The position numbers were made by a program, and so were the translations under genes. 24,000 bases of DNA, taken from positions 25,263 to 49,262 of the forward strand of contig CADCHF010000011.1 in NCBI GenBank assembly GCA_902801175.1. Reading direction: 5' to 3'. How positions within the stretch are numbered: position 1 is the first letter of the stretch; the number at the start of each line of letters is the position of its first letter. The notes below the pieces were generated by a model. That model was given only the letters and a program-made list of their open reading frames with translations. It had not been told where the DNA came from and did no database searches. The DNA is from an uncultured Coriobacteriaceae bacterium (GTDB lineage: Bacteria > Actinomycetota > Coriobacteriia > Coriobacteriales > Atopobiaceae). Below, piece after piece: positions 1-24,000 of the stretch.

Positions 1-1037
1 CGGTCCGACGGAATGGTGGCAACCTTCTTGAGGAAGGTGTTGCGCGGCGTGGTGTTGGCGATCTCCTCGCCGTTGACCTTGATCGAACCGCTCTCGGCCT
101 TGACGATGTTGGTGATGGCGTCCACCAGCTCCTGCTGGCCGTTGCCGTCGATACCTGCGATACCCACGATCTCGCCCGCATGGATGTCAAGATTGAGGCC
201 GCGCACCTGCTCGATGCCGCGGTCGTCCTTGACGGTGAGGTCGCGGATCGAGAGGACGACATCGCCCGGGTGGGCCGGCGTCTTCTCAACCGTGAGGTTG
301 ACGTTGCGGCCGACCATCTTGGAGGCCAGCTCGGTCTCGTTGGTCTGGTGCACGTCGACCGTGCCCATGTAGACGCCGCGACGGATGATGGAGCACTCGT
401 CGGCGGACTGCATGATCTCCCTGAGCTTGTGGGTGATGATGATGATCGTCTTGCCCTTGGCAATCAGGTCATGCATGATCTCGATGAGCTTCTCGATCTC
501 TTGCGGGGTAAGGACGGCCGTGGGCTCGTCCAGAATCAGCACCTCGGCACCGCGGTAGAGAGCCTTGAGAATCTCGACGCGCTGCTGCATGCCCACCGTA
601 ATGTCCTGGATCTTTGCGTCGGGGTCGACGTCAAAGCCGTACTCCTCGACGAGCTCCATGACCTGCTTGCGCGCGCGGGCCATGTCAAGAACGCCAGCCG
701 CGCCGCAGACCTCATCGCCAAGGATGATGTTCTCGGTCACGGTGAAGTTCTCGACCAGCATGAAGTGCTGGTGCACCATGCCGATGCCGTGCTTGATGGC
801 CTCGGTTGGGTTGGTAATGCTGACCTTCTCGCCACCCATGAAAATATCGCCCTCATCGGCCTGGTAGAGGCCATAGAGGATGTTCATGAGCGTGGTTTTG
901 CCGGCGCCGTTCTCGCCCAAGATTGCATGGACCGTCTGCTTCTTGACGTCAAGATCCACGCGGTCGAGGGCCGTGAACGCACCGAAGGTCTTTAGAATGC
1001 CGTGCATCTGCACCGCATACTCCGGACTCGCTTCCAC
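1..1037 (-). CDS. ABC transporter ATP-binding protein (BMP/nucleoside-type), N-terminal part; the gene continues past the window start
   Basis: Absent from the ORF track because it has no stop in the window. Reverse-strand translation starts at GTG 1037, with GGGAGG at 1044-1049 six nt upstream. It reads VEASPEYAVQMHGILKTFGAFTALDRVDLDVKKQTVHAILGENGAGKTTLMNILYGLYQADEG... The Walker A is GENGAGKTT, the signature-like motif is TVGMQQRVEILKAL, and the Walker B is VLILDEPTAVL. The listed + ORF 180..995 is its antisense shadow. It lies directly downstream of a BMP-family binding lipoprotein gene. Confidence 0.9.
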   Translation of the reverse strand, partial: MEASPEYAVQMHGILKTFGAFTALDRVDLDVKKQTVHAILGENGAGKTTLMNILYGLYQADEGDIFMGGEKVSITNPTEAIKHGIGMVHQHFMLVENFTVTENIILGDEVCGAAGVLDMARARKQVMELVEEYGFDVDPDAKIQDITVGMQQRVEILKALYRGAEVLILDEPTAVLTPQEIEKLIEIMHDLIAKGKTIIIITHKLREIMQSADECSIIRRGVYMGTVDVHQTNETELASKMVGRNVNLTVEKTPAHPGDVVLSIRDLTVKDDRGIEQVRGLNLDIHAGEIVGIAGIDGNGQQELVDAITNIVKAESGSIKVNGEEIANTTPRNTFLKKVATIPSD

Positions 1038-1176
1038 GTGCCACCTCCCTAGATTGACTCCGCATACATGATAGTTGACCGCACACTGTGGAGGATACGT
1101 GAACCCGATACTTTTTAGGCCAGAAATGGCACAGCGCTCATCCATATGCGGGTGGCATAGGCACGCCGCGCGGAGG

Positions 1177-1211
1177 GTGACACACAAACTCCCACGGAGA
1201 GAATGTGTCAC
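1177..1211. repeat. Perfect 8-bp inverted repeat GTGACACA-N19-TGTGTCAC in the intergenic region between the binding-protein gene and the ATPase gene
   Basis: Read directly: GTGACACA at 1177-1184 and TGTGTCAC at 1204-1211. The same 8-mer recurs at 8995, 11537 and 11654. Function is unknown; a possible operator or RNA structure. Confidence 0.5.
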
Positions 1212-1218
1212 GCGCGCG

Positions 1219-1248
1219 AAAAAAGGAGCGCACCCTGCGGTGCGCTCC
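1219..1248 (-). terminator. Rho-independent terminator or attenuator downstream of the BMP lipoprotein gene
   Basis: A 10-bp perfect GC-rich stem (GGAGCGCACC 1225-1234 and GGTGCGCTCC 1239-1248) with a 4-nt loop. On the minus strand it is followed by TTTTTT (the A-run at 1219-1224). It lies 26 nt after the stop at 1274. Confidence 0.7.
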
Positions 1249-1273
1249 TCTGCAATGCGTATGTGCGTGAGGC

Positions 1274-2338
1274 TTAGAGACCAGCCACGAACTCGTCGAG
1301 GGTAGCCTTGGTGTCGGGAACGACGATGTCGCCGCTCTTGATCTTCTCGATGAGGGCGAGGGTCTCGTCGTAGAGGTCGGCGTTGATGGTGTCGAGCACG
1401 TCGTGGGTCGGGGCGATGCCGATGGCGTCCTCAGCAGCACCGAGGATGATGTTGTCGCCGCCAGTGATGGAGCCGTCGATGATGCCGTTGGAGACGTTGA
1501 CGACAGCCTCGTCGACCTTCTTGAGGGCGGAAGTGATGATGGTCTTGTAGTCGGGGAACAGGACAGCCTGGTCCTGGTCGACGCCGATGCTCCAGACCTT
1601 GGCGTCATTGCAGGCCTCGAGCATGCCCACGCCAGTGCCGCCAGCGGCATGGTACAGGACGTCGCAGCCGTTCTTGATCATCTTCTGGGCGATGGACTTG
1701 CCCTTGGCAGCGTCGCCGAAGGACTCGGCGTACTGGCCCTCGTACTCAACCTTGGTGCCCTGCTCGGCGTTGGCATACTCGATGCCAGCGTAGAAGCCGT
1801 ACTCGAACTGCTGGATGGTCTCGGAGCTCATACCACCCACAAAGCCGACCTTGCCGGACTTGCTGACGCGAGCTGCAATGTAACCAACGGCAAACGAGGG
1901 CTCCTGGGCCTTGAACAGAACGCCGGTCAGGTTCTCGGCGCCGTTGTCGTTGGTGCCGTCGATGAGGGCGAACTGGACGTCGTCGTTCTGCTCGGCGGCG
2001 TTGTTGACAGCCTCAGCCATGGCGAAGCCGATGCCCCAGATGAGGTCGGCGCCGTCGTCATAGGCCTTGTCGAGGTTGGTGGCGTAGTCGGCGTCCTGCT
2101 TGGACTCGATGTAGGAGACCTCCCAGCCGTTGTCGGCCTCGAGCTGCTGCATGCCGGCCCAGGCGAGCTGGTTGAAGGACTGGTCGTTGACGCCACCGGT
2201 ATCGGTGACCATCTCGATCTTGACGGAGTCGTCGCCAGCATCCTCACTCGCGCCGCCGCCGCAACCGGCCAGGGCTGCAAGAGCGCCAACACCCATAGTG
2301 GTAGCAAAGGTACGACGGGTCATCTTGGCATCGAACAT
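1274..2338 (-). CDS. BMP family (Med/PnrA/TmpC-like) ABC transporter substrate-binding lipoprotein, probably purine-nucleoside binding
   Basis: ORF 1274..2380, with the start trimmed to ATG 2338 (GGGAGAG RBS 5 nt upstream). The N-terminus MFDAKMTRRTFATTMGVGALAALAGCGGG has a signal peptide plus an LAGC lipobox. The body (VTDTGGVNDQSFNQ, VGFVGGM, WSIGVDQDQ) is typical of the BMP/PnrA family. Confidence 0.9.
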   Translation of the reverse strand: MFDAKMTRRTFATTMGVGALAALAGCGGGASEDAGDDSVKIEMVTDTGGVNDQSFNQLAWAGMQQLEADNGWEVSYIESKQDADYATNLDKAYDDGADLIWGIGFAMAEAVNNAAEQNDDVQFALIDGTNDNGAENLTGVLFKAQEPSFAVGYIAARVSKSGKVGFVGGMSSETIQQFEYGFYAGIEYANAEQGTKVEYEGQYAESFGDAAKGKSIAQKMIKNGCDVLYHAAGGTGVGMLEACNDAKVWSIGVDQDQAVLFPDYKTIITSALKKVDEAVVNVSNGIIDGSITGGDNIILGAAEDAIGIAPTHDVLDTINADLYDETLALIEKIKSGDIVVPDTKATLDEFVAGL

Positions 2339-2448
2339 ACGCACTCTCCCTTTTCCTGCGCGCCTGCGGCCCCATGCCACAGGACTGCTATACCTACGGG
2401 GTGTCCCCCGAAGTTACCTAAGTTCACATACGTGTAACACTATAGCGT

Positions 2449-3162
2449 TTACTCGGCGTTCTGTGCAGCCACGTCAAGTGCTATTTCCATCATCTCAGTG
2501 AAACTATTTTGACGGTCTTCAGCCGAGAGGCTTCCCTCGCGCAGCACGAGGTCCGAAACGGTCATGATGCCAAGCGCGCGCTTGCCAGCGGCAATGGCGT
2601 TGAGGTAAAGCGCGGCCGCCTCCATCTCTACGCCAAGCACGCCCATGGCCGCCCACGCCTCGCTGCCCGCGCGGTCGCTGTAGAAGACGTCGGACGAGAG
2701 AAGGTTGCCCACGTGGTAGCGAGCGCCGCGTGCCTCGGCCGCCTCAACGGCCTGGCGAAGCATGGTGTAGTCGGCAATGGGGGCAATGGTGCCCGGCAGC
2801 TTGTACTGCGCCGCAAAGTTGGAATCGGTGCAGGCGCCCTGGCCAATGACGATGTCGCGGAGCTCCACCTGCGGCGCCAGACCGCCCGCGCTGCCGATGC
2901 GGATGATGGCGTCAACGTCATAGAAGTGATAGAGCTCGTAGGAGTAGATGGCAATGGAGGGAATGCCCATGCCGCTACCCATGACCGACACGCGCTTGCC
3001 CTGGTAGGTGCCCGTGTAACCAAACATGTTGCGTACCTGGTTGAAGCAGGTGACGTCGCTCAGATAGTGCTCGGCAACGTACTTGGCGCGCAGGGGGTCG
3101 CCGGGCATGAGCACGACCTTGGCAATATCGCCGGGTTTTGCGGAGTTGTGCGGGGTTGACAT
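2449..3162 (-). CDS. deoD: Purine nucleoside phosphorylase, DeoD type (hexameric)
   Basis: ORF 2449..3435, trimmed to ATG 3162 with an AAGGAGA RBS. The protein [31 protein letters not shown]...[10 protein letters not shown]...TVSD aligns along its length with E. coli DeoD as I recall it ([31 protein letters not shown]...). It is 237 aa. Confidence 0.95.
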   Translation of the reverse strand: [237 protein letters not shown]

Positions 3163-3241
3163 GGTGGGTCTCCTTTCCGGTGTTTTGGTAGTTGCGTTGT
3201 GGGAACGGACGCGGCAGTGTGGCGAGCCAGCGCCCGGAGCT

Positions 3242-4426
3242 CTATGCAAGCAGTTGCTCGAGCCTGCTCTCGCCCGTTGTGAGCGGGGTGGCGCCCAGAT
3301 AGTCGAGCACCGTGGCAGACAGGTCGGCAAAGGTCGGGAGCGTGCCCAGGTCTGCGCCTGCCTTGACGCGAGGTCCTGCCACGAGCCACGGCACGTACTC
3401 GCGGCTGTGGTCGGTGGAGGGCGTGACAGGGTCACAGCCGTGGTCGGCCGTGATCATGAGCAGGTCGTCCTCGCGCAGCTTGGCCAGCATCTCGGGCAGC
3501 TTGGAATCAAAGTAGCTGATGGCGCGCGCGTAGCCGTCCACGTCGTTGCGGTGGCCATAGATCATGTCGGTGTCGACCAGGTTGGTGTAGCAAAGGCCAT
3601 TAAAGTCGCGGTCCATCCAGGCAATGGTCTTGTCAATGCCATCGGGGTTGTCCTTGGTGAGGATGTGGTCGGTGGTGCCGCGACCCGCAAACAGGTCAAA
3701 GATCTTGCCAACGGCCAGCACGTCAAAGCCCTCCTCCTTGAGGCGGTCGAGCATCGTGGTGCCCGTAGGCTCAAGCGAGAAGTCGTGGCGGCGCTTTGTG
3801 CGCTGGTAGGGCCACTCCCCCTCAAACGGACGTGCGATTACGCGGCCCACGGCATGCTCGCCGGTGAGCTGCTCGCGAGCAATGCGGCAGTACTCGTAGA
3901 GCTGCTCGGGCGGGACCACACTCTCGTGCGCGGCAATCTGAAAGACGCTGTCGGCGGAGGTGTACACAATGAGCGAGCCCGTCTCCACCTGCTCACGACC
4001 ATAGTCACGAATGACGTCGGTGCCCGAGTACGGGAGGTTGCAAATGACCTTGCGGCCAGTAGCCTGCTCAAAGGGCTCGAGCACCTCTGGTGGGAATCCC
4101 TGCGGATACGTGGGGAACGGCCGTGGGCTAATGACGCCGGCCATCTCCCAGTGACCGACCGTGCTGTCCTTGCCCTGGCTTGCCTCCTGCAGGCGCGCGA
4201 AGGCGCCCTTGGGGTCGCTCACCGGTACCAGACTGTGCGTGTAGACCGACTCGAGTGCTCCCTCGATGTTGCAAAGGCCCAGGCCGCTCAGGTTGGGGAT
4301 GTTAAACAAGGGGCTGGTGGCACATGCGCACAGCGTGTTTGAGCCCTCGTCGCCCCAGGCTGCAGCATCTGGCTCCTCGCCAATGCCAAAGCTATCGAGC
4401 ACGATCACAAAGACTCGCTTGCTCAT
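3242..4426 (-). CDS. deoB: Phosphopentomutase
   Basis: A 394-aa ORF: MSKRVFVIVLDSFGIG...SGKDSTVGHWE...YTSADSVFQIAAHE...GRVIARPF...ITADHGCDP...DHSREYVP. These are canonical DeoB metal-binding and active-site blocks. It lies downstream of deoD on the same strand. Confidence 0.95.
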   Translation of the reverse strand: MSKRVFVIVLDSFGIGEEPDAAAWGDEGSNTLCACATSPLFNIPNLSGLGLCNIEGALESVYTHSLVPVSDPKGAFARLQEASQGKDSTVGHWEMAGVISPRPFPTYPQGFPPEVLEPFEQATGRKVICNLPYSGTDVIRDYGREQVETGSLIVYTSADSVFQIAAHESVVPPEQLYEYCRIAREQLTGEHAVGRVIARPFEGEWPYQRTKRRHDFSLEPTGTTMLDRLKEEGFDVLAVGKIFDLFAGRGTTDHILTKDNPDGIDKTIAWMDRDFNGLCYTNLVDTDMIYGHRNDVDGYARAISYFDSKLPEMLAKLREDDLLMITADHGCDPVTPSTDHSREYVPWLVAGPRVKAGADLGTLPTFADLSATVLDYLGATPLTTGESRLEQLLA

Positions 4427-4543
4427 GAAGACCCACCTCTCAGTAATACGTCATTTCAACAGCCAATAGTTGCAAACATGATACCGCCGCCGACCGTTTG
4501 GGTGCGGCGTGGCGTACCATGACTGGCAGAAGGAGGCACGACT

Positions 4544-5476
4544 ATGGAACACACTGCGCAAGGCGCGCCTTACGTCGTAGTTATTGGCGGGGCAAACATG
4601 GACATCTGCGGAAGGCCCGAGGGGTCGCTCGTTGCGGGCGACTCCAACCTGGGGACGGTGCGCCTCTCCCCCGGCGGCGTGGGCAGAAACATTGCCCACA
4701 ACCTGGCGCTTTTGGGCGTGGACTGTCGCCTGGTCACGGCCTTTGGCGAGGACGCGCAGGCAGACGCGCTGGTGGAGAGCTGCACTCAGGCGGGAATCGA
4801 CGTGACGCTCTCGTTTGCGGTGGCCGGTGCCGCCACCTCGACCTACCTCTATGTGACCGATGCTGCCGGCGAGATGCAGGTGGCCATAAACGACATGGCC
4901 ATTTTGGAGGAGCTGACCCCGGAGCGGCTAGGCACGCACCTTGACGCAATCAACGCAGCACGCATTGTGGTTGTGGACACCAACCTGCCAGCCGCCACAC
5001 TGGGCTGGATCTGCGAGCATGTGAGCGCACCGATCTGGTGCGACCCCATCTCCACCGTCAAGGCGCATCGCGTCGAGGGGCTTCTTGGGTCGCTTTCCGC
5101 GCTCAAGCCCAACCGGCTTGAGGCGGAGGAGCTCATGGGAGTGCACATCTGTGACGAGCCCAGCCTGCAAGAGGCGGTGCGCAAGCTGCTTGGCAAGGGG
5201 CTTGAGCGGGTCTTTCTCTCACTTGGCGCAGACGGCCTGCTTTGCGCGCAGGGAGACGAGCTGCACCTTTTGCCTAACGCCCCTTGCAAGCTGGTGAACA
5301 CCACCGGTGCCGGTGACGCCATGATGGCCGGGCTGGTGTGGGCCGAGCTGCAGGGGCTGGGGCTCGCCGAGGCCGGCCAAGCTGGCCTTGCCGCCGCATC
5401 CCTCGCCGTTGAGAGCTCCGTCACCGTGAACCCACTCATGAGCGAGGCCGCCCTGCGCGAACGGCTTGGCCGCTAG
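4544..5476 (+). CDS. psuK: PfkB-family carbohydrate kinase, probable pseudouridine kinase
   Basis: A 310-aa ORF with an AAGGAGG RBS at 4530-4536. It has the N-terminal VVVIGGANMDI and GGVGRNIA motifs and the PfkB signature NTTGAGDAMMAG. It lies immediately upstream of psuG, as in the E. coli yeiC-yeiN pair. Substrate assignment rests on that context. Confidence 0.75.
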   Translation: MEHTAQGAPYVVVIGGANMDICGRPEGSLVAGDSNLGTVRLSPGGVGRNIAHNLALLGVDCRLVTAFGEDAQADALVESCTQAGIDVTLSFAVAGAATSTYLYVTDAAGEMQVAINDMAILEELTPERLGTHLDAINAARIVVVDTNLPAATLGWICEHVSAPIWCDPISTVKAHRVEGLLGSLSALKPNRLEAEELMGVHICDEPSLQEAVRKLLGKGLERVFLSLGADGLLCAQGDELHLLPNAPCKLVNTTGAGDAMMAGLVWAELQGLGLAEAGQAGLAAASLAVESSVTVNPLMSEAALRERLGR

Positions 5477-5551
5477 CCACACACTGCCATTCACAGCAAT
5501 CGCACGAGCTTGGGCTACCATCTTGCGCGATGTCAATTGGAAGGACCACCT

Positions 5552-6487
5552 ATGAAGCATTCAAAGCTTAACCAGTTCCTCGACCTCACGCCCGAGGTCG
5601 CCGAGGCTCTCGCCAACAACAAGCCCGTTGTGGCGCTGGAGTCCACGATCATCTCCCACGGCATGCCCTACCCGCAAAACGTCGAGACCGCCCTGCGCGT
5701 GGAGGCCATCGTGCGCGAGCATGGCGCCGTGCCCGCAACGGTCGCCGTCATTGGCGGTCGCCTGCGCGCCGGCCTTACCCCCGACGAGATCGACTACCTG
5801 GGGCGCAAGGGCCGCGAGGTCATCAAGGTGAGCCGCCGCGACCTGCCCGTGGTCGTGGCGCGCGGGCTTGACGGTGCCACAACGGTTGCCTCCACCATGA
5901 TTGTGGCGGCACTGGCAGGCATCGACGTGTTTGCCACCGGCGGCATTGGCGGCGTGCACCGCGGCGCCGAGACCACAATGGACATCTCGGCCGACCTCGA
6001 GGAGCTTGCCATGACCCCGGTCATGGTCGTGTGCGCTGGTGCCAAGTCGATCCTCGACCTGGGGCTCACGCTTGAGTACCTTGAGACCAAGGGCGTGCCG
6101 GTGCTGGGCTATGGCACCGAGGAGCTGCCCGCCTTCTACACGCGCCACTCTGGCTTTGGCGTTGACTACCGCGTGGACACCCCGGCCGAGCTGGCCTCCA
6201 TCCTGCACACGCAGCGCAAGCTCGACTTCCCCGGCGGCATCCTTGTGGGCAACCCCATCCCTGAGGAGTACTCGATGGACAAGGCGACCATCGACGCCGC
6301 CATTGACCAGGCTCTGGCCGAGTGCGATGAGCAGGGCATTCACGGCAAGGAGACCACGCCCTTCCTGCTGGCGCGCATTGCCGAGATCACGGGCAACGAC
6401 TCGCTCGACTCCAACATCCAGCTGGTCTTTAACAACGTGGCCCTTGGTGCCGAGATTGCCAAGGAGCTCTGTGCGCTGAGGGCGTAA
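5552..6487 (+). CDS. psuG: Pseudouridine-5'-phosphate glycosidase
   Basis: ORF 5510..6487, trimmed to ATG 5552 (GGAAGGA RBS). The protein MKHSKLNQFLDLTPEVAEALANNKPVVALESTIISHGMPYPQN...FATGGIGGVHRG...DISADLEEL...VVCAGAKSILD is the characteristic YeiN/IndA family sequence. Confidence 0.9.
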   Translation: MKHSKLNQFLDLTPEVAEALANNKPVVALESTIISHGMPYPQNVETALRVEAIVREHGAVPATVAVIGGRLRAGLTPDEIDYLGRKGREVIKVSRRDLPVVVARGLDGATTVASTMIVAALAGIDVFATGGIGGVHRGAETTMDISADLEELAMTPVMVVCAGAKSILDLGLTLEYLETKGVPVLGYGTEELPAFYTRHSGFGVDYRVDTPAELASILHTQRKLDFPGGILVGNPIPEEYSMDKATIDAAIDQALAECDEQGIHGKETTPFLLARIAEITGNDSLDSNIQLVFNNVALGAEIAKELCALRA

Positions 6488-6509
6488 CGGAGGAGCTATG
6501 TGGTAAAGG

Positions 6510-6554
6510 ACACGCCCCGGCCGGCAGGGATTTGCTGGCTGGGGCGTGTTTTAT
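6510..6554. terminator. Stem-loop terminator between convergent psuG and the membrane-protein gene
   Basis: Arms are ACACGCCCCGGCC (6510-6522) and GGCTGGGGCGTGT (6537-6549), pairing at 12 of 13 positions around a 14-nt loop. TTTAT follows on the + strand. It lies 23 nt after the psuG stop and 26 nt from the stop of the convergent gene. Confidence 0.65.
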
Positions 6555-6574
6555 GAAGTGACCCTGAGCTGCGC

Positions 6575-7852
6575 CTATGCCTGGGGCAAGGGGTCGTTTT
6601 TCCCGCAGGCATCCAAAAGCTCGGACAGCAGCCGCATGGCCTCTGCCACATCTCGCGGAACCACGTGATACAGCAGCTCGAGGAACACAAAGAACGACCC
6701 GAGGCCCACAAAGATGCCGTCGAACAGGGCCGAGTCAACGGTTGCGAGCAAGCGCTCGGTACGCGGGAACAACCACCAGGCCGCCGTTGTGGAAAGCACG
6801 CCGTACACGAGGGAGTTCTACAGGCAGATCTGCCCCTTGTAGTTGAAGGGCATGTCGCGGTAGTCCCACAGCTCGTAGTTGCGGTTGGCCACCATGCCCG
6901 TGCCAAAGTCTATGGCCGTACAGACCGCCTGGTTTATAAGGAAGGTGGCCGCGATGGCGAGCGCGGTCACAGCACGTGCAGGCAGCACGCGGGCAAAGGC
7001 CTGAGCCTGTACCCAAGCGTGGATGGCATTCTTGGCAGGATAGAGAAGCGTGGCCATGAGCACGGCCACAATGCCCTCGGCAGGAAACGGAAAGAGCCAT
7101 TGGTCCCACAGCATGTGGTTCTCGCGGTCGTATCCGCCGCGGATGAGGCCGTACTTGATGCCCATGCAAAACAGCATCTCTCCCCAGTGGCCCAGCAGCG
7201 CAAACACCATGTAGTACAGGCCAAGGCTACGAAGCAGCGGCCAGCGTGAGCGAAGTGCCTGGGGTATTGCTGCGGCAAGCCTTGCGCCAAGCGCTGGCCC
7301 CACGGCGACAGTGCTCGCCACCGACAGGGGCAGTGCCACCGCATGCAGGCCGGGCATTCGTACGTTAAAGATGCGGTCTCGCCAAGAGCCCGTGCGCCAG
7401 GTGCGGGTCACATACGTGCCAAAGTGAACCACCTGCGCCGCTCCGAGCCCAGATGCCACAGCTGCCGTGGCGACCGAGATGGGCAGCGCCGCCCACGACC
7501 GCCTAAAGGCGAGCCAGGTTGCAAGCGCCGTTCCAGCCACGCTGGTGCCAGCACGCCAAAAGCTGAGGTCATAGGGCAGTTGGTCTGGGTCCGAAGCCGC
7601 GGCGTAGGCATACCATCCGCCCACGATTGAGACCGCGTGCGCACCAGGCACGAGCGTGGCGAGAAGCGGCGTAACCGCGGCGCTGCGCAAGCGTGTGCGA
7701 GCGCGCTCAACGCTAGGGCTGTCGTTGCCAGCACTCGGCACAGGCTCAGGACGAAGGATGTCCCTTAGCTTGGGCATGGCAAGCCGCACCGCATGACATG
7801 CGATCTTGCACGTGGCTACTGGGCCATACGTAAGCAGCGCGTTTGTAGGCAT
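6575..7852 (-). pseudogene. Polytopic membrane protein with a C-terminal 'putative ABC-transporter type IV' (PF06541/CmpB-like) domain, interrupted by an in-frame TAG at 6818-6820
   Basis: ORF 6818..7852 ends ...NRNYELWDYRDMPFNYKGQICL*. The same frame continues directly as NSLVYGVLSTTAAWWLFP... (track ORF 6575..6808, whose M is really an in-frame GTG Val codon). I verified the codon phase base by base. The stop falls in the middle of the conserved WDY...PFN..G.ICL.NSL..G block of this family. Confidence 0.7.
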
Positions 7853-7963
7853 CGGCTCTCCTTGGCACAGGCGAACGGACAGATTTCGAGGTCATCTGCT
7901 TGTATCGCCGGGCCGCCCAGCTCGTCCCACCTGCCACAAACCTCCACAGGACACACGACGCCT

Positions 7964-8734
7964 CTAAGCGCGCTCTCCAACCTTGGCGTCGGGCAAGCGC
8001 AGCAGATAGACAGCATAGCCAACGCATAGGCACAGGCTAATGGCAAGGCTCGCCAAGATCGCCATGCCCCGCGAGCCAAAGAGGGCAATCTGCGCAGCCT
8101 CGTTCTCAAACGCGCTGAAAGCGTTGTTGGCCGCATGGAAGATGACGCACGGCCAAATGCTGCCGCTCTTGAGCAGCGTCATAACTAGCACAAAGCCCAC
8201 CGCTATGGCAGAGACGATCTGCACCAACGTTGTAAAGAGGTCCTGTCCCGTTGCATTGAAGAGGTTCACGATGTGGCCAAGGCCAAAGGTGACCGACGAG
8301 ACCACCACCGCGCTCGTGCGCCCGTTCTCCTCCATCCCACGAAAGAGGAGTCCACGAACCACCAGCTCTTCGATATAGCCCACAAAGCACATGGCCAGCA
8401 CGTAGCAGAGGCATTCCAGGGCCGAGCCCTGCGCAGCGATGCCAAAGAAGAGCTTTTTGGTTGCAACGATTGCAAGCGGAACGTACCAAAGCATGCGCCT
8501 GGCAGAGACATTCGGCGCGCAGAGCCCAAAACGCTCCCCCAGCCCCGCATGGCGCACCCACGTCCAAAGGAGGACGGTCATGGCAAACAGCACAGGTGCC
8601 GTAACCAGCTTGGGCGTACCAAGGTCGAGCGAGGCGGCATCGGCCTCTGACGCCAGAACCACGTACGCCACGATCCAACCGACCGCATACCATACGTGGT
8701 CCTTCTCGTAGAGCCTGTCGAGCAGCTTGAGCAT
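7964..8734 (-). CDS. CPBP family intramembrane glutamic endopeptidase (CAAX protease/Abi family)
   Basis: A 256-aa multi-TM ORF with the three family motifs: YIEELVVRGLLF (EExxxR), FGLGHIVN (FxxxH) and CVIFHAANNAF (HxxxN/D). The RBS is GGGAAGG. Confidence 0.85.
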   Translation of the reverse strand: MLKLLDRLYEKDHVWYAVGWIVAYVVLASEADAASLDLGTPKLVTAPVLFAMTVLLWTWVRHAGLGERFGLCAPNVSARRMLWYVPLAIVATKKLFFGIAAQGSALECLCYVLAMCFVGYIEELVVRGLLFRGMEENGRTSAVVVSSVTFGLGHIVNLFNATGQDLFTTLVQIVSAIAVGFVLVMTLLKSGSIWPCVIFHAANNAFSAFENEAAQIALFGSRGMAILASLAISLCLCVGYAVYLLRLPDAKVGERA

Positions 8735-8737
8735 GTC

Positions 8738-8878
8738 TTACCTTCCCTTCGCTTGTAGCGCACCAAAGGAGGCGGCTTTGAGCACGCTTGCGACCTGCTC
8801 CTCGTCGTATTCCAGGGCATTGTTTGCCAGCAGGCTGGCATAGCCGTGTGTTGCAATAATATAGCGGCAACAGCGCTG
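8738..8878 (-). pseudogene. Possible remnant of the 3' end of a TetR-like (WHG-type C-terminal domain) regulator gene
   Basis: A 46-codon open frame with no start codon, bounded by TAG (8879-8881) and TAA (8738-8740). It reads ...RYIIATHGYASLLANNALEYDEEQVASVLKAASFGALQAKGR* with GC3-rich, coding-like codons. The HG.ASLL motif resembles TetR C-terminal domains. No HTH-encoding part lies upstream. Weak, memory-based similarity only. Confidence 0.3.
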
Positions 8879-9020
8879 CTATCAAGAGACGTTTGCGGGC
8901 TTTCCGTCATGGCGCTCGTCGCAGAACGTGCATTGTGCTTCTTCTCTTCTCGCTCGTGCGGCAACGCAGGCGCGCGGTATCATTAGTGCAACTAGTGACA
9001 CAGAGCACGCGGAGGCGCAC

Positions 9021-10535
9021 ATGAGCGAGTTCATGGACATCATCACTGCTAGCAACCTCACCTACGGCCAAAAGCTCATCCATCTGGCACAGGCCGCCGA
9101 GAACTGCGAGCACCCTATTCCCACCACGCCTGAGTTTGACTGGTTCTTTGAGCGTGACGCCATCTGCGACATGCACGAGGGCAACGCGCCCTACCGTCCG
9201 CGCTACATCTGCTGCGACATGGAGCGCTTTGCTCGCCAGGGTAGCGAGTTTTTGCGTCTTGACGCACCGGACAACCTCGATGACCTGCTCATGAACCTGC
9301 AGATCCTCTACCAAAACGTGCCATCCGTCACCGGGCGCCCGGTGTACGTGGGCCAGCTCGACCGTCTGTTTGACCCCTTCCTGGACGGTCTCTCGGACGA
9401 AGAGATCCTCCCGCGTTTCAAGCGTTTCCTCAACTACATTGACCGCACGGTGGCCAGCGGCTACTGCCATGCCAACCTTGGCCCCGAGGACACGCGCGCC
9501 GGCCGTCTGCTGCTGCAGGCAGACGCCGAGGTCCAGAACGCCGTCCCCAACTTTACGCTCAAGTACGAGGAGGGCATCACCCCCGACGACTTCGCGCGCC
9601 TTGCGCTCAAGACGTCCATGGCCTGCGCCAACCCCGCCTATGCCAACCACCGCATGCACAAGCACACCTACGCTGCCCCCGTTGACGGCCCGGCAGACGG
9701 CTACACGGTTGTCTCCTGCTACAACGTGCTGCCCATCCGCGGCGGCGCCTACTGCCTTGACCGCGTGAAGCTCTCGCAGCTGGCCGACCTTGCCACCTCG
9801 CCGGAGCACCTGCTCAACGAACTGCTCCCCAGCGCCACGGGCGCCCTGCTCGAGTACATGGACGCGCGCATCAAGTTCTTGGTCGAGGACTCCAACTTCT
9901 TCCAGACCTCGTTCCTGGCGCGCGAGGGCCTCATTGAGCGCGAGCGCTTTGTGGGCATGTTTGGCATGATCGGCATGCACGAGTGCATCGAGAAGCTGCT
10001 TGGTCCTGGGCACGTGTATGGCACCGACCCCGAGGCCAACGACCTTGCCGACCAGATCATGACCAAGATGACCGCGCAGGTGCAGGCCTGGAACGCTCCC
10101 TACTCCGAGATTGGCAACGGCCGCTACCTCATGCACGCACAGGCCGGCTTTGGCGACCAGACCTCTTCCACGCCCGGCGTGCGCATTCGCGTGGGCGACG
10201 AGCCCGAGGTCTTCTTTGACCATCTGCGCCACTGCGCTCGCATGCACCGCTTCTTTAAGGCGGGCGTGTCCGACATCTTCCCGGTGGAGCCCACGGCCGC
10301 GCAGAACGTGGACGCCCTGCTCGATGTTGTTAAGGGCGCCTTTGCCATTGACGACACCTACCTCTCGTTCTATCCCTCCGACTCCGACCTGGTTCGCATC
10401 ACGGGCTTCCTCGTGAAGCGTTCCGAAATGGAGAAGTTTGCCCGCGGCGAGGCCGTTCTTGCAGACACCAGCCACGACGGCGAGGGCAACTGGCGCGCCA
10501 ACAACCTGGCCGACCGCAAGGTCCGTCTGGGGTAA
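9021..10535 (+). CDS. yjjI: YjjI-family glycine radical enzyme (DUF3029), function unknown
   Basis: ORF 8928..10535, trimmed to ATG 9021 (GGAGG at 9011-9015). The 504-aa protein starts MSEFMDIITASNLTYGQKLIHLAQ. A C-terminal glycyl-radical fingerprint, DLVRITGFLVKR, has its Gly codon at 10404-10406 (residue 462). A dedicated activase gene follows immediately. Overall length and the N-terminal sequence match my recollection of E. coli YjjI. Confidence 0.88.
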   Translation: MSEFMDIITASNLTYGQKLIHLAQAAENCEHPIPTTPEFDWFFERDAICDMHEGNAPYRPRYICCDMERFARQGSEFLRLDAPDNLDDLLMNLQILYQNVPSVTGRPVYVGQLDRLFDPFLDGLSDEEILPRFKRFLNYIDRTVASGYCHANLGPEDTRAGRLLLQADAEVQNAVPNFTLKYEEGITPDDFARLALKTSMACANPAYANHRMHKHTYAAPVDGPADGYTVVSCYNVLPIRGGAYCLDRVKLSQLADLATSPEHLLNELLPSATGALLEYMDARIKFLVEDSNFFQTSFLAREGLIERERFVGMFGMIGMHECIEKLLGPGHVYGTDPEANDLADQIMTKMTAQVQAWNAPYSEIGNGRYLMHAQAGFGDQTSSTPGVRIRVGDEPEVFFDHLRHCARMHRFFKAGVSDIFPVEPTAAQNVDALLDVVKGAFAIDDTYLSFYPSDSDLVRITGFLVKRSEMEKFARGEAVLADTSHDGEGNWRANNLADRKVRLG

Positions 10536-10557
10536 GGCCCAACAGGTAACTTTTGCA

Positions 10558-10584
10558 GGGGACGGCCAGGGGGTGGTCGTCCCC
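10558..10584 (+). other. Stem-loop between the glycyl radical enzyme gene and the activase gene (possible partial terminator or attenuator)
   Basis: GGGGACG (10558-10564) pairs perfectly with CGTCCCC (10578-10584). TCTTCTTTAT follows. It lies 23 nt after the yjjI stop and ends 26 nt before the activase ATG. Confidence 0.3.
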
Positions 10585-10609
10585 TCTTCTTTATGGGGAG
10601 GGCATTCTC

Positions 10610-11449
10610 ATGGAGCTCTATGCACCGGTCAACAAGATGATTCCGTTTTCGCTGGTAGATGGACCGGGATCGAGGTGCTCGATCTTTCTGCAGGGCTGCA
10701 ACATTGCCTGCGCATACTGCCACAACCCCGAGACGCAAAACCTTTGTCTTGAGTGCGGCACCTGCGTTGATCAGTGCCCAGCAGGCGCCCTGTACTGGGA
10801 TGACGGGCACGTAAGGTGGAACAAGGACGCGTGCGTGCAGTGCGACACCTGCATCCACGTGTGTCCACACAAGGCCAGCCCCAAGATTGAATGGCTTACG
10901 CCTCGCGATGTGTTTGAGACCGTGCACTCGTACCAGCCCTTCATTCGCGGTATCACCGTGTCGGGCGGCGAGTGCATGCTGCGCGCCGATTGGATGCGTG
11001 AGCTGTTTGCCCTTTGTCGAGAGGCTGGCTTGGGGACGCTCATCGACAGCAACGGGTGTGTGCCCTTTGAGGGGCAAGACGAGCTGCTGAGCGTTGCGGA
11101 TGGCGTGATGCTCGACGTTAAGGCCTGGGACGAGGCGACCTTTGAGCATCTGACCAGCGGAGACGTGCGTGTGGTCAAGCGCAACCTGGCGCTACTTGCC
11201 GAGCGAGACAAAATCGAGGAGCTGCGCATAGTTGTTGTGCCCGGCTGGAACGACCCCGAGGCAACCATCGCGGGCATCGCTGAGGTGCTGGGTCAGAAGA
11301 CCGCCGCCACCAAGCTGAAGCTCATTCGCTTCCGCAGGTTTGGCGTGGTGGGAGAGCTGGCCGAAGCGGACTCCCCCACCGACGAGCGCATGGCCGAGCT
11401 CGAGAAGCTCGCGAGGAATGCCGGCTTTGAGCTGGTGGAACTCCGCTAG
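10610..11449 (+). CDS. yjjW: YjjW-family glycine radical enzyme activase (radical SAM)
   Basis: ORF 10553..11449, trimmed to ATG 10610 (GGGGAGGG RBS, 7-nt spacer). It has the N-terminal activase motif IPFSLVDGPGSRCSIFLQGCNIACAYCHNPE (CxxxCxxC). Two ferredoxin-type motifs are present: CLECGTCVDQCP and CVQCDTCIHVCP. The SAM-binding GITVSGGEC motif is also present. Confidence 0.9.
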   Translation: MELYAPVNKMIPFSLVDGPGSRCSIFLQGCNIACAYCHNPETQNLCLECGTCVDQCPAGALYWDDGHVRWNKDACVQCDTCIHVCPHKASPKIEWLTPRDVFETVHSYQPFIRGITVSGGECMLRADWMRELFALCREAGLGTLIDSNGCVPFEGQDELLSVADGVMLDVKAWDEATFEHLTSGDVRVVKRNLALLAERDKIEELRIVVVPGWNDPEATIAGIAEVLGQKTAATKLKLIRFRRFGVVGELAEADSPTDERMAELEKLARNAGFELVELR

Positions 11450-11464
11450 GTTCTTCGTGCTCGC

Positions 11465-11499
11465 GAGTGTGTCATGGGGACGAGTAATTTGAGGCACCC
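11465..11499 (+). repeat. Degenerate direct copy (28/35 identical) of the 35-bp repeat arm
   Basis: GAGTGTGTCATGGGGACGAGTAATTTGAGGCACCC compared with GGGTGTGTCACGGGGACGTATAATTTGACACACTC at 11534. Similarity continues roughly 25 nt further (ATCAAGCCGTAGGTTGATAGG versus AGTCAAGTCGTCAGGATAGATG). This makes a diverged tandem unit with a 69-nt period. Confidence 0.6.
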
Positions 11500-11533
11500 A
11501 TCAAGCCGTAGGTTGATAGGTGGACCTGCAAGG

Positions 11534-11664
11534 GGGTGTGTCACGGGGACGTATAATTTGACACACTCAGTCAAGTCGTCAGGATAGATGACCTTCGAGA
11601 GCGGCCGACATCAGAACGAGCGAGTTTCCGAGTGTGTCAAATTATACGTCCCCGTGACACACCC
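11534..11664. repeat. 131-bp palindromic element: perfect 35-bp inverted repeats flanking a 61-nt core
   Basis: The left arm at 11534-11568 is GGGTGTGTCACGGGGACGTATAATTTGACACACTC. The right arm at 11630-11664 is its exact reverse complement. Each arm is itself bounded by TGTGTCA...TGACACA. The element lies in the 300-bp gap between convergent yjjW and add. No ORF support: track ORF 11588..11773 runs through it and looks spurious. Confidence 0.8.
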
Positions 11665-11749
11665 ACTGGTGACTCCCGATTCATCCATCCCGATAGCTGA
11701 CTCCCCAACAGAGAATCGCGGTACTCCGCAAGAGACTGCAGCTCAGGAA

Positions 11750-12745
11750 TTACCCGCAGATGATGGTGCGTAGGCGTGCCTTGGCTGGCTCATCGGCAAA
11801 GCTCGCGTCCACCGCGTTTTGCAGCAGCTGCGTGACCTCGGCATCTCCTAGGCCAAGCTCGCTTGCCAGCAGCATGAGCTCCTGGCTAACCCAGGTGTTG
11901 GACACGGAGTTGTTGTCCGAGCACACAACCACCTTGCAGCCAGCCTTGAGCAGCGTGTCCACAGCACGCACGCCAACCTGGTCAAGTGCTCCGGTTTGCA
12001 GCTCAGAGGTGTAGCACACCTCAATGGGCACCTGTCGCTCGGCAAGCTCACGAACGAGGCCGGGATCCTCAACGGCCCTCACGCCATGGCCAATGCGGCT
12101 CGCGCCCATGGCAAGCGCGTCGCGCACGCTCTTCGGTCCGTCGGCCTCTCCGGCATGTATGGTAAACGGCACGCCAAGCTCACGGGCCCGCTCAAAGAGC
12201 GGAGCGAAGTCCGCCGTGGGAAAGAGCGCCTCGGCACCCGCAAGGTCTGCCGCCACTATCTCGTTGCCCAGATACTCGGCCGAAAGCTCTATCGTCTCGA
12301 GATTGGCCTCAAAGTTGTCTGCGCCGCGCATGCAGCACAGGATCAGCCGGGCCTCAAAGCTCGACCGCCTGAGGCCCCTGAGCGCAGCCTCGACCACCTC
12401 GCGCTGCGTAAGGCCCCGCTCGCGCAGCGACTGCGGAGCAAAGCGCAGCTCGGCGTACGCATAGCCGCGCTGCAGCAGCTCCTCTTGCAAGAGATAGATG
12501 TGCTCCTCGACCTGCTCGCGCGTTTGGATGAGCGAGAGCGGGAACACAAACTTGTCCAGGTACTCGTTAAGGTCCTCGCAGCTGTCCCCCACCGACAGGC
12601 GGTCAAAGACCTCCGCGTCGCTCACATCGAGCGGAATGCCGCCCAGCTCGGCCAGACGTCGGGCGGCAGGAACGCTGATGGAGCCATCGCTGTGAAGGTG
12701 CAGGTCAACAAGGCGCCCGCGTAGGCGCTCAAGACTTACCGTCAT
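11750..12745 (-). CDS. add: Adenosine deaminase
   Basis: A 331-aa ORF. It has the N-terminal metal-binding VDLHLHSDGS motif (HxH), FTIHAGEADGP (the HAGE motif) and VVCSDNNSVSNT (the C-terminal Asp motif of the Gram-positive Add type). Its ATG is 3 nt after the deoC stop. Confidence 0.85.
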   Translation of the reverse strand: MTVSLERLRGRLVDLHLHSDGSISVPAARRLAELGGIPLDVSDAEVFDRLSVGDSCEDLNEYLDKFVFPLSLIQTREQVEEHIYLLQEELLQRGYAYAELRFAPQSLRERGLTQREVVEAALRGLRRSSFEARLILCCMRGADNFEANLETIELSAEYLGNEIVAADLAGAEALFPTADFAPLFERARELGVPFTIHAGEADGPKSVRDALAMGASRIGHGVRAVEDPGLVRELAERQVPIEVCYTSELQTGALDQVGVRAVDTLLKAGCKVVVCSDNNSVSNTWVSQELMLLASELGLGDAEVTQLLQNAVDASFADEPAKARLRTIICG

Positions 12746-12748
12746 GCC

Positions 12749-13390
12749 CTACCCCTCGATGATGGCGATGCTGGCACTCGTGCCCAGCCTGTCGGCGCCT
12801 GCGGCAACCATGGCCTCGGCCTCGGCACGGGCGTGCATGCCACCTGCGGCCTTGACCTTGCAGCGGTCGCCCACGGTCTGGCGCATGAGCTCCACATCGT
12901 GCACCGTGGCACCACCGGTCGAGAATCCCGTGCTCGTCTTGACAAAGTCCGCCCCAGCGGCAACGGAGCACTCGCACGCGCGCACGATCTCTTCGTCGGT
13001 AAGCAGGCAGCACTCCAAAATGACCTTCACCTTTGCGTCACCCGCAGCTTCGACCACTGCAGCAATGTCGCGCGTGCAGAACTCGTCATCGCCATCCTTA
13101 AGGCGCCCCACGTTGATGACCATGTCAATCTCGGTGGCACCGTCGGCCACAGCCTGAGCCGTCTCGGCAGCCTTGGCCAGCGTGGAGCAGGCCCCCAGGG
13201 GGAAGCCCACCACGGTGGTCACGCCCACGCCCCAGCCGGCCACAAGGGCTGCCGCGAGTGAGGTCCAACTGGAGTTAACGCACACGGTGGCAAACCTGTG
13301 CTCGCGGGCCTCGTCGCAGAGGCGCTCGATGTCTGCACGACGTGCATCCTGCTTGAGGTTGGTGTGGTCGATGATGGCGCTCAGCTGCAT
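12749..13390 (-). CDS. deoC: Deoxyribose-phosphate aldolase
   Basis: ORF 12749..13585, trimmed to ATG 13390 (AAGGAGAAACC upstream). The 213-aa protein reads [16 protein letters not shown]...ATVCVN...VVGFPLGA...IDMVINVG...VKVILE...[10 protein letters not shown] (Schiff-base Lys)...KVKAAGG. This is the classic class I DeoC pattern. Confidence 0.92.
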
Positions 13391-13535
13391 GGTTTCTCCT
13401 TTGAATGTTAGAAAAGCTATTGGCAAAGAGTATACCGCCCGCCACGTACAGAAAACCACCGGCATGCCTTGGACGGACCGAGGCCCCAACCAATAGAATG
13501 GCTGGTGAATCCAAGCGGACCCAAGGAGCACAGCC

Positions 13536-14315
13536 ATGAGGCAGTACGTTGTTGACGCATTCACCGACCAGGTCTTTAGCGGCAATCAGGCCGCCGTATG
13601 CGTGATGGAAGCCTGGCCAAACGAGCGCCTCATGATGGCCATCGCACGCGAGAACAACTTCTCAGAGACAGCCTTTACCGTGCGCGAACCCGACGGCAGC
13701 TATCGCCTTAGGTGGTTTACCCCCACGAGCGAGGTGGACCTCTGCGGTCATGCGACGCTCGCCACCTCGTATGTGCTGTTCAACTTCTATGAGCAAGATG
13801 CCAGCACGATCTGCTTCCACACCACCTCGAGCGGCGACCTCTTTATTGGCAGGCGCGGCGACCTCATACAGATGGACTTCCCCGCCTATAAGCTGCACGA
13901 GGTGCCCGTGACCAGCGCCATGGAAGAGGCGACTGGCGCGAGGCCAAGCGCCGCCTACCTCGACCGCGACCTGCTGCTTGTGTACGACAGCGAGGGCATC
14001 GTGCGAAACATGCACCCAAGCCCCGAGAGCATCGAGCAGCTTGCGGGCATGGGCGTGGCCGTAACGGCACCCGGTACCTCGCATGACTGCGTGTCTCGCT
14101 TCTTTGTCCCCAAGATCGGCGTTGCCGAGGACCCCGTCACCGGGTCGGTGCACTGCATGATCGGCCCCTATTGGGGAGGGCGCCTTAGCAAGTCGTCCAT
14201 CAGCGCCTACCAGGCGTCCGAGCGTGGCGGGGAGATGCTGCTCGAACTCAAGGGGGACCGTGTGCTCATCCTAGGCAAGGCCGCGCTCTTCTCAAAGGCC
14301 GAGCTCAACCTGTAG
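13536..14315 (+). CDS. PhzF family isomerase (phenazine biosynthesis-like protein)
   Basis: A 259-aa ORF with an AAGGAG RBS. The protein reads [23 protein letters not shown]...[13 protein letters not shown]...[19 protein letters not shown]...[16 protein letters not shown]. These are diagnostic PhzF/YddE family blocks. Confidence 0.85.
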
Positions 14316-14338
14316 CGCCTGCCCGCTCCCCGTGCCTC

Positions 14339-15784
14339 TCAGCCGTTGCTGCCATCGACAACGCGCGTGCGTGAGAGCTCCATTTGCATGATTGCGTTGC
14401 ACAGTGCGGAATGGCGAATCTCAAAGTGAATCTTTGGCTCGTTGAGCTTAGATATGACCATGAGGTTGTCGCCATAGTAGACGATTCGCAGGTTCTTGAA
14501 CACCTCGGCGCACATGACCTCTCCCTCTCCCTCACTGTCCCTGCGCCTCTGCTCGCGCTCAAAGCGCTCAAAGCTCACGGGCTCGTCCACGCGGTAGATT
14601 CGCATGAGTGGCGCGGCATGCTCAAGCAGGTGCTTTGCACGGCGCATCCCATAGCTCACTTCCTCTGGCTTGGTCGTAAAGTAGTAGCGACCGTCGTTAT
14701 GACTGCCCCTCACGCACTCGGCCTCGAGCATGGCAACGTTGGAGGCGTTAATGAGGTGGCAGAACAGGCTCTCGGGCTCGTTGCGCAGGTAGTAGGCCGA
14801 AATCTGTCCAGTCATATAGAGCGGAATGTAGGCCTCGAGCCCCATCATCATCTCTTTGAAGGGGCGCGTGACGTCATGGATCACGTTTAGGTGCACCCCG
14901 CGCTTGAGCAATGCGGCCAGGTAATGGATGTAGCGGCGCATAAAGTCTCGATCGGCACCAAGCTCAAAGATGGGCATGGTAGAGCAGAGCGTCATCTCGT
15001 GCACGTCGGGCGACGTGGCCACCGTGCGAAGGAAATCCAGCTCGGCCTCGCGCATGTCCTCAATGCCGTAGTAGAAGTGCCCCAGCGTCTCAACAGCAGG
15101 CTCGTCGGGCAACTCAACCTCGTCGTCCTGCGAGTTCTTGATATAGGCATTGAAATCGAAGCCATCCAGATAGCTCAGCACGTGCTCGGCGCCAGAATCT
15201 TCGCGCATGCCATCCTGCCTGAGCAGCCAAGTGCTCAGCGCATAGGTCGCGGCCTGCTCGTCGCCCTGTTGCAGTGCCGTCTCCAAAGCCGCAAGGTCGC
15301 CATTGCGCAAAGGTAGCCCATCGCTGTTTCCTCGAACAATCAGTCGATGCGCCAAATAGCTCGCGAACAGGTCTGCATAAAAGACCAGGGCGTTTGGGTT
15401 GCGCTGCCCGCGACGAATGCGCGAGAGGTACGAAGGGTCAACGTTGGTGGACCGCGCCATCTCGGCATTTGTGACCGAAAGCGCGTCCATGAGCTCGTCC
15501 AGTTTGAGGCTGAATGACAGGTCTGGCGTCGTCATGAGGCCAGCAGCACGAGAAAGCCGCTCTACGACTTCTTGCTCGCTCGTGGCACCATAGACATCCC
15601 GCTCGGTCGCAAGCTGTGAGATGCCCGAAGCCAGACTCGGGATCACCCTAAAGTCCACAGGCACACGCGCCCCGCTGCGATAGCGGCTCAAGGTGCTTGG
15701 GTCAAAGCCACAGGCGCTCGCCAGCTCCATATTGCTGCAGCCAAGGGCGGTGCAGTAGCGATTGAGCTCTGAGGAAAAGTTCAT
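14339..15784 (-). CDS. Transcriptional regulator with two tandem XRE-type HTH modules and a roughly 330-aa uncharacterised C-terminal domain
   Basis: A 481-aa ORF with an AAGGAGGACAC RBS before the ATG. Module 1 is LNRYCTALGCSNMELASACGFDPSTLSRYRSGARVP. Module 2 is LDELMDALSVTNAEMARSTNVDPSYLSRIRRGQRNP. I did not recognise a family for the C-terminal two thirds. Confidence 0.75.
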   Translation of the reverse strand: MNFSSELNRYCTALGCSNMELASACGFDPSTLSRYRSGARVPVDFRVIPSLASGISQLATERDVYGATSEQEVVERLSRAAGLMTTPDLSFSLKLDELMDALSVTNAEMARSTNVDPSYLSRIRRGQRNPNALVFYADLFASYLAHRLIVRGNSDGLPLRNGDLAALETALQQGDEQAATYALSTWLLRQDGMREDSGAEHVLSYLDGFDFNAYIKNSQDDEVELPDEPAVETLGHFYYGIEDMREAELDFLRTVATSPDVHEMTLCSTMPIFELGADRDFMRRYIHYLAALLKRGVHLNVIHDVTRPFKEMMMGLEAYIPLYMTGQISAYYLRNEPESLFCHLINASNVAMLEAECVRGSHNDGRYYFTTKPEEVSYGMRRAKHLLEHAAPLMRIYRVDEPVSFERFEREQRRRDSEGEGEVMCAEVFKNLRIVYYGDNLMVISKLNEPKIHFEIRHSALCNAIMQMELSRTRVVDGSNG

Positions 15785-15874
15785 GTGTCCTCCTTGCCGG
15801 GACAGGGACTCTCACTCTAACCGAAAGCGCTCATGTGTTTGCGAGCATTCCAATACCGTCAACATCGGATTCCT

Positions 15875-15899
15875 AGAAAAAGCGGCTGGAAGACAGCCG
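15875..15899 (-). terminator. Weak candidate stem-loop terminator
   Basis: CGGCTG (15883-15888) pairs with CAGCCG (15894-15899) around a 5-nt loop. CTTTTTCT follows on the minus strand. The stem is short. Confidence 0.3.
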
Positions 15900-15941
15900 G
15901 GTATCTGGCGCTTGAAAGCCAATGGCACCTTTTGACGCCCC

Positions 15942-15981
15942 ACCAAATGAAAAGGGCGGCCTGGTTTTCCAAGCCGCCCTT
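15942..15981 (-). terminator. Rho-independent terminator after the 47-codon ORF
   Basis: AAGGGCGGC (15952-15960) pairs with GCCGCCCTT (15973-15981) around a 12-nt loop. TTTTCATTT follows on the minus strand. It lies 36 nt after the ORF stop at 16017. Confidence 0.6.
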
Positions 15982-16016
15982 GCAATCTCTTGCAAGTATT
16001 GAATCTGCTACAAGTA

Positions 16017-16160
16017 CTAGCGCGTTCCAAATACAGCGCCAACGCCAGCTGCAAAGTGATAGTCGTAGTTACCAACCGAACCGTTTCCCGTGGCTGCGGC
16101 AACTGCCTCGTAAACAATGCCGGCGACGACCATCGCACCAATGATGTAAAGAGCTCCCAT
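16017..16160 (-). CDS. Unlisted 47-aa hydrophobic small protein (hypothetical)
   Basis: Below the ORF-track length cutoff. ATG at 16160 is preceded by GGGAGG (16170-16175) with a 7-nt spacer. Hand translation gives MGALYIIGAMVVAGIVYEAVAAATGNGSVGNYDYHFAAGVGAVFGTR*. It has its own terminator downstream, an AT-rich upstream region and a TTGACG-N16-TAACAT promoter-like sequence on the minus strand near 16206-16236. The overlapping track ORF 15812..16141 has no RBS and an implausible composition. Confidence 0.45.
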   Translation of the reverse strand: MGALYIIGAMVVAGIVYEAVAAATGNGSVGNYDYHFAAGVGAVFGTR

Positions 16161-16410
16161 GGCTATACCTCCCGCTTGCGCGAAACATCTCTGTAATAAT
16201 CGACTTTAATGTTACTACTTTGTTTCGACGCGTCAATACAAAAGGCAGGGGATTTTTGCCTTTGACCAACTGGCCAAGAGAAGTGCATTGCGGGCAGCTT
16301 TGCAGGTATCGCCAATATCATCTCCTGGCACACGGACTGCAGACGCGGTTGGTTTTGCCTGCCACGCCCGTGCTACCATGCCAGTGTTACGACATACGAA
16401 AGGACCTGCC

Positions 16411-17619
16411 ATGCGTTTTGACTTCACCACCATCCCGGACCGCCATGGCCACGACGCCATTGCAATTGATGGCTTGGGTGACGGCACTGGCTTTGCACCA
16501 GCCGGGCCCAAGGAAGGCTTTGACTCGATCCCACTGTGGGTTGCCGACATGAGCTTTGCCACGGCACCCTCGGTCACGCGCGCCATGCACGAGCGCATCG
16601 ACCACCCCTTCTTTGGCTACTACGCCGAAACCGACACCTATTACCAGGCCATCATCGACTGGCACGCCAACCGCAAGGGCGTCACCGACATCACGCGCGA
16701 CTGCATTGGCTACGAGAACGGCGTACTCGGAGGCGTTGTGAGCGCACTCGACGTGCTCTGCTCCCGCGGCGACAACGTGCTCGTTCACTCCCCCACCTAC
16801 GTGGGATTTACCGGCTGCTGCGAGAACAACGGCTATCACCTGGTTCATAGCCCACTCGTGCTCGACGAGGCCGGCGTGTGGCGCATGGACTTTGAAGACA
16901 TGGAGCGGCGCATTGTAGACAACAAGATCCACTGCGCCATCTTCTGCTCGCCGCACAACCCCTGCGGTCGCGTGTGGGAGCGCTGGGAGCTTGAGAAGGC
17001 CATGGCGCTCTTTGAGAAGCACGACGTGTGGGTCATCTCCGACGAGATCTGGAGCGACATCCTGCTCAACGGCAACACCCACACCCCCACGCAGCAGGTG
17101 AGCGAGTGGGCACACGAGCACACCGTTGCCCTTTACGCACCGTCCAAGACCTTCAACCTGGCCGGCCTTATTGGCTCCTACCACGTTATCTACAACCCGT
17201 GGCTGCGCGACCGCGTGCGCAAGCAGAGCTCGCTTGGCCACTACAACAGCCAGAACGTCGTGAGCATGCATGCGCTGGTTGGCGCGTACAGCGAGGAGGG
17301 CGCCGCCTGGACCAACGAGCTCTGCCAGGTGCTGTCCGCAAACGTTAACTACGCGCACGAGAAGCTGGCGTCCTACGAAGGCGTGACGTGCGCCCATCCA
17401 GAGGGCACCTATGTGCTGCTTGCCGACTGTCGCGAGTGGTGTGACGCCCACGGCGTGAGCTACGCGGACTTCCCGCGCCTGGGCTGGGATGTGGGCGTGA
17501 CCTGGCACGACGGGCGCCTGTTTGAGTGCCCGGGCTTTGTGCGCATTGCCGTGAGCGTGCCGCACTCGCAGGTAGTAGAGGCCTTTGACCGGCTGGACCG
17601 CCACGTGTTTGGTGCGTAG
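16411..17619 (+). CDS. MalY/PatB-family PLP-dependent C-S lyase (cystathionine beta-lyase-type aminotransferase class I/II)
   Basis: ORF 16288..17619, trimmed to ATG 16411. The protein starts MRFDFTTIPDRHGHDAIAI. It also contains WVADMSF, FGYY, HSPTYVGF, CSPHNPCGRVW, DEIWSD and the PLP-lysine block YAPSKTFNLAGL. Confidence 0.85.
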   Translation: MRFDFTTIPDRHGHDAIAIDGLGDGTGFAPAGPKEGFDSIPLWVADMSFATAPSVTRAMHERIDHPFFGYYAETDTYYQAIIDWHANRKGVTDITRDCIGYENGVLGGVVSALDVLCSRGDNVLVHSPTYVGFTGCCENNGYHLVHSPLVLDEAGVWRMDFEDMERRIVDNKIHCAIFCSPHNPCGRVWERWELEKAMALFEKHDVWVISDEIWSDILLNGNTHTPTQQVSEWAHEHTVALYAPSKTFNLAGLIGSYHVIYNPWLRDRVRKQSSLGHYNSQNVVSMHALVGAYSEEGAAWTNELCQVLSANVNYAHEKLASYEGVTCAHPEGTYVLLADCREWCDAHGVSYADFPRLGWDVGVTWHDGRLFECPGFVRIAVSVPHSQVVEAFDRLDRHVFGA

Positions 17620-17656
17620 GGAAACAGCTCGGCGCTCTGGTCTTGAATGACACGTT

Positions 17657-17695
17657 GGCCCTCTGCAAGGTCTTTCGCAGAGGGCCTTAACTTAT
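17657..17695 (+). terminator. Stem-loop terminator between the convergent C-S lyase gene and hydE
   Basis: GGCCCTCTGC (17657-17666) pairs perfectly with GCAGAGGGCC (17677-17686). TTAACTTAT follows on the + strand, a weak T tract. No T tract follows on the minus side. Confidence 0.5.
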
Positions 17696-17793
17696 GCGGA
17701 AAGACGTGCTGGCGCTGGTCCAACGGCGGCATCCCATTTCTTGTCAGACGTTTTGCCGCAGGGCCGGCATAGGTGGAGCCCGGCGACCCTCCC

Positions 17794-18852
17794 CTACTTA
17801 CGGATGTCTCCCCTGTCCACAGAGATCTCGTAACCAATGAGATTCATGCGCAGGCCCAGGCAACCCTTGCACTGCGCGGACTCCTCGCCGGTGCAAATCT
17901 TGTTGTCGTAGAGCTCGTACTGCTTGCGAACGGCAACGGGAGACAGGTTGGGCATCACCACGTTGGCACCCGCGAGCATCCCCTTCTCGCGACCGCGCGG
18001 GTCAATGGTTCCGAGGGCCGTCGTTGCCGGCAGCAGAACGTTGGGATAGATGAGCCTTATCAGACTCAGCAGGTAAAGGGTCATGTCGAGCGTGCCGGCC
18101 GGCTCATCGCGAAACGGCGTGTCGTGGTGCGGGATAAAGGGGCCAATGCCGCACATGTCGGGCTTGAAGTCCTCCACAAAGCGCAGCTCCTGCACCAGGT
18201 GCTCCATCGTTTGGAAGGGCGAGCCGACCATGAAGCCCGCGCCAACCTGAAAGCCCACCTCACGCAGGTCGCGCAGGCACTGCATGCGATGTTCCCAGCT
18301 CATGGTTGCAGGATGCAGCCGGGCGTAGTGCTCGGGATTGGCCGTCTCGTGGCGCAGCAGGTAGCGCGATGCGCCCGCGTCAAACAGGTGCTGGTAGCTC
18401 TCGCGGTTCCGCTCTCCCATCGAGAGGGTGACGGCCGTGTCGGGGCAGCTCTCACAGATGCGGCGCACCACGTCCCCTAGCACCTCGTCGGCGTAGTACG
18501 CGTCCTCGCCGCCCTGAAGCACAATGGTGCGAAATCCCAGCTCCCAGCCCTCGCGCGCACAGTCGACAATGGTGTCGGGCTCTAGGCGATAGCGCTCCAC
18601 GTTGGTGTTTGAGCGCCTAATGCCGCAGTACAGGCAATCGTTTTTGCAGATGTTGGAAATCTCGATGAGCCCACGCACAAAGACCTTCTTGCCATAGATG
18701 GGCTCTCGGGCCTCCACCGCTTTCTCTGCCAGCAGCTCCGCCAGCTCGGGCGAGCGGTTTGCAAGCAGCGCGCGGTAACCCTCGTCATCAAGGTGATGCT
18801 CACTGGCAAGCTGGTCGACCAGCGCCACCAGCTCGGCAGATGGTTGGCTCAT
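17794..18852 (-). CDS. hydE: [FeFe]-hydrogenase H-cluster radical SAM maturase HydE
   Basis: A 352-aa ORF. IEISNICKNDCLYCGIRRSN carries the CxxxCxxC motif. Other blocks are IVLQGGED, YLLRHETANP, GAGFMVG, CGIGPFIPHHDTP, LPATTALGTI, GANVVMPN and YELYDNKIC. They match block by block the Thermotoga maritima HydE sequence as I recall it, and the length is right. Confidence 0.9.
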   Translation of the reverse strand: MSQPSAELVALVDQLASEHHLDDEGYRALLANRSPELAELLAEKAVEAREPIYGKKVFVRGLIEISNICKNDCLYCGIRRSNTNVERYRLEPDTIVDCAREGWELGFRTIVLQGGEDAYYADEVLGDVVRRICESCPDTAVTLSMGERNRESYQHLFDAGASRYLLRHETANPEHYARLHPATMSWEHRMQCLRDLREVGFQVGAGFMVGSPFQTMEHLVQELRFVEDFKPDMCGIGPFIPHHDTPFRDEPAGTLDMTLYLLSLIRLIYPNVLLPATTALGTIDPRGREKGMLAGANVVMPNLSPVAVRKQYELYDNKICTGEESAQCKGCLGLRMNLIGYEISVDRGDIRK

Positions 18853-18856
18853 GGCA

Positions 18857-18896
18857 GGTTCCTCTCGGTCGGATGAGAATCCTCTCAGTCGGATGT
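18857..18896. repeat. Tandem 20-nt direct repeat covering the hydE Shine-Dalgarno region
   Basis: On the + strand, CCTCTCGGTCGGATG (18861-18875) and CCTCTCAGTCGGATG (18881-18895) are 14/15 identical with a 20-nt period. On the minus strand this reads CATCCGACTGAGAGGATTCT CATCCGACCGAGAGGAACCT GCC ATG, so the GAGAGG SD is duplicated. Confidence 0.6.
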
Positions 18897-18919
18897 TCCA
18901 TCAATATACGAAACGCTCG

Positions 18920-18940
18920 GCAAATGCAAGCCGCATTTGC
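18920..18940. promoter_or_regulatory. Perfect palindrome GCAAATGC-N5-GCATTTGC in the hydE / nifH-like divergent control region (candidate operator)
   Basis: Read directly at 18920-18927 and 18933-18940, near the centre of the 211-bp divergent intergenic region. Function is inferred from position only. Confidence 0.3.
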
Positions 18941-19063
18941 GTTGTACAGATGGCGAAGCCTTCTAGAAGAAGAGACGGCTATAGGCTTTTGCTATGATGG
19001 CCCTGTACACTCACGATCTGACCGCGAGGACCTGTCCAAGCAGGAAGACACGAGGTTTTTACC

Positions 19064-19843
19064 ATGCTCAAGATTGCTCTTTATGGCAAGGGCGGCATCG
19101 GCAAGTCCACGATGACCAGCAACCTTGCCGCCGCATTTGCCACGTTGGGTAAGCGCGTCATCCAGATTGGCTGCGACCCCAAGGCCGACTCCACCATCAA
19201 CCTGCTCGGCGGGCAGCCGCTTGAGCCCGTCATGACCTACCTGCGGCTCCATGACGACGACCCCAGCTCGATCGACGAGATTGCGCGCGAGGGCTTTGGC
19301 GGAGTCCTTTGCATTGAGACCGGTGGACCCACCCCGGGCCTTGGCTGCGCCGGCCGTGGCATCATTGCCACCTTTAACCTGCTCGAGGACCTGCGCCTCT
19401 TTGAGACCTACCAGCCCGACGTGGTCCTCTACGACGTGTTGGGCGATGTGGTGTGCGGAGGCTTTGCCGCCCCCATTCGCGAGGGCTATGCCGAAAAGGT
19501 GCTCATCGTCACCTCTGGCGAGAAGATGGCCCTCTATGCGGCAAACAACATCAGCACCGCCGTGCACAACTTTGAGGACCGCGGCTACGCCAAGGTCGCC
19601 GGCATCATCCTCAACCATCGCAACGTGCCCGACGAGACCGCCAAGGTCCAGGCCTTTGCCGACGAGCACGACCTTGCCATTGTGGCCGAGATTCCTCGCT
19701 CCGACGATATCAACCGCTGCGAGGACCAGGGCATGACGGTTGTGGAAGCCGACCCGACCCTTCCCGTGAGCCGTCGCTTTATTGAGCTGGCCGAGCAGCT
19801 GCTCGCCAATGCCGAGGCCGACCACACACCCGAGCAGGAGTAA
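19064..19843 (+). CDS. NifH/BchL-family nitrogenase-iron-protein-like ATPase ([4Fe-4S] dimer type)
   Basis: A 259-aa ORF. The Walker A is [10 protein letters not shown] and switch I is GCDPKADST. Both cluster-ligand cysteines sit in canonical context: [15 protein letters not shown] (C95) and [17 protein letters not shown] (C131). These compare with NifH ESGGPEPGVGCAGRGVI and [17 protein letters not shown]. It also has [13 protein letters not shown]. Confidence 0.9.
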
Positions 19844-19845
19844 CC

Positions 19846-22242
19846 ATGCAACAAGCCGCCCGCTTCTACACGGCGGCCGAGCTCGCACGTCGAGGGGTCG
19901 ATGACCTTCCCGACGAGCTGGTTTCGTCCCGCCACCTTATCTATAGCTCGCCCGCAACACTGGCATACAACTCACCGGGTGCCGAGGGCTTTGGCGTAAA
20001 GCGCGCAGGCCTGGCCATTCCCGGCTCGGTCATGCTCGTTGTGGCCCCTGGCTGCTGTGGGCGCAACACCTCGCTCATTAGCGAGATGCCCGCCTATCAC
20101 GACCGCTTCTTCTACCTCACGATGGACGAGACCGACATTGTGACCGGACGCCACCTGCGCAAGATTCCCCAGGCGGTCGAGGAGGTCGTGGCGCGCCTCG
20201 AGACGGCACCGAGCGTGGTGATGATCTGCATCACCTGCGTCGACGCCCTTTTGGGCACCGACATGGAGCGCGTGTGCCGCCGTGCCGAGGAGCGCGCAGG
20301 CGTGCCCGTGCGGCCCTGCTACATGTACGCCCTCACGCGCGAGGGCCGCAGGCCGCCCATGGTGCACGTGCGCCAGAGCCTCTACTCGCTGCTCAAGCCG
20401 CGTCGCAAGCGTGCGACCTCGGTGAACATCATGGGCAGCTTTGCCCCGTACGCCAGCGACTGCGAGCTTTACCGCTACCTTGCCGGCATTGGCGTGCGCA
20501 CGGTGCGCGAGGTGTCCCGCTGCGCCAGCCTCGCGGAGTTTGAGGACATGGCCGAGGCAAACTTCAACCTGGTGCTGCATCCCGAGGCGCGCTTTGCAGC
20601 GGCCGACCTGCAGGAGCGTCTGCAGATTCCCTCGATTGAGCTCACCCGTCTCTATCAGCTCGACCGGATTCGTCGCCAGTACCAGGCCCTAGGCCAGGTG
20701 CTTGGGGCAAGCTTTGACGACGAGGCGGACTATGCCGCTGCCGAGGGGGCTATCGAGGCCTTCCGCGCGGCCCAGCCAGACGCAAGCTTTGCCGTGGGCG
20801 AGTGCCTTAACGCCGACCCCTTTGAGCTTGCACTGGCCCTTGTGCGCTACGGATTTGCCGTGCGCGAGGTGTTTGGCACCATCTCGGCCGAGAACTTTGT
20901 CTTTGTGCGGCACCTGGCCGAGCTTGCGCCCGAGGTTCGCGTGTACTCCAACATGGAGCCCACGATGATTCACTATGACGCCGCCGAATGCCCGGTAAGC
21001 GTTGCCCTGGGCAAGGACGCCGGCTGGTATCACCCCGAGGCCGTGTGCCTGCCGTGGAACTCCGACGTGCAGCCCTTTGGCTATGCGGGAGTACGGGCGC
21101 TCTTTGAGTCGCTGCGCGAGGCTTGCGCCGAGGATGCTGGCAAGGGCGCGGAAAGCCCCGCGCCTGCCAGCCCAGCCGACAACCTGCGCCCGCTCGACCT
21201 CGCCAAGCCGCTCCCTCGCGGCCTGCGCACCTATCTCACGCCCTTTGCGCCAGACCAGTCGGGTGCCGTGTCGGTGCTCTACGAGCTGGGTGGACTCACC
21301 GTCATCTGCGACGCAGGCGGCTGCACCGGCAACGTCTGCGGCTTTGACGAGCCGCGCTGGCACAACGAGCGCTCGGCTGTGTTTAGCGCGGGCCTGCGTG
21401 ACATGGACGCCATCATGGGTCGCGACGACAAGCTCGTGGCCGAGCTCGCCGACGCAGCCACCAAGATTGATGCCCGTTTTGCGGCCGTAGTGGGCACGCC
21501 CGTCCCGGCTGTCATTGGCACCGACTACCGGGCACTGCGCCGAATGGCAGAGCGCGCCTGCGACCTTCCGGTGGTCACGGTAGACTCCTCGGGCACGCGC
21601 CTTTACGACGACGGCGCCCGCAAGGCCTACCTCGCCCTCTTTGAGCGCTTTGCCACCGAGGAGCTGCCAGTTGTGCCCGGCCGCGTAGGTGTGATTGGCG
21701 CCAACCCGCTCGACATCGACGCGCTCGACTCGCACGAGATCTGCGAGGCCATCCCCGGTGCCGTCTGCTATGGCATGGGCGCGGGCCTCGACGACATCGC
21801 CGCAGCCTCGAGCGCCGAGCGCAACGTGGTCGTTGCCCCCTCGGGCCTTGCCGCGGCACAGCTGCTGCAGAAGCGCTTTGGCACTCCGTACGAGGTGCTC
21901 GACCCACGCGCCACGCGCATGGCGGTCCAGATGGACGTTGCGGGCAAGCGCGTGCTCATCGTCCACCAGCAGGTCACGGCAAACTCACTGCGCGAGGAGC
22001 TCCTCGCAAAGGGCGCGCTTGAGGTCAACTGCGCCACCTGGTTCATGCAGGACCGCTCCCTTGCAAAGCCGCAGGACGTCCACCTTGCCGAGGAGGCCGA
22101 CTTTGCCCGTCTTGTGGCCGAGGGCTCCTTTGACGTGATCGTGGGCGACCCCGTCCTGTGGCGCATCATTGGCAACTGGGACGGCACCACCTATGACCTG
22201 CCACAGTTTGCGGTCTCGGGAAAGCTCGGTGGAAACTCATGA
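19846..22242 (+). CDS. Single-chain fusion of two nitrogenase component-1-type (NifD/E/BchN-like plus NifK/N/BchB-like) oxidoreductase domains
   Basis: A 798-aa ORF starting 2 nt after the nifH-like stop, with AGGAG 5 nt upstream. The N-terminal half has VVAPGCCGRN (C70/C71) and VMICITCVDALLGTD (C128/C131), the xxTCxxxxIGxD block of the family. A Pro/Ala-rich linker EDAGKGAESPAPASPADNLRPLDLAKP lies at about nt 21118-21226. The C-terminal half has VICDAGGCTGNVCG (C488/C493/C498) and AAVVGTPVPAVIGTD. Confidence 0.82.
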   Translation: MQQAARFYTAAELARRGVDDLPDELVSSRHLIYSSPATLAYNSPGAEGFGVKRAGLAIPGSVMLVVAPGCCGRNTSLISEMPAYHDRFFYLTMDETDIVTGRHLRKIPQAVEEVVARLETAPSVVMICITCVDALLGTDMERVCRRAEERAGVPVRPCYMYALTREGRRPPMVHVRQSLYSLLKPRRKRATSVNIMGSFAPYASDCELYRYLAGIGVRTVREVSRCASLAEFEDMAEANFNLVLHPEARFAAADLQERLQIPSIELTRLYQLDRIRRQYQALGQVLGASFDDEADYAAAEGAIEAFRAAQPDASFAVGECLNADPFELALALVRYGFAVREVFGTISAENFVFVRHLAELAPEVRVYSNMEPTMIHYDAAECPVSVALGKDAGWYHPEAVCLPWNSDVQPFGYAGVRALFESLREACAEDAGKGAESPAPASPADNLRPLDLAKPLPRGLRTYLTPFAPDQSGAVSVLYELGGLTVICDAGGCTGNVCGFDEPRWHNERSAVFSAGLRDMDAIMGRDDKLVAELADAATKIDARFAAVVGTPVPAVIGTDYRALRRMAERACDLPVVTVDSSGTRLYDDGARKAYLALFERFATEELPVVPGRVGVIGANPLDIDALDSHEICEAIPGAVCYGMGAGLDDIAAASSAERNVVVAPSGLAAAQLLQKRFGTPYEVLDPRATRMAVQMDVAGKRVLIVHQQVTANSLREELLAKGALEVNCATWFMQDRSLAKPQDVHLAEEADFARLVAEGSFDVIVGDPVLWRIIGNWDGTTYDLPQFAVSGKLGGNS

Positions 22243-24000
22243 GCACCGTCACCCGTCGCATCCGCATGTACGGCATTGTGCAGGGCGTGGGCTTTCGCCC
22301 AACGGTAGACCGCCACGCAACGGCGACCGGCATTGCGGGCACCGTGTGCAACAAGGGTCCCTACGTTGAGATCTTTGCCCAGGGCACGCAGGAGCAGATT
22401 GACCGCTTTGTGGAGCTCATGCACACCCGTCCGCCCAAGCGCGCGACCATCGTGCGGATGGACGTCAAGCCAGTGGACGACGCACCGCAATACGAGGGCT
22501 TTTCCATCGTGGAGAGCGAGCGCACCCGCGGCGAGATCTTCATCTCGCCCGACCTCGCCATCTGCGACGACTGCCAACGCGAGCTCTTTGACCCCACCGA
22601 CCGTCGCTACCTGCACCCCTTCATCAACTGCACCAACTGCGGGCCGCGCATGACCATCCTCAACGCGCTGCCCTACGATCGCGTGCGCACGAGCATGCGG
22701 GTCTTTCCCATGTGCCCCACCTGCGCCGAGGAGTATCACAACCCGGCGAGCCGCAGGTACGATGCCCAGCCGGTCTGTTGCAACGACTGTGGGCCCGAGG
22801 TCTACCTGCTCGACAGGCCCGAGCGTGGGCGTGCGGCCATCTCTGAGGCGCGACGCATCCTGAGCGAGGGTGGCACCGTGGCCGTAAAGGGCATTGGCGG
22901 CTTCCACCTGGCCTGCGACGCCACCAACCCTGCGGCGGTGGAGCTGCTGCGCGAGCGCAAGCGCCGCTCGGCCAAGCCCTTTGCCATCATGGCGCGCGAC
23001 CTTGCCACCGCCGAGCGCGAGTGCGAGGTCTCTCCCGCAGCGAGGGAGCTGCTCTGCGGCCACCAAAAGCCCATCCTGCTGTTGCCAAAGCGCGAAGACG
23101 GGATATGCTGCGAGGCCGTGGCCCCGCACAACCCAAAGCTGGGTGTCATGCTCCCCTACGCGCCGTTGCAGCTGTTGCTCTTTAACTATGACGACGGCAT
23201 TGACATGCCCGACTGCCTGGTGATGACCAGCGCAAACGAGAGCGGAGCCCCCATCTGTCGCGACGACGATGACGCCCGCGGCGAGCTTGGGCCTCTTTGC
23301 GACGCCATCCTCTCCCACGACCGCGTCATCCGCATGCGTGCCGACGACACCGTGCTCGACCTCTTTGAGGAGCGTCCCTACATGGTGCGCCGCTCCCGCG
23401 GATGGGCACCGCTGCCCTTTGTGATCTCGGGCGGGCTTGGTGCGCGCGTGCTGGCCGTGGGAGGCGAGCTCAAGAACAGCTTTTGCCTGGGCTCGGGCGA
23501 TCTCATCTACCCCTCGCCCTACGTGGGCGACCTCTCGGACGTGCGCACCGTGCACGCCTGCGAGGACGCCATTGGGCTCTTCTCGACCCTCTTGGAGTTT
23601 GAGCCCGAGGTCGTTGCCTGCGACCTGCACCCGCGCTACAACGCCACACTCGTGGCCGAGGAGATTGCAGAGGAAAAGGGCCTGCCCGTTGTGCGCGTGC
23701 AGCACCACTATGCCCACGTGGCCGCCTGCATGGCCGAGAACGACGTGGAAGGCCCTGTCATTGGCATCTCGTTTGACGGGACGGGCTACGGCACCGACGG
23801 CACCATCTGGGGCGGCGAGGTGCTGCTCTCAAGCTACCACGGCTTTGAGCGCGTGGGTCACATTGCCCCGTTTGCGCAGGTGGGAGGCGACCTTTCGGCT
23901 CGCGAGGGCTGGCGGTGCGCCATGGCGCTCCTGCGCGACTGCAGCGAGAGCGACGACGAGGCAGCCAGTCGCGCGGAGGCTCTGGGACTTTGCACCGCTG
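22239..24000 (+). CDS. hypF: HypF carbamoyltransferase, N-terminal ~587 aa; the gene continues past the window end
   Basis: Absent from the ORF track because it has no stop in the window. ATG 22239 overlaps the upstream TGA as ATGA. The acylphosphatase domain is RIRMYGIVQGVGFRPTV. The two zinc-finger pairs are CDDCQREL...CTNCGPR and CPTCAEEY...CNDCGPE. The YrdC-like block is VAVKGIGGFHLACDA and the Kae1-like block is VQHHYAHVAACMAEN...GISFDGTGYGTDGTIWGGE. Confidence 0.92.
   Translation, partial: MSTVTRRIRMYGIVQGVGFRPTVDRHATATGIAGTVCNKGPYVEIFAQGTQEQIDRFVELMHTRPPKRATIVRMDVKPVDDAPQYEGFSIVESERTRGEIFISPDLAICDDCQRELFDPTDRRYLHPFINCTNCGPRMTILNALPYDRVRTSMRVFPMCPTCAEEYHNPASRRYDAQPVCCNDCGPEVYLLDRPERGRAAISEARRILSEGGTVAVKGIGGFHLACDATNPAAVELLRERKRRSAKPFAIMARDLATAERECEVSPAARELLCGHQKPILLLPKREDGICCEAVAPHNPKLGVMLPYAPLQLLLFNYDDGIDMPDCLVMTSANESGAPICRDDDDARGELGPLCDAILSHDRVIRMRADDTVLDLFEERPYMVRRSRGWAPLPFVISGGLGARVLAVGGELKNSFCLGSGDLIYPSPYVGDLSDVRTVHACEDAIGLFSTLLEFEPEVVACDLHPRYNATLVAEEIAEEKGLPVVRVQHHYAHVAACMAENDVEGPVIGISFDGTGYGTDGTIWGGEVLLSSYHGFERVGHIAPFAQVGGDLSAREGWRCAMALLRDCSESDDEAASRAEALGLCTA

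Follow-up and report, generated by a model that had tools for sequence, protein, structure and literature searches.

A YjjI-family glycyl radical enzyme and its YjjW activase among nucleoside-catabolism genes in an uncultured Coriobacteriaceae bacterium

A stretch of 24,000 nucleotides from an uncultured Coriobacteriaceae bacterium, referred to here as the window, carries the genes of a YjjI-family glycyl radical enzyme and of its radical-SAM activase, YjjW, among genes for the import and breakdown of nucleosides (Table 1). An initial annotation had placed the pair between deoD-deoB/psuK-psuG and add-deoC. The flanks are as described, but psuG and yjjI are separated by two minus-strand membrane-protein genes (6818..8734), which probably lie outside the yjjI-yjjW system. 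DeoD, DeoB, DeoC and Add score above their NCBIfam cutoffs and the BMP lipoprotein reaches 241 bits, so that the genes known from deo-type loci with a BMP/PnrA importer are represented in the window by the lipoprotein, the ABC ATPase, DeoD, DeoB, DeoC, Add and PsuK/PsuG. The best NCBIfam model for the PfkB-family kinase is pseudouridine kinase (226 bits, under the cutoff of 540). The NF004489 alignment begins at residue 92 of the deoD ORF, and that of TIGR00126 at residue 68 of the deoC ORF. To our knowledge, the classical descriptions of deo-type loci include no radical enzyme, whereas in the window and in many anaerobes such a locus includes yjjI-yjjW or is co-transcribed with it.

Table 1. 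Genes and sequence features of the yjjI-yjjW region, in window coordinates.
Feature	Position	Strand	Basis
ABC transporter ATPase of BMP importer, truncated by window edge	3..1211	-	sugar-type two-domain ABC ATPase matches
BMP/PnrA-type nucleoside-binding lipoprotein, ABC importer	1274..2380 (ORF coordinates)	-	PF02608, 241 bits
deoD, purine nucleoside phosphorylase	2449..3162 (start inferred, ORF Met92)	-	NF004489, 338 bits (cutoff 230)
deoB, phosphopentomutase	3242..4426	-	NF003766, 494.7 bits (cutoff 256)
psuK-like PfkB-family kinase	4544..5476	+	PF00294, 171 bits
psuG, pseudouridine-5'-phosphate glycosidase	5552..6487 (start inferred)	+	PF04227, 454.8 bits
Membrane-protein gene, PF06541	6818-7852	-	Pfam
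CPBP protease, membrane-protein gene	7964-8734	-	Pfam
yjjI, 504-aa YjjI-family glycyl radical enzyme	9021..10535 (stop codon included)	+	TIGR04040, PF11230, ribosome-binding site, AF2 model
Cys233 codon, S-C-Y-N loop, predicted thiyl-radical cysteine	9717..9719	+	conservation, model, hhalign
Glycine loop R-I-T-G, residues 459-462	10395..10406	+	R459 and G462 invariant; Gly462 predicted radical site
GC-rich hairpin, yjjI stop to yjjW start	10557..10585	+	terminator-like scan, 12 pairs
yjjW, radical-SAM activase, 279 aa	10610..11449	+	TIGR04041; ribosome-binding site GGGGAGGG ahead of ATG 10610
CX3CX2C radical-SAM cluster motif, CNIACAYC	10697..10720	+	yjjW sequence motif
Two ferredoxin-type CxxCxxCxxxC motifs, auxiliary cluster domain	10745-10777, 10832-10864	+	motifs; Fer4 family matches
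add, adenosine deaminase	11750..12745	-	TIGR01430, 234.9 bits (cutoff 216.6)
deoC, deoxyribose-phosphate aldolase	12749..13390 (start inferred, Met66; ORF to 13585)	-	TIGR00126, 262 bits (cutoff 117)

The yjjI gene opens with ATG 9021 behind the ribosome-binding site GGAGG (9011-9015) and ends with the stop codon at 10535. Family membership is borne out by TIGR04040 (578.4 bits against a cutoff of 498.3, profile positions 2-497 of 497) and by PF11230 (649 bits). The host is of the Atopobiaceae/Coriobacteriaceae type, and its YjjI is 98% identical to those of the rumen MAGs RUG12252 and RUG13541 and 38% identical to E. coli YjjI. The C-terminal glycyl-radical motif reported for it, with Gly462 as the predicted radical site, is present as RITG. 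Among 62 family members Gly462 (codon 10404-10406) and R459 are invariant, T461 is invariant or nearly so, and Cys233 is the sole invariant cysteine; C202 is replaced by T, A, L or I in 14 distant members, and the residue two positions before Cys233 is V, S or A. The AF2 model of YjjI (pLDDT 93.1, pTM 0.92) puts Cys233 at the tip of the beta-hairpin 228-231/235-238, which locates the predicted thiyl-cysteine loop that the initial annotation had proposed to seek in a model. An hhalign alignment, of low probability, pairs this residue with Cys384 of E. coli NrdD. Further invariant polar residues lie on the barrel strands (E53, R61, Y62, D141, H150, T187, N235, R248, H372, Q374 and R388), N235 being the invariant Asn two positions after Cys233.

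The activase matches TIGR04041 with 364.9 bits (cutoff 250.2), and its radical-SAM motif and two ferredoxin-type motifs are found as first described. Most glycyl radical enzyme activases typically have such an auxiliary ferredoxin domain; PFL-AE and NrdG lack it (PMC13450708). The start of yjjW, formerly set at TTG 10553, has been moved to ATG 10610, which is the likely start codon judging from the ribosome-binding site GGGGAGGG ahead of it and from the TIGR04041 alignment, which begins at residue 24 of the ORF. This leaves 75 nt from the yjjI stop codon to the yjjW start. The hairpin in this interval (RNA fold -33.6 kcal/mol, z = -2.3) is found only in the closest relatives, L002 and L011, and could possibly set the ratio of enzyme to activase by acting as a partial terminator or attenuator.

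The conservation of the neighbourhood was followed in two samples of loci, each capped at 80 and thereby biased toward relatives of the queries. The genome sample, made of the best 80 genome loci with the window and E. coli, comprises 21 YjjI lineages. The metagenome sample, drawn from the distant branch of the family, comprises 37 lineages, of which 23 are informative. Several distant homologues are on contigs too short to judge. Neighbouring genes are raw ORFs clustered by BLAST. Nucleoside genes occur within 10 kb of yjjI in 31 of the 44 informative lineages (18/21 in the genome sample and 13/23 in the independent metagenome sample), although lineages have shared ancestry and are not independent events. 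Within 7.5 kb of the pair the density of nucleoside genes is 0.15-0.24 per kb; farther away it is 0.055 per kb. The association is far above chance, the expectation near a random gene being less than 10% by a rough estimate from known copy numbers, and it survives rearrangement. It extends over Actinomycetota, Bacillota, a Spirochaetaceae MAG and Enterobacterales (E. coli and Edwardsiella, the latter with deoCABD and a NupC-type transporter near yjjI).

YjjW adjoins YjjI in all 21 lineages of the genome sample and in 32/37 of the metagenome sample. The importer ATPase family adjoins yjjI in 17/21 lineages of the genome sample and the BMP family in 15/21 and 11/37, while deoC is near it in 5/21 and 1/37. 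The pair is thus most tightly associated with the BMP-type nucleoside ABC importer and with DeoD or an IU-nucleoside hydrolase; its tie to deoC is looser. In six loci (L062, L073, L061, L070, L113 and L139) yjjI-yjjW is followed at the operon level by BMP, ATPase and permeases, and in L168 the order is yjjI-yjjW-cdd-deoA-deoC-deoB-deoD. Locus L082 joins a nucleoside hydrolase, an ADP-ribosylglycohydrolase-family gene, a PfkB kinase, a PNP and a sulfatase-like gene to yjjI-yjjW, MFS and BMP. Ribokinase-type kinases recur near yjjI. The other partners vary by lineage, with a phosphorylase, a hydrolase or PsuG and with purine or pyrimidine deaminases, while the invariant residues of YjjI stay constant. 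Nucleoside genes are absent near yjjI in Proteus, in P0131 and P0137, and on about eight long metagenome contigs. Given the 31/44 lineages and the shared operons in several of them, the link is real but not universal. The co-localisation and the functional link that the initial annotation had read from it, as opposed to chance adjacency, are supported by recurrence across phyla, with deoC as a minor partner.

The regulation of the pair differs among its bearers. In most relatives a dedicated Crp-family or LacI-family regulator lies directly upstream, and in most Gram-positive relatives it is of the Crp type and has a palindromic site of its own. This upstream regulator has been lost from the window, and the conserved GGAC-N6-GTCC operator of the relatives was not found there. 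The PF06541 and CPBP genes occupy the spot where relatives have the Crp-family regulator. Additional copies of the operator in L051 and L068 precede uninformative genes. The Crp-type regulator was also compared with E. coli YeiL, whose gene lies within the nupX-rihB-psuTGK cluster; the identity is only about 24%, with an E value of about 1e-6 against a small set, and orthology is therefore not claimed.

In E. coli K-12, 257 bp separate the minus-strand genes yjjW (b4379) and yjjI (b4380) from deoC of the deoCABD cluster, in agreement with the map order cited for this species. Both systems have the same families, gene pair and gene order, the invariant Gly and Cys, and deo neighbours. In E. coli the two genes are oriented divergently from deoCABD, with no BMP importer in the vicinity, whereas in the window they stand between psuKG/deoBD/BMP-ABC and add-deoC. 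E. coli yjjI is activated by the global regulator FNR (PMC3688515), and in Yersinia the gene is induced without oxygen (PMC3792023), both in line with an anaerobic role; the window shows neither FNR nor dedicated Crp-type regulation. A search of the E. coli yjjI-deoC region for an FNR box returned no more matches than shuffled sequence.

Among solved structures, the YjjI model is closest to the class III ribonucleotide reductase NrdD (Foldseek; best match 8p2s, E 8e-18). The top 24 matches are all NrdD, with query-normalised TM-scores of 0.6-0.77 and a sequence identity of about 13%. The predicted model shares with NrdD the ten-stranded radical-enzyme barrel, the thiyl cysteine on a finger loop and an R-x-x-G-Y-type glycine loop, a resemblance of fold only; the string RITGYLV is found in the glycine loop of P. 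copri NrdD as well. Ribose-ring chemistry is plausible for both enzymes. YjjI differs from NrdD in its size (about 500 aa vs 600-740 aa) and in lacking the ATP cone, the Zn ribbon, the second cysteine and the Met-x-Cys motif. No ATP cone was matched in YjjI by Pfam, and there is no Zn ribbon, since no cysteine occurs after residue 405. The region of the second active-site cysteine, NrdD C175, aligns to R61-Y62 in an alignment of low probability. No NCBIfam NrdD model matches YjjI at E <= 0.001, and the Pfam NRDD match is weak (24.3 bits, under the gathering score of 26.2). YjjW carries a two-cluster ferredoxin domain, which NrdG lacks.

The other known types of glycyl radical enzyme fit no better. 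A pyruvate formate-lyase type was rejected, as YjjI has S-C-Y-N and not Cys-Cys and matches neither PF02901 nor PF01228. YjjI also lacks C-x-E, the Cys-loop motif of the 1,2-eliminases and isomerases glycerol/propanediol dehydratase, CutC, HypD, YbiW and PflD (PMC13450708), and has the invariant N235 at the third position. YbiW and PflD, whose structures 8id0 and 8id7 are among the Foldseek matches, resemble YjjI as former E. coli orphans with a single catalytic cysteine and ferredoxin-domain activases, but they are 'PFL-like' proteins of about 770-810 aa with a C-x-E Cys loop. The S-C-Y-N loop matches no characterised class, and the family falls outside all seven classes of a glycyl radical enzyme review of June 2026, which names neither YjjI nor nucleosides. 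Its modelled fold is intermediate between the reductase and the 'PFL-like' divisions of the superfamily. The view that the family has no assigned reaction agrees with the full-text literature searched, that review, the Protein Data Bank, the RefSeq annotation of E. coli K-12 and NCBIfam, where TIGR04040 is labelled 'hypoth_equivalog'. No solved structure of YjjI was found in the Protein Data Bank. In the full-text literature searched, YjjI, YjjW, DUF3029, PF11230 and TIGR04040 are covered only by expression or regulon mentions and one co-expression prediction from 2011, and nothing relevant was found there that links glycyl radical enzymes with nucleosides.

Taken together, YjjI is probably a working radical enzyme with a link to the catabolism of nucleosides or pentoses. 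The best explanation, which we consider probable, is that yjjI-yjjW encodes a working glycyl radical enzyme with its dedicated activase for the anaerobic use of imported nucleosides, and that the substrate is the freed ribose moiety. YjjW, with one radical-SAM cluster and two auxiliary clusters, would cleave S-adenosylmethionine and take a hydrogen from Gly462; the glycyl radical would generate a thiyl radical on Cys233, which would abstract a hydrogen atom from the substrate. These activation and abstraction steps rest on the sequence and on established glycyl-radical chemistry, while we infer those of substrate and product. The substrate would be the common product of the neighbouring routes (importer with DeoD/DeoB; importer with nucleoside hydrolase and ribokinase-type kinase; PsuK/PsuG), namely the ribose moiety, most likely as ribose 5-phosphate or ribose. 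Our best guess favours the sugar moiety over one particular base, with partners that vary, invariant residues that stay constant, recurrent kinases and an NrdD-like fold. An analogy may be seen in YbiW and PflD, whose substrates are sugar phosphates and whose product passes to an aldolase: in E. coli they convert 1,5-anhydroglucitol-6-P and 1,5-anhydromannitol-6-P to 1-deoxyfructose-6-P (PMC13450708).

The single catalytic cysteine and the reductase-like barrel speak for a reaction resembling the first half of ribonucleotide reduction, in which abstraction of the 3-H would be accompanied by loss of the 2-OH. The product would be a 2-deoxy (keto) pentose phosphate, open to conversion by an ordinary reductase and DeoC to glyceraldehyde 3-phosphate and acetaldehyde. 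This specific sugar-deoxygenation chemistry is proposed tentatively. It would require a reductant, the YjjI family lacks the second cysteine of class III reductases, and most lineages have no adjacent deoC. Ribose 5-phosphate is also handled already by ordinary pentose phosphate pathway routes, which leaves the need for a radical enzyme unexplained.

Alternatively, YjjI might act on the nucleoside itself, as a radical glycosidic-bond lyase or a nucleoside-level 2'-deoxygenase. A lyase would abstract the 2'-H and then release the base, as in the 1,2-eliminations of the choline TMA-lyase type, and would suit nucleosides that phosphorylases and hydrolases handle poorly, e.g., modified nucleosides from RNA. 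The nucleoside importer as the tightest partner, often in the same operon, is consistent with this, as are the binding of whole nucleotides by NrdD and the dedicated Crp-type or LacI-type regulators, which suggest a specific inducer. Most loci, however, already carry the cleavage enzymes DeoD, IU-nucleoside hydrolase or PsuG, the C-x-E of the known 1,2-eliminases and isomerases is missing, and a deoxynucleoside product would be ill-suited to the ribose-specific hydrolases of several loci. Such a role is unlikely. We regard it as quite unlikely that the freed nucleobase (e.g., hypoxanthine, xanthine or uracil) is transformed in the absence of oxygen, after the deaminases and the phosphorylase or hydrolase have acted. 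Deaminases (Add, Cdd and the amidohydrolase in L116, L122 and L139) and base-releasing enzymes are indeed recurrent neighbours, but the released bases vary among loci against constant invariant residues, no other base-degradation genes recur in the sampled neighbourhoods, and the nearest fold performs sugar chemistry. The several invariant arginines would moreover suggest an anionic, phosphate-bearing ligand.

An inherited gene order without a shared pathway, with YjjI serving another anaerobic process such as a nitrogen- or nitrate-linked role, is improbable. It draws on a 2011 co-expression study of E. coli and Salmonella, in which yjjI clusters with nitrate/nitrite-regulon genes, has an FNR-like motif and is predicted to act in 'nitrogen metabolism' (PMC3228777); this co-expression is explained by shared FNR control. 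Proteus retains the Enterobacterales position beside serB-radA-nadR despite having no deo genes, and about 30% of the informative lineages are without nucleoside neighbours. Against it, the association recurs across phyla with varied order, orientation and nucleoside genes and with single-operon fusions, and no nitrogen-metabolism genes recur near yjjI in either sample. Finally, a stripped-down class III reductase making deoxyribonucleotides for DNA synthesis is highly improbable despite the NrdD-like fold and glycine loop, the weak NRDD match and an NrdD that adjoins the importer and yjjI in L173, as it was rejected on the defining residues (second Cys, Met-x-Cys, Zn ribbon), the activase is of the ferredoxin-domain type and E. 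coli has a separate nrdDG. An RNR-free E. coli line (PMC10121223) came without an anaerobic growth test and thus has no bearing on YjjI.

The two long-standing orphans YbiW and PflD have recently been assigned as sugar-phosphate isomerases, while YjjI has no assigned reaction in the sources searched. Its association across phyla with the import and cleavage of nucleosides restricts the candidate substrates to a few inexpensive compounds, namely ribose and its phosphates and the common nucleosides and bases. A second handle is offered by the Crp-type regulator and the palindromic operator of the relatives, as the inducer should be the pathway substrate. More speculatively, and with considerable doubt, YjjI may represent a further, eighth functional class among the glycyl radical enzymes, small and reductase-like, in which the 2-hydroxyl of ribose from nucleosides (as ribose 5-phosphate, ribose or a ribonucleoside) is removed or rearranged. 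If so, ribonucleosides would be fermentable through DeoC to glyceraldehyde 3-phosphate and acetaldehyde, and the enzyme would mirror ribonucleotide reduction on the catabolic side and might be a present-day relative of the class III reductase ancestor. Sugar deoxygenation, if true, would provide gut and rumen bacteria with a new anaerobic route for RNA-derived carbon, and would bear on the origin of ribonucleotide reduction.

Within its family, which has a name and is uncharacterised, the yjjI-yjjW pair of the window is unexceptional, and the association of the pair with nucleoside catabolism is genuine and wide-ranging. None of the literature, family models and genome annotations that were searched was found to state this association. 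The G+C content of the window is about 62%, as a result of which raw lists of open reading frames carry many antisense artefacts; the real genes were picked out by family searches. Both proteins exceed the cutoffs of their family models, in line with the membership proposed in the initial annotation. Gly462 (RITG), the CX3CX2C motif and the two ferredoxin-type motifs lie where it had placed them, and Cys233 is present as well. For yjjW the start is most likely ATG 10610, with a GGGGAGGG ribosome-binding site ahead, instead of TTG 10553. In a scan of GTDB species, the window YjjI was 98% identical to proteins of rumen Coriobacteriaceae/Atopobiaceae MAGs.

Genes around yjjI-yjjW in the window
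Feature	Position	Strand	Evidence
ABC ATPase, truncated at window edge	3-1211	-	family search
BMP/PnrA nucleoside-binding lipoprotein	1274-2380	-	family search
deoD	2449-3162	-	family search
deoB	3242-4426	-	family search
psuK-like kinase	4544-5476	+	family search
psuG	5552-6487	+	family search
PF06541 membrane protein	6818-7852	-	family search
CPBP protease (membrane protein)	7964-8734	-	family search
yjjI	9021-10535	+	TIGR04040 578 bits (cutoff 498)
yjjW	10610-11449	+	TIGR04041 365 bits (cutoff 250)
add	11750-12745	-	family search
deoC	12749-13390	-	family search

The flanks had been described as deoD-deoB/psuK-psuG on the left and add-deoC on the right, which holds, with the amendment that two opposite-strand membrane-protein genes occupy the psuG-yjjI interval. 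These minus-strand genes (6818-8734) stand where sister lineages have psuG-crp before yjjI, which suggests that the regulator was lost when other genes were inserted or took its place. Rightward beyond deoC follow a PhzF-like gene, an HTH regulator, a PatB-type C-S lyase, HydE and a nitrogenase-like pair. The HydE radical-SAM maturase gene (minus strand, TIGR03956 552 bits; part of 17794-22242) adjoins a NifH-like ATPase gene (19064-19843), which is followed by a gene for a 798-aa fused nitrogenase-component-1-like (NifE/N/D/K-like) protein (19846-22242). The pair is a nitrogenase-like system, as yet uncharacterised, with a hydrogenase maturase gene at its side.

Gene neighbourhoods were compared in two samples, both of them selections of the best 80 loci and hence biased. 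The first drew on one genome per GTDB species. YjjI loci numbered at least 596 there; the best 80 entered the comparison, along with the window and the locus of E. coli. All raw open reading frames of at least 70 aa were called, with no gene caller, and clustered via all-against-all BLASTP. Single linkage at 80% YjjI identity gave 21 lineages, which are not independent events. YjjW was near yjjI in all 21 lineages, followed by the ABC ATPase (17), ABC permease (16), BMP lipoprotein (15), a Crp-family regulator (15), DeoD (13), DeoB (9), PfkB kinase (7), Cdd (6), a YitT-type membrane protein (6), DeoC, PsuG and Fe-alcohol dehydrogenase (5 each), DeoA (3) and Add (2). At least one nucleoside-specific gene lay within 10 kb of yjjI in 18 of the 21. 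Up to 7.5 kb from the pair, the density of nucleoside genes was 0.15-0.24 per kb, versus 0.055 per kb farther out; the genome-wide background is about 0.004 per kb, a rough estimate from general copy numbers.

The second sample comprised metagenome contigs, searched with an alignment of the distant branch, whose members share 33-42% identity with the window YjjI. Nucleoside genes were present in 13 of the 23 lineages with at least 6 kb of flank, from 37 in total. The BMP importer recurred (11 lineages), and an IU-nucleoside hydrolase was found in 5, often in place of DeoD. Pfam annotation of single distant members is in accord with both samples: nucleoside hydrolase, PfkB, PNP and BMP accompany P0121, nucleoside hydrolase and an ABC permease P0124, an ABC permease P0136, and adenosine deaminase and PfkB P0139. 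Nucleoside neighbours were absent in Proteus, P0131, P0137 and about eight long metagenome contigs. The functional link that had been proposed in preference to chance adjacency is thus well supported by these lineage counts and by its persistence across rearranged gene orders, and it is not universal. We conclude that its core is nucleoside import and glycosidic-bond cleavage rather than deoxyribose specifically.

Gene order varies among lineages while the nucleoside association persists. The arrangement is divergent in Atopobiaceae, E. coli and Edwardsiella, the last with an extra NupC-type transporter after yjjW. In E. coli MG1655, yjjW-yjjI (b4379 and b4380, minus strand) do adjoin deoCABD, with 257 bp between the pair and the leading gene deoC; the products are still listed in RefSeq as 'DUF3029 domain-containing protein YjjI' and 'putative glycyl-radical enzyme activating enzyme YjjW'. 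The nucleoside genes are downstream, co-directional and tightly spaced in L062, L073, L061, L070, L113 and L139, and upstream in L052, L055, L050 and L102. The tightest operon-level fusion among the loci compared is on metagenome contig L168 (7131-13953), where yjjI-yjjW-cdd-deoA-deoC-deoB-deoD run in the same direction with gaps mostly below 20 nt. They diverge from the genes of a BMP ABC importer and are apparently one operon. On L173 (608-12205), an NrdD gene with a short activase gene lies directly upstream of the BMP ABC importer, followed by yjjI-yjjW; two radical enzymes therefore share one nucleoside locus. Several Atopobiaceae loci (L009-L013, L031, L037, L040) carry an iron-type alcohol dehydrogenase gene after deoC, downstream of yjjW (e.g., L013:13713-14939), an arrangement consistent with acetaldehyde from DeoC being reduced to ethanol. 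The distant loci L082 (1187-5341) and L086 (7449-8973) have an ADP-ribosylglycohydrolase-family gene and an IU-nucleoside hydrolase, and in L082 a gene for a 511-aa sulfatase-family protein is immediately upstream of yjjI. In this branch the substrate might thus carry a ribosyl group or some other modification.

Anaerobic control of yjjI has been reported: FNR activates the E. coli gene (PMC3688515), and the Yersinia gene is induced anaerobically (PMC3792023). A 2011 study clustered yjjI among nitrate-regulon genes (PMC3228777). A Crp-family regulator with cNMP-binding and HTH_Crp domains is immediately upstream of yjjI in 15 of the 21 lineages. Ahead of this regulator gene, the first in crp-yjjI-yjjW, there is a conserved palindrome, AAAGGACAnnnTGTCCTTTT, at a distance of 35-110 bp and with GGAC-N6-GTCC as its core; in Lacrimispora it precedes yjjI itself. 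It is distributed over Atopobiaceae (Actinomycetota), Clostridia, Tissierellia and Bacilli (L009-L038, L051, L052, L057-L073, L076-L081; e.g., L081:9214-9233 and L052:9153-9172), and is probably the operator of this regulator, whose effector would be expected to be the YjjI substrate or a compound derived closely from it. Both are absent from the window, whose lineage has lost them. In another YjjI branch (L111, L114-L122; e.g., L118:8939-9973), a regulator of the LacI family, that of PurR, CytR and RbsR, replaces the Crp-type one immediately upstream of yjjI. The window instead has a GC-rich hairpin (10557-10585; 12 pairs, -33.6 kcal/mol, z = -2.3) in the yjjI-yjjW intergenic stretch, which only its closest relatives, L002 and L011, share. 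It could keep the activase at a lower level than the enzyme.

No solved YjjI structure was found in the Protein Data Bank. A confident AlphaFold2 model from 62 sequences (pLDDT 93.1, pTM 0.92) has as nearest solved folds the class III ribonucleotide reductases of P. copri, T4, T. maritima and S. thermophilus (E down to 8e-18, query-normalised TM-scores 0.6-0.77, about 13% identity), then dehydratases, followed by the sugar-phosphate isomerases PflD and YbiW and by PFL. Among the 62 members, G462 is invariant, and of the cysteines only C233 is, within the S-C-(Y/F)-N loop that forms a beta-hairpin tip of the model; C202 is conserved in close relatives and replaced in 14 distant members. E53, R61, Y62, D141, H150, T187, N235, R248, H372, Q374 and R388 are also invariant, on or beside barrel strands; all of these but T187 are proposed to line the active-site pocket. 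A profile alignment with E. coli NrdD equates C233 with C384 and R61-Y62 with C175, at low probability because the template is a single sequence. Unlike class III reductases, YjjI has no Met-x-Cys motif and no ATP cone, and no cysteine past residue 405 and therefore no Zn ribbon. YjjW has the two-cluster ferredoxin domain of most activases, which PFL-AE and NrdG lack; three [4Fe-4S] clusters are expected in it. A 2026 review splits the superfamily into class III reductases and 'PFL-like' enzymes, with seven functional classes (PMC13450708). In this scheme YjjI lacks the motifs of all seven: Cys-Cys, C-x-E and the cysteine pair of the reductases are each missing.

Judged from sequence, the pair has all elements required for the usual glycyl-radical sequence. 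SAM would be cleaved at the YjjW cluster, hydrogen taken from Gly462 and the radical passed to Cys233, which would remove a hydrogen atom from the substrate. This substrate should be something common to all locus contexts. Loci with phosphorylase and mutase would convert ribose 1-phosphate to ribose 5-phosphate, those with hydrolase and a ribokinase-type kinase would form it from ribose, and PsuK/PsuG would also yield it. A true ribokinase is encoded in L081 (349 bits; cutoff 300) and ribokinase-like kinases in L082 and L091. Ribose 1-phosphate is disfavoured because some loci have a hydrolase without a phosphorylase, and a single base because bases vary among loci; the ribose moiety is therefore favoured, most likely as ribose 5-phosphate. 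The invariant residues include several arginines, which could accommodate a phosphate group. In the model, one cysteine in a reductase-like barrel suggests a redox-neutral elimination resembling the first half of ribonucleotide reduction. The favoured chemistry would be 3-H abstraction with 2-OH loss, giving a 2-deoxy-3-keto pentose phosphate that could then go through a dehydrogenase and DeoC. A precedent is set by YbiW and PflD, in which a sugar phosphate is rearranged before an aldolase acts on the product (PMC13450708).

YjjI is probably a functional radical enzyme tied to nucleoside or pentose catabolism; the specific sugar deoxygenation is put forward tentatively, as one candidate chemistry. 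Action on whole or modified nucleosides is rather improbable. Slightly less credit is given to free bases, which these loci would supply in varying kinds. An unrelated anaerobic role with inherited synteny is unlikely in view of the association kept through rearrangements. A minimal ribonucleotide reductase, which the fold resembles, is very improbable with the reductase cysteine pair missing. The reaction of YjjI is an old question, which the nucleoside association narrows to a short list of experiments.

Follow-up and report, generated by a model that had tools for sequence, protein, structure and literature searches.

Organisation of the locus

The stretch of DNA analysed here, hereafter the window, comprises 24,000 nucleotides from an uncultured Coriobacteriaceae bacterium. 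At its 3' end lie a gene for a NifH-like ATPase (nflH), a fusion gene joining a NifD/NifE-like to a NifK/NifN-like half (nflD1K1, 19846-22242 on the plus strand, 798 aa) and hypF, with hydE divergent upstream (Table 1). Re-reading of ORFs, stops and starts bore out the packing of the three genes described in the initial annotation: the nflH stop TAA (19841-19843) is followed by two bases, cc, and then by the fusion ATG at 19846, while the fusion stop TGA (22240-22242) and the hypF ATG (22239-22241) share the sequence ATGA. The gene junctions in the window are translationally coupled. A promoter and terminator scan of the hydE-nflH intergenic region returned no promoter-like site and no sigma-70 consensus match, and an Rfam scan of the whole window, this region included, gave 0 matches.

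Table 1. Features of the locus, in window coordinates
Feature	Position	Strand	Basis
hydE, radical SAM [FeFe]-hydrogenase H-cluster maturase homologue	17794..18852	-	TIGR03956 552 bits, cut-off 254.6; divergent from operon
hydE-nflH intergenic region, divergent, 211 bp, presumed promoter region	18853..19063	.	read from sequence
nflH, NifH-like [4Fe-4S] ATPase, 259 aa	19064..19843	+	Fer4_NifH 294.6 bits
nflD1K1 N-terminal half, NifD/NifE-like (D1), residues 1-430	19846..21135	+	Oxidored_nitro match
nflD1K1 linker, low-complexity, residues 431-457	21136..21216	+	variable/gapped in alignment of relatives; pLDDT <50 at residues 432-443
nflD1K1 C-terminal half, NifK/NifN-like (K1), residues 458-798	21217..22242	+	NflK2 paralogue
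hypF, carbamoyltransferase, 587 of 791 codons in window, open at window end	22239..24000	+	TIGR00143 604.5 bits

Of a conserved operon measuring about 11-13 kb in full, the window takes in the 5' third. The expectation that further members would follow its end proved correct, two thirds of the operon having lain outside the view of the initial annotation: on the identical contig L001 the full 791-aa hypF is followed by hypC, hypD, hypE, nflD2 and nflK2, giving for this lineage the order nflH - nflD1K1 (fused) - hypF - hypC - hypD - hypE - nflD2 - nflK2. In many Firmicutes loci an extra TM1266-family gene and a second nflH precede nflD2, and hydF-hydE come after nflK2. Next to hydE, 1.4 kb upstream, the window encodes a PatB-type C-S lyase; present in L001 only and not conserved elsewhere, it was rejected as a component of the cluster.

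The NifH-like ATPase and its D/K partners

Profile-HMM searches matched Fer4_NifH, Oxidored_nitro in two stretches and the HypF TIGRFAM, the three domain assignments proposed for these genes. NflH is a member of the NifH/Fer4_NifH ATPase family (PF00142, 294.6 bits). The initial annotation read in it Walker A, switch I and both [4Fe-4S] ligand cysteines; all were found, and the Walker A (GKGGIGKS), switch I (CDPKADST), C95 (GCAGRG) and switch II/C131 motifs are 100% conserved over 106 relatives, and C95 and C131, which in this family ligate the [4Fe-4S] cluster between the subunits, are invariant in these 106 sequences. The protein scores below the equivalog cut-offs for nifH (TIGR01287, 304 vs 394), CfbC (NF033200, 297.6 vs 402), BchL (212 vs 345) and BchX (202.5 vs 331), and NflH2 likewise falls below that for nifH (342 vs 394). 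Judged by the NCBIfam cut-offs (nifH 304/394, CfbC 298/402, nifE 107/505), NflH and the fusion protein appear to stand outside the characterised clades, as had been supposed.

The fusion protein belongs to the nitrogenase component-1 superfamily (PF00148 Oxidored_nitro, 180 bits), with matching stretches and the three-domain NifD/K-type fold in both halves. Its AlphaFold2 model (pLDDT 83, pTM 0.83) has as best Foldseek match a naturally fused NifE-NifN (9i0g, GmNifEN, E 1.4e-24), followed by other NifEN chains, and NifEN, NifDK, VnfDK, Mar and DPOR were matched at E 1e-24 to 1e-11; the Nfl proteins are only remotely similar to the solved NifEN, NifDK, Mar and DPOR chains. The second pair is paralogous to the first, NflD2 to the D1 half (hhalign probability 99.95%, E 9e-38) and NflK2 to the K1 half (probability 100%, E 1.5e-57). 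Fusion is not a trait of the family: of 77 complete species loci 51 carry fused D1/K1 and 26 carry two translationally coupled genes, in which a stop and a new start take the place of the linker. The single chain is therefore optional.

The claim that both halves carry cysteines at family-typical cluster positions held in part. C71 aligns with NifE C37/NifD C62, C131 with NifD C154/NifE C124 and C493 with the interface cysteine of NifN/NifK, whereas the position of NifD C88 is occupied by Y90 and that of the FeMo-co ligand NifD C275 by P246/H245. C70, C128, C488 and C498 are extra cysteines specific to this family. In the orthologue alignment C70, C71, C128, C131 and H103 are invariant in the D1 half; in the K1 half C493 is invariant, C498 is conserved in 95% and C488 in 65%. 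NifDK, VnfDK and AnfDK were defined by the P-cluster cysteines alpha 62, 88 and 154 and beta 70, 95 and 153, the FeMo-co ligands alpha-C275 and alpha-H442, and nifB/E/N; among the six P-cluster cysteines only alpha-62, alpha-154 and beta-70 have equivalents here, and the nifD model gives 38 bits against a cut-off of 654. For NifEN maturases, defined by equivalog score, by the [4Fe-4S] ligands NifE C37, C62 and C124 and NifN C44, and by partnership with NifB, the scores are likewise far below cut-off (nifE 107 vs 505; fused NifEN 74 vs 1229). Because an equivalent of the FeMo-co cysteine is absent and nifB/E/N are absent nearby, the locus is not a nitrogen-fixing one, in agreement with the first reading.

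Hyp genes and conservation of the cluster

HypF passes its TIGR00143 cut-off (604.5 bits vs 466) although truncated at the window end, and Pfam matches to Acylphosphatase, two zf-HYPF, YrdC-like and Kae1-like domains confirm that all canonical domains are present. HypC, HypD and HypE score above their NCBIfam cut-offs as well. Over 48-72 orthologues HypC keeps C2 and H45, HypD its CGxHxH and GPGCPVC motifs and the C-terminal cluster cysteines, and HypE its C-terminal cysteine.

In all, 347 genomes carry the cluster, its hosts being anaerobes of the gut and rumen and acetogens. Synteny was followed in 80 species-level loci of Atopobiaceae, Lachnospiraceae and Clostridium acetogens, representing two phyla, Actinomycetota and Bacillota, and gene order is almost invariant among them. 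In 76/76 loci the gene immediately upstream of the D/K gene is nifH-like, and the hyp genes are present in 69/70 (hypF), 69/70 (hypC), 67/67 (hypD) and 65/65 (hypE), the second pair in 59/60 (nflD2) and 53/56 (nflK2). The components co-diverge (Spearman 0.35-0.71). When the ORFs of 85 loci were clustered, the conserved neighbours included neither the large nor the small [NiFe] subunit, nor hypA/B, hydG, nifB or any sulfur-metabolism gene; within 10 kb on either side none of these 85 loci has hypA, hypB, an endopeptidase or a hydrogenase large or small subunit, so that the cluster is not a complete [NiFe] maturation locus. The adjacency of hypF to the nitrogenase-like pair would have been judged coincidental had a [NiFe]-hydrogenase operon followed and had orthologous pairs been free of hypF. 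Instead, hypC/D/E follow hypF and are succeeded by a second D/K pair with no [NiFe]-hydrogenase, and essentially all orthologous loci of both phyla keep the hyp linkage; the association withstood this test.

A proposed cofactor pathway

The reading that we prefer, and consider about evenly balanced, is that a Fe(CN)2CO unit made by HypCDEF is delivered to a nitrogenase-like D/K protein that receives ATP-driven electrons from NflH, with one D/K pair relating to the other as NifEN does to NifDK. Its observed part is gene content, motif conservation, paralogy and synteny; we infer an Nfl protein as acceptor, a division into scaffold and enzyme, and any catalysis by the final enzyme. The chemistry of HypCDEF and of NifH is known from their families. 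HypF and HypE would convert carbamoyl phosphate into a cyanide donor, and the Fe(CN)2(CO) unit would be assembled on HypC and HypD. It would then pass to one nitrogenase-like D/K protein in place of a [NiFe]-hydrogenase large subunit. NflH would dock on the D/K protein and, driven by ATP, pass low-potential electrons to it by way of an Fe-S cluster at the interface; the ligands of this Fe-S cluster would be C71, C131, C493 and nearby cysteines. By analogy with NifEN/NifDK, one pair may act as assembly scaffold and the other as final enzyme. Counting against this reading, we know of no Fe(CN)2CO-binding motif in nitrogenase-like proteins.

The same genes could be read differently, following the second alternative of the initial annotation, with the nitrogenase-like enzyme reducing a cyano or carbamoyl intermediate from HypF/HypE, such as a protein-bound thiocyanate or cyanide, and with HypC and HypD as mere carriers. 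Nitrogenases can reduce cyanide, and it is hypF that is translationally coupled to the D/K gene. HypC and HypD, however, keep all the residues for building and carrying Fe(CN)2CO, pointless in a simple cyanide reductase; the FeMo-co/L-cluster cysteine used by substrate-reducing relatives is lacking, as is nifB, and there is no apparent physiological reason to make cyanide and then reduce it. We find this reading hardly credible.

Hydrogenases of the host organisms

A question arises, do the hyp genes serve a hydrogenase encoded elsewhere? In Dorea longicatena CC00515 only [FeFe] hydrogenases of groups A2, A3 and B are listed, along with two 'NifH' genes eight locus tags apart (PMC12578642 supplement). 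Counting against our main reading, these two genes, which we tie to the cluster by gene spacing and not by sequence, showed 0 TPM in a poor transcriptome, and minimal transcription has been reported for 'nitrogenase' genes of the gut. A [NiFe] enzyme is missing from rumen genomes of Dorea and Olsenella (PMC6776011 Table S2). The Clostridium acetogens that bear the cluster possess a group 1a [NiFe]-hydrogenase as well, encoded at a distance from it, and in most of them further hyp genes are lacking; in C. ljungdahlii, C. autoethanogenum and C. ragsdalei hypCDEF occur without hypAB, and in C. carboxidivorans the [NiFe] hydrogenase and hypAB are accompanied by a second hypCDE (PMC9431212). Since the cluster is the only hyp set in most of these acetogens, it may serve their group 1a [NiFe]-hydrogenase too.

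The acetogens thus lend something to the view that co-location reflects shared regulation or history, hyp serving a distant [NiFe]-hydrogenase while the Nfl proteins reduce an unrelated small molecule, for instance an organosulfur compound as in Mar and Isr. Links with sulfur metabolism are frequent among Group IV nitrogenase-like systems, and the PatB-type lyase upstream would fit. Set against this are the order kept in Actinomycetota and Bacillota together with translational coupling, the surveyed Dorea and Olsenella hosts without a [NiFe]-hydrogenase, the separate hypCDE at the [NiFe] locus of C. carboxidivorans and the constant absence of hypA/B and a maturation protease from the cluster; the lyase, moreover, accompanies it in L001 only, and no sulfur-metabolism neighbour is conserved. 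We regard shared history as very improbable.

Genes of [FeFe]-hydrogenase maturation

Many other loci have hydE, usually accompanied by hydF, no more than 10 kb from the cluster, and among 40 fully flanked loci hydF is present in 23 and TM1266 in 25, with hydG adjacent in 0/40. These genes pass their equivalog cut-offs (hydE 552 bits; hydF and TM1266 of other loci 522 and 114 bits). The window itself contains no hydF, hydG or TM1266, and in Clostridium acetogens hydE and hydF are found elsewhere in the genome. The 'missing hydG' of several acetogens (PMC9431212) was dropped as support for a HydG-independent route, because that paper relies on motif matching only and lists atypical HydG candidates. 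That hydE, hydF and TM1266 occur here points to a connection with [FeFe] maturation for which our main model does not account, and which may be mere adjacency of maturation genes. An extension of the model, in which a D/K protein reduced by the NifH-like ATPase would carry an iron-cyanide-carbonyl cofactor made by HypCDEF and in some lineages processed by HydE/HydF, is put forward tentatively, being less likely than not.

A further reading, proposed by Dos Santos et al. 2012 (PMC3464626), is that the nitrogenase-like proteins are accessory maturases, the final client being a conventional [NiFe]- or [FeFe]-hydrogenase encoded elsewhere. NflH and the D/K proteins would be an ATP-driven low-potential reductase, which might reduce the [4Fe-4S]/disulfide relay of HypD, use CO2 or a C1 donor to make the CO ligand, or remodel Fe-CO-CN synthons for HydE/HydF. 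The anaerobic source of CO and the electron donor to HypD are still unsettled, and reduction of CO2 to CO would need about -530 mV and ATP (PMC12134894). The frequency of hydF and TM1266, often with hydE alongside, the divergent hydE neighbouring the operon in the window and the occurrence of [FeFe]-hydrogenases in all hosts agree with such a role. Yet most organisms with [NiFe]- or [FeFe]-hydrogenases do without this cluster in maturing them, a supply of reductant would not call for two full paralogous D/K systems, HypCD yields Fe(CN)2CO where the H-cluster takes Fe(CO)2CN units, a [NiFe] client is missing in D. longicatena, and in Clostridium acetogens hydE/hydF lie apart from the cluster. 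An accessory role appears unlikely to us, though it is the likeliest of the alternatives.

Relation to known systems and significance

Placed among known systems, the proposed cofactor-bearing D/K proteins come closest to NifEN. NifEN is the nearest structural match of the fusion model (identity only 15-18%), three of its four [4Fe-4S] ligand positions are kept (C71, C131, C493), fused and split forms both occur, and the NifH-like ATPase partner and second paralogous D/K pair in the same operon recall nifEN beside nifDK. In contrast to NifEN, the Nfl halves reach only about 430 and 340 aa and are thus shorter, the nifE score is 107 bits against 505, no cysteine stands at the NifD C275 cofactor-ligand position, and cofactor supply falls to hypCDEF, alone or together with hydE/F, instead of nifB. 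The cluster shares with Group IV systems (CfbCD, MarBHDK, Isr, NfaBHDK) a NifH-like ATPase with Oxidored_nitro D/K proteins, the lack of nitrogen fixation and the retention of only some cluster-ligand cysteines. CfbCD functions in F430 synthesis, MarBHDK is the methylthio-alkane reductase and Isr the isethionate reductase. In contrast to these systems the cluster has no NifB/MarB homologue and no conserved sulfur or tetrapyrrole neighbours; the CfbC and CfbD models are not passed (NflH 298 against 402 for CfbC), and the D/K proteins match MarD (9fmg, 9d9u) at only E 7e-4 to 3e-6. These differences are indirect evidence that the cluster may lie outside the Group IV clades Nfa, CfbCD, Mar and Isr and outside Group VI. 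HypF, HypC, HypD and HypE resemble the [NiFe] HypABCDEF pathway in passing equivalog or subfamily cut-offs with all catalytic residues kept, but the cluster lacks hypA, hypB, endopeptidase and structural subunits and occurs in genera reported to be without [NiFe]-hydrogenases. In a similar manner it resembles the HydE/HydF/HydG and TM1266 system, with hydE, and in other loci hydF and TM1266, flanking or sitting inside it, yet hydG is never a conserved neighbour and the window has neither hydF nor TM1266.

The association is not entirely without precedent: in one sentence, Dos Santos et al. 2012 (PMC3464626) mentioned NifHEN-like proteins beside hydrogenase maturation proteins in Firmicutes, Coprococcus catus among them. 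Our literature search on nitrogenase-like proteins with Hyp/Hyd returned that sentence as the sole direct earlier mention, with no follow-up; PMC10418091 and PMC3515406, considered as sources on the association, proved not relevant. A 2026 review of nitrogenase-like systems mentions no Hyp or HydE association, and a search by the cluster locus tags of C. ljungdahlii and C. autoethanogenum returned no paper. Counts of 'NifH' in gut and rumen surveys probably include nfl genes, and apparent nitrogen-fixation potential may therefore be overstated.

The conserved operon points to an uncharacterised metal cofactor or enzyme. To our knowledge, CN/CO-ligated iron occurs in biology only in three hydrogenase classes. 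A nitrogenase-like protein fed by Hyp proteins would, if our reading is true, be a new home for CN/CO-iron and a new branch of the nitrogenase superfamily. Under the extended model it would be a new class of organometallic enzyme combining the cofactor worlds of nitrogenase and hydrogenase. The cluster sets an ATP-driven low-potential reductase beside HypCD, and the anaerobic origin of the CO ligand and the electron donor to HypD, the main gaps in [NiFe] cofactor synthesis (PMC12134894), become testable. Accessible hosts are at hand in common human-gut Dorea and in industrial acetogens open to genetic manipulation, among them the relatives of C. ljungdahlii and this species itself, where the locus tags are CLJU_c23030-c23120. 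In these abundant gut bacteria and industrial acetogens, the enzyme of the extended model might be a nickel-free, ATP-coupled one that converts H2 or C1 compounds.

The nfl-hyp operon

Within the window, whose G+C content is about 62%, three same-strand genes code for a NifH-like protein, a nitrogenase D/K-type fusion protein and HypF. The TAA stop codon of nflH is followed after two bases by the ATG of the fusion gene, and the stop of the latter overlaps the hypF start as ATGA. ORFs and junction sequence thus bear out the packing described in the initial annotation, as profile searches do its nitrogenase-family assignment. NflH retains Walker A, switch I, switch II and both [4Fe-4S] cysteines, all invariant across 106 relatives, and HypF, as also proposed, carries every domain of its family, exceeding its cut-off despite truncation.

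Features of the window and their profile matches
Feature	Position	Strand	Evidence
NifH-like gene (nflH)	19064-19843	+	ORF; Fer4_NifH, 294.6 bits
D/K fusion gene, 798 aa	19846-22242	+	ORF; Oxidored_nitro, matched twice
hypF, cut by window end	22239->24000	+	ORF; HypF, 604.5 bits (cut-off 466)
hydE homologue, divergent upstream of operon	17794-18852	-	552 bits (cut-off 254.6)
PatB-family C-S lyase	16288-17619	+	
481-aa protein, two N-terminal HTH domains	14339-15784	-	
YjjI-family glycyl radical enzyme	8928-10535	+	578 bits
YjjW-family activase	10553-11449	+	365 bits
Nucleoside-salvage genes, two groups	1274-6487; 11750-13585		
Longest ORFs overlapping by about 190 nt	2449-3435; 3242-4426	-	

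The operon was read past the window end on the public contig L001, which codes for an identical 798-aa protein. As suspected, more members follow: hypF (full length, 791 aa), hypC, hypD, hypE, a 438-aa gene (nflD2) and a 372-aa Oxidored_nitro gene (nflK2), then a convergent channel-like gene. HypC, HypD and HypE score above their NCBIfam cut-offs. HypC C2 and the His equivalent to E. coli H51, the CGxHxH and GPGCPVC motifs and C-terminal cluster cysteines of HypD, and the C-terminal Cys of HypE are 97-100% conserved over 48-72 orthologues; judged by these residues, the Hyp proteins look fully functional. NflD2 of the window's lineage has no Pfam or NCBIfam match; its Firmicute orthologues do match Oxidored_nitro. 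By profile-profile comparison NflD2 is a paralogue of the fusion N-half (probability 99.95%, E 9e-38) and NflK2 of the C-half (E 1.5e-57), therefore the operon codes for two D/K-type systems, D1K1 and D2K2. The NflD2 C-terminus often reads GCxSC(I/L)-COOH (C434 85% and C437 57% conserved in alignment A2; L001:17101-18417), a Cys pair loosely like the metal-binding motif at the C-terminus of [NiFe] large subunits, possibly by chance.

Conservation of the cluster

Scanning one genome per species gave 347 relatives. The best 80 loci, which were taken further, represent Atopobiaceae/Olsenella, many Lachnospiraceae (including Dorea, Faecalicatena, Blautia, Mediterraneibacter and Bilifractor) and the Clostridium acetogens C. 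ljungdahlii, C. carboxidivorans, C. ragsdalei, C. drakei, C. luticellarii and C. muellerianum; a library clustered at 50% contains 628 representatives that match with E <= 1e-30. Among those of the 80 long enough to judge, a nifH-like gene lies directly upstream in 76/76, and the cluster contains hypF in 69/70, hypC in 69/70, hypD in 67/67, hypE in 65/65, nflD2 in 59/60 and nflK2 in 53/56. Clustering of all ORFs from 85 loci reveals no [NiFe] large or small subunit, hypA/B, protease, hydG or nifB as a conserved neighbour, nor any other beyond the cluster genes named here. From locus to locus, identities to the proteins of the window rise and fall together (Spearman 0.35-0.71), and they stay high between phyla (NflH about 75-80%, HypE about 70-75%), which fits a cluster moving as one unit. 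Coincidental co-location, the reading that hypCDE beside a [NiFe]-hydrogenase and orthologues lacking hypF would have favoured, is less likely; the nfl-hyp linkage is conserved.

Forty loci are fully flanked. A gene of the TM1266 family (114 bits, cut-off 61) is added in 25, a second nifH-like gene (nflH2) precedes nflD2 in 25, and hydF (522 bits against 326), usually with hydE, follows nflK2 in 23. The TM1266-family gene ("iron-only hydrogenase system putative regulator"; 90 aa, L083:17500-17772, and 41 other loci) is absent from the window and in many Firmicute versions directly precedes nflH2. In three Bilifractor loci (L073, L077, L080) hypF has relocated behind hydF-hydE, and in L036 and L061 nflH2-nflD2-nflK2 stand ahead of nflH1, so the gene set is conserved even where order differs. 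One Firmicute-like cluster (L059, CAVITM010000027.1) with hydF-hydE and no local hypF is labelled Moraxellaceae bacterium, probably a binning or contamination error.

The fusion protein and its metal sites

The AlphaFold2 model of the fusion protein (pLDDT 83, pTM 0.83) has as its closest structure the naturally fused NifE-NifN (PDB 9i0g, E 1.4e-24), followed by NifEN, NifDK, VnfDK, Mar and DPOR chains. Its lowest-confidence stretches (residues 35-47, 162-173, 490-499, 517-524 and 552-556) are its most conserved motifs, including CDAGGCTGNVC, and are likely loops for binding a cofactor or partner, left unresolved in the model where ligands are missing. The single chain annotated in the window is real but not general: D1K1 is one ORF in 51/77 complete loci and two translationally coupled genes in 26, among them Dorea, Faecalicatena, all Clostridium acetogens and the nearest relatives of the window, the second gene beginning at a conserved M(R/K)GLRKYLTPFAPDQ. 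Fusion is thus optional.

Cluster cysteines had been proposed for both halves, and three of the four NifEN [4Fe-4S] ligand positions are indeed kept: C71 (NifE C37/NifD C62), C131 (NifD C154/NifE C124) and C493 (the interface Cys of NifN/NifK). The NifD C88 position, however, is Y90, and that of the FeMo-co ligand C275 is P246/H245. C70, C128, C498, C488, H103 and H396 are further invariant or near-invariant residues around these sites. D2K2 carries a different set (D2 C53, C57, C120, H122, H39; K2 C40, H35, H47, H132).

Other genes in the window

YjjI and YjjW form an enzyme pair of unknown substrate. The salvage genes code for a Bmp-family binding protein, nucleoside phosphorylase, phosphopentomutase-like metalloenzyme, adenosine deaminase, DeoC-family aldolase, and a PfkB kinase and Indigoidine_A-family protein that are probably pseudouridine kinase and glycosidase. 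The phosphorylase Pfam match begins only at residue 106, so its true start probably lies downstream of the longest-ORF start. The long C-terminal part of the HTH protein has no Pfam or NCBIfam match, and its gene is not conserved beside the cluster elsewhere. A tie between the C-S lyase adjoining hydE and HydE's cysteine-derived chemistry is tempting; the lyase was seen beside the cluster on no contig other than the window's own.

Discussion

The cluster is real and widespread: an uncharacterised variant of nitrogenase-like systems in which Hyp, alone or with HydE/F, takes the place of NifB as cofactor-supply module. The Hyp-Nfl association itself is already in print: Dos Santos et al. 2012 (PMC3464626) point out NifHEN-like proteins beside those of hydrogenase maturation in Coprococcus catus and other Firmicutes. 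They also enter CLJU_c23120 and c23050 as NifH, c23110 and c23030 as NifE, and these genes belong to the present cluster. We found no follow-up in the literature; a 2026 article in Chemical Reviews, which covers nitrogenase-like systems and considers gene context of little help for uncharacterised groups, mentions neither Hyp nor HydE.

Which hydrogenases do the hosts possess? D. longicatena CC00515 is listed with [FeFe] groups A2, A3 and B only (Welsh et al. 2025, PMC12578642, supplement); its two "NifH" genes lie eight locus tags apart, which, judging from spacing and not sequence, is what the cluster predicts. In Greening et al. 2019 (PMC6776011, Table S2), two genomes of Dorea and at least four of rumen Olsenella are without a recorded [NiFe] enzyme. 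Clostridium acetogens have one group 1a [NiFe]-hydrogenase per species, elsewhere in the genome (PMC9431212). In C. carboxidivorans hypCDE and hypAB adjoin that enzyme, and the second hypCDE with the only hypF (Ccar_RS09595-09610) corresponds to L023 among the cluster loci. The hyp genes of C. ljungdahlii, C. autoethanogenum, C. ragsdalei and C. coskatii comprise hypCDEF without hypAB (PMC9431212).

It is highly probable that Hyp and Nfl are functionally linked. Best supported is a dedicated pathway: HypCDEF would build an Fe(CN)2CO unit and pass it to a nitrogenase-like acceptor, with NflH as the putative ATP-driven reductant; that an Nfl protein accepts the unit has about even chances. D1K1 and D2K2 may play parts like NifEN and NifDK, a division into scaffold and enzyme that is a guess by analogy. 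In the main rival reading the Nfl proteins would act as maturases of conventional hydrogenases and could give them electrons or CO; it is favoured by the hydE, hydF and TM1266 neighbours, and the supply of electrons and of CO is unresolved in anaerobic [NiFe] maturation (PMC12134894). A cyanide-type reductase is less likely.

Expression data are zero or low only (D. longicatena "NifH", PMC12578642; gut "nitrogenase" genes). "NifH" counts in gut and rumen surveys (supplements of PMC12578642 and PMC6776011) probably include the cluster's NifH-like genes, through which N2-fixation potential may be overestimated. Given tractable acetogens, simple experiments could uncover either a new kind of organometallic enzyme or a step still missing from hydrogenase maturation.

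Follow-up and report, generated by a model that had tools for sequence, protein, structure and literature searches.

A gene cluster that joins nitrogenase-like proteins to the hydrogenase maturation factors HypF, HypC, HypD and HypE probably replaces HydG in [FeFe]-hydrogenase maturation, acting as the source of Fe-CO/CN for the H-cluster. This reading comes from comparative genomics. It centres on a module of 9 to 12 genes, the 5′ part of which lies in the 24,000-nucleotide stretch of DNA analysed here (the window) and the remainder of which follows in the source genome (G000; 98.1% complete) (Table 1).

Table 1. Genes of the cluster in and beyond the window. Positions are those of the window unless prefixed by the contig, C11.
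Gene	Position	Strand	Assignment
hydE	17794..18852	-	TIGR03956 HydE, 552 bits against a cut-off of 254.6; radical-SAM [FeFe]-hydrogenase H-cluster maturase
nflH (H1; protein P0001)	19064..19843	+	NifH-like P-loop ATPase, predicted [4Fe-4S] electron donor, 259 aa
nflD1K1 (protein P0002)	19846..22242	+	Single-chain NifD/E-like and NifK/N-like protein, 798 aa
hypF	22239..24000, cut by window end; full gene ends at G000:C11:49876	+	Carbamoyltransferase; full gene 791 aa
hypC	C11:49903-50115, outside window		Pfam
hypD	C11:50112-51164, outside window		Pfam
hypE	C11:51125-52168, outside window		Pfam
nflD2	C11:52208-53524, outside window		hhalign against the D1 half; orthologue in locus L062
nflK2	about C11:53530-54639, outside window		Pfam PF00148; hhalign against the K1 half

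Organization and conservation of the cluster

The nflH, nflD1K1 and hypF genes are translationally coupled. The nflH stop codon (TAA, 19841-19843) is followed by the two letters 'cc' and then by the nflD1K1 start codon (ATG at 19846), giving a 2-nt gap, and the TGA of nflD1K1 overlaps the ATG of hypF as ATGA (22239-22242). These three packed reading frames, with their gap and overlap, are exactly as described in the initial annotation of the window. That annotation correctly took the operon to run from nflH through the fusion gene to hypF but overlooked hydE, which lies directly upstream and is transcribed divergently across a 211-bp intergenic region. It also anticipated further members downstream, and hypC, hypD, hypE, nflD2 and nflK2 are indeed found 3′ of the window, so that the module in G000 reads hydE (divergent), nflH, nflD1K1, hypF, hypC, hypD, hypE, nflD2, nflK2. 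The profile families that it had proposed searching (Fer4_NifH, Oxidored_nitro in two stretches and the HypF family TIGR00143) were all matched.

A scan of the locus for promoters and terminators returned nothing exceeding chance. Contigs from one RNA library fall in 25 of the 30 bins of positions 17700-24000, at 95-99% identity, and two bovine metatranscriptomes contain four short contigs that match nflH, hypF and the start of nflD1K1 letter for letter. These contigs give a weak hint that the locus is expressed; they could derive from DNA carry-over, and operon structure is not readable from them.

The cluster was found in 61 loci from Atopobiaceae, Lachnospiraceae (Dorea, Agathobacter), Oscillospiraceae and Eubacteriaceae (Pseudoramibacter), many of the genomes being metagenome-assembled (MAGs). 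Every sufficiently long locus has the order nflH-D1K1-hypFCDE-(TM1266-like-nflH2)-D2-K2-(hydF-hydE), and this linkage across two phyla indicates that the adjacency of the nitrogenase-like genes to hypF is not coincidental. In most Firmicutes, hypE and nflD2 are separated by a TM1266-like gene and a second nflH, and nflK2 is followed by hydF-hydE. D2 and K2 mostly follow directly and are elsewhere in a few genomes. In 25 of 56 loci, D1 and K1 are encoded by two genes, so the single-chain protein emphasized in the initial annotation is real in the window but not general.

The only conserved neighbours of the cluster are hyd and hyp genes, and none is substrate-related. In other genomes, too, it is bordered by hydE and/or hydF: hydF is present in 27 loci, either 3′ of K2 or divergently upstream of nflH. 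The TM1266-like gene, which encodes an 'iron-only hydrogenase system regulator' (PF21699), belongs to or adjoins the cluster in 40 loci, its usual place being between hypE and nflH2. In G000 this gene and hydF are on a different contig from the cluster.

The cluster and HydG exclude each other in the genomes sampled

G000 carries the [FeFe] maturation proteins HydE (552 bits) and HydF (534 bits), the TM1266-like gene, and HydA candidates with the H-cluster motifs TSCCPAW, MPCTAKKFE and ExMxCxxGCxxG. The HydG cut-off is reached neither in G000 nor in any of 36 other cluster genomes, and tblastn of true HydG proteins of relatives against G000 gave hydE as the sole match. Cluster genomes have hydF, and hydE too in those inspected, and never hydG.

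We tabulated both features in family samples. HydG is present in none of 40 cluster-positive genomes and the cluster in none of 127 HydG-positive genomes. Among 36 HydF-positive Atopobiaceae, the cluster occurs in 21, HydG in 12, both in none and neither in three; of 85 HydF-negative Atopobiaceae, none has the cluster and none a full-length HydG. The corresponding numbers for 85 HydF-positive Lachnospiraceae are 13, 71, 0 and 1, and in Eubacteriaceae the cluster is found in 6 genomes, HydG in 43 and both in none. In the two families for which hydF was tabulated, every genome with the module also bears hydF, and in none of the three families sampled do the module and hydG coexist. The four HydF-positive genomes with neither (G046, G112, G129 and G164) may reflect assembly gaps, or neither feature may be obligatory.

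On the HydF tree, the HydG or cluster state switches at least seven times, and both states occur inside one genus (g8). We rejected the idea that the HydF proteins of cluster genomes form a separate, co-diverging clade, because they are interleaved with those of HydG genomes. In all 10 HydG-positive Atopobiaceae hydG adjoins hydF; in cluster genomes the cluster is usually within 2-10 kb of hydF.

Because the cluster is found, among the genomes searched, only where the maturation genes occur without HydG, it probably makes the CO/CN-iron cofactor of [FeFe]-hydrogenase. The initial annotation offered a new assembly route for a CN/CO-bearing cofactor as its first option; the evidence points to such a route, although the product is probably not the uncharacterised cofactor that was envisaged. 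An unlikely alternative is that the cluster makes another Fe-CN/CO cofactor, possibly with nickel, which is kept in a nitrogenase-like pair to form a novel hydrogenase, reductase or other new enzyme, the loss of hydG being only indirectly connected. It would leave unexplained the continued use of HydA, HydE and HydF without HydG, the strict exclusivity with hydG over at least seven switches, and the presence of hydE, hydF and the TM1266-like gene inside or beside the cluster.

It is very improbable that the linkage is incidental, with a divergent HydG having been missed or hypFCDE serving a divergent, undetected [NiFe]-hydrogenase. The filter used in the first-look searches and the prevalence of MAGs leave some room for this, as do ThiH/HydG-like matches of 170-208 bits in eight cluster genomes. 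However, these weak matches are interrupted by stop codons or lack the C-terminal cluster domain, whereas the same searches gave HydG at 800-960 bits in 127 cluster-free relatives and [NiFe] large subunits in nine cluster genomes. The independent tblastn searches agree, and the picture is the same in the complete genome G028.

Hyp proteins without a [NiFe]-hydrogenase client

The part of HypF encoded in the window contains acylphosphatase, two zf-HYPF, YrdC and Kae1-like domains (TIGR00143, 604 bits against a cut-off of 466), in line with the four canonical domains recognized in the initial annotation. Every domain is present in the full protein, which we assign as a HypF carbamoyltransferase. 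The canonical catalytic motifs are likewise found in HypC (N-terminal MC, Cys2), HypD (CGTHTHE and GPGCPVC) and HypE (C-terminal PRIC).

No [NiFe] large subunit was detected in G000, either as a PF00374 or PF00346 match or by tblastn with the large subunit of a relative. It is also absent from 27 of the 36 other cluster genomes, among them that of P. alactolyticus DSM 3980, which is complete. A second hypD occurs in exactly the nine genomes with a large-subunit match, on the large-subunit contig and beside the large-subunit gene, which speaks further against incidental linkage. With no client in most hosts and a separate hypD where one exists, we rejected a role of the cluster hyp genes in [NiFe]-hydrogenase maturation. 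The initial annotation had reasoned that the adjacency would be coincidental if hypCDE and a [NiFe]-hydrogenase followed immediately downstream and orthologues elsewhere were unlinked to hyp genes; hypCDE does follow, but the genome has no [NiFe]-hydrogenase and orthologues without hyp linkage were not found.

The hypA gene is kept in G000, which also has a hypB fragment, and in many cluster genomes without a large subunit. This persistence could point to a nickel-containing product, as the alternative of a new cofactor enzyme would allow; against that alternative, the complete genome of P. alactolyticus has no hypA. The conservation of HypC and HypD together with HypE and HypF suggests that the product is iron-bound and not a cyanated organic molecule.

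Nitrogenase-like components

NflH belongs to the NifH/Fer4_NifH ATPase family (Fer4_NifH match at 9e-88). As the initial annotation had stated, it retains the Walker A (GKGGIGKS) and switch I (DPKADS) motifs and both [4Fe-4S] ligand cysteines, Cys95 and Cys131, which are invariant in 60 orthologues; switch II is also conserved. It falls below the equivalog cut-offs for NifH (304/394 bits), CfbC (298/402), BchL (212/345) and BchX (203/331), and on the tree H1 is a group of its own with weak support (90/54), separate from the NifH group (97/95).

Oxidored_nitro (PF00148) matches two stretches of D1K1 (7e-53) and one of K2. The D half of D1K1 spans residues ~1-430 and the K half ~455-798 (about 344 aa), with a low-confidence linker at 432-449, close to the roughly 425 and 340 aa first estimated. 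Its invariant residues are C70, C71, C128, C131, C226 and C493/C498, and C488 is almost invariant. C71 and C131 in the D half and C493 in the K half bear out the family-typical cysteines noted in each half by the initial annotation, C131 aligning with the NifE 'tCvpaLIGDD' cysteine; the equivalents are C57/C120 in D2 and C65 in K2. D2 is placed in the family by its hhalign match to the D1 half (E 1e-37) and its L062 orthologue, and K2 aligns with the K1 half at E 2e-58. Domain, fold and interface-cluster cysteines assign both halves of P0002, D2 and K2 to the component-1 superfamily.

An AF2 model of D1K1 (pLDDT 83, pTM 0.82) matches the naturally fused NifEN 9i0g_A best in Foldseek (E 1.3e-26 over ~900 columns), and also matches NifDK, VnfDK and BchNB. 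The modelled fold is nearest to the NifEN maturase scaffold, which we count in favour of a HydG substitute. A predicted complex of HypC with D1K1 scored 0.00 in a run without controls, a result that weighs on neither side. By sequence, no PDB match is better than E 1e-11 (Mar 9fmg, 4e-4), and the D and K equivalog cut-offs are missed, with NifE best at 107/505 bits, CfbD at 40/268 and BchN at 24/420. In a quick tree with SH-aLRT support only, D1, D2, K1 and K2 are each monophyletic and on long branches from NifD/E/K/N and Bch; the references were Nif, NifEN, Bch and hyp-less nitrogenase-like (NFL) sequences from plasmid records and sampled genomes, without Cfb, Mar, Isr, Nfa and Group VI. The pair is apart from Nif, NifEN and Bch on this tree and well under the CfbC and CfbD cut-offs, in keeping with the uncharacterised system suggested by the initial annotation. 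A nitrogen-fixation locus, already discounted there, is ruled out: G000 has no nifB and every Nif cut-off is missed. Because there is no nifB, a NifB-derived L-cluster on the scaffold is also unlikely.

That there are two D/K pairs, recalling NifEN and NifDK, suggests a scaffold and an end-user and fits the alternative of a new cofactor enzyme, as do the invariant motifs of D2 and its conserved C-terminal GCxSC tail, which has no known counterpart. We consider it still less probable that, as in the second option of the initial annotation, the cluster encodes a Group-IV-type small-molecule reductase, the Hyp proteins moonlighting, for example, to cyanate or carbamoylate the substrate or a residue. 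The D1/D2 and K1/K2 clade does include hyp-less H-D-K clusters that presumably do something else, and all Group IV members characterised so far are reductases except CfbCD (PMC13474568). A reductase of this kind would not, however, account for the exclusivity with hydG, the lack of conserved substrate-related neighbours or the iron-bound product to which the retention of HypC and HypD points.

A proposed HydG-independent route

HypF and HypE produce cyanide, and HypC and HypD load iron, in the established chemistry of [NiFe] maturation. In the HydG replacement that we propose, HypF and HypE would convert carbamoyl phosphate into a cysteinyl thiocyanate, and HypC and HypD would place the cyanide, with CO, on iron. 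The iron unit would then pass to the NifEN-like scaffolds D1K1 and D2K2 instead of a hydrogenase large subunit, and the NifH-like ATPase would supply these scaffolds with low-potential electrons. Most speculatively, the electrons might be used in making or adding CO by reducing CO2, or in reducing or pairing iron centres. The product would finally join the normal HydE/HydF line, which finishes the [2Fe] subcluster for HydA. We lean slightly towards the fuller view that nitrogenase-type scaffolds and HypFCDE form a third organometallic line, a HydG-independent route to the [2Fe] subcluster with CO perhaps obtained through CO2 reduction. The product of HypCD is Fe(CN)2(CO) and that of HydG is Fe(CO)2(CN)(Cys), a mismatch in stoichiometry that requires extra CO or ligand remodelling to be assumed.

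To our knowledge, HydE, HydF and HydG are regarded as exactly the set required for [FeFe]-hydrogenase maturation, tyrosine being the sole source of CO and CN. If confirmed, a natural route without HydG would overturn this view, link the assembly of nitrogenase, [NiFe] and [FeFe] cofactors, so far regarded as separate, and give a function to an uncharacterised nitrogenase-like clade and to hyp genes in hosts without [NiFe]-hydrogenase. As the hosts (Dorea, Agathobacter, Atopobiaceae, Pseudoramibacter) are fermenters that abound in the rumen and gut and produce H2, it could bear on the hydrogen and methane economy of the gut, and the cluster would offer new parts for engineered hydrogenase production. 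Cultured carriers are P. alactolyticus DSM 3980, P. faecis HA2172, Dorea amylophila H5_25, Sarcina sp. DSM 11001 and Lachnospiraceae bacterium MA2020.

Comparison with known systems

In the openly accessible literature, we found no paper that connects nitrogenase-like proteins to Hyp or Hyd maturases. One study, on Clostridium acetogens, noted that hydG was not identifiable and that hypCDEF occurred without hypAB, and gave no such explanation (PMC9431212).

The cluster shares its Hyp families, catalytic motifs and gene order (hypF-C-D-E) with the [NiFe] HypCDEF system. It differs in that its hyp genes are embedded among nitrogenase-like genes, most hosts have no large subunit, and hypA and hypB are not consistently found.

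Like NifH and NifEN, the cluster combines an ATPase partner with a D/K-type scaffold, its two paralogous D/K pairs recalling NifEN plus NifDK, and the best structural match of D1K1 is the fused NifEN of Geobacter metallireducens. Sequence identity to NifEN is nevertheless ~15%, the NifE cut-off is far from reached, there is no nifB, and the cysteine aligning near the cofactor site, C226 of D1 (C214 of D2), lies 22 residues before the cofactor cysteine position of NifE.

CfbCD, DPOR/COR, Mar, isethionate reductase and Nfa belong to the same superfamily and share the logic of an H-type ATPase with a D/K-type partner, but the CfbC, CfbD, BchL and BchN cut-offs are all widely missed by the cluster proteins, and a 2026 review reports no hyp or hyd linkage for characterised NFL systems (PMC13474568). 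The nearest relatives found are the hyp-less H-D-K clusters of Treponema saccharophilum (pTS1), where the cluster adjoins an iron ABC transporter, and of two Lachnospiraceae genomes (G239 and G161). Their H proteins are 55-58% identical and their D/K proteins ~28-32%, forming a common clade with D1/D2 and K1/K2, but they have a single D/K pair and no hyp or hyd neighbours.

HydG, a radical-SAM tyrosine lyase, is unrelated to the protein families of the cluster and is the product of one gene rather than at least eight. Its cyanide comes from tyrosine, whereas that of the cluster is predicted to come from carbamoyl phosphate through HypF and HypE, and the cluster additionally needs ATP-driven nitrogenase-like components. 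The two nevertheless occupy a similar genomic niche, hydG lying beside hydF in relatives and the cluster near hydF or hydE instead, and they would share one role, furnishing HydE and HydF with an iron building block ligated by CO and CN.

Gene content of the cluster

The initial annotation, made from the sequence alone, had described a NifH-like gene (nflH), a gene for a single-chain NifDK-like fusion protein (D1K1) and hypF as one tightly coupled unit at window positions 19064-24000. All three open reading frames were found where described, the nflH-D1K1 junction reads as a 2-nt gap (TAA-cc-ATG), the overlap between D1K1 and hypF is indeed ATGA, and profile searches upheld the family assignments. 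NflH also retains the motifs claimed for it, namely the P-loop, both switches and two cluster cysteines. Upstream, hydE is oriented divergently from nflH.

Further operon members had been considered possible beyond position 24000, and the genome sequence contains them: hypF is followed, in order, by hypC, hypD, hypE, D2, K2 and a convergent ion-channel gene. D2 (438 aa) has no Pfam match and K2 is an Oxidored_nitro protein. In profile-profile comparison the two are paralogous to the D half (E 1e-37) and the K half (E 2e-58) of the fusion, respectively. The Hyp proteins of the cluster have canonical catalytic motifs: HypC begins with MC, HypD has CGTHTHE, GPGCPVC and the C-terminal cysteines, and HypE ends in PRIC. 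The host genome, in which the window occupies positions 25263-49262 of contig C11, is 3.16 Mb and 98.1% complete, its close relatives carry the label Atopobiaceae, and most sequencing runs containing the window sequence are bovine gut metagenomes.

The window also encodes a PatB-family C-S lyase-like enzyme convergent with hydE. A YjjI-family glycine radical enzyme gene and the nearby adenosine deaminase and deoxyribose-phosphate aldolase genes look unrelated to the cluster.

Coordinates of the cluster genes and of other features discussed in the text (G, genome; C, contig; L, locus)
Feature	Location	Strand	Description
nflH	window 19064-19843	+	NifH-like protein P0001; Fer4_NifH 9e-88
D1K1	window 19846-22242	+	Fusion protein P0002, 798 aa; Oxidored_nitro matched twice
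hypF	window 22239 onwards	+	791 aa at full length; TIGR00143 604 bits (cut-off 466)
hydE	window 17794-18852	-	[FeFe]-hydrogenase radical-SAM maturase; HydE profile 552 bits (cut-off 255)
PatB-like gene	window 16288-17619	+	PLP enzyme; 284 bits, under 340-bit cut-off
YjjI-family gene	window 8928-10535	+	TIGR04040 578 bits
Adenosine deaminase	window 11750-12745	-	
Deoxyribose-phosphate aldolase	window 12749-13585	-	
hypA	window genome, C31:26042-26377	-	Just downstream of gene for 1007-aa Fer4/pyridine-nucleotide oxidoreductase
hypB fragment	window genome, C46:4-390	-	At contig edge
Interrupted HydG/ThiH-like frame	G006:C45:101484-102713 (L091)		
Interrupted HydG/ThiH-like frame	G005:C13:16276-17457 (L094)		
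Interrupted HydG/ThiH-like frame	G035:C12:10202-11329 (L093)		
Cluster hypD	G013:C30:34309-35409		Lachnospiraceae
Cluster hypD	G015:C37:19691-20779		Lachnospiraceae
H2-D2 fusion	L030:17590-19776		728 aa; also at L027-L033, L038, L042, L069
hyp-less cluster	L095:14001-20297		Treponema saccharophilum pTS1
hyp-less cluster	L101:3165-6383		
hyp-less cluster	L102:3235-6460		

Conservation of the cluster

We scanned one genome per species for relatives of the fusion protein and obtained 61 loci, which stem from Atopobiaceae (Actinomycetota) and from Lachnospiraceae, Oscillospiraceae and Eubacteriaceae (Bacillota). The linkage to hypF is general: the order nflH-D1-K1-hypF-hypC-hypD-hypE occurs in every locus with enough flanking sequence. 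D1 and K1 are fused at 31 loci and separate at 25. D2 and K2 come next in most loci and are located elsewhere in a few genomes.

Firmicutes loci mostly have extra genes compared with the window cluster. Most carry, between hypE and D2, a second nifH-like gene (H2) and a small gene for a TM1266-like iron-only hydrogenase system regulator (PF21699), the latter being found in or beside the cluster at 40 loci. At 27 loci hydF is also present, either after K2 or, in some Atopobiaceae, divergent upstream of nflH; in Pseudoramibacter alactolyticus hydF is followed by hydE. In the window genome the TM1266-like gene and hydF are paired on contig C31, apart from the cluster.

In one Lachnospiraceae group H2 and D2 are themselves fused, with H2 as residues 1-254, a linker of about 20 aa and D2 as residues 277-727; we know of no NifH-NifD-type fusion described previously. 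In two Lachnospiraceae the Pfam profile hits the cluster hypD in two separate stretches of a single 400-450-aa frame, which implies that some 20-30 aa are inserted around profile position 92.

Hydrogenase genes in genomes with the cluster

A genome-wide hydrogenase inventory showed that the window genome encodes HydE, HydF and four Fe_hyd_lg_C matches, including one protein with TSCCPAW and EGMACPGGCVAG and one with MPCTAKKFE and EIMGCPGGCVNG. No HydG was found in this genome: the top match to the HydG profile is hydE (54 bits), and tblastn with the true HydG of relatives retrieved hydE only. None of the 36 other genomes with the cluster reached the HydG cut-off; eight of them have ThiH-like matches of 170-208 bits, which either are missing the C-terminal domain or are broken by stop codons. 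Dorea-type cluster genomes (G006, G005 and G035) contain a HydG/ThiH-like frame scoring about 200 bits and interrupted by 4-5 stop codons, possibly a degenerate hydG or thiH.

Searches of the window genome with PF00374, PF00346 and, by tblastn, the subunit of a relative found no [NiFe] large subunit as a client for the hyp genes, and none was found in 27 of the 36 other cluster genomes, among them the complete genome of P. alactolyticus DSM 3980. The remaining nine have a group-4-like large-subunit match of about 360 aa, and these are exactly the nine genomes with a second hypD, which lies with a hypA on the large-subunit contig. Hosts with a [NiFe] enzyme thus maintain a hyp set of its own for that enzyme, and the nitrogenase-linked hyp set is extra.

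The window genome retains hypA and a hypB fragment despite the lack of a detected large subunit. Across the 36 cluster genomes hypA is present in 23 and is missing from the complete P. alactolyticus genome. The persistence of hypA and hypB in some hosts is left unexplained by a pathway that would substitute for HydG.

Complementary distribution of the cluster and HydG

We cross-tabulated the cluster and HydG in family-level samples, counting HydF-positive genomes in Atopobiaceae and Lachnospiraceae and all genomes in Eubacteriaceae.

Occurrence of the cluster and HydG in three families
Family	Genomes	HydF-positive	Cluster	HydG	Both	Neither
Atopobiaceae	121	36	21	12	0	3
Lachnospiraceae	151	85	13	71	0	1
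Eubacteriaceae	53	not tabulated	6	43	0	4

Together with Lachnospiraceae genome G282, which has HydG and no detectable hydF and brings that family's HydG total to 72, the three families comprise 40 genomes with the cluster, none of which has HydG, and 127 with HydG, none of which has the cluster, counts that are not independent because relatives share states. Two of the 12 Atopobiaceae HydG calls are C-terminal fragments adjoining hydF at contig ends. Neither the cluster nor a full-length HydG occurs in any of the 85 HydF-negative Atopobiaceae, and two weaker nitrogenase-like matches (32% identity) in HydF-negative Lachnospiraceae belong to other H-D-K clusters.

Two results address the non-independence of these counts: on the HydF tree the state changes between cluster and HydG at least seven times, and one genus (g8) contains both states. 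HydFs from the two kinds of genome frequently pair as sister sequences; one HydF type thus appears able to accept either supplier. Gene position supports the same reading as the complementary distribution, with hydG adjoining hydF in 10 of 10 HydG-positive Atopobiaceae. In cluster genomes, hydF and the cluster usually share a contig and are 2-10 kb apart.

Four HydF-positive genomes (G046, G112, G129 and G164) have neither HydG nor the cluster detected. Because the HydFs of G046 and G129 fall beside cluster-type HydFs, assembly gaps are a likely cause.

Nitrogenase-like proteins and proposed role

No nitrogenase-like protein tested reached the curated cut-offs for NifH, CfbC, BchL/X, NifD/E/K/N, BchN/B/Y or CfbD, and nifB is absent from the window genome. 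On a quick D/K tree D1, D2, K1 and K2 are each monophyletic (support 97-100). The D groups form, with hyp-less H-D-K clusters, one clade apart from NifD/E and Bch, and the K groups form a corresponding clade apart from NifK/N. On the H tree NifH is a separate group (97/95), H2 is well supported (96/99) and H1 more weakly so (90/54). The nearest hyp-less relatives (L095, L101 and L102) are compact nifH-like/D/K clusters in the same clade as D1/D2 and K1/K2; that of T. saccharophilum adjoins an iron ABC transporter. Atopobiaceae H1 proteins, 70-88% identical to those of Firmicutes, are interleaved with them, and D1 and K1 are nested within Firmicutes diversity (L012-L072), which suggests that the whole module moved horizontally between phyla in rumen and gut.

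Conserved cysteines of D1 correspond to those of D2 (C71 to C57, C226 to C214, and C131 to C120 at the NifE/NifD cluster-ligand position), as does K1 C493 to K2 C65. D1K1 has the extra cysteines C70, C128, C144, C158, C488 and C498; features specific to D2 are invariant histidines and a PRKGxGCxSC tail at the C-terminus. The AlphaFold2 model of the fusion (pLDDT 83, pTM 0.82) best matches 9i0g_A, a NifEN from Geobacter metallireducens that is itself a natural fusion (E 1.3e-26), with matches of about 1e-12 to 1e-14 at 11-19% identity to NifEN, NifDK, VnfDK, BchNB and Mar chains. In sequence the fusion is remote from solved chains (best E 1e-11; NifE 6e-11; Mar 9fmg 4e-4).

Our search of the openly accessible literature found no paper that ties Hyp or Hyd maturases to nitrogenase-like proteins. 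Neither Hyp nor hydrogenase maturation is mentioned in a 2026 survey of such systems in Chemical Reviews, where Group VI and several clades of Group IV are listed as uncharacterised (PMC13474568). A 2022 survey of Clostridium acetogen genomes had no identifiable hydG for several species and recorded hypCDEF without hypAB, offering no explanation of this kind (PMC9431212). We consider the system new at the pathway level, with known component families and a putative function.

The gene content, motifs and synteny, the lack of a [NiFe] client and of HydG, and the complementary distribution are direct observations; we infer that the cluster substitutes for HydG. HydG converts tyrosine to CO and CN, and the Fe(CO)2(CN)(Cys) unit that it provides goes to HydE and HydF. 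HypF and HypE convert carbamoyl phosphate to a cysteinyl thiocyanate, whereas Fe(CN)2(CO) is put together on HypCD. Among ATP-driven reductases that work at low potential are the nitrogenase Fe proteins and NifEN-type scaffolds, for which reduction of CO2 to CO has been reported. Given these chemistries, a pathway from Hyp through NflH-driven D/K scaffolds to HydE and HydF seems plausible, although each of its steps is speculative: the Hyp proteins would supply Fe-CN(/CO), the scaffolds might add CO or adjust it and might reduce the iron or bring it into pairs, and the iron unit would then be handed to HydE and HydF. The known Hyp and HydG products differ in ligand stoichiometry, the former carrying two cyanides and one CO and the latter two CO, one cyanide and a cysteine.

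Follow-up and report, generated by a model that had tools for sequence, protein, structure and literature searches.

To our knowledge, the maturation of [FeFe]-hydrogenases is held to require exactly three maturases, HydE, HydF, and HydG. HydG is a tyrosine lyase that produces an Fe(CO)2(CN) synthon, and HydE acts on Fe(CO)2(CN)(Cys) as its substrate, whereas the product of HypCD is Fe(CN)2(CO). Apart from HydG, the HypFE-CD system is the only enzymatic cyanide-to-iron pathway of which we know.

In 2022, hydG was reported to be undetectable in Clostridium ljungdahlii, C. carboxidivorans, C. ragsdalei, and others, and five of eight acetogens, C. ljungdahlii and C. ragsdalei among them, were found to possess hypCDEF without hypAB (PMC9431212). 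Both observations were left unexplained, and the authors propose the uptake of free CO/CN. HydG-less acetogens such as C. ljungdahlii depend on [FeFe]-hydrogenases, as that paper and established knowledge agree.

Here, we describe an operon from an uncultured Coriobacteriaceae bacterium (Atopobiaceae) in which nitrogenase-like genes and hyp genes are combined, and which is also present in C. ljungdahlii, C. carboxidivorans, and C. ragsdalei. The argument is one of comparative genomics only. No description of such a system was found in the openly searchable literature.

Organization of the operon and its gene products

The window, by which we mean the whole stretch of 24,000 nucleotides that was analysed, takes in the first part of an operon of eight genes, nflH, nflD1K1 (fused), hypF, hypC, hypD, hypE, nflD2, and nflK2. 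Features beyond the window are given in L002 coordinates, to which 18737 is added to obtain the window position.

17794..18852, minus strand: hydE, radical-SAM [FeFe]-hydrogenase H-cluster maturase (TIGR03956, 552 bits against a cut-off of 254.6)
18853..19063, no strand: divergent intergenic region of 211 nt separating hydE from the NifH-like gene, presumably regulatory for both
19064..19843, plus strand: nflH, NifH-like P-loop ATPase/[4Fe-4S] protein of 259 amino acids (Fer4_NifH, 9e-88)
19846..21135, plus strand: D1 half (residues 1 to ~430) of the fused NifD/E-like-NifK/N-like protein (Oxidored_nitro)
21136..21177, plus strand: variable, disordered D1-K1 linker (pLDDT <50, residues 432-442)
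21178..22242, plus strand: K1 half of the fusion (residues ~445-798; second Oxidored_nitro stretch)
22239..24000 (window edge), plus strand: hypF, carbamoyltransferase, 791 amino acids in full (TIGR00143, 604 bits against a cut-off of 466)
L002:3502-5877, plus strand: full extent of hypF, ending at window-equivalent position 24614
L002 5904-6116, beyond the window: hypC
L002 6113-7165, beyond the window: hypD
L002 7162-8169, beyond the window: hypE
L002 8209-9525, beyond the window: D2, second, unfused D-like gene
L002 9522-10640, beyond the window: K2, second, unfused K-like gene

The fused nflD1K1 reading frame occupies 19846-22242 on the plus strand and encodes 798 amino acids. Inspection of the letters at the nflH/fusion junction ('GAGTAA CC ATG', a 2-nt gap) and the fusion/hypF junction ('CTCATGAGC', an ATGA overlap) confirms the tight coupling of three genes described in the first-pass annotation; its suggestion that operon members may continue past the window was borne out by hypC-hypD-hypE and then D2/K2 downstream, with a hairpin and TTTT 3' of K2. 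The divergent hydE gene directly upstream was absent from that annotation. An Rfam search of the window, the 211-nt hydE/nflH intergenic region included, returned zero family matches, and a scan for promoter and terminator patterns gave no excess over the shuffled expectation. A PatB-type C-S lyase gene (16288-17619) was rejected as a member of the system, its position next to the cluster being conserved in none of 80 loci.

NflH has the Walker A and switch I/II motifs of a NifH-type protein and, in each subunit, its two [4Fe-4S] cysteine ligands. The motifs GKGGIGKS (Walker A), CDPKADST (switch I), GCAGRGI, and DVVCGGF are kept, and cysteines C95 and C131 do not vary across 76 sequences. Among solved proteins, C. 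pasteurianum NifH (1cp2, 7.6e-73) is the closest to NflH, in which every nucleotide and cluster motif is preserved, and the score of NflH against the methylthio-alkane reductase chain 9fmg_D (219 bits) equals that against NifH. Judged by curated models, NflH belongs to neither the NifH nor the CfbC family, since its scores of 304 bits (TIGR01287) and 297.6 bits lie under the respective cut-offs of 394 and 402; those for BchL (212 against 345) and BchX (203 against 331) are lower still.

Oxidored_nitro (Pfam) matches the fusion protein at 7e-53 in two stretches. The closest solved relatives of D1 are the nitrogenase alpha chain (3.6e-9) and NifE (1.3e-8), with methylthio-alkane reductase 9fmg_A (E = 3e-4) weaker than NifE, and sequence matches of K1 are weak (NifE, 1.5e-3). 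The AF2 model of the whole fusion (pLDDT 90) has as its top Foldseek match a natural NifE-N fusion, the fused Geobacter NifEN 9i0g (4e-26), and the Mar structures (9fmg, 9d9u) rank 39-48. Among 55 aligned homologues, C70, C71, C128, and C131 of D1 and C493 of K1 are invariant and C498 is nearly so. C131 aligns with NifE Cys124/NifD Cys154, and the position of NifD Cys275/NifE Cys250 is His or Asn in the D1 family, His245 standing opposite NifE Cys250. NifDK, VnfDK, and AnfDK have P-cluster ligands (three Cys of each subunit) and cofactor ligands (equivalents of Cys275/His442); of these, D1 has just a Cys62-like (C70/71) and a Cys154-like (C131) residue, and K1 keeps C493 alone. NifE is the highest-scoring curated model (107 bits against a cut-off of 505), ahead of fused NifEN (74/1229), BchB (41/490), CfbD (40/268, K1 half only), NifD (38/654), NifN (25/327), BchN (24/420), and BchY (15/425), and the operon's proteins fall below all curated cut-offs for NifH, CfbC, BchL, BchX, NifE, NifD, NifK, NifN, and CfbD.

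The D1-K1 linker is gapped and unconserved in the alignment. In many relatives the 'fusion' is split into two adjacent in-frame genes, with a stop codon at the linker site followed immediately by an ATG ('MKGLRKY'), and in Clostridium, Dorea, and Faecalicatena D1 is a gene of its own, closed by a stop codon. Conservation of the D/K proteins is high and includes blocks of invariant residues besides the cluster cysteines, and their clade numbers 346 relatives in 185,579 species genomes and over 4,000 protein clusters.

All four Hyp proteins score over their equivalog cut-offs (HypF as above; HypC, 65.5 bits against 48; HypD, 371 against 193; HypE, 416 against 252). HypF contains Acylphosphatase, two zf-HYPF, Sua5/YrdC, HypF_C, and HypF_C_2 domains, with four CxxC zinc-finger motifs and YrdC and Kae1-like domains; HypC keeps its N-terminal MC, HypD its CGTH, GPGCPVC, and GFETT motifs, and HypE its C-terminal PRIC. 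The canonical domains of HypF, the Walker A, switch I, and cluster cysteines of the NifH-like protein, and the cysteines at family-typical positions in both halves of its partner had all been noted at first pass, and all hold. The Fer4_NifH and Oxidored_nitro matches likewise support the superfamily assignment made there, and the sub-cut-off scores, with Mar no closer than nitrogenase, speak against a place for the pair inside a characterised clade such as CfbCD or Mar, as had been supposed.

Hydrogenases, maturases, and the distribution of the cluster

The genome that carries this operon (98.1% complete, 96 contigs) has four PF02906 matches, at least two of them with the full set of H-cluster cysteine motifs. 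It has both HydE, in a single copy, and HydF (533 bits against a cut-off of 325.6), whose gene adjoins a TM1266-like gene ('iron-only hydrogenase system regulator') in a pair unlinked to the operon. HydG was not found in this genome; the best match to its model (54 bits, cut-off 312) is a cross-match to HydE.

The large subunit of [NiFe]-hydrogenase, the usual client of Hyp proteins, gave zero PF00374 or PF00346 matches in this genome and was likewise not found in seven close relatives that were searched, nor in 35 of 50 carrier genomes. The first-pass annotation had reasoned that hypCDE and a [NiFe]-hydrogenase immediately downstream, combined with orthologous pairs elsewhere without linkage to hypF, would make the adjacency coincidental; hypCDE does lie there, but the hydrogenase was found neither there nor anywhere else in the genome. 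On the two Pfam models, with close relatives giving none either, an ordinary hyp operon serving a [NiFe]-hydrogenase is rejected for this genome. Given hypA and a partial hypB elsewhere, unlinked to the cluster, the genome may contain a nickel enzyme of some kind. Involvement of nickel in the system through HypA is not supported, as HypA, found in 27 of the 50 carriers, is never encoded inside the cluster and went undetected in 21 of the 35 carriers in which the [NiFe] large subunit was also not found.

Atopobiaceae, Lachnospiraceae, and acetogenic Clostridium share the gene order, which is kept, together with translational coupling, across Actinomycetota and Bacillota. The linkage of the nitrogenase-like pair to hypF, which the first-pass annotation had left to be checked across genomes, extends to hypF/C/D/E in essentially all loci long enough to tell, in two phyla. 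The genes for HydE and HydF belong to the same neighbourhood: hydE is upstream of the operon in four close relatives (L098, L100, L103, L104), hydF-hydE lies between K2 and hypF in three loci (L095, L099, L102), and the order D2-K2-hydF-hydE occurs in at least 17 loci of other lineages. In relatives, the TM1266-like gene is found inside the cluster. The full cluster has two D/K pairs, paralogues of one another, and in many cases a separate NifH-like gene accompanies either pair. In a minimal variant, hydE-nflH-D2-K2-PBP-hydF, the nitrogenase-like module is linked directly with hydE and hydF and also with a FecCD/ABC/periplasmic-binding-protein importer; HypD was not found in its genome.

The cluster is distributed in a manner complementary to HydG. 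All 50 carrier genomes have [FeFe]-hydrogenase and 48 have HydE, but HydG over the cut-off is present in just two, C. drakei and a related Clostridiaceae genome; because these contain the cluster and full HydG together, the two are not strictly exclusive. That HydG was missed through incomplete assembly is rejected, since 48 of the 50 independent carrier genomes likewise lack a detectable HydG. ThiH-like proteins, which match the HydG model at ~200 bits, are present in only about 20 of the 50 carriers and were not found in our genome or in C. ljungdahlii; they are ruled out as a universal substitute. Among 151 sampled Lachnospiraceae genomes, 84 are HydE-positive, and the D/K protein was matched in all 14 of these without HydG as against one of the 70 with it, a weak match (Fisher p = 5e-15, relatedness ignored; because the sampled genomes are kin, such p-values overstate the case). 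Complementarity first seemed weak among 201 Coriobacteriia genomes, where the majority of those bearing an [FeFe]-hydrogenase have no HydG; the difficulty was resolved by conditioning on HydE, which occurs in nine, seven with HydG and two with the cluster. Neither HydE, HydG, nor the cluster was detected in 63 of the 72 Coriobacteriia genomes with PF02906 matches, and hydrogenase homologues without a known maturase are therefore common in the class.

A candidate HydG-independent route and its alternatives

In the light of this gene content, operon structure, and conservation, of the clustering with hydE and hydF, and of the hydG-complementary distribution, we consider it probable that the operon, the divergent hydE, and the unlinked TM1266-like/hydF pair constitute a route, independent of HydG, that provides the H-cluster with its Fe-CO/CN unit. 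The first-pass annotation had offered two readings, an assembly route for a CN/CO-bearing cofactor and a reductase acting on a carbamoylated or cyano intermediate; we favour the former and not the latter. The H-cluster of [FeFe]-hydrogenase is the most likely identity of that cofactor, given the clustering of hydE and hydF with the operon and the failure to find HydG in 48 of the 50 carriers. As to its chemistry, we lean slightly toward a second H-cluster route in which CN comes from carbamoyl phosphate via HypFE-CD and two nitrogenase-like modules make or reshape an Fe-CO/CN synthon, possibly with CO from CO2. HypF and HypE, whose canonical motifs were checked, would make cyanide from carbamoyl phosphate, and HypC-HypD, whose motifs were checked likewise, would hold the cyanide-receiving iron as in [NiFe]-hydrogenase maturation. 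Every chemical step that we infer for the nitrogenase-like proteins is conditional: each D/K unit may carry an inter-subunit [4Fe-4S] site of the NifEN/DPOR type rather than a P-cluster and, driven by the NifH-like ATPase, may serve as an ATP-dependent low-potential reductase and/or scaffold. The D/K units would convert the Hyp-bound Fe-CN/CO unit to the Fe(CO)2(CN)-thiolate synthon that normally comes from HydG, possibly supplying extra CO by reduction of CO2, and HydE and HydF would then assemble the [2Fe] subcluster and hand it over to the hydrogenase.

The proposal also draws on the second hypCDE set that C. carboxidivorans has next to its [NiFe]-hydrogenase, and on Tn-seq in C. autoethanogenum, in which hypD and hypC were called essential and the [NiFe]-hydrogenase genes were not. 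Several observations count against this proposal. The core shared by all variants (NflH/D2/K2) has no known path to CO or CN, and the Hyp proteins are not a universal CN source, because the minimal variant lacks hyp genes. The difference between the HypCD product and the HydE substrate calls for an additional step that changes the ligand ratio. In the C. autoethanogenum Tn-seq, most cluster genes and hydE itself were called non-essential on CO, yet the Hyt [FeFe]-hydrogenase was essential. The 63 Coriobacteriia genomes, the two carriers with full HydG, and the hypA and partial hypB elsewhere in this genome also weigh against it.

The cluster might instead encode a new nitrogenase-like enzyme with an organometallic cofactor of its own, in which a CO/CN-ligated iron cluster built by HypFCDE, HydE, and HydF would have D1K1 as its scaffold and D2K2 as its end-user enzyme, the [FeFe]-hydrogenases being a side issue. 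Two paralogous D/K pairs with their NifH-like genes recall NifEN and NifDK, and NifEN as the top structural match, the coexistence with HydG in C. drakei, and D/K conservation that reaches past the cluster cysteines would all suit such an enzyme. We nevertheless regard it as unlikely, for it does not account for the failure to find HydG in 48 of 50 carriers, all with [FeFe]-hydrogenases, or for the Nfl proteins in every HydE-positive, HydG-negative genome; moreover, HydG-less acetogens such as C. ljungdahlii need [FeFe]-hydrogenases and therefore a replacement for HydG (PMC9431212), and no conserved candidate genes for substrate handling were found around the cluster.

It also seems doubtful that the cluster aids [FeFe]-hydrogenase maturation without replacing the CO/CN chemistry of HydG, with Nfl proteins acting, for example, as ATP-driven electron donors for HydE and other steps, in iron or sulfur supply, or in processing an imported precursor, and with the diatomic ligands coming from another source. 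The complementarity is specifically with HydG, and the HypFE-CD of the full cluster in organisms lacking [NiFe]-hydrogenase would be hard to account for, although the importer-linked minimal variant without Hyp, the simple NifEN/DPOR-like site in each D/K pair, and the uptake of free CO/CN suggested in PMC9431212 are consistent with such a role. Coincidental adjacency, with hypFCDE serving an unassembled or divergent [NiFe]-hydrogenase and the nitrogenase-like genes encoding an unrelated reductase, is highly improbable. It could draw on HypA and partial HypB elsewhere in the genome, on an assembly in 96 contigs, and on the group-1 [NiFe]-hydrogenase of Clostridium carriers (PMC9431212). Against it stand the [NiFe] large subunit not found in this genome, seven close relatives, and 35 of 50 carriers (just 14 of these 35 having HypA), the order and coupling kept in Actinomycetota and Bacillota, and the position of Nfl genes on either side of the hyp genes.

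If the HydG-independent route is real, a natural HydG-free system would overturn the three-maturase view, account for the 'missing hydG' puzzle in gas-fermenting Clostridium (PMC9431212), and give a large uncharacterised nitrogenase-like clade its first function. Hyp proteins would be at work outside [NiFe]-hydrogenases, and Nif-like, Hyp, and Hyd proteins, the three great Fe-S-based gas-processing maturation systems, would be functionally linked for the first time. The route would be active in abundant gut bacteria and industrial acetogens, would bear on gut and rumen H2 metabolism (Dorea, Blautia, Olsenella, and other Lachnospiraceae and Atopobiaceae), and would offer a tyrosine-independent toolbox for heterologous hydrogenase production.

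Comparison with known systems

DPOR (BchLNB), COR (BchXYZ), CfbCD, and MarBHDK resemble this system in pairing a NifH-like ATPase with a D/K-like part that holds a simple inter-subunit Fe-S cluster. The curated models of the first three score far below their cut-offs, however, MarBHDK (9fmg, 9d9u) is no closer than nitrogenase by search scores and Foldseek rank, and the tetrapyrrole or sulfur-salvage gene context of these systems is missing here. NifEN provides the top structural match (9i0g) and, through NifE, the top curated model and one of the best solved sequence relatives; both have a NifH-like ATPase partner, both occur fused or split, and both would build the [4Fe-4S] site from two to three cysteines of the D half and one of the K half. 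Unlike NifEN, the fusion has His/Asn at the Cys250 ligand position, an identity of only 13-20%, a nifE score of 107 against 505 bits, halves each ~100 residues shorter, and a context of hyp and hyd genes. Neither the operon nor the sequence flanking it showed nifB, nifDK, or nifX, and the genome has no further Oxidored_nitro or strong NifH-like gene; the earlier view that this is not a nitrogen-fixation locus stands, and a NifEN locus is ruled out with it.

Fe(CN)2(CO) assembly by HypCDEF is matched by four proteins over equivalog cut-offs with functional motifs kept, but this genome and 35 of 50 carriers yielded no [NiFe] client large subunit, hypA/hypB lie outside the cluster and often were not found, and the hyp genes stand between nitrogenase-like genes. 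The HydEFG system differs in its HydG, in whose stead this locus has HypFCDE and two nitrogenase-like modules; with that system it shares canonical HydE and HydF, whose genes cluster with the operon in this genome or its relatives, as well as a TM1266-like gene and client [FeFe]-hydrogenases.

Organization of the nitrogenase-like/Hyp operon

The NifH-like and NifD/K-like genes at the end of the window belong to a conserved, translationally coupled operon that combines two nitrogenase-like modules with HypFCDE and clusters physically with hydE and hydF. The window spans G000:C11:25263-49262; the source genome, G000 (3.16 Mb, 61% GC, 96 contigs, 98.1% complete), encodes proteins whose close relatives are labeled Atopobiaceae or Coriobacteriaceae. 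The first-pass annotation had described a 2-nt gap between nflH (NifH-like) and the gene for a fused NifD/K-like protein, D1K1, and an ATGA overlap between the latter and hypF; both are read directly in the sequence, and the family assignments made there are borne out by a Fer4_NifH match, two Oxidored_nitro stretches, and the HypF domains. It had overlooked HydE, an [FeFe]-hydrogenase H-cluster maturase encoded directly upstream of nflH.

Genes of the operon and hydE, in coordinates of the window or of L002, the contig stretch fetched beyond it (window coordinate = L002 + 18737)
window 17794-18852, minus strand: hydE, radical-SAM protein (TIGR03956, 552 bits; cut-off 254.6)
211 nt: divergent spacer between hydE and nflH
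window 19064-19843, plus strand: nflH, 259 aa (Fer4_NifH, 9e-88)
window 19846-22242, plus strand: D1K1 fusion, 798 aa, two Oxidored_nitro stretches
window 22239 to L002:5877, past the window end, plus strand: hypF, 791 aa (604 bits; cut-off 466)
L002:5904-6116: hypC, 26 nt downstream of hypF
L002:6113-7165: hypD, ATGA overlap with hypC
L002:7162-8169: hypE, ATGA overlap with hypD
L002:8209-9525: D2, unfused D-like protein of 438 aa, 39-nt gap from hypE
L002:9522-10640: K2, unfused K-like protein, ATGA overlap with D2 (Oxidored_nitro, 7e-32)

A GC-rich hairpin with TTTT lies 3' of K2 and is followed by a convergent channel gene. HypF possesses acylphosphatase, two zinc-finger, YrdC, and Kae1-like domains and four CxxC motifs; HypC begins with MCVGL, HypE ends in PRIC, and HypD carries CGTH, GPGCPVC, GFETT, and a C-terminal Cys cluster. 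Judged by these motifs, the Hyp proteins look fully functional. A PatB-family C-S lyase gene convergent with hydE (window 16288-17619, plus strand) was not conserved beside the cluster in 80 related loci, and is probably unrelated to it. Elsewhere in the window (8928-11449, plus strand) are genes for a YjjI-like glycyl-radical enzyme (649 bits) and a YjjW-family activase (365 bits), a pair for which we know of no substrate.

Conservation of the cluster and its distribution relative to HydG

Relatives of the fusion protein comprise 4,271 related protein clusters, and 346 were found among 185,579 species genomes. The best 80 of these 346 are from Atopobiaceae (Olsenella among them), many Lachnospiraceae (Dorea, Faecalicatena, Mediterraneibacter, Blautia, Bilifractor, and Agathobacter), and the acetogens Clostridium ljungdahlii, C. 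carboxidivorans, C. ragsdalei, C. drakei, C. luticellarii, and C. muellerianum. The order NflH-D1K1-HypF-HypC-HypD-HypE-(TM1266-like-NflH2)-D2-K2 holds in every locus of sufficient length. In at least 17 loci, hydF and hydE come next on that strand; hydF-hydE lies between K2 and hypF in L095, L099, and L102, and hydE is upstream, as in G000, in four close relatives (L098, L100, L103, and L104).

A minimal variant occurs in two of the 14 Lachnospiraceae genomes that have HydE without HydG (G258, L105:8239-17760; G304, L106:7096-15820), with the order FecCD permease, ABC ATPase, hydE, nflH, D2-like, K2-like, Peripla_BP_2 (periplasmic-binding-protein-like), hydF; in L106 the ABC ATPase is fused to a TM1266-like domain. 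Neither HypD nor D1K1 was found in these two genomes, and thus the association with hydE and hydF is tightest for NflH/D2/K2, D1K1 and HypFCDE being a second module. More distant NifH-like and D/K-like sets (25-39% identity) were seen in the Eggerthellaceae-like G017, G084, and G196 and in G255, G333, and G279 (L107:7618-11049), in genomes that lack HydE or, in one case, have HydG; these sets probably represent other nitrogenase-like families, uncharacterised and with no connection to the maturation of hydrogenases.

G000 has four matches to PF02906 ([FeFe]-hydrogenase), at least two of them with complete H-cluster cysteine motifs, and a HydF on contig C31 (533 bits). Searches of the 96-contig assembly found neither HydG, whose model only cross-matched HydE (54 bits), nor a [NiFe]-hydrogenase large subunit (PF00374, PF00346). 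No other NifH-like or Oxidored_nitro protein was found in G000 outside the operon, except for a 32.5-bit Fer4_NifH match on contig C6 covering an N-terminal P-loop region only. One of the [FeFe]-hydrogenases (G000:C7:23975-25777) has TSCSP as motif P1 where TSCCP is usual, with Ser replacing the proton-relay Cys. The nickel-insertion genes hypA (97 bits) and hypB (truncated) are present but unlinked to the operon, with no [NiFe]-hydrogenase found in this genome.

Related genes elsewhere in G000
G000:C31:4444-6122, minus strand: TM1266-like gene (113 bits; "putative iron-only hydrogenase system regulator"), immediately preceding hydF; the counterpart of this small gene in relatives lies within the cluster, ahead of the second nifH-like gene
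G000:C31:26033-29431: hypA, preceded by a gene that is cut off by the contig end and whose product exceeds 1011 aa and combines Fe-S, FAD, and NAD oxidoreductase domains
G000:C46:1-432: hypB fragment at the contig end

Hosts of the operon are [FeFe]-hydrogenase organisms, nearly always without HydG and mostly without [NiFe]-hydrogenase. Among 50 genomes carrying the cluster, all 50 have an [FeFe]-hydrogenase, 48 have HydE, and two have HydG above cut-off. These two, C. drakei (G220, L051) and a related Clostridiaceae genome (G217, L048), possess a full-length HydG (~940 bits) together with a complete cluster, which may represent redundancy or a transitional state. In a control set of 151 Lachnospiraceae genomes, HydE was present in 84 and HydG in 70 of those; a D/K protein match was found in all 14 genomes with HydE and without HydG, versus one of the 70 with both, that one weak. 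The nominal p value of 5e-15 overstates the case because the genomes are related. In the Coriobacteriia control (201 genomes, G000-G200), exactly nine have HydE, seven with HydG and without the cluster and two (G000 and G156) with the cluster and without HydG. Thus, in two phyla, a genome with HydE has either HydG or the nitrogenase-like proteins, a pattern that recurs in Atopobiaceae, several Lachnospiraceae lineages, and Clostridium. HydE, HydG, and the cluster are all absent from 63 of the 72 Coriobacteriia genomes with strong PF02906 matches. In one 41-genome Coriobacteriia genus with genomes of ~2.2 Mb, probably Collinsella, 32 genomes have a hydrogenase homologue and two have HydE and HydG.

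In full-text literature searches, no paper was found that connects nitrogenase-like genes and hyp genes with the maturation of [FeFe]-hydrogenase. It has been reported that hydG is undetectable in C. ljungdahlii, C. carboxidivorans, C. ragsdalei, C. coskatii, and Clostridium sp. AWRP, an absence left unexplained by the authors, and that five of eight acetogens (C. autoethanogenum, C. ljungdahlii, C. coskatii, C. sp. AWRP, and C. ragsdalei) have hypCDEF without hypAB (PMC9431212, 2022). The hypCDEF locus tags given there are those within the cluster described here.

NflH and the D/K-like proteins

NflH retains switch II as well as the Walker A, switch I, and two [4Fe-4S] cysteines noted at first pass, all of which are present on comparison with solved NifH. 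It is closest to C. pasteurianum NifH (7.6e-73) and falls under every curated equivalog cut-off (NifH, 304 of 394 bits; CfbC, 298 of 402; BchL, 212 of 345; BchX, 203 of 331). Among solved D/K-type proteins, the fusion has only very distant relatives (best matches 3.6e-9 for the D1 half and 1.5e-3 for K1). Its AF2 model, built with 55 homologues, has a pLDDT of 90 and a pTM of 0.89, with disorder limited to the linker (residues 432-442); the top Foldseek match is the natural Geobacter NifE-N fusion 9i0g (4e-26), followed by NifDK, VnfDK, NifEN, BchNB, and Mar at 13-20% identity. Cysteines had been placed in both halves from the window alone, and invariant ones are C70, C71, C128, and C131 in D1 and C493 in K1; those of the second pair are C57 and C120 in D2 and C65 in K2. 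D2, which had no match in Pfam, is 27% identical to the D1 half, and K2 is 33-38% identical to K1.

Clostridium, Dorea, Faecalicatena, and others (compared in L034-L037, L043-L045, L047-L049, L051, and L101) encode D1 and K1 in two adjacent in-frame genes, with a stop codon followed immediately by an ATG (MKGLRKY). Elsewhere the two are joined by a variable linker; the fusion is thus a D/K pair that is read through as one protein. The fusion match is broken into two pieces in six close Atopobiaceae loci (L094, L097, L098, L100, L103, and L104), suggestive of a split or a change of frame.

A candidate substitute for HydG

HydG converts tyrosine to Fe(CO)2(CN)(Cys), HydE dimerises this product, and HydF completes and delivers the [2Fe] unit. 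HypF and HypE make cyanide from carbamoyl phosphate, and HypC and HypD assemble Fe(CN)2(CO); to our knowledge, the anaerobic CO source of this pathway is unsettled. From gene content and distribution, we infer that the operon probably takes the place of HydG in supplying the Fe-CO/CN building block. Caveats on this reading are the fragmented G000 assembly, the two carriers with HydG as well as the cluster, the 63 Coriobacteriia genomes with hydrogenase homologues and none of HydE, HydG, and the cluster, and the minimal variant, which is without a known cyanide source. This variant hints at import of a precursor or at a CN/CO source other than the known ones.

A coincidental association with an ordinary [NiFe] system is very improbable. 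A PF00374 match of any kind is present in 15 of the 50 carriers (a group-1-like enzyme in six Clostridium, Ech-like matches in nine Lachnospiraceae), and HypA is present in 27, including 14 of the 35 without a [NiFe] large subunit; the second hypCDE of C. carboxidivorans adjoins its [NiFe]-hydrogenase (PMC9431212). Transposon sequencing of C. autoethanogenum, where the cluster runs from CLAU_0351 to nifH2, called the [NiFe]-hydrogenase genes dispensable, hypD essential on rich medium, and hypC essential on CO, with insertions on CO going from 14 to 2 in the D2-like gene and from 9 to 1 in nifH1; most other cluster genes and hydE were non-essential, yet the Hyt [FeFe]-hydrogenase was essential (PMC9004356 supplement). 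These data are suggestive yet inconsistent. An ancillary part in maturation, without CO/CN chemistry, we consider unlikely. Equally unlikely is that the operon encodes a novel nitrogenase-like enzyme for which a dedicated CO/CN cofactor is made, a reading that would leave the reciprocal occurrence with HydG to be accounted for.

The HydG and HypCD products differ in their CO/CN ligand ratio. The reduction of CO2 to CO is a known side activity of nitrogenase proteins, and an ATP-driven, low-potential nitrogenase-like module could plausibly serve as a reductase (for example, of CO2 to CO) or as a NifEN-like scaffold. The cysteine pattern of the D/K-like proteins matches a NifEN- or DPOR-type inter-subunit [4Fe-4S] cluster, unlike a P-cluster, and the site equivalent to the FeMo-cofactor/L-cluster cysteine (NifD C275, NifE C250) is occupied here by His or Asn.

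Follow-up and report, generated by a model that had tools for sequence, protein, structure and literature searches.

A fused nitrogenase-like protein encoded among hyp and hyd genes is a candidate component of HydG-independent [FeFe]-hydrogenase maturation in Atopobiaceae and Bacillota

In a stretch of 24,000 nucleotides from an uncultured Coriobacteriaceae bacterium (hereafter the window), a first-pass annotation described one open reading frame as two nitrogenase component-1 halves, D-like and K-like, joined through a low-complexity linker. The gene, which we call nflDK, raises the question of whether such a fusion is real and, if so, what a nitrogenase-like protein is doing in this organism. 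The features on which our answer rests are collected in Table 1.

Table 1. Features of the nflDK locus; positions are those of the window unless given as contig coordinates (G000:C11)
Feature	Position	Strand	Basis or remark
hydE, radical SAM [FeFe]-hydrogenase maturase, divergent from nfl operon	17794..18852	-	TIGR03956, Pfam Radical_SAM
nflH, NifH-like ATPase / [4Fe-4S] electron donor	19064..19843	+	PF00142, 294.6 bits
nflDK, fused nitrogenase-like ORF	19846-22242	+	one unbroken ATG-to-TGA frame, 798 aa
D-like (alpha-type) half, residues 1-427	19846..21126	+	PF00148, NflD2 paralogue
C70-C71 pair, invariant	20053..20058	+	homologue alignment; C71 is alphaCys88-type by global hhalign to D. vulgaris NifD
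C128-x-x-C131 in ICITC motif, both invariant	20227..20238	+	C131 aligns with NifE Cys124, NifD alphaCys154 type
Linker, residues 428-457, Pro/Ala-rich, unconserved	21127..21216	+	low pLDDT; split point in homologues
K-like (beta-type) half, residues 458-798	21217..22239	+	PF00148, NflK2 paralogue
C488-x4-C493-x4-C498	21307..21339	+	C493, C498 invariant; C488 at least 90% conserved
T551-P-V-P554 in place of alpha/beta-type T-C (third P-cluster position)	21496..21507	+	T551, P552, V553, P554 invariant
hypF (carbamoyltransferase)	22239..24000, continues past window end	+	TIGR00143, 604.5 bits (cut-off 466)
hypC	about 49903-50115, G000:C11 (past window)		
hypD	50112-51164, G000:C11 (past window)		
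hypE	about 51125-52168, G000:C11 (past window)		
nflD2	52208-53524, G000:C11 (past window)		
nflK2	about 53446-54639, G000:C11 (past window)		

Profile searches and a predicted structure show a component-1 fold in both halves of NflDK. Scanned alone, each half passes the gathering cut-off of PF00148 (Oxidored_nitro, the component-1 superfamily; 28.6 bits), residues 1-430 with 114.8 bits and residues 455-798 with 70.2 bits, which bears out the original description of two Oxidored_nitro-like halves and a linker within one ORF. A profile built from the K-like half also matched NifE, NifN and NifK chains in the PDB. The AlphaFold2 model of the protein (pLDDT 85, pTM 0.86) had as its top Foldseek match the naturally fused NifEN 9i0g_A, aligned over the whole chain (E 2e-26, 901 columns), followed by NifN/E/K, VnfK and BchB chains; there were 136 PDB fold matches at E <= 0.001 and the best 50 of the 136 were all nitrogenase, NifEN or DPOR chains. 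The component-1 assignment of the second half is thus upheld both by its domain score and by the predicted fold. Each half has a paralogue encoded further along the contig, the D-like half sharing 27% identity with NflD2 over 403 aa and the K-like half 33-37% with NflK2.

The low-complexity segment originally singled out corresponds to residues 429-455 (nt about 21130-21210), and it is precisely here that about half of the homologous loci are divided into two genes. An assembly or frameshift artefact in an organism that truly has two genes would be consistent with such splitting; however, we regard this as extremely improbable given how often the same architecture recurs. A 98%-identical homologue of 798 aa in another assembly is likewise a single frame, and four other genomes of the same genus have open frames of 807-834 aa at nflDK with no stop. 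The database survey that the first-pass annotation had suggested found the fused form in these genus-mates, at 30 of 59 related loci in GTDB genomes and in approximately 24 representatives of 50%-identity clusters; full-length fused homologues of 768-876 aa make up at least 120 clusters. Also at odds with an artefact are the codon usage of the linker, which is like that of the gene (GC3 0.79 versus 0.81 for the whole of nflDK), and the lack of any in-frame ATG, GTG or TTG within the linker that could serve as the start of a separate K half. No promoter-like sites were found across 18700-22400, and the sole terminator-like site in this interval lies upstream of nflH. Since independent assemblies show the same single frame, NflDK is confirmed as a genuine fusion and not an assembly error.

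The fusion is nevertheless a labile trait and not a defining one. The remaining 29 of the 59 loci have a stop and a coupled ATG at the linker itself, giving separate but coupled genes for the two halves; alignments of the stand-alone K-like proteins begin at their residue 2 and at NflDK residue 458. A tree of fused and split loci requires at least 6-7 changes of state. The linkers of other fused homologues are unrelated sequences of about 25-60 aa with no conserved length, and in the AlphaFold2 model pLDDT falls below 50 at residues 431-448, predicting a disordered linker. We therefore see the fusion as a neutral-looking event, gained or lost repeatedly, in which a disordered tether connects the products of two translationally coupled genes; it yields the two halves 1:1 but is not required for function, and given its lability, the switching between states and the unconserved linkers, it says little about mechanism. 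The earlier view that the fusion fixes stoichiometry holds to the extent that a real fusion provides for equal production of both halves. The premise that component-1 proteins are otherwise always separate chains, or a homomer, has to be abandoned: natural NifE-N fusions occur and function (PMC10865832), NCBIfam has a model dedicated to them (NF011047) and the structure of one is available (9i0g). With this precedent, and with the fusion coming and going among close relatives, the joined architecture alone is of modest interest.

How far the NifEN precedent extends is worth considering. Natural NifE-N fusions (Geobacter metallireducens NifEN, PDB 9i0g/9i0h; Anabaena variabilis; NF011047) resemble NflDK in placing an alpha-type domain ahead of a beta-type one within a single polypeptide, and, as in the role we consider below, fused NifEN works with a NifH-type ATPase, is a scaffold and not a nitrogenase, and has a [4Fe-4S]-like interface cluster instead of a P-cluster. 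Although it is the best structural match, the resemblance is architectural only: identity is approximately 16%, and NflDK scores 73.7 bits on NF011047 (cut-off 1229). Other differences are that NflDK lacks the first NifE cysteine position and the L-cluster/FeMo-co cysteine, that its linker is variable and predicted to be disordered, and that its partners are HypFCDE, HydE and HydF and not NifB, NifDK and NifX. It also falls well short of the NifEN equivalogs TIGR01283 (107.1 bits, cut-off 505) and TIGR01285 (24.6 bits, cut-off 327), of the NifD equivalog TIGR01282 (37.8 bits, cut-off 653.55) and of the BchN, BchB, BchY and CfbD models (23.7, 40.7, 15.0 and 40.2 bits; cut-offs 268-490). With DPOR (BchLNB), COR, CfbCD, MarHDK, IsrHDK and NifHDK it shares the two-component logic in which a NifH-like ATPase is paired with a component-1-like partner, the interface Fe-S cluster being a predicted one in NflDK, but its cysteine pattern matches none of them.

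We assessed that pattern across 33-39 homologues. C70, C71, C128, C131, C493 and C498 are invariant, and the first half has ITC where the second has the invariant TPVP at the corresponding block, so that the cysteine motifs described for the N-terminal half, the C488/C493/C498 cluster and the loss of the second-block cysteine from the C-terminal half are all as first reported. C71 aligns with the HGPxGC cysteine (alphaCys88 type). P552 lies opposite NifE Cys124 in HMMER alignments. Within 9i0g, C493 aligns with the position 2 cysteine of the NifE part (domain i-E 0.0039), whereas its alignment to HGxQGC in the NifN part is weak (domain i-E 14); C493 also sits 20 residues past the GA anchor, the same spacing as betaCys95 in NifK. 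A global hhalign of the C-terminal half to NifK was unreliable (probability 1%). Aligned to NifD and NifE, the D-like half has no cysteine at the alphaCys62 and alphaCys275 positions; at the latter, the FeMo-co site, hhalign places a gap opposite the NifD cysteine in LVMCH, and NifE Cys250 aligns with Asn/His245. The FeMo-co cysteine is absent from both D-like proteins, the N-terminal half of NflDK and NflD2. The mapping in the N-terminal regions comes from weak alignments and spacing, not structural superposition, and is tentative for the first cysteine position, as phmmer and hmmsearch alignments to PDB chains mostly stop short of residue 60.

In a canonical P-cluster each subunit contributes three cysteines, whereas in NifEN and DPOR three cysteines belong to the alpha-type subunit and the partner provides a single further ligand. 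NflDK keeps cysteines at three of the six P-cluster positions (C71, alpha88-type; C131, alpha154-type; C493, beta95-type); the others (alpha 62, beta 70 and beta 153) appear to hold A46, P469/D470 and P552, the N-terminal ones as judged from weak alignments. Beside these three there are four extra conserved cysteines, C70, C128, C488 and C498. Judged by these alignments, the set should be unable to form a canonical P-cluster and also looks unlike the NifEN/DPOR arrangement, which supports the suggestion of the first-pass annotation that the cluster or its ligation differs from both the P-cluster and the DPOR NB-cluster. C70/C71 and C131 (perhaps with C128), together with C493 (perhaps with C488 and C498), are candidate ligands of a [4Fe-4S]-type cluster between the D-like and K-like halves.

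What makes this locus interesting is chiefly its gene context, which the first-pass annotation left out: HydE, HypFCDE and another D/K pair are encoded here, and HydG is not. The nflH stop lies 2 nt ahead of the nflDK ATG, and the hypF start overlaps the nflDK stop (ATGA). NflH retains the P-loop GKGGIGKS, C95 (CAGRG) and C131 (VCGGF) but reaches the cut-off of no NCBIfam equivalog (304 versus 394 for nifH, 298 versus 402 for CfbC). The TIGR03956 score of HydE is 552 bits, well over the cut-off of 254.6, and the protein has its CX3CX2C motif at residue 69. The full hypF gene encodes 791 aa (locus L004 502-2877) with the full domain set, and the other Hyp proteins have intact motifs: the N-terminal Cys of HypC, CGxHxH and GPGCPVC in HypD, and the C-terminal PRIC of HypE. 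The second pair, nflD2-nflK2, lies 5 kb downstream of nflDK. NflDK is the component-1-like partner of the adjacent NflH, with which it makes up the earlier of two nitrogenase-like sets within a single module. The order hydE, divergent from nflH-nflDK-hypF-hypC-hypD-hypE-nflD2-nflK2, is conserved in Actinomycetota and Bacillota, and is common to 61 loci from Atopobiaceae, Lachnospiraceae, Eubacteriaceae, Oscillospiraceae and Sarcina; hydF next to hydE and an nflH2 before nflD2 are not always present. HydE and HydF genes are contiguous with the module in many relatives, and in the complete genome of Pseudoramibacter alactolyticus hydF and hydE directly follow nflK2.

HydG is the tyrosine lyase that makes CO, CN and the Fe synthon. 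In our genome, which is 98% complete, we found HydF (contig C31, 533 bits) and four PF02906 matches, with signature H-cluster cysteine motifs in two ORFs, but not HydG, PF00374 or PF00346. Among 101 Atopobiaceae genomes the module is present in 19 and HypD in exactly those 19; HydG is present in seven, with no overlap, such that the 27 HydE-positive genomes comprise 19 with the module, seven with HydG and one other. The [NiFe] large subunit (PF00374) occurs in one of the 101, a non-carrier, and in none of the 19 carriers. The same separation is seen among 121 Lachnospiraceae genomes (module in nine, HydG in 54, overlap zero), where the 64 HydE-positive genomes comprise 53 with HydG, nine with the module and two others. 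For HydG versus module among HydE-positive genomes, Fisher's test gave p = 2e-9 (Lachnospiraceae) and p = 9e-6 (Atopobiaceae), values that are naive in that kinship is ignored and that overstate independence since the sampled genomes are related. All five module-carrying Bacillota isolates that we checked encode HydE and HydF but neither HydG nor PF00374. Across our genome, the 19 and nine carriers and the five isolates, no HydG hit exceeded the cut-off. The module therefore occurs only in genomes with HydE and HydF and without HydG, and the [NiFe] hydrogenase is missing wherever checked; [FeFe]-hydrogenase genes were present in carriers where checked. Both HydG and the module are missing from four HydF-positive and three HydE-positive genomes, which may be incomplete assemblies. 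At least 60 Atopobiaceae genomes encode PF02906 proteins without HydE, HydF or HydG, and HydA-like genes in this family therefore do not alone imply a need for maturases.

Several apparent members or exceptions were set aside. A nickel arm (HypA and a HypB fragment in our genome) does not belong to the module, as HypA is distributed independently of it (60 of 101 family genomes; 11/19 carriers versus 49/82 non-carriers, the same frequency). A seeming hydG pseudogene with five 'stops' in Dorea amylophila (G101:C45, 198 bits) is an intact ORF of ~362 aa typical of ThiH, the stops lying past its end. The NifH-like gene on pTS1 of Treponema saccharophilum (58% identity) adjoins an iron ABC transporter and a pair of component-1 genes, hyp and hyd genes being absent, and belongs to a different NFL system; genome G110 of the Lachnospiraceae sample (32% identity, no HydE) was treated as another.

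What, then, might the module make? From gene context we lean, by a modest degree, toward the reading that NflDK acts as a nitrogenase-like reductase or scaffold, driven by ATP, in an H-cluster pathway that dispenses with HydG. For the [2Fe] subcluster of [FeFe]-hydrogenase, the module would provide HydE and HydF with the usual product of HydG, an Fe centre bearing CO and CN. Carbamoyl phosphate would be the source of the cyanide, which HypF and HypE would form and attach to Fe on HypC-HypD; NflH would hydrolyse ATP and push low-potential electrons through the putative interface cluster; and NflDK and NflD2K2, by analogy with NifEN and NifDK, could serve as reductase and/or assembly scaffold, possibly producing CO, tuning the CO:CN ratio or the Fe oxidation state, or holding an intermediate. 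We are more tentative about a complete route, in which cyanide comes from carbamoyl phosphate and not tyrosine and two ATP-driven nitrogenase-like machines, one of them NflDK, give CO and/or reduced Fe and a scaffold that hands over to HydE/HydF; this seems to us possible but somewhat doubtful. Compared with the canonical HydE/HydF/HydG system, carriers likewise have HydE and HydF, often contiguous with the module, and the presumed end product is the same [2Fe] subcluster precursor, but nflH-nflDK-hypFCDE-nflD2K2 stands as a positional replacement for HydG. Compared with the Fe(CN)2CO assembly of [NiFe]-hydrogenases, all four of HypF, HypC, HypD and HypE are intact, but carriers (our genome, the 19 Atopobiaceae and the five Bacillota isolates) lack the [NiFe] large subunit. 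Apart from the HydA-like genes without maturases noted above, two further points count against the H-cluster reading. HypCD builds Fe(CN)2(CO) while the HydG product has one CN and two CO, so the stoichiometry does not fit without further chemistry, and the proposal offers no explanation for the need of two nitrogenase-like sets.

Those same points are accommodated if the module builds a different Fe-CO/CN cofactor for an unrecognised enzyme, one pair (e.g. NflD2K2 or the fused NflDK) being the final catalytic host and HydE/HydF co-opted helpers, with no service to [FeFe]-hydrogenases. Two D/K sets would then recall NifEN (scaffold) and NifDK (enzyme), the HypCD product need not resemble that of HydG, and the many relatives that retain HydA-like genes without any maturase would be no surprise; with the FeMo-co cysteine missing from both D-like proteins, any cofactor would have to be bound in a new way. 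We nonetheless think this rather unlikely. To our knowledge HydE and HydF serve solely in H-cluster synthesis, HydE-positive genomes have HydG or the module as substitution predicts, and a different cofactor would leave the constant absence of HydG from carriers unexplained. Less likely by far is an ordinary substrate-reducing enzyme (acting on a sulfur compound, a tetrapyrrole or another small molecule, like Mar, Isr, CfbCD and DPOR) that merely sits beside hyp and hyd genes. The majority of NFL systems characterised so far are substrate reductases (PMC13474568), and NFL clusters with unrelated neighbours do exist, the Treponema pTS1 cluster being one; but hypFCDE is kept between two nfl sets in 61 loci of two phyla, HypD in Atopobiaceae is found only inside the module, there is no [NiFe] hydrogenase as a Hyp client, and models of the known NFL enzymes all score far under cut-off.

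There is some precedent in the literature for linking such a system to hydrogenases. Dos Santos et al. 2012 (PMC3464626) remarked in one sentence on a system possibly assembling a hydrogenase metallocluster, which, matched by description and not by sequence, is probably the same as the nfl module; the absence of HydG, the second D/K set, the fused form and the cysteine pattern were not analysed there. This was the only mention that we found of a HydG-independent, nitrogenase-like or Hyp-dependent route to the H-cluster, and a 2026 NFL review has no mention of fusions, Hyp/Hyd neighbours or a HydG-independent route.

[FeFe]-hydrogenase maturation in organisms missing one or more of HydE, HydF and HydG is a recognised unsolved problem (PMC11216029), and the operon described here is a concrete candidate for a HydG-independent route. 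It has cultured hosts in Pseudoramibacter alactolyticus DSM 3980, Dorea amylophila and Sarcina sp. DSM 11001, and the single-chain NflDK should be handy for expression and structural work because the 1:1 ratio of its halves is fixed. If the proposal is correct, it would provide a new toolset for heterologous hydrogenase production and the first known crossover of [NiFe]-type and [FeFe]-type maturation, in which HypCDEF chemistry can feed an [FeFe] enzyme. It would also give the nitrogenase superfamily a third role, organometallic cofactor assembly beyond nitrogen fixation, through an operon common among the Lachnospiraceae, Eubacteriaceae and Atopobiaceae of the rumen and human gut, major producers of H2.

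Among 101 Atopobiaceae genomes sampled, HydG never occurs together with the module that contains nflDK, the fused nitrogenase-like (nfl) gene under study; the module is found in 19, HydG in 7 and both in none, and the 27 genomes with HydE comprise the 19 module carriers, the 7 with HydG and 1 other. This complementarity repeats in a second phylum, the module being present in 9 of 121 Lachnospiraceae genomes, HydG in 54 and both in none, with HydE in 64 (53 with HydG, 9 with the module and 2 others). Naive Fisher tests among HydE-positive genomes gave p = 2e-9 for Lachnospiraceae and 9e-6 for Atopobiaceae, values that ignore kinship among the genomes and so make the association look more significant than it is. 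HypD in the Atopobiaceae sample occurs in exactly the 19 module genomes, HydF in 30 (26 with the module or HydG, and 4 others), and a [NiFe] large subunit in a single genome, which is a non-carrier. The genome of the window, which is 98% complete, encodes HydF in addition to the HydE of the window and has 4 PF02906 hits, with signature H-cluster Cys motifs in 2 ORFs; neither HydG nor a [NiFe] large subunit of either Pfam type was found in it. Each of five module-bearing Bacillota isolates encodes both HydE and HydF and lacks HydG and a [NiFe] large subunit.

The order nflH-nflDK-hypF-C-D-E-(nflH2)-nflD2-nflK2 is conserved in 61 loci from Atopobiaceae and Bacillota, the latter including Dorea, Agathobacter, other Lachnospiraceae, Pseudoramibacter, Oscillospiraceae, Catenibacillus and Sarcina sp. 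DSM 11001. Pseudoramibacter alactolyticus, whose genome is complete, has hydF and hydE immediately after nflK2. The maturation proteins retain intact motifs (HypC N-terminal Cys; HypD CGTHTH and GPGCPVC; HypE C-terminal PRIC; HydE CX3CX2C). Most Bacillota modules have a second NifH-like gene directly before nflD2, with 41-55% identity to nflH (L027-L048, L057, L058, L061, L067-L071 and L074-L078); Atopobiaceae modules have a single nflH for both D/K sets. In a phylogenetic tree all actinobacterial sequences group in a single clade, with good support, within the Bacillota sequences, which, with a midpoint root, suggests a single transfer into Atopobiaceae. A different nitrogenase-like trio on plasmid pTS1 of Treponema saccharophilum has no hyp or hyd genes beside it.

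Features discussed in the text, with coordinates on the window, on other contigs of the same genome (C) or in homologous loci (L)
Feature	Position	Remarks
PatB-family C-S lyase/aminotransferase	window 16288-17619 (+)	convergent to hydE; TIGR04350 284 bits, below the cut-off of 340
hydE	upstream of nfl genes, divergent	bona fide; TIGR03956 552 bits
nflH, NifH-like ATPase	2 nt upstream of nflDK	P-loop and both cluster Cys
nflDK	window 19846-22242 (+)	one ATG-to-TGA frame, 798 codons
hypF	start overlaps nflDK stop	
hypC, hypD, hypE	beyond window	
nflD2/nflK2, unfused D-like/K-like pair	beyond window	paralogous to nflDK halves, 27% and 33-37% identity
HypA gene	C31:26042-26377 (-)	follows ORF of at least 1011 aa with Fer4 and GltD-like Pyr_redox_2 domains
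HypB fragment	C46:4-390 (-)	at contig end
PF02906 ORFs, examples	C7:24200-25060; C1:23483-24196	
Dorea D-like/K-like junction	L027-L030, L074, L076, about 11279-11290	same frame; TAG and one codon before ATG
D-like gene, Atopobiaceae MAG	L053, 10001-11284	internal stop; open frame of 108 aa only
Treponema saccharophilum pTS1 trio	L083, 14001-20297	beside iron ABC transporter; NifH-like 58% identical to NflH, two 'nitrogenase component 1' genes

HydG normally makes CO, CN and the Fe synthon, with HydE and HydF acting downstream, and to our knowledge Hyp is the sole other biological machinery known to place CN and CO on iron. Since carriers are without exactly HydG, yet hold Hyp without a [NiFe] enzyme, the most parsimonious interpretation has the module taking the place of HydG, and on these comparative grounds we lean slightly towards it. 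The two Nfl sets would serve as scaffolds, as low-potential reductases driven by ATP, or as both, with NifEN and NifDK as the proposed analogues, and we infer that the product would be transferred to HydE and HydF. The chief alternative has the module making a different cofactor, destined for one of the Nfl pairs; this would leave the constant absence of HydG from carriers unexplained and we consider it rather unlikely. The HydG-replacement reading has weak points of its own: the HypCD product, Fe(CN)2CO, has a stoichiometry unlike that of the HydG product, and the presence of two Nfl sets is without explanation. Moreover, PF02906 (H-cluster domain) proteins occur in 90 of the 101 Atopobiaceae genomes as against about 30 with HydF and 27 with HydE, and therefore at least 60 have HydA-like genes without a known maturase. 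One widespread Atopobiaceae PF02906 type has TSCSP in place of TSCCP.

The nickel arm was considered as a further part of the module and rejected, HypA being equally frequent in carriers and non-carriers. HypA is found in 60 of the 101 Atopobiaceae genomes and PF00374 in only 1; the genome of the window likewise encodes HypA and a HypB fragment despite having no detected [NiFe] large subunit.

With regard to nflDK itself, the first-pass annotation had described a single ORF with two nitrogenase-like halves joined by a low-complexity segment, and this description was borne out. Scanned alone, residues 1-430 reach 114.8 bits and residues 455-798 reach 70.2 bits on PF00148 (Pfam cut-off 28.6), so that the second half is indeed component-1-like, and the joining segment lies at residues 429-455. 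Codon usage in the linker resembles that of the rest of the gene (GC3 0.79 vs 0.81), there is no in-frame ATG, GTG or TTG within the segment that could serve as the start of a second protein, and no promoter-like or terminator-like sites were found inside nflDK. The AlphaFold2 model has a pLDDT of 85 and a pTM of 0.86 overall, with pLDDT below 50 for linker residues 431-448, and its best fold match is 9i0g_A (E 2e-26, 901 aligned columns), the cryo-EM structure of the Geobacter fused NifEN, in which, as in nflDK, the alpha- and beta-type parts form a single chain. There is, then, precedent for such a fusion: Anabaena variabilis and Geobacter metallireducens both have functional NifEN scaffolds in which E and N are naturally fused (PMC10865832). 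Because these fusions are known, modelled in NCBIfam (NF011047) and structurally solved, the earlier premise that component-1 proteins always occur as separate chains is wrong, and the fusion cannot be called unprecedented.

An assembly artefact is very unlikely, since the single frame is found again in independently assembled sequences. A 98%-identical 798-aa protein is present in another assembly, four genomes of the same genus have open fused frames of 807-834 aa with no stop, and a database survey for the architecture recovered full-length fused homologues of 768-876 aa in at least 120 90%-identity clusters, with about two dozen full-length fused representatives of 50%-identity clusters. 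Of 59 loci retrieved from genomes of GTDB species, 30 have the fused form; in the remaining 29 two genes are parted exactly at the linker position. A maximum likelihood tree of both halves, with linkers removed, requires at least seven switches between the two states, six of them forced by well-supported branches. The state varies between close relatives inside Atopobiaceae alone, where the split form is found in one genus (4 genomes) and 2 further genomes of the family sample. In Dorea the last residues of the split D-like protein are LLEV, followed by TAG; a Shine-Dalgarno motif (GGAGG) overlaps this stop ahead of the K-like ATG, and the K-like protein starts M-K-G-L-R-K-Y-L-T-P-F-A-P-D-Q; the two frames are such that one point change at the stop would join them, which shows how easily a fusion could arise. 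In the representative library, K-like proteins that occur on their own begin to align at their residue 2, opposite nflDK residue 458. Linkers of fused forms span 25-60 residues and are unrelated in sequence across lineages, one consisting of short charged repeats. The fusion is labile and probably near-neutral, uniting two genes that are translationally coupled, and taken alone it amounts to a minor variation for which precedent exists. The internal stop in the L053 D-like gene points to a pseudogene or else to a mistake in assembly.

The cysteines listed in the first-pass annotation are all present in nflDK. Across 33-39 homologues no substitution is seen at C70, C71, C128, C131, C493 or C498, conservation at C488 is at least 90%, and T-P-V-P invariably stands in place of the T-C motif in the second half. 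As yardsticks we used the true NifD and NifK of Nitratidesulfovibrio vulgaris plasmid pDV, whose P-cluster Cys are placed by motif and spacing (NifD: G-C-C, +26 HGPVGC, +66 A-T-C; NifK: C-x-x-x-G-A, +25 HGSQGC, +58 T-T-C). In the N half, C131 aligns to the third NifD position and NifE Cys124, C71 (with C70 adjacent) aligns to the HGPxGC Cys, at a fitting spacing of 60 residues from C131, and the first position falls, in a low-confidence alignment, on A46. The NifD FeMo-co Cys (L-V-M-C-H) lies opposite a gap, and the FeMo-co-type NifE Cys opposite Asn/His245. In the C half, C493 aligns to the Cys that occupies the second position in the NifE portion of fused NifEN (domain i-E 0.0039) and only weakly to the NifN portion (domain i-E 14), and is 20 residues past the G-A anchor, like NifK; the first and third positions fall on P469/D470 and P552. 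Since only three of six canonical positions hold Cys, with four extra conserved Cys (C70 or C71, C128, C488, C498) at most 5 residues from canonical ones, the pattern excludes a canonical P-cluster. The pattern also differs from NifEN and DPOR, in which the alpha-type subunit contributes three ligands to the interface cluster and its partner contributes one. The earlier inference from the Cys pattern, that cluster type or ligation would differ from the P-cluster and from the DPOR NB-cluster, holds as a reasonable suggestion; the pattern would be compatible with a [4Fe-4S]-type cluster at the interface whose ligation is unusual.

The nflDK protein belongs to an uncharacterised nitrogenase-like lineage. 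A 2026 review of nitrogenase-like proteins (PMC13474568) describes most clades of group IV and the whole of group VI as uncharacterised; it says nothing of fusions or of Hyp/Hyd neighbours. What is probably the same system was mentioned in 2012 by Dos Santos et al., in a single sentence, as possibly taking part in the assembly of a hydrogenase metallocluster (PMC3464626). Greening and colleagues state that archaea probably have an alternative pathway to the H-cluster (PMC11216029), and in the literature searched we found no description of a HydG-independent route using the genes considered here. The module makes a strong candidate for a new pathway to a hydrogenase cofactor.
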